The position numbers and the translations under genes are program-made. The notes under the pieces were generated by a model. It searched no databases. It was not told the origin of the DNA and worked only from the letters and a program-made list of their open reading frames with translations. A stretch of 64,000 nucleotides of DNA, taken from assembly GCA_002245135.1 (NCBI GenBank), contig NGBS01000016.1, positions 1 through 64,000 of the forward strand, in the 5' to 3' direction. The stretch comes from Proteromonas lacertae. Its lineage: Eukaryota. Positions 1 through 64,000 of this stretch are shown here, piece after piece; the first letter of the stretch is position 1, and each line of letters begins with the position of its first letter.

Positions 1-3000
1 AAAACTTACTGTTAGATGCTAAAGAAAACAATAATATGGATTTTTACCAGTTCATTAATCAAAGAAAGTGATCATATAGATGTGAAATTACCATAAAGAG
101 TGAAAAAATGAAAATGTCAATTGGATATAAATATAATGGAATATTATTTGGATTAAAATAAAAGATAAATCAGAATATCCACTTATTCATTCTTGTTTAT
201 TAACAGATATTGGTAAAGAAAAGAATCATTTAGAAATAATGTTTAGTAAAAAGAATAAAGCATTAGAATTTGAAGGTGTGGATTTGCGAGATATTCCAGT
301 TACAGAGGATATGATAGAATACTATATCATAATAATAATTACATAATACCACATATAGATCCATCAGAAACAATAGATATACAGTTAAAACTTAATGATG
401 GATGGAAAATAATAACAATAGATTTAGATGTATATATTATCATAAATATAATGAAATAGAAATCATTAATGAACAATAAAAAAATGATGAAAATAATAGT
501 TAATAGAGTAGAAAATAATCTGAAGATTAATTACGGAGGTAAAGAAAAACTAGCAACTCTGTACATTTTAATGATAATATTAGATATGTATATATTGTGT
601 TTGTATAGAATGAATAGATTCAATTTAAAATTAATACAATTGACATAGAAATGATATACAAAGAAAAAGAAGAATACAAACAAGTAAAGATGAGATTTGA
701 GATGGATTTGAGAAAAGTGAAGTTAATGACTATAAATGCTTCATCCAATAATGTAATTGAGAATATATCAATTAATAATCAACATTCAAAACATGAAAAA
801 GAGAGTTCAAGTAATTATTATTGTGATTTGAATAATATGGAAATAGTTCTAGTAGAAAATATATCTTTTTAAAGTATTTCATTTACCAATTGTATTTCCT
901 TAATATTATATAAATAGATATTGTTGTTTCATCAATTCATTTCAATAATTTAAATATGCATCTGCCAATGATAGAATGTGAAAAATCATATTATTATACT
1001 TTGTGATGGAAATACATACTATTATTGATAAAAATGGAGTATTTATCCAATGTTATAGAAATGATGATAATTATCATGATTTATATAATAAAGAAATGAT
1101 ATTGTTACATATAGTAGAATAATTCCTTATATACCTCAGAATAGTATAGAAGATACAAAGAATTTTGTGATTGTTTTGATATTATTCTATCATGTATTAT
1201 AAATTCTATAGAAGAAAGAGATAATCCGTGGTATTATTGTTATTATTATAGTTTATATAGTAAGAATATTAATCAGTTACATTTGTGGAATTAGTGAAAA
1301 TGGAATATCGAATTTTTCAGATATTTTCATTAAACAATTCATAAAAGATTATAATCCAAAAGTATGCTATTGTTTTAAATGAATAATAATAGATGAATCC
1401 AATCAAACTATTGATGAATTTTAATCAAATAAAGCATGTATTCAACTATAAAAAGAATGGAAAATATACCAATGAAATTATAGAGATGGATGAATCATCA
1501 CTTCATTATGATCCAATATATGAAATCTTTACAATTCCTTTTGTATATGTTATTAGAATATAGTGAATTAGAATGATTATAAAGGCAATTATGAAATTGT
1601 TTATTGTAATGAAAAGAACATATCCTTTCTTTTTATTGTAATGATTATTATTTTCTTTAATACTTGTTTTAAGAGATATATCTTTGGTGTATCTCGTGAT
1701 TCTAAAGATGGATCATTGTTTCCTATTACAAGAATAACAAAAGAAAAGAATAATGAATATGGATATAAATCATTCAATTTTTTGAATGTATTTTTCTCAC
1801 TTTTATTTAATAGAAGAAAATGTATTATTATTGTGATGAAAATGACGTAATAATAACGAATTTATTAGTATTAACAGATGATTTAAAACCCAGAAAAATG
1901 TGGTTTAAGAAAGAATTTATATAAAAAAGTAGGTTTTGTCAGAATGGTTTATCTCTATATGTAACTCTTGACCATCCATACCATTTATGTTATCCAAATA
2001 AGTCTTTCTCAAATGAAGAAAATGATAAAAGAATAACATATTTCTCTTTCTCTGAAAATGCGAAGAATAGTATAACGTTTAATAGCAATACTGTGTATAT
2101 TCTAATCTATTCAAATTTGATTCAGAATATAAGTATAAATGTTTAGCTGAAAGTTCTTCCTATGGTAAATTGATTGGATATATATGTAAATATAATAAAG
2201 AAACGCATATGTTCTTTCATCCAATAGATAATCGAATAAAAGGATTTCACTTTACAAAAAACAAATATGGATTATTAATAATGGAAAGACTTAAAGAAGC
2301 ATTTAAACCATCTGGAAAAATGAAATTGAAATGCCATTTGGTTTGTCATCAGAATATAAATCAGATAAAAATGAAAATAATGTTATTAGAATTACTTCTA
2401 TTAAACAAGTAAATGATTTTCAAGTTTTATATTTATGGAAAAGTGATTATAGTCTTTTAAAATGGCTATTTTCAAGAGATGAAAGTTGTTATTTCTATTG
2501 TCTATATTATATCATTTTATTTGCATGACTTGAATAAGTTTCATTAATGATTTAGCTTATGGTGAATGTTTATTTAGTCAATATTACTTGGATAAGAATA
2601 ACAATGAAGCATTGTTTGGAGTAGATATAATAAAAAAGAAATGTATCTTTGGTGGTGATAATCATAATTATGTATAAATATATTTAATTGTAATGTAAAA
2701 TTAGGATTTATTTAGCAATATAAAAGGCTCAAATGTTAATGTAGTTAATAGTCATAATTATTATGATGTACATGATAAAAATGAATATGAAGATAAAAAC
2801 ATCAAAAGGAAAGACAGTATGTTACCTATCATTATATAGAAAATTATCTTAAATCTCAAAAGACAAATACCAAAATGACATATGATTTAGATAATTGCTT
2901 TGTTATTAAACTAGAAAAAGAAGTATATATTAATTTGATTAATTTTTATAGTTGATTATTCCTGATGAAACAATCAAATATAATGAAAAAGAATTCATTT

Positions 3001-3770
3001 TATCAGCAATATCTTATGATTGTGGATATACTTCAATTAATTACATTCGAGAATCTAACAAAAAATGGAAATGTGAGAATGGTAGCTTAATTGATTTTTA
3101 TGATGTAATTAATAAATCGTTGTTATATTTATCTATTCATTTATCGGAGATAAAGAACAAATATTTCTTATATGTTAATGAAGAGTTAAATATTGACAAA
3201 TTTCTGAATCATACAATTTTAGTACAAATGAAAATTGAAGATTTTATTTTTCCTGATTCTAATTTGCTAAATGATTATAACAAATCTGAGGAATGTAAAG
3301 AGTATTGCAAAGAGTTAAATAGATATTTAAATGACAAAGATAATATTAAAGGTAATAATTTTGGAAATGTTATACAAAGTAATGTTATGAAAAAATGTCA
3401 TAAAGAATTAGATAATTTTTACACATTTGAATCTTCGATAAATTTAGCTATTAAAGATTCAAAGAGGCAGCTACATCAACATTTGCAGGTTAATCAATAT
3501 AATAGTGGTGATTTAAATTTACCATTACCTAATTCTGAACCGCAGTCATCATTTACATTACAACCACAACAACAGAATATTCAACAGCAACAATATATAC
3601 TTCGACAATCACAACAATATATTCCTCAACAACAACAACATATCTATCAGCATAGTCAAAATATTCATCAATCACAAACTGAGCCGCAAGAAAAATATAT
3701 TTTACCATCAACACAGGATGAACAATGTGTAAAACCTAACACTTTCCCTCAAACATCATCATTATATTAA
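1..3770 (+). CDS. Orphan multi-exon gene A, copy 1 (5' part outside window; several frameshifts; Gln-rich C-terminal tail)
   Basis: ORF fragments 651-872, 1641-1850, 2170-2528 and 2952-3770 are colinear homologues of the fragments in 9154-14034 (shared FFHPxDNRIKGFHF, MPFGLSS, IRITSIKxVxDFQVLYL, IRxSNKKWKCExGSL). They are separated by GTAT..TAG introns. No recognisable domain. Confidence 0.7.
861..913 (+). other. Candidate U12-type (minor) intron, AT-AA, in gene A copy 1
   Basis: 5' end ATATCTTTT in phase 0 after ...VEN, branch site TTTCCTTAAT (895-904), ends TATAA. Same position as 11112-11165 in the paralog. Confidence 0.7.
1620..1673 (+). other. Candidate U12-type intron, AT-AG, in gene A copy 1
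   Basis: 5' end ATATCCTTT (perfect U12 donor), branch-like TTTCTTTAAT, ends TTAAG. Joins ...NEKN to RYIFGVSRD in frame. An internal GTAATG donor could also give an in-frame U2 intron. Confidence 0.6.
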
Positions 3771-4048
3771 ACATTATTATATAATAAAAGTTATGAATTA
3801 TATATTCTTGTTTTTATTATTAATATAATACTCTACATGAAAATAATAACCTACCTTCCAAAACTGTTAAAATGATAAAATCTTAAACAAACGCCATCCT
3901 GTTTCAATGGATGATTTTTTATGTATATAATATTGTTTTTCGATTTTTAATCAAACATATATGAATTATAAACCAATGCAGTATAATATAAATGTTATTT
4001 TCAATCATATTTATTATTTATTTTTGATAAATGTTAATGATTATTACC

Positions 4049-7000
4049 TTACTCTTCAAATTTATCATATTCAATCTTAAGAATATAATTTTCATCATCA
4101 TTTTTATCTTTCATTTCCTCTAAATTATCTACTTTGGAAAAAGAATCCAATGTTTCATCTTTCACATATTGCTTATTCTCAACTAATCCATATGAATGAT
4201 AATAGTTATCATATCCTAAAATACTTTTATGATAATTTATTATAATATCAATATCTTTAAAATTATTCGGATGTAAATATATAATTCCATTTTCATCATT
4301 TCCTTCTGTTTTTTCGTCTTTTTCTGGTACAACACATATAAATTCAAATGTTTTCCATTCTAATTTGTTTATCAACGATTTGATTCTTTTTGTAATTATA
4401 TACTTGATTTGTTTATCGTATAAAATTATACCATTTCTATCATGACATTTATTTCTGCTATTATGGACATGGATAAAGCAATTGTTTATCACATAAATCA
4501 TCTCTCCATTTCCTAATGTTTCTAAAAGAAGAAGATAGTATCCTTTTACACTAGTAGAATAAATTGGACAATTGAATATATCGTTGAATTCTATCAAATT
4601 ATCATTTGTAATAGGTATTATATTCAACCCTTTTTCATTTGTGTTATTACTTGTTCTTTTGTTAATTTCTGCACATATTAAACTATCTGTATAATACATA
4701 CATTTGCACCATACTAATTCTTGAAACAATAATCTATACGCTGGATTATCATATTCAGTTCTAAGTGATTTATAGAATATATATCTAATTATATTTATTT
4801 CATCTATTTTAGATGTATGTCTGATTGAATTGAACATATAATTTATTACTTCATTTGATATAAAGTTCATTTCATAATCGGCTATTTTAAAAATGTTAAT
4901 ATATGAATATTTTATTATAAAATGACATAAATTAATATCAAACTTTAGAAGTTCAGATATTTTGTAATAACTATCTTTACATGGGATTATATACTTTTTT
5001 ATGAAGTCTACAAACCCAAGATTGCCTATCACAATATTTATACCTTTACTATAAATTTCTTTCCAATAACTTCTGTTATAGTATAATTTATAAATAGCAT
5101 CAAAGTAAATATGGCGTGGAACAAATCCATATTTTTCTGATATATGATTATCTTTAATATATTGGCCAAAATTCTCAGGTAAACATTTTGTAATCCAGTC
5201 AGTTGTTTCTTCTGGAGAAAATACATCTAAATATAAACATTTACTATTATTACTATCATTATTAAAAAAATTTTCATAACTTTTCATATCTGGTGAACTA
5301 ATATAAAGTTCAAGAAGATGTTCATCTTCAGCTCTAATGTAATTATATGAATCTGATATTACAATATCAGCTATTTCATTATCCGTTCTCTTCAACTTAC
5401 CATTATTGCAAAGTTTATATATGACACATGTATTATTATGACTATTCTTATACACTAATACATTTAATGATTTCTTTTTACCTAAATATTTAAGCTGATC
5501 TTTAAAATAAAATAACTTACAGAGAAAATAGATGATAAAGGATGATTTACCTAGACCAGGATTGCTTCTAAGCAGGAAAATTTCTCCATTTTTACTTTCT
5601 TCATTAGTTATTATTTTATTCTTTTTCATTTCTAATATACACTCTTTCAATTTGTTCTTATATTCTTCTATTAACTGTTCTGTTGTTTTGTTTTTATCTT
5701 TTTCTATTTCTTGTTCATTTTGTTGAATATCTGCTTCTCTTTCTTGTGTATCTTTATTTATAATATCTATATTATTAAAATTGGTATTATCTTCTTCTTT
5801 TTCCTCCTCCTCATCATCATTTTCTTCTTCTTTTTCATTATTATTATCATCATCATCTTTAAATGATTTAATTAAATAATTCAATTTAATAGTAATTCTG
5901 AAATAATTCCATAGTTGTTTGTATGACTCTCTAACATACACTACTTGTTTAGGATACTGAAATACTTTACAATTTATATATATTTCATTTCCATTAATTA
6001 GAGGGAATCTTCTACCAAAAATTTTACATAATGAATCAACTTCTAATTAAATAAATAATAATAATAATAAATACTTGAACGACTTTTCTCTTTGTTTTCA
6101 TTTTCATTACTCTCGTCGCTTAGATGGATTTTTCTAGGTGGAAAAGGATTTTTACGTAAATCTTCTAACATTACTTCAAGTGTTTTTTCTACTTTATTAT
6201 TTGAATTAGTACGATTATTTATTTGATTTATTTGATTTGGTATATTAATATTACCCTTTTTACTTTTATCTTCTTCTTTCATATGTTCTTTTATTGAACT
6301 TTCTGAAAAAGCTTCTTTTTCAAATATAAACATTTTATCTTCTATTTTTTCATCTTTAAACTTTTCAAGAAAATCATCTGTAATAGTATGAGTATTAAAC
6401 TTCAATCTTAGACATCTTCGATATATTATTTGATCTTTTTCAGCATGGGGTATATTTTTCCAATCGTATATTTCATTCATTGTTTCATTCATTTCATATA
6501 TAAATGGTTCATAATCATCAAAATTTGGACTGCTAGCATCAATTCCAGTAGTTATCTTTTTATGATTATATACACAAAAATAAATTGGGAATATTGGATT
6601 AGTATATTTTAATTTCGATTCTATATCCATTTTTTCTTTCTTTTTTAACTCGCTCTTAATAGCCTATCAAATAATAGTATATATATATATATATACTTCA
6701 ATAATTTTACAATCATAATCTTCTGAATTAATTGAACAATCATACAGATAATCATTTAAATCATTCATTAATTTCATACAATTATCATTGATCTTTCCTA
6801 ATTCTATCAACTTACTTTTAATATCACTATTGAATGTTTTAATTGAATCTAATTGTATTTCTTTTTGTAATATAACATCTTTTAATCTTATTATCCTTTT
6901 AGGTTTATTAGTATTTTCTGTTTCATTATCTTCTTTGAGCTTTTGACTTTCTTTTTTTCTCTTATATATATCATTTTCCTCTTTAATTAATTTTTCATCA

Positions 7001-9110
7001 AGAAATTCATTTATTAAATCTTCATTATTTTTAATGAAGTTCTTGACTTCTTCTGGTATATTTTTTCTTTTCTTGATCTCATTAACCAAATACTATTTTT
7101 TAAATATTATATTATATATATTATACATAAAACTCTAACTTGGTCTTTTTATCATTATCTTTTACTAATTCATTTCTTTCACTATCAGGAATATATCCAA
7201 AGTTATATAGAGATGTAGAAATATCATCTATCTCATTTTCATTTTCTGATGTTTTATATTTATTATAACTCTCCATCAATTTTTCAATAATTTTTTCCTT
7301 ATATTTATTAAATAACATCTAATTATTATATTAATTATTATATATATACAGTAAAAAACACTATCACATTACTTTTGGTTTTATGTGTTGATGAAACTGT
7401 TATCTTAACACCAAAAATTGAACTTTTATCTATAAAACAACTGTCGATGGCAGGAAAGTTTTTATTCAAACTGAATTCTATATACCATGTTTTACTTAAA
7501 CTAAGATCTTCATTTAAAATGTCTATAAGATTTCTTTCTATTCCATTTATTGTTTCTAATATCACTGTTTTATCTATTCTAGCCAATTCTATTACCTTTG
7601 TCTTTAGAAAATAATGGCAAATTCTTTTAAAGAATAGTTCAATTCTGTATCTTTCAAACTCTCTAACTAATTGTTTGATTTCATCTGCATATTTGTATCT
7701 ATATAAAGGCATTAGATTCTTTAATAAATCTGACTGATATTTTAATTTGGTTGGAATAATATTATAACATTCTGTATCATATATAAAGAAATCTTCATCG
7801 TATTTATCTGGTAAATATTCAAATAATTCTTTTGTTTTATAATTATCATTTACTATTATTATTCCATTCTTACTGTTTATTGCATGTGCTATATTTCCAC
7901 CAAAATCTATTGCTTTCTTTAAATCTAAATCACTGCTATATCCATAATATTTTAATATGTCTTTCAACTCATCACCTTTAAATGGAGGAATATAAAATTG
8001 AATAGGTTGTCTCTTATTTCGAAATATCTTATATTTCTCTGAATTAGGTGATGATATCAAGATAATTATTGTATCTTGGCTGAATTCATCTTCACGAATG
8101 CATTCATTATCACTAATAATGATTGTAGGATGATCTTTTCTTTTAATTGGTATATCATTCATTCTTCTATATTCATTTTCTCCTGATTTTTTTACGAAAC
8201 ACGTTTGTTTATTTGTATTACCTCCACTAATAATTGCTATAATGTCATAATCATTAAATGCTTTTTCTTCTTTGAAAATATATGACAAATAATACCATAA
8301 GGTAGTCTTACCTATCTTCTTGTTGCCATATATGAGAAAACAACATTGAGGAAAAAAATTATTATCGTTCTTATTACAAACATCTCTACAATTCAAAAGT
8401 GTTTTTATTATATCTTTATAAATGTTCTTGTAACACTCTCTAACCATTATCCTATAATAATATTCTTTGCCTTCTTCATTTATATATCCTTTCTTATTAA
8501 GATTATTTTCTGAATTATAAACTGATTTAATTTCCTGTATTGGTTTTATTGGTTTTGGTGTGGATTTTGTTGCTAAATCTGTTAAATAAGTAATCTGAGA
8601 TTTTATTTCATTTTTTGCTTTTTTTGGAGATTCATCACTATTTTCATTCCATTTTCTTTTCACTTTTATTATACTGAAATTATTGCTCTTTACTTCTGAT
8701 GGCTTTTCAGTTGCTACTTCTTTATCTACGCTTGGAGTTATAAATGATCTGATTTCTTTCTTTCCTGCTGATAAAGATTCTGTGATCACTTCTTCTTCGT
8801 TGTCGTCTTCTTTGGGAGGTTCTGCTACTGATAATTCTAAGGAATAGGACGATTGTTCTTCGATGATGCTATCTTCATTGTAGTTTTGTTTTAAAGTTTT
8901 ACTTCTCTTCTGTGCTTCATTACTATTTGCGGCTAATTTTTCTGATGCTAGTGTAATTTCTGATTGCTTTCTTTTCTGTTTCTCTTCACCATTAATTTTA
9001 TAACTGACTCTGCTACGACTACTGCCACTAACACTGTTTTTGTTTTTGTTTTCTATATTTTTGGAACGAATAATGTAAAACTAAAAATATAAAACAAATG
9101 TGCTTGACAT
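4049..9110 (-). CDS. Crinkler/RHS-like protein B1: low-complexity N-terminus, P-loop NTPase 1, restriction-endonuclease-fold domain, coiled-coil linker, P-loop NTPase 2, divergent C-terminal domain (spliced, about 1,600 aa)
   Basis: ORFs 7338-8789, 7121-7318, 6667-7089, 6043-6630 and 4049-5941 are joined by short GTAT..TAG introns. Walker A motifs GNKKIGKT and SNPGLGKS, Walker-B-like IIISDN and IVISDS, SSP and G-x-x-PR motifs, and NFPAIDS...VKITVSSTH. The start near 9110 is uncertain. Confidence 0.75.
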
Positions 9111-9153
9111 AATCAAGCTTATATCATTCTGTGAGTTTTTAATTGAATTTAAA

Positions 9154-12100
9154 ATGCTTAACGCATATTTGAATAAATCTGAAGGTATCATCATATTATA
9201 TGTATGATATATTGATTAGTTTTCATTCCTTTGGAAAAGGTTTTGGAATATACAAAATCAGAAGATGAAGAAAAGGTATTGGATTGCTTTGAAAATTTAA
9301 TTATGAAGTGTGAAGAATATAATCAAATAGAATTATTTGAAATATATGTTAAATCTGTAAGTAAATATGTCTATAGGAAGATTAAAGGAGTTACAAAATA
9401 TGAAATATGAGAATATTCTAAAGACTGAGAAATATTATGCTATGATTGACTTTCTACTGCAATCTCCTTTCCCATTTCCTCATTGTTTATTGTTTGAGTT
9501 AATTGATCTTTTAAATTATGTGTATAGAAGTAAAATAATAATATTTTTTAGAATAGAAATCTCACAAAAGGATGGAATAATTAGTTTCTCTTTAAAGGCT
9601 GTTATAAGGATCAATTATTTCTCATTTATCTTACTGTTTATCACCAAACAGTTATAAAATGATTATTGACAAGTTCAAAACAAATAAATTATCAAAAGAA
9701 GCAAGTTTTCGTTCAACAAATATAGATAATGGGATAAGTGGGATATATGTTAACGATGGGAAGTTGTTACATATTCATTATAGTGATAAGAAAGTAAATA
9801 TCAAAAAAATAAAAATAACAGAAAGAGAAATATCAGCATATCAACTGAATGATTATTATTATTATTATAGAAATAAAGATGTATATATATATACATATAT
9901 ATATAACTGTTGTAATAGGATAAAATAATGAAAGTGAATCTTCTGTTTTGTAATGATGAAGAATGTTATTGGAAGAATGATTTTCTATTAGCTTATAATG
10001 CAGAAATTACATGGAATATAGTTAGAGATTCATTGACAAAGTGTTTGATATTTAGTATATATATATATATATATATAATGATTGTAATGTAAATTAATAG
10101 ATGAAAGTTTCTATTTAGAAACATCCAAAGAAATAGACTTTTCAGAAGAAATAGAAATATCATTTTACATAATCCCAAATGATATAGAAGAAGAATCAAT
10201 ATTACTTCACACAGATAAATGGGATATAATATTCCATAATGAAAACTTACTGTTAGATGCTAAAGAAAACAATAATATAGAATTGACTCCTATAAGTAAA
10301 ATAGGGAGATTTTATAAATGTAAAATTACAGTAAAGAGTGAAAAAATGAAAATAGTCAATTGGATATAAATATAATGGAATATTATTTGGATTAAAAATA
10401 AAAGATAAATCAGAATATCCACTTATTCATTCTTGTTTATTAACAGATATTGGTAAAGAAAAGAATCATTTAGAAATAATGTTTAGTAAAAAGAATAAAG
10501 CATTAGAATTTGAAGGTGTGGATTTGCGAGATATTCCAGTTACAAGAGGATATGATAGAATACTATATCATAATAATAATTACATAATACCACATATAGA
10601 TCCATCAGAAACAATAGATATACAGTTAAAACTTAATGATGGATGGGAAATAATAACAGTAGATTTAGATGTATATATTATCATAAATATAATGAAATAG
10701 AAATCATTAATGAACAATAATGAAAAAATGATGAAAATAATAGTTAATAGAGTAGAAAATAATCTGAAGATTAATTACGGAGGTAAAGAAAAAACTAGTA
10801 ACTCTGTACATTTTAATGGATAATATTAGATATGTATATCATTGTGTTTGTATAGAATGAATAGATTCAATTTAAAATTAATACAATTGACATAGAAATG
10901 ATATACAAAGAAAAAGAAGAATACAAACAAGTAAAGATGAGATTTGAGATGGATTTGAGAAAAGTGAAGTTAATGACTATAAATGCTTCATCCCAATAAT
11001 GTAATTGAGAATATATCAATTAATAATCAACATTCAAAACATGAAAAATCAGAGAGTTCAAGTAATTATTATTGTGATTTGAATAATATGAAGATGATTA
11101 CTATTCAATATATATCTTTTTCATTACTAGGATATATTTTTATTTAGTTATTTAACTAAATCTAATATCTTGTAAAATCACCTACTATTTATATAAGTGA
11201 AAATGAAAGTGAAGTTGACAATAGCAAAATCTCTTAACAAATTGTTTTCATGTGATGGAAATAATTGCTATATTATTGATAAGAACGGAATGTTCATTAA
11301 ATGTTATTATAATGACGATATTTATCACGATAGGCGAAATAATTCTTATAAAAAAGTTGTTTATAGTAGAATAATTCCTTATATACCTCAGAAAAATACA
11401 GAAGATACAAAGAATTTTATGATTGTTTTGAATATTATTCTATCATGTATTATAAATTCTATAGAAGAAAGAGATAATCCATGTATTATTGTTATTATTA
11501 TAGTTTATATAGTAAGAATATTAATCAGTTACATTTGTGGAATTAGTGAAAATGGAATATCGAATTTTTCAAATACTTTTCATTAAACAATTCATAAAAG
11601 ATTATAATCCAAAAGTATGCTATTGTTTTAATGAATAATAATAGATGAATCCAATCAAACTATTGATGAATTTTAATCAAATAAAGCATGTATTCAACTA
11701 TAAAAAGAATGGAAAATATACCAATGAAATTATAGAGATGGATGAATCATCACTTCATTATGATCCAATATATGAAATCTTTACAATTCCATTTGTATAT
11801 GTTATTAGAATATAGTGAATTAGAAATGATTATAAAGGCAATTATGAAATTGTTTATTGTGATGAAAAGAACATATCCTTTCTTTTTATTGTAATGATTA
11901 TTAATTTTCTTTAATATTTGTTTTAAGAGATATATCTTTGTGTATCTCGTGATTCTAAAGATGGATCATTGTTTCCTATTACAAATATATCTCCCAAAAT
12001 CATTGGAGGATATGAATCTAAATCCTTTGTTCTTTTTGGAGTATTATCTGTTTATTTATATATATATATATATGTTTTAGAATAGATTTTATTGTTGTTG

Positions 12101-14034
12101 TGATGACAATACTGTAATTACTAATATTATCATATTACCAACAAAAATAAAGCCCGATAGATTGTGGATTGAGAGAACAGTTTCATACAAAGTTATATTC
12201 TTTCAAAAATGGTTTATCTTTCTATATAACTCATGATTATCCATTTCAATTACAGAATCATGTAAATTGTTATACAGAAACGTTGAAATATCCATGTAAA
12301 TCACTTGTAGCAGAATATGATTCAAGTTTATTTGTTATTCCTGGTAAAGTAAATCAATGCTTCAAAGAAAAGAAAAAAGTAGTCACAGTTAATCAATCTC
12401 TTAAAGAGAATACTAAGTATAGTTTGACATATGGAGATGATGGTTTATATTATTGTAAAGTAGTAAAATTAGACTATCAGTATAAGTACAAATGTCTTGC
12501 TTATTCATCCAAAGGAAAATTAATAGGCTACATTTGTAGATATAATGACACAACTCATCTGTTTTTCCATCCTGTAGACAATCGAATAAAAGGATTTCAT
12601 TTTGTTCAAAACAAACAGGGAGTTATAGAAATGGAAAAGATATTAGAGAATTATATTCCATATGGAAAGAATGAAATACCAATGCCATTTGGGTTGTCAT
12701 CAAAATATTCACTAAAAGATAATAAGAATATAGTTATTAGAATTACTTCTATAAAAGCAGTTGACGATTTTCAAGTATTGTATTTAAAGAAAAGTAATTA
12801 TAACAAAGTAAAAAATATATTAGGAGGGGAGGAAAACAGTTGCTTTTATTGTTTATATTATATCTTTTTGTAGGTTATTTACAATCTTTAGTGTTTTTAA
12901 CAATGTATCTTTTGGTGAATGTTTATTTACACAATATTTCTATGATAAATATTACAAAATAGTATTGTTTGGAGTAGATGTAATAGAAAAGAAATGCATA
13001 TTTTGTGATTTTAAACAAAAGAATTTTGTATATATATATATCAATCTGTTGTATATTCTATAAATAGGATCTCTTTGAAAATATTACAGGATCAGATGTT
13101 TTGAAAAAAGAAAAGAGTTTAGTTTATGATATGGATAATATAATTAGTGAAGAAAAAGGAATAAGAAAAGAGAGTGTATATCATTCTATAATTTATATGT
13201 TATAATGATAAATAGTATAAAAGATATAGAAAATTCACAATCGAAGAGTATTTGAAATGTCAAAAGAATAGTGGAGAATTAGTATATGATTTAGAGGATT
13301 GTTTTGTAATAGAATTAAAATATCAAGTATATATATTATATTTCAATATCTAGTTGTATATTCCTAAAGAAAAGGTCAATTATAACGAAAGAATATTTGA
13401 TTTAGTTGTATTATCGTGTGATATAGGTGATAGTTCAATGAATTTTATTCGACAATCCAACAAAAAATGGAAATGTGAAGATGGTAGTTTGCTTGAGTAT
13501 AGTGAAATGATAAATGATTTTAACAAATGCGCTTCATCTCATTTACCTATATTAAAGTGTAAATATTTACTTTATGTGAATGAAAGAATACTTACAACAA
13601 ATAATTGGACTGATAATTTCTTACCTTCAGTTAGAATGGATGATTTTGTTATACCTGATAATGATGGATTAAATGAATATATACAATCTGAAGAATATTC
13701 AAAGCATAAATCTGAATTGGAAAAATATTTACAAAAATCAATTCCTGGTAGTAAAGTAATAATAGCAGATAATTGTGGAGAAGTGGAATTAGACAATAAT
13801 TTATCAAAGTTGTATAACGCTGAAATTCAACAGCAACAAAAACCAAAACAATCACCAACATTTTTACCTTCTTCAGAATCAACTCTACCATTACCATTAG
13901 ATTCTTCATCAAATATAAGTAATTTACCAATTACATATACTCAACCTCAACTTCAACCACCGCAACCACAACCACAACCACTAGATCCAGTAGAGTCAAT
14001 AATTTATTTACCTAGTTCAGAATCATATTATTAA
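9154..14034 (+). CDS. Orphan multi-exon gene A, copy 2 (apparently full length; Pro/Gln-rich tail; some frameshifts)
   Basis: ATG at 9154 (MLNAYLNKSE) followed by a GTATC..TAG intron. ORF pieces 9659-9928, 10479-10700, 11197-11586, 12169-12873 and 13354-14034 are homologous to copy 1. Confidence 0.7.
11112..11165 (+). other. Candidate U12-type intron, AT-AA, in gene A copy 2
   Basis: ATATCTTTT donor after ...TIQY in phase 0, branch-like TATTTAAC, ends TCTAA, then YLVKSPTIY. Equivalent to 861-913 although the surrounding DNA has diverged. Confidence 0.65.
11873..11927 (+). other. Candidate U12-type intron, AT-AG, in gene A copy 2
   Basis: ATATCCTTT donor, TTTCTTTAAT branch-like motif, ends TTAAG. 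Paralogous to 1620-1673. Confidence 0.6.
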
Positions 14035-14138
14035 GAAGAAGAATTATCTTAACAATAATAATTCTTTAAATGTATTATTATATAATGTTTCTATCAAAAA
14101 CAACAGCAAAACGAAATATAAAACAAAATAACAAAAAA

Positions 14139-16522
14139 TTATGAATCTAACAATTTTAACGCTTCACTCTCTAAATCATTCACATTATTATCCTCTTCTT
14201 CCTCCTCTTCTTCACTTTCATCTGATAATTTATTCACATCATCATCATCTTCCTCTTCATCATCATATTCATTTCCTAATTCAACACCATTCTCTATTTC
14301 ATTATCATTATCATTATTATCTTCTTCTTCTCCTTCTTCTAATTCATATTCTTTTCTTTGTTTCTTCATCAATAATCTCTTTTGTTTAATTCTTTGTTTC
14401 TCTTTCTGTTTTGATATAACATCAGCCTTTTCTAACTTCGATTTAATCATTTCTGTTATTAATTGACTTTCTTTCTTCAATTCTTCTTTATCTAATTCAT
14501 CTATATCTTTGATATTTATTTCATTATTATTATCTTCATTTTCACTGTCACTAAATATAATATGTTCACCTGAACCAACCACTTTGCCATTTTTAATTTT
14601 TAATTTTTTCTTTGGATTTAATACTTTATTAGTTGTATCTATTGATATATTATGTTCATTCATTATATCATCAATATTAACTGCTTTTCTTTTAACTCTT
14701 AATACATCATCTTCTTCATTTTCATTATCTTCTTCTTCGAGTTTTGATTTTGATTTTTTTATGGTTTTTAGTTTAGTTTCTACCTCTTTTTCTACATCAT
14801 CATCTTCTTCTTTCTTCTTCCATTTCATTATTTCCTATTTTCTTTTTACTCTTTTCTTCTTTCTTTTTCAATTTCTTTTCTTCTTTTAATAACTTCTGAT
14901 TTTCTCTCAGCTTCTGTAGTTTTAATTTCTTCTTTTGTGATGTCTCTCTTGATTCATTCTCTTTTAATTCTAATTTGGGCATTATCGCTAAACCCATAGA
15001 TTCTGCAAATTTACCTTGATCAATCTCATTCACTTTAAATACCTCTTTATTTGGCATTAAATAAATAGATCGTAAATAACATGTAAATGCTTTCTGTGCT
15101 AAAGATTTTAACTCCACATCCTTTCGCTAATAATTGAGATAAAGTTTGGGTCATCGAAACTTTTTTCTGGGGATTAACGGATATTTTTTGTAATGGTATT
15201 TTTTTATTGGCTAATATCTCAATCATTTTTATTTCTGATGGTAAGAGTAGTAATAATCCTTGACCATTGTCTTTGTATCTTGCTGTTCTACCTACACGAT
15301 GAATATAACACTCATAATCTTCAGGACAATCGTATTGTAACACCCAATTCACTTTAGGAAAATCTAATCCTCTTGCTGCTATATCAGTACAAAATAAAAT
15401 AGCACATTCTTTCTCTAAGTACAAAAAAATATAAATTAAAGAAATTCAAAAAAATAAATTCGTTACATAAAAGGATATAAAATCAAAATATTCATAAGTT
15501 CTCATTGATTGTTTCTGTCTTCCATGTATTTGCATCACTGGAACACCTGGTTTAATTTGTCGAAATGATTCATACAAAAACCTCACTTCCTTACAGCTAT
15601 TCACAAACACTAATATTTTACATTTTAAATGACTTTTTATAAATGAATATAATATGTCCAATTTCTCTTCAATTGGAACAATCATATATCTTTGTACTAA
15701 TTGGTCAGGTGTTGCTAAGGCATCTTTATCATGAACTCCAATATATTCAGGATGGTTTAAACTCAACTTAACTAGATTACTGATAGATTTATTTTGTGTT
15801 GCACTAAACAAGAGGTTTTGACGTGTGTTTGTAGGAGGTAAATAACTTAAAATGTCATTTAATTGTGTTTCAAAACCCATATCCAATATTCTATCTGCTT
15901 CATCAACTACTAAAATTTGAATTGTACTTAAATCAAAATCTGGTGTTTGTTGAAGGTGTTGTAATAATCTACCAGGTGTTGCTACTAAGATATTCATTTT
16001 ACATATTCTTATTTGCTCTTCTTTGAAATCTTTTCCTCCTGTTACTAAACCAGCAGAATATATATGAAATTTACCTACTGATCGTAATATTTCGAATATT
16101 TGTAATGCCAATTCTCTTGTTGGAGATAATATTAATGCTCCTAGACCTAATTCAGTATCCCACTTCTCATGATACAATTTCTCAAGTACAGGGATTATAA
16201 AAGCAAGGGTTTTACCAGATCCTGTTTTTGCAGCACCTAAAATATCTCTACCAGCTAATGCGTGAGGTATTGCAGCTTTTTGAATATCAGTCATTGTCTC
16301 AAATTTTGCCGACTTTAATCCATTCAATGTAATATGTGAAATAGGTAATTGATCAAAATTTGTTGCATTTCCATACAAAACACCTGGAGCAGGTGTCTCT
16401 TCCATAATTCGTTCTTTCAGCTGTTTAATTTCAGCATCTTCTGATTGAAATTGTTTAATTTTTGTTGGTTTCTTAAATTTCTTCTTGTTTTTATTCATGA
16501 GGTTTGATGATAAGTTTGGCAT
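14139..16522 (-). CDS. DBP4: DEAD-box RNA helicase DBP4/DDX10 (one AT-AC intron; apparent 1-nt indels near 15120 and 14830)
   Basis: Motifs GAAKTGSGKTLAF, SPTRELALQ, VDEADRILDMGF, LFSAT, TDIAARGLDF and YIHRVGRTAR, plus AQKAFTCYLRSIYL and an acidic C-tail typical of DBP4/DDX10. Confidence 0.9.
15419..15478 (-). other. U12-type AT-AC intron in DBP4
   Basis: The minus strand reads TATTTTGATTTT|ATATCCTTTT...TTTCTTTAAT...TGTAC|TTAGAGAAA. Removal gives YEYFDF-LEKECAILFCTDIAARG and eliminates an in-frame stop. Confidence 0.9.
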
Positions 16523-16573
16523 GAATTAATCCAGAATACCAAAAACCGAGTATTTTATCATTTTGTATTTTTC

Positions 16574-17128
16574 ATGACAGAGAAGCAAAAACCAGTACCT
16601 ATAGTGGCACTACCTCCTACAAAAAAAGGTCCAGAATATATCTCTACATCAACAAGTATTGGATTTGCTGGAAGATTGTGTATGACAACAGGAGTTAATT
16701 ATTTACTCGGTATTGGTTTTGGTGGTATTATTGGTGCATATAAAGGATTAAAAACCTCACCAAGTCCAAGATTTAGAATTAGATTGAATAGTTTTCTTAA
16801 CGGAGCAGCACAAGCTGGATCACATTCGGGTAATGCTCTAGCTGTTTTTACAATGTATTACTTGACTAGTTATCACTTAATGCAAAGGCTTAATTTTAAA
16901 TATCATATGCTAGGTGATAAATCTCTAGCTTTTACTGCTGGCATGTGTACAGGTTTTTTATATAAACTAACAGCAGGTATATATCTATCAATATTATTCA
17001 TATATTTACTGTTAATAGTGACATTACGAGCAAATGTGATGGCAACGTTTGTAGGTGGTTTTGTGGCGATTAGGATTTCAGTATGTGAAACCAATATTCA
17101 AATATATCCACATGCATCCATTTATTAA
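16574..17128 (+). CDS. TIM23: Mitochondrial inner-membrane translocase Tim17/22/23 family, Tim23-like (probable in-frame 42-nt intron 16977-17018)
   Basis: TGVNYLLGIGFGGIIGAYKG...RIRLNSFLNG...GNALAV is the Tim23 signature, with Gly-rich TM helices. Confidence 0.8.
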   Translation: MTEKQKPVPIVALPPTKKGPEYISTSTSIGFAGRLCMTTGVNYLLGIGFGGIIGAYKGLKTSPSPRFRIRLNSFLNGAAQAGSHSGNALAVFTMYYLTSYHLMQRLNFKYHMLGDKSLAFTAGMCTGFLYKLTAGIYLSILFIYLLLIVTLRANVMATFVGGFVAIRISVCETNIQIYPHASIY

Positions 17129-17332
17129 GAGTATCATTGCTTAAATTATTTATTTATTCGTTATTTGTGTTTGTTGTTTATTTAACAGAGCATTGATATC
17201 CAGAGTTGTTGATTACTAAATACAATGACTTTAATGACTCTTTTGAAATGTATAAAAAAGATATATTGTATTAACTTGATTCAAAGCTTGAATTCAAGGA
17301 TTGTAAATATTATATCATTTTGCGTTTTTCTG

Positions 17333-18484
17333 ATGCTGCATGGCGTAAATCCCGAAACAAAAGCATCAACTCGTAAGCCAACGAATAACTGGAACTCATC
17401 TAACCTAATAAACACCCGTAAATATACTGTTTTACATTCTAAACATCTGTCTTCTTCTTCAGGTAGATTGATCGCTTCTGAACAAGAACTACAGCTGGCT
17501 AATGATTGGCTATACTATATTACTTATTATGCCCTCAATGAACATTCATCACCGCCTCCTCAAGTATCTACGCAAATAAAACCTCCACCCGCAGCTATCG
17601 TCACAAGAAAAGATCAGCCAAGGAAGTCTAGAACAGAAATAGAAGATTTTCATTTTAAAGATGCTGTTAATACTTATCAGCAACTAGAAAAAGAAGAAAT
17701 TATGTGTAGAAATTGTCAGCAGCAGTCAAAGAAAGTAAATTCATTTGGATATCATGATGGTTTTATCTGCATGAATTGCGCAGCTAAAGCCTATTCAAGA
17801 ATTAGTGAGTTAGTAGATTGGGAAGAAATAGTAGAGAACGGAAGAGGAATTCAATGTGATAGACTTAGACATCAGAAGAAACTAAGTTCATTTATAAAAT
17901 TCGAAAATAAAACTGGAACTTACAAAAGAGTTAAACTATGTATATTCTGTCGAAATGTGAAGAGATGGGAATATTCTAGAAAATCACTTTATCCATCGCC
18001 TGCTACTAAGAATCCACATTCACCTACTAGTAATATCAATAATAATAATATGAATATTAGTTTGAATTGTAATACTTTAATATCTCCCAAGAGAAGAAAA
18101 GTGGATGAATTAGTGCCAATTTTACCAAGACCAGTAGTTGATTTTGATAATAAAAATAATAATATTCCAATACCTATGCCAATTCCTCAACCTAATAATA
18201 ATAATAATCCAAACCAACCACCTCCACCACAACAACAAACACCGCTTGTACCAATCGCTTCATCATTACCATCTGCTAATATTATTGTACAACAACAACA
18301 ACAACAACCATTACCATTACCTCAATCTATTGTTTTATCTGATATTCTACAACAGCAACAGCAACAAATACAACAATCTTTACAACAAAACCAACAACAG
18401 AAGCAAAACCAACAACCACCAATACAACAACAGCAACAAATTCAACCTGTAGAAGCAAACAGCAACAAGTACAACAAGAATTAA
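17333..18484 (+). CDS. Double zinc-finger protein with Pro/Gln/Asn-rich tail (family member 1)
   Basis: CRNC...CMNC...DWE...CDRLRH...LSSF...CIFCRNVKR, basic PKRRK and a poly-Q tail. The ORF is open from 17225; the start codon is uncertain. Confidence 0.7.
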   Translation: MLHGVNPETKASTRKPTNNWNSSNLINTRKYTVLHSKHLSSSSGRLIASEQELQLANDWLYYITYYALNEHSSPPPQVSTQIKPPPAAIVTRKDQPRKSRTEIEDFHFKDAVNTYQQLEKEEIMCRNCQQQSKKVNSFGYHDGFICMNCAAKAYSRISELVDWEEIVENGRGIQCDRLRHQKKLSSFIKFENKTGTYKRVKLCIFCRNVKRWEYSRKSLYPSPATKNPHSPTSNINNNNMNISLNCNTLISPKRRKVDELVPILPRPVVDFDNKNNNIPIPMPIPQPNNNNNPNQPPPPQQQTPLVPIASSLPSANIIVQQQQQQPLPLPQSIVLSDILQQQQQQIQQSLQQNQQQKQNQQPPIQQQQQIQPVEANSNKYNKN

Positions 18485-18720
18485 AGAATAGTAATGATAG
18501 TGATAATAAACAACCGTGACTAGAATACCCTAATTTTTATTTTTATTTTTCGTGTAAATATATTTTTTATTGTTGTATTGATGTTGGGTTAAATAGGTGT
18601 TTTTTTAACTTATTAACAGTATAATTAATCCTTATATTTTACACATGTATTTGTTCATTTAGTCAAGTGAGATTTAAAGAAAACGTGTTTGTTGTAAAAA
18701 TATATTCGTTTCTGTTGTGG

Positions 18721-19340
18721 ATGGAAGAAAAAGAAGTGGATGAAGACTGTATTAATGAATATAAAGGTAAAAATCTTCACATATATAATTATAGAAGAAT
18801 TTGCAAAGGCTTTGCAAATCATAAAAGAAGGAGATTTAAATAGAGCAATAATTATATTGAAAGAATTATATTGGAAGCTTGTAAATATATTACTTATTAT
18901 GTATTATTATAGCCTGCCTTATCGGGTCTTATAACAACGCTTGATGAAGTAGAAACTGAATTATGGAAGAGATCTTCACCTCTATATTCTATAAATTCAC
19001 ATAATTCTACACTATTTTCAAAACTATATAACGACGTGGTTGTTCAAACAGATCAACCAATGTTGGAAGATAATACGGCTTCTTTAGGGATACAGACAGA
19101 TGTAAATGATATAGATAAAATGTACCGTGAACTTAAAGGAAAAAAGAATGAAAATAGTCTGCCACAAAATGATGTAATAGTCGTTAAAAGAAAAATTCCA
19201 GATTATCATTTAACAAAAAGTAAAAAATAAGAACCTGTATGAGTTTATCATTTTTAGATGATGATGATGATGATTATAATGGAAATGAAATAGATTCATT
19301 TCCACAAACGAAATGCAGTTCCAATTCCAGGAATCACTAA
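18721..19340 (+). CDS. Small spliced hypothetical protein
   Basis: ATG at 18721 and GT..TAG introns near 18767-18794 and 18881-18912 link the ORF pieces. The 3' end is unresolved. Confidence 0.5.
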
Positions 19341-19435
19341 TTTAAACCCCATATAATAGACTTAACACAATATTGCTTAGAATAAATACGCTATTTATTG
19401 TTTTTTCTAATTATTTGTATATGTATATAACAAAA

Positions 19436-19799
19436 TCACACTAATTTTCTCTTCTTCGTTTGAAACTCATGATCTCCTGATAGTTGCACTGGTAGTCTCG
19501 GTAATAAATGAGGATCAATCACTTCATTAAACCAAGGATGAGATAACGCTTGTTCTGCAGTTAATCTATTCTCTGGATTAATTACTAATAATTTATCAAT
19601 CAAATCCCAAGCTTCATCTGGTAATTTGAAAGAAGGTCCATGTTTATCTCTGGCTATACGATATAAGTGGTTTTGTAATCTTCTCTCGTGTGGTTTTATT
19701 TCCTCTAATAATGCCTTTCTTGAATAACTATAAGCATCACTCCATGAATCTCGAGTAGGTGTTCCACATATGCTTAATATTATATATAATTCATCATTC

Positions 19800-19834
<35 letters not shown>

Positions 19835-20532
19835 TATACATCCGATTCTGCTATGAATGGAGATCTTCCAATTATTAATTCAGCAATTATACATCCTACA
19901 CTCCACATATCAATACTATTCTTATATTTCGTACATCCTAATAATAATTCAGGTGGTCTATACCATCTTGTTATAACATTATTTGTATAATCTCTCTCTA
20001 AACCCATTTGCCTTGATAAACCGAAATCAGCGAGTTTTACTTCATTAAATTCTGTTATTAGTATATTGGATGATTTTAAATCTCTGTGTATTATATTGTT
20101 GTCATGAACAAATTTCAATGCTTGTAATAATTGATACATATAACATTTAATTTGTGTTTCATTGAACCAAGGAATGCCACCTTCTCTAGCCATATCCATT
20201 AAACCAGATAAATCAGTATCAACATATTCAAAAACTAAATATACATCATCACCTATTCCATTTTCTGCTTTTGATGTTGCAATCTCTTTTAATTCCACTA
20301 TATTTGGATGTTTCAAACTTTTTAATATCTTTATTTCTCTAAGGGCCGTAATTGGGAAACCATCAATTTGTCTTGGTAATTGAATCTAATAAAACTAACA
20401 TATTATTTATACCTTTTTCATTGCAACAAGTTCTTTGGTAAATATATCAACTGCAACAAATACTTGACCATAAGTACCTTCTCCTATTTGTTCAAGCTTT
20501 TTATAGCACTGAGCATCTCTTGTTTTCCACAT
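19436..20532 (-). CDS. Cyclin-dependent kinase, CDK9/CDK12/CDKC (PITALRE) type; two introns
   Basis: IGEGTYGQV, GFPITALREI, HRDLKSSN, DFGLSR, YTNNVITRWYRPPELLLG, and C-terminal HEFQTKKRK. Confidence 0.92.
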
Positions 20533-20734
20533 ATTTATAGTTTATTTGTTATTTGATTCACTTTGTAATTAGAAAAAAGCAAATTGATTATCAAGCCAAT
20601 TTTAATGACTCGAAGCATTTTCTAATGATTAGAAATGGAATGATATGTATAATTTATTCATATAATAACAGAAACAGTATATAAAATATTTACTGGAATA
20701 AAATTACTAATTCACCCTTATTTACTGATGTTAC

Positions 20735-21175
20735 TCAATGGAAAGATGCTCTTTTCATTTCATATACATCATGTATGTTCCTGCAATATATACAAAATGG
20801 TGATTGGTAATAATCTTTATTATTTCTTTTGCAACAAATAAAAGAGCTTAATGTTCTTTTATTTTTGCAGCTATGACATTCAATAGTTCCAACATAACAC
20901 CAATCTTTTAGATCGCACTTATTAATTGATCTACGTGCAGTACATCCTTTGCAAACATAGAACTTTTGGTTGTATTCAAATGTATCAATCCTTTTCACAG
21001 TTCTTAAGCATATATAGCATGTAACTGATTGTTTTTCTAATTTCTGATATGAACCTAATTCTTGTGCACATATACCTTTTGGCAGTTCAGTGTTTATTTT
21101 ATTATGTCTAAGATTCTTTATTCCTTTCTTTAGCGCTATTTTTGTTGATGAAGCATGTGTTACTGATTTTGCCAT
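20735..21175 (-). CDS. Double zinc-finger protein (family member 2; may extend 5' to about 21395)
   Basis: CYIC...CKGC...DW...CHSC...LSSF...CIYCRN aligns with members 1 and 3. Confidence 0.65.
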   Translation of the reverse strand: MAKSVTHASSTKIALKKGIKNLRHNKINTELPKGICAQELGSYQKLEKQSVTCYICLRTVKRIDTFEYNQKFYVCKGCTARRSINKCDLKDWCYVGTIECHSCKNKRTLSSFICCKRNNKDYYQSPFCIYCRNIHDVYEMKRASFH

Positions 21176-21546
21176 TATACTGGAGGGTTCTATTAGGTGT
21201 AATATATGATTTATCCAGGATAATTAATTGGAGAATAGACTAATACTAGTGTTTATTAGGTGCACTTGCGCTAGCTACAGGGAGAATATTAGAGATGTTT
21301 AATAAGTTGATATGTTGAAGTTGTTTAAGGGGTATGTTATCCCCTGCATGATGAATGAAGTATGGATGTTGGTTGTAATTTACTCTACTGTTCATTATTT
21401 ATTTGTCAACGTATAGAAACGAATAAATTTTATTTTAATTTGGAACAGTTGAATGGTCTTTATGTTATTACTCATGTTTCAATGGAATTTTGATAATAAT
21501 AAAAAATGACACAGTATAGAATATATAAATTAAACAAATAATTTAT

Positions 21547-22197
21547 TTATAGACTCACTAATTGAATTTTAGCCTTTTTGATTGGATGTTCAGCAATAAT
21601 ATTGTTGCCTTTGCACATCTCACCTTCATCTCGAGATCTTTTTTTGGTTTGTTTACGTAAGTATTCAAATCGTTTTACATTTCTACAGAAAATACAAAGC
21701 TGACCTATTTCATATTCTCCAGATTTATTATTATACCTCACAAATGAACTCAAATCTTTAGAGTGTTTTATTCGTTGACATTGGCATGTACTATCAGATA
21801 AATTGTCTTCCATTTCATGTTCCCAATCAGGTAATTGTCCAACTTCTTCATATATTCTAACAGAACAATCGAGACATGTATATCTGTCATCCTGTCCAAA
21901 AGACTTCAACAACTCTACGCTATTATTACACATACTGCATTTCACTCTTTTACACTCTATACTTCTATATTTCTCTATTGCTTGGTTAATAATCTCTTCT
22001 GTATATTCAAACTTTGGCTCTTTATTATATTTTGAGGGTCTTCTTCGTTTATTATTAGTTCTTTGAGGTATTGCTGATGGAATTATACATTGTTGTAGAT
22101 AGATTGGAACTAATGAGTAGGTAGCATAGGGAAACGATTGATCATTATTAACTGGAATAAATGCATGTGGTTGGAGTATTTGATTTTGTTCATACAT
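21547..22197 (-). CDS. Double zinc-finger protein (family member 3)
   Basis: CSMC...SFG...CLDC...DWE...CQRIKH...LSSF...LCIFCRNVKRFEY, with basic KRRRP and KKRSR motifs. Confidence 0.75.
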   Translation of the reverse strand: MYEQNQILQPHAFIPVNNDQSFPYATYSLVPIYLQQCIIPSAIPQRTNNKRRRPSKYNKEPKFEYTEEIINQAIEKYRSIECKRVKCSMCNNSVELLKSFGQDDRYTCLDCSVRIYEEVGQLPDWEHEMEDNLSDSTCQCQRIKHSKDLSSFVRYNNKSGEYEIGQLCIFCRNVKRFEYLRKQTKKRSRDEGEMCKGNNIIAEHPIKKAKIQLVSL

Positions 22198-22468
22198 TCT
22201 GTTTTATGAAGAGATGTAAAAATAAACTGACTATATTTTTTTGTTAATTTTTATATGTAAAGTTATTTTTTACATAACAAACGGAAATAGCTTTACGATT
22301 TTACAGTGAATGTCAGTAGTGCGTTTTAACTTCATTTTATAATACTTTTACTTATGAAAATTTTTACATGTTGATATGTGTCATCTACACTTCTTTTTGT
22401 TTCTTAATCATCCCATACCTTTACAAAAAATATGATAGTCATAATTATGGGTATAAAACTAACTAATT

Positions 22469-35588: not shown

Positions 35589-37703
35589 ATGATAATAAAA
35601 GTGAATAAGCGCATAAGAGAAGAGGGGTATATTTTATATTTATTTTTATGATAGATTATGTCGAAAATTGGTAGAAAGTGGTTTTGGTGATATAGAAGTG
35701 AAGATTAGAGATAATCGAATAATGTCAATCAAATCAATTTTAGTGAATGGAAATGAAACATTAAAGAAACTGTTGTTAGATCGTGAGTTTGTTGGAGTTT
35801 TGGAGTTATATGAAGAAATCGAAGAAATTGGCTATTATGAGATGGAGAAATACTACAGTGGTGGTGAATTAATAATCTGTAAAGAGAGTGTATGTGAAGT
35901 GTTGATGTTTTGTTTATGTTATAGTGAAAAAGAGATAATAAATGATTGTTATGAATTTGTGAAGAATAATATAGATGATGAAGTATTAATGAAATTAATT
36001 CATATATGTAATGTATTTGGTGGATGTTTGAGAGAGATAGAAGACTTGAAAAATATGGAAATAGAAAAGCGAGGATATAAATATTTATATAATAATGAAT
36101 ATTTGTTGAGATTAGAAATGAATAATTTGATCGAGATATTAAACATGAAAGATGTGATAATAGTGAATGAGTTATGGTTATTAAATCGGTTATTGGAATG
36201 GTATAAATTCCAAAAGAATAAGAAAGATAATAAAGAGATAGAAGATGATTTTAAACAATTGATAGAAGAAGATATCGATTGTGAAAAGATAAAAGAGAAA
36301 GAGATAGAAAAAGAGAATAAAGAAATGTTGAAAGAAATGAAAATAGAGTTAAAGAAAAATGAGTGTAAAAATCATATAGAATTATGTTTAATAAAAGATG
36401 AGAGAATTCAAATTGTAATAATCAACAATTACAATGAAGATAATGAAGAAGAATTTAAAGAAGAAGAAAGAAGAATATTGGATAAAATGAAAGAAGAAGA
36501 ATCGAATGATGAAATACTGTGTATATTAGAAATGAATAACATAAAAATGACCGAAATAGTATTGATGATAATGAAATATAAAAATATAAAAATAGAAAGT
36601 ATAAATACTAAAAATATATTTAAATAGAATATATCTCAAATACAGAAAAGAGAAATATATTGGATAGATTATATAAAGAATATAATGAGAATAAAAGAAA
36701 TCGAACAATGAAATGTTTATGTTTGTTTGTTGATGATAAAAAGAATATTTCAATAATAGAAGAAGTATGTGGAAAAGAAATTCTTTTTAGAATATTGAAT
36801 GAAGATAATTATCTAAATTCCAAATCGAAAGAAATATTAATAGAATATATAAAAGAGAATAAACTGAGTTTCGAAGAAGAAGAAGAAATGATTGTAATAA
36901 TGAAAGATAAAGAATTATTGAGTGAATTAAAAACAAAAGAAATCACATCATTTTCATATCCTCAATCAGAATATTCATTTGGAATAAATGAAGAAATGTC
37001 AATAATTCCTTCATTTGATGGAAATCGATGTGAATTTTCAATAAATCCTTTATTGCCAGATGGTTTAATGATAGAAAAAGAAAATGGAATAATTAATGGA
37101 AAAGTGAATAATGGGTATGAAAAGAAAGGATATGAAATAAGTTGTAAGAATATTCTAAATGAAAAGAAATTCAAAATATCATTAGAATTTCAGGTTAAAT
37201 TCACAGAATTAAACAAAAATCATGATATTTTAATATCAAATAATGGAGAATTAATAACAAATACATATTATGGTTATAACCATTGTTATTTAAATTTGAA
37301 AATGGAAAATGGAGTTTATCATATCAAATATAAATTTCATCAAAATGGAAGTAAATATGATAGTATGATGTTAGGATTATCAACTAATAATACATATTCT
37401 GGTAATTATATTCATAATCAATCAACAACATGTAATTATTATGCATATTATGGTAAAAGTATAGATATTACTCCATATTGTCATATTGGAAGAGTTGTTA
37501 ATGAAAATCCAATTTTCAATAATCATGGAGATGGTTCAATATATGAAGTGATTGTTGATATGAATAAAAGAGAATTTTGGATAAGTCATAATAATTCATC
37601 TCCTATTTTACTTGTTAAAGATTTACCTTCTCCATTATATTCATTTGCTGTATTATATGATCAAAACACTTCAGTTAAATTATTATCAGTTTCTCATCAA
37701 TAA
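35589..37703 (+). CDS. BTB/BACK-like region + putative Ig (He_PIG-like) module + SPRY-like domain protein
   Basis: FGDIEVKI (BTB start) and BACK-like NELWLLNRLLEW; FSINPLLPDGLMIEKENGIING; C-terminal beta-rich region with GSIYEVIVDMNKREFWISHN...LPSPLY. Two introns. Confidence 0.65.
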
Positions 37704-38653
37704 AGATAGATAATAAGAATTTTTATAACATTTACATTCTTTATAATGTGTTCCTATTTGTAAATATTCAAAAGTTAAAGACAGGGTTGTATAAATAGGC
37801 AACTTATTTGTTAAAATTTTACTTCTCTAACATACAGCAATTGAATAAAATCACAACTCTTTTGATGCGATAGGGGGTAATGTGATATGCCTATGGTATA
37901 ATATAATATAAAGTCTTATAAATATTGAGTAATTATACATTTAAATGATCTAAATCTTAAAAAATAAAGATTAACTTAGTCAAACCATCAAGCTTGATGT
38001 TTTTTTCTTTTTTCTTTTTTATTCTATAATTAATTTAATATTATGTTAATAATATGTTATTGTGAATCATCATTGAGAAATAGATCAAAAAAATAGTAAT
38101 ATAAAAAGTGCATCTACCGACAGTCAAATTTGATATTTGAAAGATGATGTATAAAGCTTTAATTTTTATATTTATGGTTAGATAATATGCTTGTTAACTC
38201 ATGATCAATAGGTCAACTAATAGTTAGTATAAGGAAGGTAAAGGTCAAGCTAAAGATATAAGTTTTGACCTATAGGTAAAGCTATATTTTTTGACCAAAA
38301 AATACAACACTGGTTAAAGATAATATAAAAATTGTTTAAAATCAAAATAAAAGTGATGTGATTAAATTTATCTTGTATAATTGACATTGTGATAGTATAA
38401 TGAAAAGTGTTGATAAGAATAGAGTGAAAATGAAGAAGAAATTCCAACAAATGACATTTTTTGTGTATTAGAGGTGTTTGATGCTATTTATCATGTGTTT
38501 GTTAATCAATATCCTATTCAGTTAATAGAAATGTTGATTTATGATGATAATTAAACTCACATCAAAAGATAATACAGAATTTAGCTCTTCATTTATAAGA
38601 CATATTAAGAAATTGTAAAATATCAATTATGTATTATATAGAATAAAAAATTA

Positions 38654-41600
38654 TTATTTAATATTATAGAACTCTTTTGATAATTCTTTCTTTTCTTCTT
38701 CTGATATTCCATCTATTTTTATCCATCCAATTGTTGAAAATGTTTCTAAAAATGATTTTAATTCTGATTTGTCTATATCATCTTTTACAGTTATTGATAA
38801 CTCTATTAAACAATCAAACACTTCTTGATTTTCTTTCATTAATCTCAATTCTTCTTCACTTAATTCATTTCCTGATAGATATATCTCATTTACCATTTCA
38901 CCATAACCTTTTAATCCTTCTATTAACATTCTTAACCCTTTTTCACCCATTCCAATGTCTATTCAAATACACAATTACATTATAATCATTATATACTTGA
39001 CATGTTCAATATTAGATTAGATTTTTCATCTATATAATCTGTTTTAACAAATATCTCTAAATTTTCACATATTATTTCAATCCTTTCATCTCCAATTTCA
39101 TTATTAAATATGGAAATGTGAGTTACACGAATTGGTTCTAATTCAGTCAATTCTTTAAATCCTTTAATACTAATGTGATTATTGGATAAATCAAGTTTTT
39201 CGTAATCAATTCTTTTAATAAATGAAATATAAGAATCATTAATATTCATATCTATTTTACTATATACTAATGTTCATACTTGAAAAATCAAATACTTTTG
39301 TATAATACATTCTTCCTCTTTTTTCTATATAATAATCCAAATAATATTTCAATTCTCATTTTCTCCATAATATCCATCCCAGTAATCATATTTCAATGAT
39401 TTTGAACAAATTGATTGTAATCCTTCCATCTTAATATTATTATCATTTAAATTTATCTCAAAACATCTTCTAACTGCATCTAATTCTTTTGCTAATAATA
39501 TTATGCTTTCATCACCAATTGAGGTATTACTCAAATTCAAATCATCAAAATTTGTAATCAAATTCAAATTATCATACAATAATTTAAATCCATTATCACC
39601 AATTGGATTATCTATTAAACAATAATTATTATTAATTATAACAATGAATATATACTATGAATAAATACCTTCTCTAAATTATCATTATCTTTCATATAAT
39701 TCATCAAACACTCTATTCCATCTTCATCTATATTATTATCACTTATATCAAGATATTCTATCTTTTGATGAATATTCTTTAAACCATCCACTAGATATTT
39801 TAAGCCATTTGAAGATAATCCCATCTCTATAATACCATAAAATAACATAACTATACGTGAATAACTTGAAAAATCACATTGTAATAAATCTAAATGAGGA
39901 GTTAATATTTTCATTCCTTCATCTCCTATCTCATTTCCACATAAATAAATTGTTTTAAGATTTGATAATGAAGATAAATTGTTAATCAGTATTTCTACAC
40001 TTTTGTATGTAAGTATATTATCTAAATAACAGAAAAATATCAAATTATACTTCTCAAATCGAACTCTTCTACTTCTCCTAATTCATTTAATCTTAAAACA
40101 ATAAATGATTTGAATATATCATCATCAATTTTTGAATTATTCAGATTTAAGAAATTATAATCATTTTTGATATATTTGATTAACTCTGGAATATCTTTAT
40201 CAATCAATAATTCTTTACTTCCATTGAAATCAAACTCTATGCTTGAAATAGGAATTTTTGAGAATAAAGCTTTTAGTCCTTTAAAATGGATATTTTTGTT
40301 TTCTTTAATTGTTATTTTCTCAATATTTGGATATTTGTATAATTCTTCTGATAATAATATCATTGATTCATTGTTTAAATTCATTCCTTGGAGGTTTAAT
40401 TCATTGTCTTTGTTGATTAATAAATGTAAATACGGAAGTAAAAATTTGAAACTTTTTGAAGATTGTTTTTTCACTATTTCAAAATAAATAAGTTAAAACA
40501 ATAAATACTATCAAGTTTTACATATTTCAACTTCATGAATGGAATAGATTTCACAAATGATTCAATAAAATATGAAGTAAGATTACATTCTGTTATATCC
40601 AATCCTTCCAGATCTGATAATTGCGAAAAAAGAGATCCAAATAAAGATTGATGAAGAAAAATACAAAATTTATCACCTAATTGAAAATAGATTAAAAATA
40701 TATATACCAATTTGAATTTCTGTTGGATTAATTAATTTCATCATTCTGAAGAAATAATTCATTCCTTCTTCACAATAATGACATATATTAAATGTGCTTA
40801 TATGGATTAGATATTTGTTATAAACATCACCTTGAATGTCAAATATCATTCTATCTAAATAATTATCTTCTATTCTACATTTGTGATTAATTTGAAATTT
40901 CAGTTTATCTTTTATTGAGTAATCTCCTTTGTATATTTTCATCATTAATAATATTGATAGTATTCTTTCATTTGGTTTATTATTGTATAATTCTATCAAA
41001 ACATCTCGAATTACTTCCCATTTATTATATTGAACAAAATAATCTGCTTTAATATTAAATGATGATATTTCTATAAAATAATCATTATTAAATAACGTTT
41101 CTTTTCTATTATTTATAATTAAATAATTATCACCATCTCTTAATATTTCACTCATTTTCATCATTTCTTTTCTCACTTCTTTCAAACTCAATCTATCTTC
41201 ACTCTTCACTTTCAACATTTTTTCAATTATTTCCTTCACTAAATTATCACATTCTACATCAAAACTGTATATACATCTCAGGATGTAGTTCATTGTCTTG
41301 AACATATCATTATCTTCATTAAATGGTAATTTCTTGTTTATCATTTCATATAATATACAACCTATTGACCAAATCACACTTCTCTCATTACATTCTAAGC
41401 TATTCAACTCTTCTGGGCTTTTGTAACATATATTATATATTCTCATATCTTCTTCTTTTCTTAATTCATTCAGAAATAAATCACATAACTTTATATCACC
41501 ATCTTTTTCGTATATTATGTTTGAACTCTTAATATTTCCCACCACTAAGCCAATTTCACTTAATATCATCAAATTACTGCTTATACTGTAGATTATATTA

Positions 41601-41979
41601 CATATATCATCTTTTGACATGGATTTATTGTTTATCTTCTCTTCTAAGTCTCTAGAGTAATATTCTCTTTCCAATACCATAAATTCATTACATTCACTAA
41701 TATGAACTGTCTCAAAAAAGTAAATAAAACTCAAACAATAATTTGACAATAACGAGTTCTTCTCCAAGAATTTTAACATCTTCTTTTCTTCCAGCCCAAT
41801 GATACCTAGTATTTTTATTATCTTGATATTATCATTATGCTGTACTACTAAATCTACTTCATAATCACTCTTTTCTACTCTCTCTTTTATCTATAAAAAT
41901 AATATAGTTAAAATACTTTAGTATTAGGTGGTAACACAGAAGATAATTCATCATTCACAAAAGATTTTAAAAAATACAT
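38654..41979 (-). CDS. Predicted pseudokinase fused to ribonuclease-inhibitor-type leucine-rich repeats (about seven introns)
   Basis: Kinase fold with VGNIKSSNI replacing HRDLK, CDLF replacing DFG, YKSPEE and WSIGCILYEM. Downstream exons carry LxxLxLxxNxIGDEG repeats. Confidence 0.75.
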
Positions 41980-42169
41980 TTTCAAACTTGTTTGATGTTC
42001 CAAAATATAGAGTCGTTACAAATAAGACTAAAATGTGTTTCTGCTCTTTAATTCAAGAATAATTGCAAACAGAATATTCAATTATTTATCAATGTACGTC
42101 ATTCAATAAACAAAAACATTTAAATATAAAATATAGAATATTTACATATCAATTATTTTCACTTCCAAA

Positions 42170-43397
42170 TCAACTTAAACGAGCAGATTTTATTCTATCA
42201 AAAAATATATTAACAACATATATATATGAATATATCATACGGTGAAACAGTTGGTAACTTTTTATTATTTCTTTTTCGACCTTTAGCACTACTTATTTTT
42301 CGAGGATTATTAACTCGAGTATTGAATGATTTCGTTATAAAGGAACTATCAGTATTATAATATCCAGGACCAGGAGCGACATCTTCATATATTGAGACTT
42401 TACTAAGTGTTGTTTTCTGTTCTATCCCACCTTTTAAAAATCCATCTCTTCCCCAATATTTACTCTTTTTTACTGTCTAAATAAATAAATAAATAATAAT
42501 ATACTGGTTGATTCGGTCCTATCTTATATTCACCATAATTACGCATTACTTTTGAACTACTTTCACTTATATCATATACAGGTCCAGGACTAAAATGACA
42601 TTTATTTTCTCGACTATTTTGAATATATTTATTATTTATTATTTATTATTCATTATATTTATATACGTATGTTTCCATGATATATGTTGTAGTCTAGGAG
42701 GACGTAATGGATCTACATCTAATAATTTCTTTGTTGGTTCATTAAATCTACTTTGATTATCAAATATTGAAGCTGTTTCTGCATATACTTCAGGTTGCTT
42801 TGGATCATAAGCACCAGCACCTTTCTCATTGAGCCTTTCTCCTTTTGATAAATATCCACGATATTCACAATAGTCAAACCATTGATTTCTTGTGTCTAAT
42901 TCAGGTTTATTTCTGGCTGTTACAAATGAATGTTCAATACCTTTATCCAAGTGTTTTCCATCATATTTTGGACCTGGTGTATATCTAGACAGCCATTCCT
43001 TTTCATGACCTTTATCTATATATCTTTCATCTACTCTTTGTCCTTTATCGAGAATTGTTGAAGGAGGATTTGGTCTTGTGACACTCATACTTGGTTGGTA
43101 TTTTGAAAGAGGAGGTGCATCATTATTTACAGGCAAGTATTCCGCACTTCCTTCTCCATACACACTAAAATCACTTAACTATAGAAAACTAATTATTAGT
43201 TCAAAATACCCATTTTTCTCTTTCTTCATGATGATGATCATAATTATTGGGTTTATATGTACATAGAGCAGTTGGATCAAATGAGGCCATACGATTAATC
43301 TATCAAATTATCTATTTAAAAATACATCATATCTCGCTGGTCCAGGAGAAAAGTGTTCTACTTCAGTAAACCTGTCACTATATCCAATAATAGACAT
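42170..43397 (-). CDS. SHIPPO/PG-rich repeat protein (ODF3-like, axonemal microtubule-binding family)
   Basis: Repeated SPGPARY, TPGPKY, GAGAY, SPGPVY and APGPGYY motifs across five introns. Confidence 0.7.
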
Positions 43398-43514
43398 TTT
43401 CTCAAAAACTGAAAGCTTGTGGTTTGCTTGTCAAATGGTTTGTTTGAGTAAAAGTTTGATTAAAGCTTGTCTTTATTACAGTTTGAATTTCTATTTTTCA
43501 AATTGAGAAGAAAG

Positions 43515-43898
43515 ATGTCGAAACCAGAACCAAGCAAACCTGGTATGATTGCTGTAAACAAAACAAAAAGCAATTATTCTATCAAAAAAGATCCAACTGT
43601 CACTCAAACCTGGCATCCACTTTCTAGAGGCAGTGGATCAATTACTGATGCATCAAAAGCAGCTAGTCAAATTCTATTAAATAGAAATACATCAAAAATT
43701 GCAAAACCTAAAACAGAAATACCTATTTTGAAGAAAGAACCTAAACCAGTTCTCAAAAAAACAGTAGAAGTGAGAAAAACAAATATAGACGAATTATCAA
43801 ATATATTAAATGATGTTATTGATAATCAAAATATGTTGAATAGAAATTTGAAAAGAACCACTAAAAATGTTCATGATTATATACCTCATATGAAATGA
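43515..43898 (+). CDS. Small basic hypothetical protein (3' end uncertain)
   Basis: Open frame from ATG 43515, divergent from the SHIPPO gene. No recognisable domain. Confidence 0.5.
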   Translation: MSKPEPSKPGMIAVNKTKSNYSIKKDPTVTQTWHPLSRGSGSITDASKAASQILLNRNTSKIAKPKTEIPILKKEPKPVLKKTVEVRKTNIDELSNILNDVIDNQNMLNRNLKRTTKNVHDYIPHMK

Positions 43899-44105
43899 CT
43901 AACATAATGCATATGTGTTGAGAACAAGAAATAAAGAAAATGAAGATTAAAAGAGAAAGATGAAAGTGTATATAGATGATGAAAGTGATATTATCAGAAA
44001 ATTACCCCCCCCAAATAGAATAATAATATATATGTAATATTATATTTAATAAATAGAAATCTTAATAATAATTAACAATATCACTATATATATTTATTCA
44101 ATTTA

Positions 44106-45905
44106 TTAATGATGTTTTCTATTGGATATAGGATTCCATAATTTAGCCGTTTCTTTCATAGTGACATGTTTATTCAATGCCTTACATATTTCATCATAAG
44201 TTGGCAAACCAAATGGTACTGATGATAAATTATTCATTCCATTCACACTATTATAGTCATCGTCAGGTAATATTAACGACCTTGCAGCTGTATGTGCAAA
44301 CGGCTTCTTAGATGGAAGATTTGCAGATTTCCAATATCCTTCATGCTGTGTATCTATCATTGTAGTGGTAATAGGGATATAGGGTTTATTAAATATAAAT
44401 TTAGACTAAAAAATAAGAAATAATACTTTATAATATATACTTTTCTTGCAGATGAGGCTAATCTTGCACTTTGAGCTTTTGGACTGAGTGGTGGTTTGGG
44501 AGTCAAATTATTAGTATCTTTTTTAATAGGTGAAGTAGGAACAGAACGAGAAAAAGTCACTAATTTATCATTATTCAAATTCAATGGAGGTAATTTAACT
44601 CTTTCAGGCGAAGTATCATTCATTGTTTCTGTATTATTATTATTATTATTAGTAGTAGTTGCATTTTTATTTGTAGGAGAATGTATTGGTGAATTATTAT
44701 CAACGATATTACCATTATTGTCAAATTCATAATCTAATTGAATTTTACCTTCTTTATGTAATTTCTGTACAAATGACATGTCAACTGAGTTCTTTAAAGG
44801 ACAACATAATTCAATTCTGCTTTGAATGAAGTGCTGTCTTTCATCCCATATTGATTGTATTTTATTAATTGTCTCTGTACCTTTTGAGAGATTATTCAAC
44901 CTCTTAAAGCTGTGATCCCGAATAATAAATAATTTCACAGCAGTTTGAGCTATAACTGAATAATTTCTTAATGTCTCACAAGATAATATCGAGCCTTCAC
45001 CTATAACATTATACATTCCAATTAATGACAAATCTATATCATTTCCTTCATGAACTGACTCTTTAGGACTTTTACACACTAATTTACAATCTCCTTCCTT
45101 AATTAAACCTATATATTTACCTTTTGTACCTTCTTTAATGATAATTGCACCTCTTGGAAACTCGAGTTCTTCAAGCCAATAAGCTAAATGGTTCCATCTA
45201 TTATTACCCCAGTCACTGAATACATCAACATGTGGTAAAAACTTCAATTTTTCTTCAAAATCTAAACTTGAATTTTGATACTTTTTTACTGTTCTATCAT
45301 ACAACGGTTTATTGATCATTATTAACTCAGTATATTGTGATGCAACTGCTGAAGCTGTTCTGAACTGTTTTGGAAGTTAATAATGCGATTTCTCCAAAGG
45401 TATTTCCAGCTGAAAGTGATGTTAAAAGTTTTGATTTTATTACTGTTGCTCCAAGTTGTTTTGATGGAGCTTCTGGATCTGTATTTGCTTCTTTCTTTAT
45501 TCCGTCTAATTCTTGTCGTATTTTACCATCTACATAATGCATATGCAAATCTCTATTGATTTTGTTCATATCAGCATCATAAATATCTACACTTCCCATT
45601 AATATCACATAATATGATACACCTGTTTCGGATTGTAGGAATATTAATTCTGATGTATCATAACTTTGCAGCGTTACATATTGAGCAACATCCCACAACA
45701 CTGTTATTGGCATCTTTTCAAATATTCTACGACTTGGACGAACGTTGACATGTTCAACATCAAGTAACCACCTCGCTATAACTTTACATTCTGATTCATA
45801 TCTTTTTCCTGGAGGATGATATCTTATTATATTGCTAATCTTTTTTTCCATTGTGGAATCATCATCTGTTAAAAATTCAGATTGGCCTTCACGAGGACTT
45901 GTCAT
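44106..45905 (-). CDS. Protein with two cyclic-nucleotide-binding domains (1-nt indel near 45360; intron about 44402-44440)
   Basis: IFLQSETGVSYYVILMGSV...GNTFGEIALL...RTASAVA, and IIKEG...IKEG...IGEGSIL...RNYSVIA. Confidence 0.8.
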
Positions 45906-46016
45906 TTTTTATCAAAAAAACTGTTTCTTTTATCGAAAAATTATTTTTCAATAACCCAATTCACACAAAACGAACAAATATTTTAAAACAAATAAAAACA
46001 GAATGAATAATTACTT

Positions 46017-47158
46017 TTACTTTACTCTACTTTCAAGTTTATGATGATAATGATCCTACATATTAAAAAATAATTAATAACAATAATTATACAACTTTTC
46101 TAAATTTATTCACAATGTCTTCCATAGGCTCAATCGCAGGAATTGGTTCAGAGTATTTAATAAGAACATCAGAGAGAGAAGCAATATAATATATTCCCAT
46201 TACTACTAATGTAACTCCTAAAGGATATATACACCATTGTGTAATCTATAAGAGTATTATTAGTATATATAATGTAAATACAGTTAATCTTTGATATTCT
46301 TTAAAGAAAATAATACTCGAAATAGATCCAGTTAATATAAAACTACCTTGATATAAAGGCAAAACATGAATTGCATTGAAGTATTTCATCGCTTGATTCA
46401 ATGGGTATAACTGACCAGCAGAGACAAGAATTGCGACAAATGCAATAATATAAGATTCAAACTTTGTTAATACAGATGTATCACTTTTTATAACTAACAG
46501 TTTCAATATTTCCATAAATGTTTTTACAAAGTATTGAGATCCACCTAATGATCCACCAATTACACTATAACTGAATAGGACTCTAGTGGAATTTTTAGGT
46601 GAAAATATGATAATTAGAATCAATGAAATGAGAAATAATATGAAGAGCGAAATGAATATTATATAGAATGTGTTTCTATAAAGTAACATAAGAGTTGTAT
46701 GGTTATATTCGATATTGGATGTATCTGCACTTAAACAGATCAGTATAATTCCAAATATTATATATATTGAACCGGTTATATCATATTTTGTAACTTTTTC
46801 ATGTAACAGATGAGGACAGAGGATTATATTCCATACAATTGTTAAACCAGCAAATGGAGCAAGTAATGACTATTTGTATTGATTAAATAGGCTTTATATA
46901 ATATCTTACAGGTGATGCAAAAGCATATGATCCAATTGATAATAGAGGATTTACAACAGCAACAAGCAATATAGCAATAACAAATACAATCCAAGATCTA
47001 ATAATTGTTAAATTCTAATAATATATAAACTTTCTGATTTTGTTTTTTTCTTTATAGATATGTGTTAATCTCATCAATTGCTTGCCTACTGTGCCTGCAA
47101 ACGTATTGAAAACTGTTATTCCAATCCCAAATAAAGGTAAAAAATATTCTAAAACCAT
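46017..47158 (-). CDS. NIPA-family magnesium transporter-like membrane protein
   Basis: Multi-TM protein with SYAFASPSLLAPFAGL...LLHEK and LNQAMKYFNAIHVLPLYQ...IIFFKEY. Four introns. Confidence 0.8.
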
Positions 47159-47234
47159 TCTATCAAGAGAAATAATGAAATAACACGACTGGGGTTTTGA
47201 AAACAATTTTTAGTTGCACCAAAATATTAAAAGA

Positions 47235-48380
47235 ATGAATAATCCTGGACTGTGGGAGTTTTTAGGCACTTATTGGCTTTATTTTGCTTTTGGTACATAT
47301 GCAGCAATTATGGTGATGAAATGGGTTCCATTTATTAGCCACGAAGAAAGAGATTTTTCATTTAGTATTATTACCAACAACTCATGTTATGTCAACAATG
47401 CCTATTATAGAGAGACTATTCCAAAAGTATATGATGTGATGCTGTTTAATGGAGAACTTGATTTGCTTGAAATTCGTCTTAGATTGTTAAATGAAACAGT
47501 TGATAAGTTTATATTAGTAGAAGGTTGTATTACATTTTCAGCAAAACCAAAACCATATTATTACGAAGAGAATCAACAAAGATATTCAGCATATTCTTCA
47601 AAGTATATCATATCTTCATCTGTATAATAGAATAATGTATGTAAAAGTAGGTAAAGATATTGGTTCCTATCCATTTGAAAGAGAACACAATTCTAGAGAT
47701 ATTTATTTCCTAAAAGCATTAGATGAGATACATGCTAAGTATATATATATCATTTATATCATTATTTAGACCTGATGATTTGGTTATATTTGGTGATTTA
47801 GATGAAATGCCTCATAAGCATATAATACAATATCTTCGAGATTGTAATGTGAAGAATTACCCTGTTATGTTGGGAATGCATGAATACATATACGATTTTG
47901 GATGTAGAGATGCTGATAGTTATCGTTTAAAGGTGTTAAGAAGAAGGGATTTATCATCGAAGTGCAATTCAGATGGTTCACCTGCTCATTGTCCTACTAC
48001 ATTAAGAGGTGGAGGTATGGAGAAGAAGTATGGAAGAAAAGTGACTTATTTGAAGGATAGCGCATATCATTTTTCATATTTTATGTCTTTGGATGAAATT
48101 ATCAGAAAAATTGGTAGTTATTCACATACAGATAGAGATACACCAGAAAATAAAGACAAAAGAAAGCTAAGCTGCAAAATATGTCACTGTCAGTATATAT
48201 TATTATTCTATTCAATGTACTATATATAGACATGTTAATTTATGGAATATTGGAACAAGAAAGGATGAACCAAATGTTCGTAAAGAATATGATTTTCTTA
48301 AAGAGGACCCTAGGTTTAGAAAATACTTTCCTACAAGAAAAGAGATTGTAGACACAATATGCGTCCCAAACACTTGCTAA
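47235..48380 (+). CDS. Glycosyltransferase family 17 (MGAT3/GnT-III-like)
   Basis: N-terminal TM anchor; VYDVMLFNGELDLLEIRL...VDKFILVE...TFSAKPKP; DDLVIFGDLDEMP; YHFSYF...KIGSYSH. Three introns. Confidence 0.85.
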
Positions 48381-48552
48381 TTTTCAATATTATTTATTCT
48401 CTCTTTTACTTTTTAATATATTGCTATTATGGCTTTTACACATTACATATTACAGATAAGCATGAAATAACATCACTACAGGCTGCACATATAGCTCAAT
48501 ATGATAAAATACATCAATAATTTTGTAACGATTTTTACTAAAATTTTATAGA

Positions 48553-50562
48553 ATGGTAGTAGTGTGTGATTATTTATTTGTAATATTTTTGTTTTCAATG
48601 TACATAAGCAGTTGTATGGGGATTAAAATAGGATATATTGTTAAAACTACTTTATCAGTAGAATTTGATTTTCTATCAGCTTACATTACTAAAATAAATG
48701 ATAATCAAAGAGAGCGAAATTGAGCTAGTTAAAATAGATAAAGCTAATGCTAATTATATGGAAACGTTACAAGATGAAGAATTATCTGTTGCCACATCGT
48801 TATGTCAAGAAAATGTGGATGATAATATGAAAATTGACCTTGTTAATAACAATGTGGTGTTATGGTGTGCAGATTTAGCAGTAGTTGGTGATTGTAGTCG
48901 AGATATGATTAATGGAATGTCAGTTACACCATCTTTAGAGCAATGTATAATTATTTTTATATTTTAATAGCCATGCACATACTTGCAACGCAATATCCTC
49001 TTAATTTTGCTATTATATTGGATGGGACATTAGAAGTAACACCATTTTACTATGAAAGAATAATTCAACTCAATAAAATTCTACAATGGCTCAGTAGTTT
49101 TTGACATTCATAATACAACATTAACTGCAGACAATTTAGCAAATTATGAAGATAAATTAAAAGAATATAAAGATAATGGAGTAACAACTATTTTATTACA
49201 CAACACAATGGATAAAATAATGGAAATATTTAATCAAAGAACAGATAAATATTTAGCTCCAAAATATCCTATGTTATTATTAGAGGGTGGATTAACATAT
49301 GCTGAAATTAGTGCTGATAGTAGATATAATAGTAATTATGATGTTGGTAATTTATATATTCGATCTTATTATTCTGAAATTAATAATGAAAAGAATACTC
49401 TTTATAAACAAATTCATAGTAGTGATCCATCTTTTGCTAGTTTAACTGAAAGTAAAGGTGCAGTTTTGTATATAGTTATTATTATTATTATTTATTATTT
49501 ATAGAACTGGTGTTGTTGATTTAATCGGTTATGCAGCTGATCATGTTCCTACAAGAAAGATATACACAATGTTTACTTATTTGTATGATAAACCGTTTGA
49601 ATTTGCTGGTGGTACTATCATTTTAAGAACTAATCATATGATGACTTCAACTCATTATATTGGTATTGTAACGAAAGATACAACTAGTGGTGATGTTAAA
49701 TTAGTATATAAACATATAATTGAACCAGATGTTACATTTGAACCAACACAATTTGAGAATGAAATTGTTGAAGTTGGTTGTAATTTTATCAATAACCCTG
49801 TAGATGGATCTTATAAACCTGATTATTTACCGATTACATTCATGTTAGACATGAGTTTATATCAATCTAAAGTAGTTTATCAATTTATAAAAATGTATTT
49901 TGATAATATCAATGCAAATAAGCCAATATTAGATAAGATATTATTCCCACTGATGTATAACATACTTGATGGATCTGAAGTAATTAATAAGAAATTATTA
50001 GAAATGATTGACAAATATGACGCTAGAACAATATTTTTAATGACTTCAGAAGAAGATAGAGTTCAGTTATACACATTTTTAAAGGGTTATGATACAGAAA
50101 TATTCTACATTGGTCCAAATGAAGCTGAGATTTGTACAAGTGATTTGATATTTGGAGATTTTGTAAATGAAGTTTATGTTGAAGAAATATATAAATATGT
50201 TAGGAATATTGGTAAAATAAGAATTGCTTTAATTGGTAGTCCAATGTCTTATGGTACTCATACAAGGACATTAATAAAAGAATATTTCAATGAACAAGGA
50301 ATGGATATAAAGATTGTATCTGAACAAAATATTCAAAAACCAACAGAATTAGAAGCAAATGTGACTGTTGATTCGTTTATTGAATTGTATGGTTTAGTGA
50401 ATGATACAGTTGTTATTATTACAGCAGAAAATGAGTATTTACCATATTTATATAAAGCATTTTATCAAAAAGGTATTAAAACTGCAAATGGTTTTACATT
50501 TATTTCATTGAATTTAGATCAATTGATTGTAGATGGAACAGGTAGTGAAAATGTATATAGAA

Positions 50563-50598
<36 letters not shown>

Positions 50599-53500
50599 GT
50601 TTAATGGAACAATGTTTATCAGCTACAGTAGTAATGAAATGAATTCACAATCATTAGATATATTCTATAAATCATTTTCTGATTTAACTGGAAAAGAAGT
50701 ACCATTTACACAAACTATTGCTTTTATTTTCAATTTAGTGTCTTTAATCACTGATGCAATATTGTCATCTTCATCTGTTTCACCTGAGTATTATAGAGAA
50801 TATTTATATCATACAATCTTAAAAGAACCTTCATATGGTAAATATGAGATATATTCGAATGGTATTGCTAGAGGTGAAATACATATGTTCCAATTAGATG
50901 AGAATAATTTAGCTGAAATTGTTTATTCACCTAATTTTATAAGTGAAAGTTATGCATTTGTGAATAAGTCTAAAACTTGTGCTTTTAGTAACGGAATAAT
51001 GAATGAAGGATATACTGATATTTATTATATTGGAATTATCTATAATTTGAATTCAAAAATAGATATTACTACTGTTGATTCGTTAAGTTTAGTTTTAGAA
51101 TTAATCAATTTAGATGGTGGTTTAAATGGAAGAATTGTATTACCAGCAACACTGAAATGGATAGTTGGAGATAATGAAGATATGAAGAAAGAAATGGAAC
51201 ATCTATTCAATACAACAAATCCATTATTTGTAGTTGGAACTGATGATGAAAATAGAAGAAAAGTATTATCTCCAATTCTAGAAAAATATGATAAATTATG
51301 TTTTTCATTGTTAATTAGTGGAGGTGAAACTGAACATCCGAATATAATTCAAATGAATGCAATTCCCAATCAATTATTTTCACTGCCATTAATGTATTTC
51401 TTACAGAAAACACAAAAATATATCATATTATATGATTCATCAGTTGATTATTCAAAGAAATTATATGATTATTTGATTCTATATGTTGAAAGTATTAAAC
51501 AGAATCCTGCCTTTGTTGTTGATGTAGAAAGTTACAAAACTTATGATAAGATTGTTGATGATATTGAGGGAATTGTAGGAAATGATGAAGCTTTTATTAT
51601 TTCATTTATTGATCAACAGACTGAACCATTTCTTACTGAATTTGATTCAAAAGGATTATCTAAAGATAAAATATCAATTATTCTAATGGATATGTCTATT
51701 AGAGTTTATTTAAATGCAAACAATTTGACTGTATTTTATGGTTGCTATTTCTTCTCATCATATTCAACAGAAGGAACTTCGTTATTAAATACTGCTTTAA
51801 TCCAAACAGTAACAAACTATAAAGGAGATCCATTGCAATTATTGGATGATGTAACAATGGCATTTTATAATTCATATTTATTTATGAAAGCAGCAATAGA
51901 AGTTAATTCAAATGATTTGAGCAGTTATACAATAAAGTCATATTTATATTCATATCCTGTTGATACACCAGTTGGACCATTGAATTTAGAAACGTCGAAT
52001 TATGTTGATATTTATCCACATATATTGTTATATTTGAATGATAGTCAACCTATTATAGCTAAAATGACTTCTGCTGTATCTCCACAAGTGTATTATAATC
52101 TATTACATAATGATCAATTTATATCAACAGATTATTCTAAGAATCCACCAGATATTCAAACAAAAATTGATTATATTGGATTAGCTTTTATGATGAATTT
52201 AAATGATCGAGTTCATTATCATGCTTATATTGATTTTGCATTAGCAATTCAAGAAATTGAGAAATATAATAGTGAGGGAGGAATAAAAAAATACAAAATC
52301 AGATATGAATTATACAATTGTCCTGCTGATGAAGAATCTGCTGCTGGTTTGTTGGTAAATATGAAAGTTAGAGGATTTACATACATAATTGGTGGTTGTG
52401 GACCAGAAACAAAAAAGTATATGAAGAATACTTTAGATTCAGTTGATATGATCTTGTTTTATACAGAATTGAACACTGGTGAAGAATGTTTAAAGAATAT
52501 AATTTATACAACACTTTCTCCATATCAAGAGATATATCCTATTGCTCTTAGATTGTTATATGAAAGAGTAACAAATCCAATATTCGTATATGAAGATTCT
52601 TCATATTTTTCATCAAGAGTAAAGTTAATAGAATCTATATTTAATGGATTTGATACAAATATAGCATATGAAATGAAAGTTGATCCTAATAACTATGAAA
52701 TCTCAATTGATGGCGAAATGGGTGAACTAAGAAACAGAATTTCAACTTCACCACATATTTTATTGTTATTACAATATGAAAGAATTGATTATTTCCTTGA
52801 AATGTTTTATAAGAAAGTATGTGATTTGAATGGAATGAGTTTAGATGATTGTATTAATACTTATTCAATTTATATTATTGATGAAAGCCAAAGTGTTTAT
52901 AATGGAGAATATGCTAGAGGAAGAACTGTTTATTCTGCCTTTATGAATGATGGTTCTGAAGATTTCTTGAAATTCTATGAAGATGCACATAATGTTGGTG
53001 GTTCAAAGTTTAATCCAAACTTTTATGATTCATTTTTAGCTATTGACACTGAATTTCTATTAGTATCAATGCAAAATGCATTATCTGTGTCATTATCAGA
53101 AATTAGAAAACAAATTTATGTAACATCCATGAATTCTGCAGTTGGTTTAGTTGAAATAGATTCAGGTAATCATGTGATTGATGCTCTATCGATTGGCTAT
53201 GTTCAGAAAGATGGAACAGTTAAATATCAAGAGACTTTGACAAAAACATGGGAAACAAATACATATAGAACTACTTTGAATATGAAGGAATATGAATATT
53301 GTGATTGGAATCCATCAACTCCTACAGAAGAACAAGGAAGTGAAAAGATACAAGAAGTTGTAAATATCGGAGTTGTTATACCAATTAGTTCATATTTTAT
53401 TGAAGAAGGTATTTCATTTATTGCTTCATTATATGCTGGTTCTATTGATATTAATAAAAATGGAGGAATAGAAGGAAAGAGATTGAATTTTATATTCTTT

Positions 53501-56500
53501 TCTGATGGAAATGATCCAGAGATAGCAGCTGATAATATGAAGAAATATATTGATGAATATGGAATAAGTGCATTTGTTGGTGGATGGACTACTGAAGTAA
53601 GAAAAAGACTAGGTGAAGTTGCTGTTGAAAAGAATGTTTATATGTTTTATCCACCTGATTATACTGGTGATGTTTGCCAATTTAATGGAATATTCTTTGG
53701 TGCTCCACCAGTTTTATATTACATTTTATATCCTTGGATTCTAGCTCATAAAATAGGTAAATTGGTTTTGATTTATTCAACGACTGAGTATTCTACAATA
53801 TTTGCTAATTCTTTACAGACTGAATTAGGTTATTATGCTACTCAATTTGATTATATTTATTCAATTCCGCCTGAAAATAGTGATGTCTCTTCTATTATAG
53901 AAATTATAAAAACTGTAGCTCCAGAAGGAGCACTTATTATCTCAATATTAGATGGTGATTCAGCAATTAATTTACTCTCACAAATGTATGATGCAGAAAT
54001 GTCATCTGAAAAATATATTGTAATGACTAGAGGTATTGTTAGAAAAAAAGTAAATGAAATTGGTATAAAAGCAGCTGGACATTATAAAATTGATTCTTTA
54101 GATTTAAATTATGATGATCAAGAAGTACAAAAAATAATTGCTAATGAAGCTGAACATTTATCAAATTATTTTACCTATTTGACTGATATTACACCAGTTA
54201 TGGCAAGAGGTTATTCAATGGTATTGTTCTTAAAGGAAGTTTTGAGACAAATGATTATCTACAATGATGATAATATTGGACATTATATTTATAATACAAC
54301 AGTATTGTCTGCTATTGGAAGTTTAGAAATAAATGAAAATAATAATGTTAGAGTTCCAATAATTATTCATCAAATGACTTATAAAAATGGTAATATTGAA
54401 TTTAAACAAACATATGAAAGCAATTTAATTCAAAGTGATCCTTATTATTCAATCTATAGAGATGATACAACAATGAAGAAATGTGAAGCTGAATATAATC
54501 GATTATTGGATGTAAAAGTAATGAAATTTGGTCTACTCTTCTCCACTACTGGTTCATTAGCTGAAGTTCATAGACCTGTGATTTATGGTGCAATTATTGC
54601 TATTCAAGAAATATTAGATGCAGGAGGTGTATTAGGAATTTTACCAGTTGTTGTATTAACTGATTATGCATCTGATGCTTCATTAATTGATGGATTAGCT
54701 GAAGATTTATTCTCTGATCCTTTAGTATCTGTCGTTATTGGATGTTATGATACTGATTGTAGAGATATATTAGAACCATATGCTAAACCATATGATGCTA
54801 TTTATTTCTATCCAAGAAAATCTGTTGGTGAACAATGTGATCGATATACTTACTACATTGGTCCAGCTCCAAATCAATATGTTGCACAGGTATTGGAATA
54901 TTTAATTACACTATCAGTCGATAAGAGTTTAGTGATGATAAGAACATCTGATGATGATGCAAATACATTATCCAGAATAGTGAAATATGAAGCTGATGGT
55001 TTATTTGTAGTTAAAGATAATATAATGATTAATACAACTAATCCAATCACAAATGATTTGATTATTCGAATTAAAGGTATGTTACCAATTGGTGGTGTTA
55101 TAATGTTAATGATAAACGATCAACAAGATTTACAGACATTTTTAAGAACTTATAATAATTTAGGAATTGATCCAACACATTATCCAATAGTTGATGTTAT
55201 GTCAGAAGTGGATCATTATGAACAGTTTGATGCTTCATTAAGAGCTAATGTCTACTTATTAAATAGTTACTTTTATGATATTAATAATGAAGCAAACGCA
55301 AATTTCTTAAAAAGATCAAAAGAGTATACAATAGTTGAAAAACCAACAGCTGGTACAAATGCAGCGTATGGTGCAGTACAATTTCTTCTACAAGCACTGA
55401 AAGATACTGGTGAAGTGAACATTACAGAGATAAGAATCAGGTTAATGACAACATCAATCACAGATGGAACAGGTGTTATTACGTTAAGTGAAGCTCATTA
55501 CCCAAATCTACCAATATTTATAGCAAAATATAACTCTGACGGAAGTGATATAAAGACAGTTTCAGAGAATTTCAATTTACAATCACCTCAAGCATGGAAT
55601 TGGGATTTAACAGAAAGTTATGGAAAGAAATGCAATTGGTTACCTGAAAAAGAGGATAGTTCCTACGATGTTAATGCTGTTAGATTAGTTTTAATTGCTA
55701 CAATCACTGGAGGATTATCTGAAGCTGCATTAGGTGCTGTTGATGCATTTAAATTAGCAACCAATGAATTGAATGGCAAAGGAGGAGTAAGAGGATATAC
55801 AATTAAACCAGAAATTGTTGATACACAATCAAATCCAGATGAATGTGTTAGTTTATTAACAAATTATGTGAATAATTATAAACCACCAGCTATATTCTTC
55901 GTAGGAAATGAAAAATGTAGAAATTCTGTGCAAAATTTATTGAAGGAAAATAATGTTATGTTATTCCATTTCTTCCAACAAAATCTAGGTTATTGTAATG
56001 AAAATGTTATGATTGCATGTCATCATATATCTTTGGATAAACCATTGATAAATGCAGTTCGAAATAGATTATATAATGAAATATTAATTATAGCTGGTGA
56101 TAGTTATTTTGAAGGAAGTGGTGAATATATCAAAACACTATTAGATGAAACAAAAGTGCCAAATACTTACTTTAGTAGTGTTGATGAAAATGTGGCAAAT
56201 AAGATTAAAGAATGGTATGATAAGAATGTTACAAATGTTGCAATTATCTACAGAGGTTTCTTTGATGGTTTTGATTTTATAGAAAAGAATTTGACATATT
56301 ATAATTTAACTGAACCAAGAGTCAGATTAATAGTAATAGAACCAACCAGTACAATTTATCTATCAGAATATAGAAATTATGAAGTGTTTGAAGCATATAG
56401 ATCAAGTGATGATTTTGAAGAGAATGATGCATTTGCAGATAAGATGAATGCAAGAATAAATAAAGCAACAACCACTGTTACTGATATTACATCAGCTTTA

Positions 56501-59500
56501 TATTCGAGTGTGTTGTTATGGGCAAATTCAGCTGAAGAATCAGATAGTTTTTTACCTTCAAAAGTAAGAGTTAAGATTAATACAGTGGTGTTTAAAAGTC
56601 CAGAAGGTGAAGTGAAATTTGGTGTTAATAATTATTTAACAAGAACAATTGCAGATTCTTATATAGATGAAAATGGTGAGAATCAATTATTACATTATAC
56701 TCAATATATGCATACTCCAGATGCATTTGGTAATGATTTAAATGGTGGTGATTATAAAATATGTAATTTTGATGATATTACAATAGAAGATGGAAGAGAA
56801 GTAAATACATATGTGATTGGTATTATTTTATCATTTACTGGAGTATTAAGAGAAAGTGAAAGTTCAGTTTTTGATGCAATTTTATCAGCTATTATCTATA
56901 TGAATAATCAAGATAAAGTATTAGGATATTATTTGAATTATAAAGTGTATGATATTGCTTCAGATCCAAACAATTATGCTATTCAATTAAAGAAAGCATT
57001 TGACACAGATGGAATAAAATATATATTTGGAGGTGTTAATCCTGATCATTATGATTATATAGCCAATTATATGAATGGAAGATCTGAATATTTCTTTTTC
57101 TGTGGTTATACTTATAGTATAACTTGTCCATCCCATGTTATATCTGCTCAATTATTACCATCTCAAATAGCTGAAAGTGCAATTAGAAAAGCGATGGAAG
57201 AAGCAACATCAATGGTTCTTATCTATTCATCAAGTAATTTAACAACAACAGTAAATGAATTTATATCATCTCGAATGGGTAATTTGAATTTGTTGTTGAT
57301 GGGTAATATTCTATATGACGATAGTTCAAATGCTCAACAAATCCAAAGATTATCAATAGCTAATAGTGGTGGTTATATAATAGCTACATTAGATTCAAAA
57401 GAGAAATATATATCATTATATAAAGATTTATGTTCATTTGGAATGCTTCCTCCAAATTGGGTTGTTTTAGCAACAATGTTTGATGAGAATATATTATATG
57501 AAGTAGATACAGAATGTTTGAATGGAAATGAAGTAATTGGATCATATTTTGAATCAGTTGGTAATTCTGAAACTAATAGTTTTTCAGTTCCATATTTATC
57601 TTCCATATTTAATGAAGAAATTCATATTAATATTGGCAGTAATAAATATATAAGATCAGAATATGAATCAGCCTATTCTTTAATGCAATATTGGAAAACA
57701 CTCATAACAGATGCTAATAGTTTTGATATATCCACTTTTGCACTGTTATATGATTATTATGTAGATACACCCTCAACATCAGTTGAATTAGAAGAGAATA
57801 ATTTCATGAAAAGAATAGTTTATAGTGGTAAAATCAACAATAGAGTAATCAGTATTAATTGGATGCCTACTTCATACATTGAGCCAATTCTGTATAATCA
57901 ATGGGAAGGAGATTTGAGAGGATATACTTGTGATTGGAATAATGAACTTAGTAATACAAGGAGACAATTGCAAGATAATGGTAATACTGGTGATAATACA
58001 AATAATAAAATTGGTCCAATGCATAACAATAATCCAATTCATGTTGCATTTATACATGAAAGTGATATTGGTACTCAAAGTGAGAAGTATAATCTATTGA
58101 TTCAGAATATAGCAATTGATGAAATTAATGATGGAAATGGTATTTTAGGTAAATTATTAATTCCAGATCATTATTTTGTAATGTCTTCCAAAGTATATTC
58201 CCAATTAAGAACAATCATATCTGACACTGAGAATTTGAAAATGATATTTGGTTGTATGTCACCTAAATGTAGAACTGAAGCAGAAAGATATTTAGAAGCC
58301 ATTAATAGTAATGTATTGTTTGATTATTTAGGAAGAGATGATGGTTTTGTATGTAGTACATATATTGTTACAACAGGATTAACAATCAATCAAAAGACAG
58401 AACCAACATTAGATTATATACATTCGATGGGATTATTAGATTTAATGGTAATAGGCAATAGTGAAAATTCAACAGTAATAATGTCTGAAGTAGTAGAAAG
58501 AGTAGCTAAAGAGAAAGGTTTTAATTTCTTAGGATCACAATTATTTTCACCATATAATCCAGTTGAATTATCAACAATTATTAATGTATTAGAAGAGATG
58601 TTTTCTAAAGCTGAAAGATTTATAATAATTGATTTATTTGCTGGAGGTGAACAAGAGAAATTCTTAACAGAATACTTCTCTGCTACTACCATAAATAGAG
58701 ATTCAATAACATTATTCTTGTTGAATTATGATGCTCATGATGTATCTTCATCAAACATTAACTCTTTATCTGGTTCATATATTGTTTCAAGTTATAATGC
58801 TGTGATAAAAAGTACAACTGCTGGAGCATTTTCAACATCAGTTCAACAGATATATCAGAATGCAATTACATTAGGTGAAATATTAGAAACAAGTTACAGT
58901 TCAATATACTTATGGAAAGCTGCAGTAGAATATGCTAAAAGTAATGGTGATTCTAATGATGAATGGCCTGATTATAGATATGTAAGATTAAGTATGAAAT
59001 ATGTGAGTTATGATGGTCCAGGTGGTACAATGACAATGCAATATAACAATCATGCAAAGAGACAAATTTACATATTTAGAATGTCAGGAACAAATCGTAT
59101 TCAAGTATTTCCAAATCAAGGAAGAGCTGCTTCATTTGATGCAAAATTGACATATATGAGTGATGAAGATTGTAACTTAGGTAAGAATATCGTTTTATAT
59201 GAGTTTAATTCTGCTTTACAATGGACTGTAATTGTATTTATGATTGTTGTAATGCTTTGTGCAATTGGTATAACAGGGATTATATTAATGTTTAAACATT
59301 CTAAAGTAATCCATAGTGCTTCACCATTATTTTTATGTTATACACTTTTAGGTGTGATTTTACTAAGTGTTAGTGGTATGATATTTACATTATATCCGAA
59401 TGATGTAGTTTGTGCAATGAGAGTATGGTGGTTAGCTTTATCAGTTGATTTCTTATTCAGTATATTGTTCTGTAAAGCATGGAGAATTCATAAATTATTC

Positions 59501-60271
59501 AATAACAAAGAAATGAAAAGGGTAAAAATTTCAAATATGATGTTAGTTAAAATTATAGCAATTATCGAATTAGTTCAAGCATTATATTTGATGATTTGGT
59601 GGTTAGTTGATAGAGCAGAATATACTGAAACTTTTAGTGTTGATTATTCCAATTATTTAGATGATTATTACATTAGAGAATGTACAGCCAATGATATATT
59701 CACTTATATCGAAATTGTTGGAGTTGTATTACTATTTTTATGGGGAGCTAAATTAGCTTGGGATACAAGAAAAGCATCATCAGAGTTTAATGAATCAATC
59801 AGTTTAGCATCCACAATTGTATTGATGATTATTTTAGGTATATTGGAAATTCCATTGAATGTATTAATGGAGAAACAACCTGATACATTGTTAATGTTAA
59901 GAGGTTTAGGTGTAGAATTAGGATCATTTGCAACTTTAATTTTACAATTTGCATCAAAGTTAACATATTTATGGGTGAATGTAGTTCAAAATAGTACAAC
60001 ATTTGGTGGATCTTCAAGTCTATCATCAGCAGCTAATTCAAAGAGATCAAGAAGTTTAGCAAGGAAAGGAGCAACTAAAGGTAGATTTGCTGTAAAACCT
60101 GATGTATTTGTTTGTGGAGATGTCGGTTTATGTACTTTATCAATGCCTGATTTGTTTTATATTGATGATCCAATGAAGTGTTCATTATCACATCGAGCTA
60201 GTAGTAGAAACAGTAGATTCAGTAGGAAAAGCAAGAATATTGATTCTTGTGTGTCTACTAGTGAAACATGA
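48553..60271 (+). CDS. Giant class C (7tm_3) GPCR-like receptor with nine tandem UrtA/AmiC-like periplasmic-binding domains
   Basis: Signal peptide MVVVCDYLFVIFLFSMYISSCMG; introns 48945-48970, 49468-49504 and 50553-50599; two 1-nt frame breaks near 48705 and 49075; nine repeats of about 380-400 aa; 7TM region with VIHSASPLFL, C.MRVW, KAWRIHKLF, W.TR...SEFNES. Confidence 0.88.
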
Positions 60272-60383
60272 ATTTGATAGGTATTATTATTACTATTATT
60301 ATTTTATTTTATTTTATTTTTTTTTGATTATTTTTTGAGATATAAAAAAACAATGTACATCAAAGAAGGAGAATGATTCAAGT

Positions 60384-61175
60384 CTATTTTCCTTTGAATA
60401 GGTTATTGTATATTTCAAGCTGTCTTTTAGTAGAATTTAATTCATTCTCCATCTTAGCATCATCATTCTTCAACTTTAGATTGGTATTTCTATAATTCTC
60501 ATTATTCTTTCTTTCTGTCTCTATATCTTTCTTCATCTTTTCATTCTGATGTATTAACTGTTCTATTCTATTTAACAGATTATCTCTTTGTATCATTAAA
60601 GATTTTTCTTTTTCAGTTAATTCCTCTATATCATTCTTCAAATTTGTCAGCTTCTTAGAATAAATTTGGTTTATTGAGTGCTCTGTATGGCTAGAAGCTA
60701 ATTTTATATTATTTAATATGCAATTATATTTCTGTCTATATAATATAAAGACATTGTTCTTACTTGTTTTTTTCCTTAATATTTATGATTCTATCTATCT
60801 CTTTCTGCATTCTATATGACTTTACAACATAATGATCTGTTAGAAATTAGTTTATATATAAAGTACTGTAAATCTGCTTCAATCTGTGGACAAATTCCTT
60901 CTTTTCTGATTCTATTAACATCTTCTTTGTCAATTCATTGCTCAAAGTATCTAATTTCACATTTTTATGAAGTAATTCGCTTAGATCTATGACTAAACGT
61001 ATAATAAACTACATTTATTGGTTTTATATATTTCTTCAATGTTTGATTTGCAGACTGTCACTAAATTGTCAGTCTTATTCCTCTCTAATTGCGAAGATTT
61101 GTCTAATTTGCTTAAAAACTACATATCACTTCCAAGTTATAGTACCTCATCCAGATTATACTCAGTAGAAGCCAT
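60384..61175 (-). CDS. Coiled-coil hypothetical protein (spliced)
   Basis: ATG at 61175, several GT..AG introns, and a heptad-rich final exon (60384-60641). Confidence 0.55.
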
Positions 61176-61295
61176 TTAAGTGCAGGAATACCTCTATATT
61201 TTAATTATAAAAAAGTGATTCAGTTTAATGTAAAATACTATGTAATAATTACATATTTAATTATTACATAAAAATTTAAAACAATTCACATACAA

Positions 61296-62552
61296 ATGTC
61301 TGATGTTAACGAGATTTATTCAAAGGATTTTGCATTTTTACCTTATATAAATGATGAGAAAAAGAAGGTTGTAAACTCACTGCCTAGAGATTTTAAAGAT
61401 GCTCTTCATTCTTGTATTTCAACATGTAGTAAATTGGTGAAACCCGGGGAAAGCTGTTACGAGTGTAGTTGTTTCCCAGAAAAGTATCAAATCATGTGTA
61501 AGTTTTGCTTCGAGTCTCAGTTAGGTAGACACGAAGGGCATGATTATAAAATATTATTTTTAGAGGATGGTGGAAGTTGTGATTGCTCAGAAATATCTGG
61601 AAGCCACTGTAAAATCTGTTCTAGATCAATACCTTTTAAGTTTACAAGAGATATTAAAAGATATTATGAAAGTGTAATAAATGTATTTGTAGATTTTATT
61701 AAGAAGATACTAGTCCATTCCCACCACTTAATTCCAAAGAATGATACATATTGCCTTGTAATACTATACAACAGCTGTGAACCGCCAGTTGATATGGAGG
61801 TAATATTGAAGAAACTAAACAGTAGACATACCTATCAAGATGTTTACAATAAAATTGACCAAATGATACAATCAGGTCAAATGCGTATATGCAAAGAAGA
61901 AACTGATAGGGAATATACTATGGATAAAGCAGCTAGATTATTTTCAAGCTATCAATTTTACAGTTTAACCAATGAAGATATAATCAACAATCAAAGAATT
62001 AGAAAAGAGTTAAAAGAAATTCTACCGCTATTAAAATACAAGGAAGTGCATGATGAAGTGAATAGAATATTGAAAGCCTATCATGTGATGCCATTTTTTA
62101 ATTACTGTAAAAAAAATTCCAGTTTAAACAATGAAAGTGATTTTATACAATATGCAAATCAGAATTCTGACTACTGCAATTATTTGAATTTCTTACTATT
62201 TAATATATTAAGAATATTGCCTTTGGATAGTGAAATATTGTACGAATTGTTTATAATTCTATTGGATGATGAAGATAATAAGATAATTATTGGAAATAAT
62301 TTAGTGGAAAATTATATGAACAATATTGATTATTATTTAAGTGGATATGGAGATATATTGAAACTAAATCAAATAACAACACTTGTTTTTAGTGATAATA
62401 ATGTAATTATGAAATTAAATCATCCATTTATTCAATTATTTGAATTAGTAGTTGAGTTTCAAAAGAGATATGACACTATCGAACCAGGAGAAGTGCATGT
62501 GCCTTATAAAAGAAGAGATGCTTATCAAACGGTAATCAAACAATATTTCATG

Positions 62553-62592
<40 letters not shown>

Positions 62593-64000
62593 ATAGTAAT
62601 ATCAATATGTTGATGGATTTACCTGATGTGATAAGTAATTATAATCCTGATGATGTTTTATGCAGAATATTAGATACAATCGATTTATTAATGAAAGATA
62701 AAGTTGTTGGCGATAATCATTTAATGGTAAAAAGGGAATTAATCAGTCATATATCAACAGATATTGTGAATTTATCTCAAGGACCATTATTTCGTGTTAA
62801 TTTATATACAATAATAACCAGATTATGTATATTAATAAATAAATAAATATATTATAATAAATAGATAAATTATTTCAACCAAATTGTTTATACAATTTTC
62901 ATAATTTAGATATGATTATTCAGAGGATAATGTGTGATAATAAACGCTTAATTGTAGAATGTTATAACAATCAAGATATTCATGGTGAAAATGGATATTT
63001 GATGTTTTTATTTGAACATTTATTTGGTTCAATATTATTTACTATGAGTATTAATGAATTGAACAGTTGTTATTCTGATTTATTGAATACTTATGGTGAA
63101 ACTTTGATTTATAATGAAGAAGAGAAAATTATATCCACTAAAAATGATGGTAATAATAATTATATAGTGACAAATTTTACATCAACTGATTTTGATTCTT
63201 TTGGTTTAATAGAAACTGAAGATGTTGATAATCTATTTGATAATATGAATATACCTTTAAGTGAAGTTGATAGAAAGAGAATAATGCCAATAAAAACAGT
63301 ACCAACAACATTATTTGGATGTTTGAGATATTTCGTATATATATATATATATTATTATTATTATTATAAATAGTTAACTATTGTTCAACACAAGTCTAAT
63401 TTGTGGGTTAAAAATGGTTTAATGTTTACAGCTAAACTAAAGTCATGTTCTTCACCATTAAGTTATGAGTTAATGTGTCATTATTTACAGTTTATGATAT
63501 CTTTTACAGATAGTGAAAAAATATTGAAATTATTAGAGGAAATGTTTAATATTTATACAGTAAAACACAATTATTTAAATCAAAAAGATGTGAATTTGAA
63601 TTATTATAACGAATTTTTAACATTTGTTTTGACATTAATAACAAATCCATTACCTTTGAATAATGAAGACAATGATGATATATTTAATGAATATTTGAAA
63701 GTTGATATAATCCATTTATTATTGGAAAGAAAATATACTTTTAATGATATTGTTACAGTAATAAGCGATAAATATTATTATGTACCAGTTGATGAGCTTA
63801 GGGATAGAATAATTTCTCAAATAGATATTGTGTCAAATTATGATAAAATAGAAGGCTTTTATTATTTGAATAAAGAATATAATTATTATTACAATCCATT
63901 CTATTTAAGTTATAATTCCAATCAGAATTTGGTTGATGCTAATTCTATTTTTTCTGATCATACCGACTTTAAACCTTTTCCTCTTTTATATACTAATAAC
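61296..64000 (+). CDS. UBR-box (N-recognin) E3 ligase-like protein, divergent UBR1/2 type; runs off the window end
   Basis: CSKLVKPGESCYECSC...MCKFCF...HEGHDY...GGSCDC is a UBR zinc finger. A later exon has LWVKNG, resembling the UBR1 W.RNG motif. Confidence 0.75.

Follow-up and report, generated by a model that had tools for sequence, protein, structure and literature searches.

Gene A, a duplicated gene within the 64,000-nt stretch of Proteromonas lacertae DNA that we analysed (the window), probably carries three introns of the U12 type in each copy; these are likely removed by the minor spliceosome and may have been gained within the Blastocystis-related lineage, outside which relatives of the gene went undetected. 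The first-pass annotation had placed two such positions in gene A, at 861-913 and 1620-1673 in one copy and at 11112-11165 and 11873-11927 in the other. All four segments are present with their motifs, above chance, and a third position (2509-2555 and 12860-12908) had been overlooked. Copy A1 (1..3770, plus strand) has lost its 5' part to the window edge; about 1,120 of its codons remain, with 12 modelled introns and about 13 frameshifts as assembled. Copy A2 (9658..14034, plus strand, start codon uncertain) contains about 1,280 codons, 14 modelled introns (11 major and 3 minor-like) and about 8 frameshifts as assembled. The alignment of the two copies is a mosaic of blocks of 97% and of 60-75% identity. 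One near-identical block (93..841, plus strand, 97.4% identical to 10331-11089) ends about 20 nt 5' of intron 1, and another (1112..1731, plus strand, 97.4% identical to 11364-11984) has intron 2 inside it.

The branch site of U12 introns is TCCTTAAC-like and is located shortly before the 3' end. Intron 1 (AT-AA, phase 0; 861..913 in A1, plus strand, 53 nt; 11112..11165 in A2, plus strand, 54 nt) starts in both copies with ATATCTTTT, has in-frame stops inside and shows a branch-like octamer 9 nt from its 3' end (897-904, 0 mismatches, and 11149-11156, 2 mismatches). As described earlier, donor, branch-like site, phase and length are kept despite the divergence of the copies, which are 64% identical over this intron. 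Its removal takes out the stops, and homology in the flanks is weak; in A2 an in-frame GT-AG intron with an atypical donor (11147-11197) is a possible rival. Intron 2 (AT-AG; 1620..1673 in A1, plus strand, 54 nt, phase 0, stop-free and a multiple of three in length; 11873..11927 in A2, plus strand, 55 nt, acceptor 11929 also possible) starts with ATATCCTTT in both copies and has a branch site with one mismatch 12 nt from its end (1654-1661 and 11908-11915). It is 96% identical between A1 and A2, and its removal is not discriminating for the reading frame. Intron 3 (phase 1) is an AT-AG intron of 47 nt in A1 (2509..2555, plus strand, donor variant ATATCATTT, branch site 2541-2548) and an AT-AT intron of 49 nt in A2 (12860..12908, plus strand, branch site 12894-12901 with 2 mismatches), where an in-frame GT-AG intron (12870-12891) is a possible rival. 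Its two copies are 60% identical; once they are excised, the flanking exons of the paralogs align gap-free, with 69% and 82% identity.

The donor form that the Physarum preprint reports, [G/A]TATC[C/T]TTT, was matched by five of the six gene A introns, the sixth being intron 3 of A1, with A at +6. Branch sites were found 7-12 nt from the end, with 0-1 mismatches in four introns and 2 mismatches in two, both in A2. The ends AT-AA, AT-AG and AT-AT, whose exact positions are inferred in error-prone sequence, are documented variant U12 termini (PMC10639083; bioRxiv 10.1101/2020.10.12.336362).

In the whole window there are eight U12 candidates at five independent positions, 47-60 nt in length, where six of 52-60 nt had been reported. 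All begin with AT, and one ends with AC. Of the 18 strict donors in the window, five are followed at 25-50 nt by a branch site with no more than one mismatch, two of these pairs being copies of each other; 100 dinucleotide shuffles gave 0.32 such pairs on average and never more than 2. The donor-to-branch spacing is 32-37 nt, a range taken from the candidates themselves, in 8/8 candidates vs. 2/26 other donor-like sites, and both of the latter are antisense to long ORFs. The distance from the branch site to the 3' end is 7-16 nt across candidates. None of 40 major introns has a branch site at one mismatch or less. The observation that the candidates are longer than major introns held: the 40 major introns outside gene A, a set produced by our own gene model, measure 23-53 nt (median 32.5), and the candidates exceed them with p=2.4e-4 (five positions). 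The gene model, given a free choice, picked 861-913, 2509-2555 and 12860-12908, and without U12 options it scored 19-26 log units lower. For A2 it chose the 3' ends 11161 (intron 1) and 11931 (intron 2), not 11165 and 11927. Donor matches at 1678, 2643, 11932, 12905, 46228, 37133, 58247, 17264 and 63497 were rejected as coding or antisense, and those at 20646 and 38259 (minus strand) fall within no convincing gene.

Two of the candidates are in conserved genes, and both restore the reading frame. In the NMD3 gene (24115..24166, minus strand) an AT-AA intron of 52 nt, in phase 2 and with a perfect branch site, has the donor ATATCTTTTT, identical to that of gene A intron 1. Seven lengths would keep the frame, but the I-L-C-C motif, a loose version of which was matched by 84 of 120 homologues, is restored by just one of them, the AT-AA intron of 52 nt. 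The AA end is thus anchored by homology, and the same donor and end occur in a conserved gene of this DNA. The other candidate, in a DDX10/DBP4-like helicase gene (15419..15478, minus strand), is an AT-AC intron of 60 nt in phase 0. The literature that we searched did not say whether NMD3, DDX10 or USP genes have minor introns.

Intron 3 is the best supported of the candidate minor introns of gene A, judging from protein relatives. All ten distant homologue ORFs, which fall into four clusters, run past CLY into YIF, YIL or CIL, the peptides encoded by phase-1 donors ATATCTTT, ATATCCTT or GTATCCTT; this evidence is protein only, with degenerate codons, and concerns intron 3 alone. In nine of the ten a stop follows within 12 residues of the read-through. 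The tenth, P0123, continues out of frame into the next exon, which implies a 59-nt intron ending in AT or AC. Among the homologues P0123, P0147 and P0148 an AT-to-GT switch of the donor is suspected. The homologues come from other assemblies. Taken with the motif statistics and the frame-restoring introns of NMD3 and DDX10, the read-through supports the U12 identity proposed in the first-pass annotation, and the gene A segments are likely minor introns of a known kind.

In keeping with established U12 biology, the ATATCYTT donor would be bound through base-pairing by U11 and the branch site by U12, the two sites being kept 32-37 nt apart, and the 3' end would be set by how far it lies from the branch site (7-16 nt), with no need for a fixed AC or AG. 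A 3' end set in this way, together with the 32-37 nt span, would account for the AA, AG, AT and AC ends and for a length above that of the roughly 30-nt major introns. The earlier claim that the introns are retained in both paralogs stands for introns 1 and 3, at 64% and 60% identity; both would be older than the duplication of gene A, since they share their position in diverged sequence. Intron 3 may also predate the split from relatives that are 34-44% identical, given the protein read-through. Intron 2, inside a 97% identical block, is uninformative in this respect, and may be common to both copies through a recent conversion or duplication tract over it.

As regards the origin of gene A, sequence searches, which were wide for one exon, detected relatives only among unnamed Logan proteins. 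HMMER with this 226-aa exon against 1.84 billion representatives returned two proteins only, both unnamed Logan entries, and a profile search gave relatives in four clusters, also unnamed Logan proteins. The remaining exons were searched only against Pfam, the PDB or the ESM Atlas or in one short-word search. Pfam gave no family for five gene A ORFs at an E cut-off of 0.01; the PDB sequence search (best E 0.13) and the ESM Atlas search (best 0.75) named none. Two scans of JGI metagenome contigs with gene A alignments yielded 428 and 240 pattern matches, none of them a relative.

These searches bear on the possibility, which we consider unlikely, that the introns are real but old, gene A being a diverged ancient gene, e.g. 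a catalytically degenerate ubiquitin-specific protease (USP), that inherited them. Patterns that we take to be Cys-box-like and His-box-like stand on either side of the protein's last third, resembling a USP, and intron 3 lies directly after the Cys-like residue. USP15 and USP14 account for 3 of the 49 Foldseek matches listed (E 1.9-2.6), and USP14 for 4 of 24 VIA matches (Z 2.2-2.4), three of which align model residues 9-64 to chain residues 412-472. However, every USP match is sub-significant and was obtained with a single-exon AlphaFold model of pLDDT 36, the second of two models that are both unreliable at this value. The wide VIA search gave no Z of at least 5 and no USP in the titles of the 50 matches listed. 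In addition, the lack of a Pfam family, with no UCH match on single exons, and the yield of two unnamed proteins from HMMER argue against an ancient USP. Most minor introns are old (PMC10639083), but three ancient ones within one gene would be rare. The lineage-specific gain suggested by the first-pass annotation is therefore plausible to the extent that no relatives appear outside unnamed Logan proteins, and is weakened by the chance that the C-terminal third is a degenerate USP. Inheritance of old introns would fit with their being spliced by the minor spliceosome.

A different doubt concerns intron 2, which contains the in-frame internal GT (GTAATG) reported earlier, at 1638 in A1 and 11891 in A2. 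It is conceivable, though we regard it as improbable, that this intron is not U12-type in practice: the major spliceosome may cut it at GTAATG, so that the protein gains six residues, or it may be left in and add 18 residues of hydrophobic sequence. None of the three readings breaks the frame or meets a stop in A1, where the gene model favoured retention. Homologues leave the position uncovered: when the exon pair flanking intron 2 was used as a query for longer proteins, none of 18 candidates scored. Against this, intron 2 carries the best U12 donor of gene A, and its branch octamer is that of the DDX10 intron, at similar spacing (34-35 vs. 36 nt). The retained peptide is rich in I and F, a type that T-rich introns give. 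GTAATG was used by none of 45 modelled major donors (there is one GTAATA), which also leaves the proposed U12-to-U2 conversion intermediate unsupported. Nor is the site special: introns 1 and 3 of A2 likewise contain GT-AG alternatives in frame, so that sites of this kind are common here by chance, and GTAATG is probably a cryptic site that arose in this way.

With about 13 and 8 frameshifts, A1 and A2 may be copies of a gene in decay, and single-base errors could move the inferred intron ends. That the copies are decaying pseudogenes or mis-assembled repeats, with motifs that are relics or in part artefacts and are unspliced today, is nevertheless quite unlikely. In favour of such an origin, the 1,590-codon gene between A1 and A2 needs no frameshift, and the block identities form a mosaic. 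However, between the near-identical blocks there are 14 one-base indels as against only 13 substitutions, a proportion usual for consensus errors in long-read assemblies, and isolated frameshifts are also present in single-copy genes, e.g. DDX10; the frameshifts of gene A are probably assembly (consensus) errors in repeated sequence. Moreover, no in-frame stop is left after splicing (partly by construction of the model), and intron 3 is backed by the homologues from other assemblies. Finally, it is very unlikely that ATATCYTT strings arose by chance in a region of 22% GC and that gene A is spliced entirely by GT-AG introns: looser donor matches are numerous (51 in the window, 32 expected) and introns 1 and 3 of A2 have in-frame GT-AG options, but the joint donor and branch statistics, the extra frameshift or loss of conserved CLY residues in a GT-only model of A1 introns 1 and 3, and the AT or AC end implied by P0123 all argue against it.

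Our literature search gave no paper pairing 'Proteromonas lacertae' with 'minor spliceosome'. In the 64,000-nt window we found no U11, U12, U4atac or U6atac and no U11/U12 proteins. Blastocystis sp. ST1 has 346 U12 introns in 319 genes and all four minor snRNAs (PMC5608401). Another survey of Blastocystis sp. ST1 listed 253 minor introns, 77% AT-AC and 49% phase 0, with a median of 39 nt, possibly recently gained (PMC10639083). The candidates described here are, like those of ST1, short introns starting with AT that exceed major introns in length, in a sister lineage, with phase 0 at three of five positions. They differ in that AT-AC occurs at only one of five positions (one of eight introns), in their length of 47-60 nt, and in the presence of three within one apparently lineage-restricted gene. 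Published Blastocystis counts may miss non-canonical ends. The high minor-intron density claimed earlier was not established: outside gene A, about 45 introns include 2 candidates (95% CI 0.5-15%; p=0.07 vs. 0.98% in Blastocystis ST1), in a window that had itself been selected for a minor-intron feature.

The expanded minor-intron system of Physarum polycephalum exceeds 20,000 introns, and 1,014 of them make up a non-canonical set, with 29% AT-AG, 27% AT-AA and 8% AT-AT (bioRxiv 10.1101/2020.10.12.336362). The donor, including the +6T variant, the three types of ends and the conservation across paralogs are shared with our candidates, as is recent gain, here only possible. Physarum has an altered TTTGA branch motif, whereas the branch site here is of the classical type, and non-canonical ends are the majority here, in a very small sample. 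In animals and plants AT-AA is the commonest non-canonical U12 end, with AT-AT second in animals, and both ends are found here; there, however, non-canonical introns make up about 4% of conserved minor introns and are catalogued in conserved genes (PMC10639083).

There is precedent for each single feature, and the sample is five positions. Recent gain of minor introns is thought to be uncommon. We suggest only tentatively that, following Physarum, the sister lineage of Blastocystis offers a second example of minor introns still being created. Several per cent of its introns would be of the U12 type and enter young families (three in one gene), and its minor spliceosome would hold constant no more than the opening dinucleotide and the roughly 35 nt between donor and branch site, with an almost free choice of last base (AA, AG, AT, AC). 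If so, standard annotation would miss most such introns. Should most ends in fact be non-canonical, the minor introns of the clade would have been undercounted in print, and gene models would be wrong at these sites. For Blastocystis, Larue and Roy did not settle whether its many minor introns in phase 0 are recent gains, and called for comparative work within the clade (PMC10639083). In our NMD3 tree the host is sister to Blastocystis (SH 96, FastTree), and a sister lineage with candidate minor introns in an apparently lineage-restricted family would offer a direct test of recent gain near Blastocystis.

The four introns proposed in the first-pass annotation for the two copies of gene A, intron 1 (AT-AA, 861-913 in A1 and 11112-11165 in A2) and intron 2 (AT-AG, 1620-1673 and 11873-11927), are present as described. 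When the branch octamer was sought 25-50 nt downstream of the 18 strict donors (ATATC[C/T]TTT, both strands), five had it at no more than one mismatch, as compared to 0.32 on average and at most 2 in 100 shuffles, and ten at two mismatches (shuffles: mean 2.1, maximum 7). The donor-to-branch distance was 32-37 nt, a range taken from the candidates themselves, in all six gene A candidates and in 2 of 26 other donor-like sites. None of the 40 modelled major introns contained a branch site of this type.

Two genes outside gene A contain comparable introns, both with a donor-to-branch distance of 36 nt. The NMD3 intron (24166-24115, minus strand; AT-AA, 52 nt) has a perfect branch site and the donor ATATCTTTTT, which is also that of gene A intron 1. 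Among seven in-frame lengths, only removal of 52 nt regains the I-L-C-C motif, which is found in loose form in 84 of 120 NMD3 homologues. In the DDX10-like helicase, the upstream ORF stops inside Pfam Helicase_C (profile positions 1-56 of 110), and the gene model bridges it to the next ORF through a 60-nt AT-AC intron (15478-15419, minus strand).

In A1 and A2 alike, stop codons lie in frame within intron 1. From donor to branch site the two versions of it are 52% identical, yet they keep their donor, phase, branch position and length. A competing in-frame GT-AG intron exists in A2 (11147-11197), with a donor, GTTATT, that is absent from the 45 modelled major donors. Intron 1 can speak for the retention in both paralogs that was claimed earlier. 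Intron 2 is 96% identical and lies inside a near-identical tract (1112-1731), so that its presence in both copies is uninformative. Moreover, A1 intron 2 is a multiple of three and stop-free, and therefore the frame is preserved whether it is spliced from the U12 donor, spliced from the GT or retained; the gene model left it unspliced. Its U12 identity rests on motif quality. The in-frame GTAATG donor inside it (1638 and 11891) had been read as a possible U12-to-U2 conversion intermediate or an alternative splice. Conversion is possible, but unsupported: among the donors of the 45 modelled major introns GTATAT occurs 25 times, GTATAA 6, GTATTT 5 and GTAATG never, and internal in-frame GT-AG alternatives, which are chance products of T-rich sequence, occur also in A2 introns 1 and 3.

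A third pair, intron 3, was picked by the gene model independently (2509-2555, AT-AG, and 12860-12908, AT-AT; phase 1), and its excision leaves flanking exons that align gap-free. The upstream exon matched 2 proteins among 1.84 billion representatives (HMMER), and a profile search gave 4 clusters, 10 proteins in all, from Logan assemblies, with 34-44% identity to A2. After a conserved CLY, all ten read YIF (6), YIL (3) or CIL (1), which are the translations of the phase-1 donors ATATCTTT, ATATCCTT and GTATCCTT; CIY or CII would be expected from a typical major donor. Nine of the ten ORFs end within 12 residues. One homologue, P0123, extends into LMVNV, the out-of-frame reading of the next exon that is seen in unspliced A1; this implies a putative 59-nt intron with Tyr as its last codon, and hence an AT or AC end. 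The read-through tails of P0147 and P0148, homologues of the 12860 site, are identical except that the donor codon is Tyr in one and Cys in the other, a difference that a single AT-to-GT change switching the subtype of a U12 donor would produce. Coming from other assemblies, the homologue read-through, as deduced from protein, is the best independent evidence for intron 3.

Self-BLAST and alignment place the two copies at 1-3770 and about 9658-14034. Their identity is a mosaic: 97.4% in each of 93-841 and 1112-1731, about 60-80% in 842-1111 and everywhere beyond 1731. It changes sharply between 97% and 60-70% at 841 (about 20 nt 5' of intron 1), 1112 and 1731, which suggests gene-conversion tracts or a chimeric consensus. 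Within the two near-identical blocks, A1 and A2 are set apart by 13 substitutions, 14 indels of one base and two of three bases. When the intron set is fixed, A2 has 1,283 codons and 8 frameshifts, and A1 1,122 codons and 13 frameshifts; neither has in-frame stops in the model, where stops can be bypassed by frameshifting. The gene situated between the copies (4049-9080, minus strand) can be modelled for about 1,590 codons without a frameshift. Three single-copy genes on the minus strand have one isolated single-base frameshift each (DDX10-like, near 15127; cyclic-nucleotide-binding, near 45365; kinase-LRR, near 39351), indicating residual assembly errors. The A1/A2 indels are quite probably consensus errors in repeated sequence, decay being a further possibility.

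At the five independent positions the minor candidates, at 47-60 nt, are longer than the 40 modelled major introns, which measure 23-53 nt with a median of 32.5 (p=2.4e-4); the length difference noted earlier stands, with ranges that replace 52-60 and about 25-47 nt. The proposed high minor-intron density is not established: 3 of 14 introns are minor-like in gene A (p=3e-4 at 1%, 0.02 at 4.4%), 2 of about 45 outside it (CI 0.5-15%; p=0.07 against 0.98% in Blastocystis ST1), and 5 of about 59 over all positions (CI 2.8-18.7%) in a window chosen for this feature. All eight candidates start with AT and end in AA (3), AG (3), AT (1) or AC (1).

The analysis shows the motifs and their spacing, the in-frame stops and the restored frame, the mosaic of blocks and the read-through in homologues. 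U11/U12 bridge donor and branch site, which imposes a minimum span, and the U12 acceptor is picked by distance from the branch, with a variable last base tolerated. By the same biology, bridging would set the minimum span of the gene A introns, and branch distance would fix their 3' end with a loose last base. Introns 1 and 3 would be older than the duplication, intron 3 also older than the diversification of the family, and intron 2 may have been homogenised between the copies.

Published work reports 346 U12 introns out of 35,412 and all four snRNAs in Blastocystis ST1 (PMC5608401); 253 Blastocystis minor introns, 77% AT-AC and rich in phase 0, with recent gain raised as a possibility, and about 4% non-canonical minor-intron ends in animals and plants (PMC10639083); and, in Physarum, +6T donors, AT-AG, AT-AA and AT-AT ends, paralog conservation and mass gain (10.1101/2020.10.12.336362). 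A further study describes longer, variable introns in the low-GC isolates of Blastocystis and nowhere uses the term 'minor' (PMC10690189). A literature search, with subscription journals largely outside it, found no paper joining Proteromonas lacertae and the minor spliceosome. The earlier observation is partly confirmed and extended, and the gene A candidates are likely real minor introns of a known kind, a finding whose weight is limited by a five-position sample, a frameshifted assembly and splicing predicted from DNA. For the Blastocystis clade, it is a starting point for asking whether minor introns were gained recently and how far their 3' ends are relaxed.

The window is eukaryotic, with 22-33% GC and short GT-AG introns. 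In a quick single-gene FastTree of its NMD3 exon and 120 homologues, the exon clusters on a long branch with Blastocystis sp. Blastoise (P0016) and one further sequence (SH 96). Such a tree supports no finer placement of the host than a Blastocystis-related stramenopile, be it a deep Blastocystis or a gut lineage sister to it. In three close NMD3 homologues (P0128, P0130, P0136), the ORF breaks off about 87 residues in and turns into an intron-like tail, at a point where the window NMD3 (23226-24119, minus strand) is continuous; this suggests an intron difference between close relatives.

Gene A had been called an orphan, with lineage-specific intron gain suggested. Single exons as queries found no family in Pfam, PDB sequences or Atlas. 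By eye, we take its last third (2475-3401 and 12826-13791) to resemble a ubiquitin-specific protease in which the catalytic boxes are degenerate, and a second, fainter unit may lie around 11364-11984. The low-confidence last-exon model (pLDDT 36) gave USP15/USP14 in 3 of the 49 Foldseek matches listed (E 1.9-2.6) and USP14 in 4 of 24 rows in VIA (Z 2.2-2.4), all below significance. Given this sub-threshold resemblance and single-exon searches without a family, gain and inheritance are about evenly balanced, provided that the introns are real.

The gene between the copies and that at 28438-33730 (plus strand) are related and long, each with two P-loop NTPase-like modules, which have weak Pfam matches in the latter only. 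Pfam finds an OTU protease domain in the latter as well (E 4e-5). Both presumably resemble Crinkler/RHS-type proteins. A very long class C GPCR-like gene (48600-60271, plus strand) has at least 8 periplasmic-binding repeats and 7tm_3 in a 3,223-codon ORF. Three small genes (17213-18484, plus strand; 20735-21223 and 21547-22203, minus strand) have a cysteine-rich motif in common and no significant Pfam match, and are possibly a lineage-specific zinc-binding family. A signal recognition particle RNA lies at 27754-28037 on the plus strand (Rfam RF01855, 113.7 bits).

Follow-up and report, generated by a model that had tools for sequence, protein, structure and literature searches.

A giant class C GPCR gene encoding nine tandem UrtA/AmiC-family flytrap modules and a GABA-B-like seven-transmembrane domain

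The window, i.e. the whole 64,000-nucleotide stretch of DNA analyzed here, carries on its plus strand (48553-60271) a single gene for a receptor in which a chain of nine type-I periplasmic-binding-protein modules (R1-R9) precedes one 7tm_3 domain; three tiny introns interrupt the gene, whose last exon measures 9.7 kb (Table 1). We consider the product to be, probably, a giant GABA-B-like class C GPCR in which a nine-module chain of the UrtA/AmiC family makes a likely chemoreceptor for ligands other than urea. The receptor is real and new within class C GPCRs, and we did not find its kind described in the literature: no multi-flytrap GPCR was found in a survey that included the consulted portions of PMC12716839, PMC3971589, and PMC3727952.

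Table 1 Features of the receptor gene and the evidence for each.
Feature	Position in window	Strand	Evidence
Start codon and hydrophobic signal-like peptide, 23 residues	48553..48621	+	read from translation
Module R1, degenerate flytrap	48622..49823	+	family profile, tree, cysteine pair, frame analysis
Module R2, split by 47-nt intron 50553-50599	49824..51013	+	family profile, tree
Module R3	51017..52162	+	Peripla_BP_5 67.6 bits; family profile 334 bits
Module R4	52169..53341	+	Peripla_BP_5 61.2 bits; family profile 369 bits
Module R5	53354..54502	+	Peripla_BP_6 94.0, Peripla_BP_5 89.0, ANF_receptor 28.2 bits
Module R6, most UrtA-like of the nine	54515..55672	+	Peripla_BP_5 147.4 bits
Module R7	55676..56803	+	Peripla_BP_5 71.6 bits; family profile 395 bits
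Module R8	56804..57970	+	Peripla_BP_5 76.8 bits; family profile 408 bits
Asn-rich spacer after R8, ~20 residues	57971-58033	+	translation
Module R9, membrane-proximal, best-conserved flytrap	58034..59191	+	Peripla_BP_5 90.4 bits
7TM domain, class C, GABA-B-like	59204..59959	+	7tm_3 137.4 bits
Cytoplasmic tail, Ser/Arg-rich, ~100 residues, and stop codon	59960..60271	+	translation

The main exon (50600-60271) runs through 3223 codons without interruption in DNA of 26-29% GC. Just before it lies the tiny, AT-rich intron that splits R2 (50553-50599, 47 nt), and another of the same character (49468-49504, 37 nt) links the upstream piece to the receptor frame; the 26-nt stretch at 48945-48970 is probably the third. 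Other introns in the window are 26-47 nt long and of the form GTA...TAG. The gene has a GT17 glycosyltransferase and a UBR-box protein as neighbors, and an intact NMD3 gene lies nearby. The NMD3 product is 44-56% identical to the relatives listed for it, those with a name coming from oomycetes, fungi, plants, and red algae, among others.

In Pfam searches, the main exon matched Peripla_BP_5 in 8 stretches (534.6 bits) and 7tm_3 once (132 bits). Taken one by one, R3-R9 all scored above the Peripla_BP_5 cut-off of 27 bits (61-147 bits). The first exon of R2 alone fell under it (21.2 bits); only with a family-specific profile was R2 recognized, matching it at positions 18-380 (71 bits) once spliced, and it was collinear with module 2 of the relative P0019 across the 47-nt intron. 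The pieces of R1 gave no Pfam match, and its second half alone matched the family profile (positions 158-351, 13.4 bits). A preliminary description had expected nine Peripla_BP_5/6 matches plus 7tm_3, which holds for R3-R9 and the 7tm_3 domain but not for R1 and R2, both below the Pfam cut-off. Its layout, in which nine flytraps in tandem stand between a signal peptide and a class C 7TM, is borne out by Pfam and the family profile together, its starts for R3-R9 agree to a few bases with those given by the family profile (Table 1), and the motifs it quoted from R5 and R6 are both present in the translation.

The same description had assigned the modules to the UrtA/AmiC type (Peripla_BP_5) and not to that of ANF_receptor, and Pfam, comparison with PDB sequences, and predicted fold all agree with this. 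Peripla_BP_5 outscored ANF_receptor in each of R3-R9; the latter reached 28.2 bits in R5 and 13.6 bits in R4, and gave no Pfam match in the other modules at E ≤ 1. By sequence, the best solved relatives of R5 and R9 were the UrtA structures 7s6f (E 3.7e-22) and 8hic (E 2e-13), respectively, and R6 likewise matched UrtA best (7s6e, E 7.3e-21), with AmiC 1pea also retrieved (E 5e-15); class C flytraps were absent from the PDB matches of these three modules at E ≤ 0.01. A tblastn search of plasmids with R6 retrieved annotated urtA genes adjoining urtB. An AlphaFold2 (AF2) model of R6-R7 (pLDDT 89.0, pTM 0.83), in which the junction shows no dip below pLDDT 50, found its best fold match in UrtA (7s6f/7s6e/8hic; target TM 0.88, rmsd 2.9 Å), followed by the urea-binding protein 8tg1 (0.87), AmiC (0.85), and the GABA-B flytrap 4mr7 (0.66). 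The C-terminal tail and cysteine pair of UrtA are retained in 8 of the 9 modules; both cysteines are missing together in R3 and its counterpart P0019_m3, and R1 keeps the pair. Sequence comparison and predicted fold place the modules nearest to bacterial UrtA, then AmiC, far ahead of class C flytraps.

The C-terminal part of the receptor matched 7tm_3 with 137.4 bits against a gathering cut-off of 33.5 bits, at about 59204-59959, where the 7TM region had first been placed. The main-exon product has seven hydrophobic segments in this region (residues 2877-3115) and none comparable upstream or anywhere else. Its nearest relatives are GABA-B2 (E 2.5e-15) and GABA-B1. The AF2 model of R9 plus the 7TM shows helices and has full-length GABA-B subunits as its best matches (E 1e-24). 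The consulted portion of PMC3727952 lists, as residues for activation and coupling in class C, a Lys and an Arg in TM3/ICL2, an acidic residue at the base of TM6, and PK in TM7. In the alignment with GABA-B2, TM3/ICL2 shares the stretch "K.WR.H..F.N" and the base of TM6 shares "W(D/E)TR", the listed Lys, Arg, and acidic residue all lining up; TM7 has SK in place of PK. R9 ends about 15 residues ahead of TM1, and no NCD3G match, the sign of a cysteine-rich domain, was found between them in Pfam. By alignment and model, the 7TM is a GABA-B-like class C domain. A complex prediction for two copies of R9 gave a score of 0.00, which is evidence in neither direction.

The architecture had not been recognized among described receptors, but a whole family of similar receptors sits unannotated in public assemblies: of the 150 best database representatives, 28 carry 2-9 such modules, most with 7tm_3, and every one looked up was without a name. 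Each of R3-R9 matches the module at the same position in P0003 (37-73% identity), P0019 (27-41%), P0004, and P0002. Identity to all four climbs toward the membrane, R9 being the top module in each (73, 41, 42, and 38% in P0003, P0019, P0004, and P0002, respectively). Among themselves, R3-R9 gave a BLASTP match in only 6 of 21 module pairs, with 19-26% identity. In the tree, R1-R8 each pair with modules m1-m8 of P0019 (SH-aLRT 95-100; 97 for R1, and 100 for R2 with P0019_m2), R9 pairs with P0004_m6 (SH-aLRT 100), and P0010, P0011, and P0013 likewise contribute modules to the R6-R9 groups, in matching order. Module order is thus kept position by position across relatives, indicating that the array is old, and the window receptor belongs to a family of receptors with 6-9 modules in a fixed order. 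P0005, P0303, and P0304, giant proteins from GC-richer organisms, also carry about nine Peripla_BP_5 modules and a 7tm_3 domain; their modules group with bacterial UrtA and not with the window family (SH-aLRT 100, although composition may influence this grouping). The nearest protein-atlas clusters hold single-flytrap 7tm_3 receptors, mostly from diatoms, and serve as leads only. The class C repertoires of dictyostelids, ciliates, and gut fungi, as given in the consulted portions of PMC10445921, PMC9960496, and PMC5168858, offered no fit.

In the explanation preferred here, closure or re-orientation of R9 would be signaled to the 7TM in the way known for the lone flytrap of GABA-B, and the 7TM output would run via a heterotrimeric G protein. 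With no linkers between them and a predicted fixed packing, the distal modules would make a fairly stiff rod that adds ligand sites or modulates R9; the N-terminal module R1 is probably decaying or mis-assembled. We infer G-protein coupling, dimerization, and a relay of the signal along the module chain. The R1 frame breaks described below, the background-level conservation of the pocket columns, and the SK of TM7 count against this explanation.

Conservation of the cleft bears on whether the distal modules sense anything. Among same-position modules, the invariant columns of the UrtA pocket numbered 0/1, 1/7, 0/4, 1/7, 0/8, 1/9, and 2/7 for R3 to R9; invariant columns overall amounted to 7-26%. 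Pocket columns are no better conserved than background, so small-molecule binding in the cleft is at most putative for every module. This lack of preferential conservation would suit a receptor whose distal part, made of degenerate, non-binding clamshells, is a structural stalk or a rod for adhesion or spacing, with R9 alone or no module sensing a ligand. The same can be said of the drop in conservation away from the membrane, of R1 and R2 being barely recognizable, of the linkerless arrangement with its confidently packed R6-R7 model (pTM 0.83), and of the conserved structural cysteine pair. However, the module at each position has stayed distinct in relatives far apart, something not required of a mere spacer, and the confident model still shows two lobes around an open cleft. 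We regard a stalk as possible but unlikely.

A more ambitious version of the chemoreceptor, which we hold only as a doubtful extension, is a multi-input GPCR in which each of nine position-conserved clamshells would have its own cue and a stiff rod would integrate them into one 7TM/G-protein output, the family having arisen from, or in parallel to, P0005-like urea-sensing GPCRs. To our knowledge, the integration of several cues from serial clamshells by one receptor is a signaling logic known for no GPCR.

Near 48698-48720 and 49064-49085 the frame of R1 shifts by +1, with space for an intron at neither site; if real, these two breaks stop translation after 56 residues. The gene could then be a recently inactivated pseudogene, and this strain would make no receptor. 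Consistent with this, both breaks fall within ~400 bp, inside the 0.9-kb R1 region, the remaining 9.7 kb being clean; R1 holds 22 of the 159 A/T runs of at least 4, so that homopolymer errors spread evenly would land both breaks in R1 with p ~0.02, and the neighboring NMD3 gene is intact. Yet an open frame of 3223 codons at ~27% GC could not last long without selection, and module 1 of P0019 is intact and in frame with its remaining modules. Stop-free paths through R1 were obtained solely with introns of 55-67 and 150 nt; both breaks would disappear with, e.g., introns at 48658-48712 (GAG acceptor) and 48945-49094, but coding-like sequence would be lost with them. We hold such long introns to be less probable because they are unlike the GTA...TAG introns of 26-47 nt in the window and would remove that sequence. 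Programmed +1 frameshifting at the TGA codons ending frames A and C was considered as well, but at the second break weak collinear similarity to P0019 sets in before the TGA is reached. On balance, inactivation appears rather improbable.

The chemoreceptor reading that we prefer departs from the initial proposal in its ligand, which had been given as urea or a short amide. We scored the nine urea contacts of UrtA listed in the consulted portion of PMC10392092 (W120, S122, Y141, Q144, E146, Y190, F192, N246, and S274). According to that portion, mutation of Q144 or N246 weakens or abolishes urea binding. S122 and Y190 are the other two hydrogen-bonding residues of the site. Both bacterial UrtA controls keep the full set, which is found in none of the nine window modules: at most 3 of the 9 positions are kept in any of them (R5 being best, with about 3), Q144 is kept in R7 alone, N246 in R6 alone besides the degenerate R1, and S122 and Y190 in none. 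HMMER alignments of R6 likewise show the contacts lost. A urea or amide ligand is therefore not supported. A multi-site sensor whose nine modules bind urea or short amides in the manner of UrtA and AmiC, with avidity or a graded response as the result, would accord with the kinship of the modules in sequence and fold and with the complete contact set in 6 of the 9 modules of P0005, but given the near loss of Q144 and N246 and the complete loss of S122 and Y190 we judge it very unlikely for the window receptor. For P0005 itself, the retained set suggests that a urea-sensing form of multi-flytrap GPCR probably exists.

That several adjacent genes, for secreted binding proteins and a short GPCR, were misread as one has nothing in its favor and a negligible probability, as 9.7 kb without a stop codon span seven module boundaries and the 7TM, and relatives in other organisms show the same continuous frames.

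Class C GPCRs are taken to act via one flytrap per subunit, and this geometry underlies activation models. Six to nine flytraps in series, as in the conserved family described here, raise the question of how, or whether, binding at a distance reaches the 7TM. The family also shows that a eukaryotic GPCR took up a bacterial-type solute-binding module, that of UrtA, and came to carry it in many copies; this happened in the lineage of the window receptor at least and, probably independently, in a second lineage with an intact urea pocket, whose members would be candidates for eukaryotic urea receptors. Being small, well-folding, and separately expressible, the modules make the ligand questions directly testable.

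Among known systems, P0005, P0303, and P0304 share the build of nine or so Peripla_BP_5 modules with 7tm_3; P0005 differs in keeping the urea pocket in six of its nine modules, the window receptor in none. More than one clamshell in series before a membrane signaling domain is also found in the histidine kinases BvgS/EvgS, in CdgH, and in the receptor adenylate cyclases of Trypanosoma brucei, which, in the source portions consulted, have two modules instead of nine and a kinase or cyclase output instead of a GPCR. The bacterial sensors of this kind are built from type-II PBPb domains. UrtA, of the UrtABCDE ABC transporter (PDB 8HIC, 7S6E, 7S6F), is the best match of the modules in sequence and fold and shares their C-terminal tail and cysteine pair; in place of its free periplasmic form beside urtBCDE, the window modules lack the urea contacts and a transporter partner and are fused in series to a 7TM in an intron-bearing eukaryotic gene. 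AmiC, the amide sensor of Pseudomonas aeruginosa (PDB 1PEA, 1QNL), is of the same Pfam family, is the second-best structural group, and likewise serves signaling rather than transport, but it is soluble and single-domain and acts on AmiR. The GABA-B subunits have one flytrap instead of nine, of the ANF_receptor type instead of the UrtA/AmiC (Peripla_BP_5) type, and PK instead of SK in TM7; no coiled-coil tail was detected in the window receptor. Nevertheless, they have the closest 7tm_3 domain, their full-length chains are the best matches of the R9-7TM model, and in both receptors a type-I PBP flytrap leads straight to TM1 without a cysteine-rich domain.

The last exon of the receptor gene, an unbroken frame of 3223 codons, matches the Pfam families Peripla_BP_5, Peripla_BP_6 and 7tm_3 at 534.6 (over 8 stretches), 420 and 132 bits, respectively. 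The seven hydrophobic segments of its product lie at residues 2877-3115, with none elsewhere in the product. We numbered the flytrap modules R1 to R9 from the N-terminus to the membrane and scored them piece by piece against Peripla_BP_5 (cut-off 27 bits), for which R3 to R9 gave 67.6, 61.2, 89.0, 147.4, 71.6, 76.8, and 90.4 bits, respectively. ANF_receptor, the canonical class C flytrap family, scored 28.2 bits in R5 and 13.6 in R4, and had no piecewise Pfam match in the other modules. The first exon of R2 by itself reached 21.2 bits on Peripla_BP_5, and spliced R2 fits positions 18-380 of a profile for the receptor's own family, which we made using 16 full modules (71 bits). R1 pieces had no Pfam match, and the second half of R1 matched the family profile weakly (13.4 bits). 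The profile results thus give seven firm modules, one that is firm by the family profile alone, and one that is degenerate. We argue that R1 is nevertheless a real module, because it pairs with module 1 of the database relative P0019 in the module tree, keeps two cysteines, and has the right length. No such modules were found in any other gene of the window.

The modules resemble UrtA, the bacterial urea-binding protein. By sequence, the best structure matches were UrtA 7s6f for R5 (E 3.7e-22), 7s6e for R6 (E 7.3e-21), and UrtA 8hic for R9 (E 2e-13), followed by the Caldicellulosiruptor urea-binding protein 8tg1 and the amide sensor AmiC; there were no class C flytraps among their structure matches at E ≤ 0.01. 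A search of plasmids with R6 gave 207 records, with urtA as every annotated gene under the matches listed, and the two plasmid urtA loci examined both adjoin urtB. Modelled with AlphaFold2 (16-row alignment, pLDDT 89.0, pTM 0.83), R6-R7 had target TM-scores of 0.88 with UrtA (rmsd 2.9 Å), 0.87 with 8tg1, 0.85 with AmiC, and about 0.8 with LivJ-type proteins, versus 0.66 with the GABA-B flytrap 4mr7, so the predicted fold is closest to UrtA. The C-terminal tail of UrtA is also present in the receptor modules, as is its cysteine pair, of which one member lies in a 'GExC' turn and the other in the tail. This pair is kept in R1, R2, and R4 to R9; in R3 and its counterpart, the third module of P0019, both cysteines are missing together, which we infer to be the pattern expected of a disulfide.

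Nine residues surround urea in Prochlorococcus UrtA, eight of them strictly conserved, and mutating several of the residues weakens or abolishes binding (PMC10392092). We compared the urea-contact columns in an alignment of 54 modules. All contact residues are kept in two bacterial UrtAs and in 6 of the 9 modules of P0005, another giant relative, whereas the window's modules keep at most about three each. R5, for example, retains W, Y, and the aromatic residue of position 192. R6 retains Y141 and N246, and its HMMER alignments concur. When modules at the same position are compared across four relatives, conservation of these columns does not exceed background. Since the contact residues are lost and their columns are conserved no more than background, a canonical urea pocket is excluded for the window's receptor; the cleft may still bind small molecules.

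By E-value, the 7TM domain is nearest to the GABA-B subunits (2.5e-15 to 1e-13 for GABA-B2 and GABA-B1), with mGluRs farther (1e-8). In the alignment with GABA-B2, the Lys and Arg of TM3/ICL2 are kept, as is the acidic residue at the TM6 base; TM7 carries SK in place of PK. An AlphaFold2 model of R9 with the 7TM (pLDDT 76.7, pTM 0.65) best matches full-length GABA-B chains (E ~1e-24); the global TM-score is low (~0.38) because the domain orientation differs. The receptor has no cysteine-rich domain, and about 15 residues link R9 to TM1. Given this short join and its being the best conserved module, R9 would be the likely transmitter to the 7TM, by analogy with GABA-B. R2 to R8 adjoin without linkers, the only spacer being Asn-rich, of about 20 residues, between R8 and R9; together with the confident two-module packing (pTM 0.83), this suggests that the module chain is a fairly stiff rod. 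The distal modules could bind ligands, tune R9, or simply extend it.

A full HMMER scan with R9 and the 7TM retrieved 4005 proteins at E ≤ 1e-3, including 26 at E ≤ 1e-30. Among the best 150 representatives, 28 have at least two full family modules (up to nine), 2 have one, and 120 have none and were matched through the 7TM alone. Pfam found 7tm_3 in 16 of 21 long relatives (incomplete and below cut-off in 2 of these), and 14 of the 16 carry 2-9 Peripla_BP_5 stretches; in the remaining five, the sequence stops within or right after a module. All 10 clusters looked up came from Logan assemblies, none of them named. P0019 has the layout of the window's gene, with a signal peptide and nine modules, after which its contig-derived frame ends. 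In both P0003 and P0019, the predicted protein terminates in Tyr/Ile-rich read-through from an identical point of module 9, after '...NS', which suggests an intron at this position that is absent from the window's gene.

Only 6 of the 21 pairs among R3 to R9 gave a BLASTP match (19-26% identity), yet each of the seven modules matches the same-position module of P0003, P0019, P0004, and P0002. Identities to the P0003 counterparts are 53, 37, 38, 55, 61, 63, and 73% for R3 to R9; R9 is the most identical module in all four relatives, and identity rises, with dips, in the direction of the membrane. For the 7TM, identity is 49-52%. In a quick IQ-TREE module tree (SH-aLRT support only, heterogeneous composition), R1 to R8 pair with modules 1 to 8 of P0019 (95-100) and R9 with the sixth module of P0004 (100), while the R6 to R9 groups include modules of the shorter P0010, P0011, and P0013 with order preserved. 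From these matches by position and this pairing across relatives, the array is old in the receptor's lineage. The nine modules of P0005 cluster with bacterial UrtA, away from those of other receptors (SH-aLRT 100), so this second array probably had a separate origin. P0005 (3745 aa, with 7tm_3, from a GC-richer organism), whose nine UrtA modules total 2937 bits on Peripla_BP_5, is a candidate eukaryotic urea-sensing GPCR. Its further giant relatives are P0303 (4080 aa), P0304 (3909 aa; automatically named 'urea transport system substrate-binding protein'), and P0305.

The DNA of the window is eukaryotic (GC 22-33%) and uses the standard code. Several of its long frames are broken by one in-frame TAG, the 3' end of a tiny intron of about 33-39 nt; introns of this genome overall are ~26-47 nt, nearly pure A+T, and run from GTA to TAG. 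Such lone TAGs can resemble stop-codon reassignment but are intron ends. The other genes are ordinary eukaryotic ones, including a DEAD-box helicase, phospholipase B, a kinase, a cyclic-nucleotide-binding protein, and NMD3. The last, intact except for a ~35-nt gap between its two exons, is only 44-56% identical to the relatives listed, of which the named ones span oomycetes, fungi, plants, and red algae.

Features of the receptor gene and its surroundings
Feature	Position	Strand	Remarks
Receptor start ATG	48553	+	opens a hydrophobic signal-like peptide
R1 frame shift, +1	near 48698-48720	+
Putative 26-nt intron	48945-48970	+	consistent with pattern of other receptor-gene introns
R1 frame shift, +1	near 49064-49085	+
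37-nt intron	49468-49504	+	phase and intron form; P0019 match begins just downstream
47-nt intron	50553-50599	+	phase; P0019 homology continues across
Last exon	50600-60271	+
Tiny intron	23237-23270
Tiny intron	25480-25516
Tiny intron	30680-30712
Tiny intron	63335-63373
Signal recognition particle RNA	27754-28037	+	full length; Rfam Plant_SRP, top-scoring SRP-clan model, 113.7 bits (gathering score 105); may aid in placing the lineage
Protein kinase domain	40673-41890	-
Cyclic-nucleotide-binding domain	44357-45376	-	same strand as kinase domain; both (40673-45376) may be a single cGMP/cAMP-dependent kinase gene
GT17-family glycosyltransferase (MGAT3-like)	47214-48229	+	two exons; immediately upstream of receptor gene
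UBR-box / UBR1-like E3 ligase gene	61272-64000	+	starts ~1 kb downstream of receptor; extends past window end

The two frame shifts in R1 leave no intron-sized space, and stop-free paths through this module require one intron of 55-67 nt and another of 150 nt, neither resembling any other intron seen in the window. Both breaks fall within the 0.9-kb R1 region, the downstream 9.7 kb being clean. Of the 159 A/T runs of at least 4, 22 are in R1, giving p ~0.02 for both breaks to lie there under uniform homopolymer error. An assembly error in this region, unusual splicing, or a lesion of recent date could each account for the breaks.

We found no multi-flytrap GPCR in the literature searched, including the text consulted of the GPCR surveys PMC10445921, PMC12716839, PMC3971589, PMC3727952, PMC9960496, and PMC5168858. 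The tandem flytraps described in the sources consulted belong only to bacterial BvgS/EvgS, CdgH, and trypanosome cyclases, which share this tandem arrangement with the receptor.
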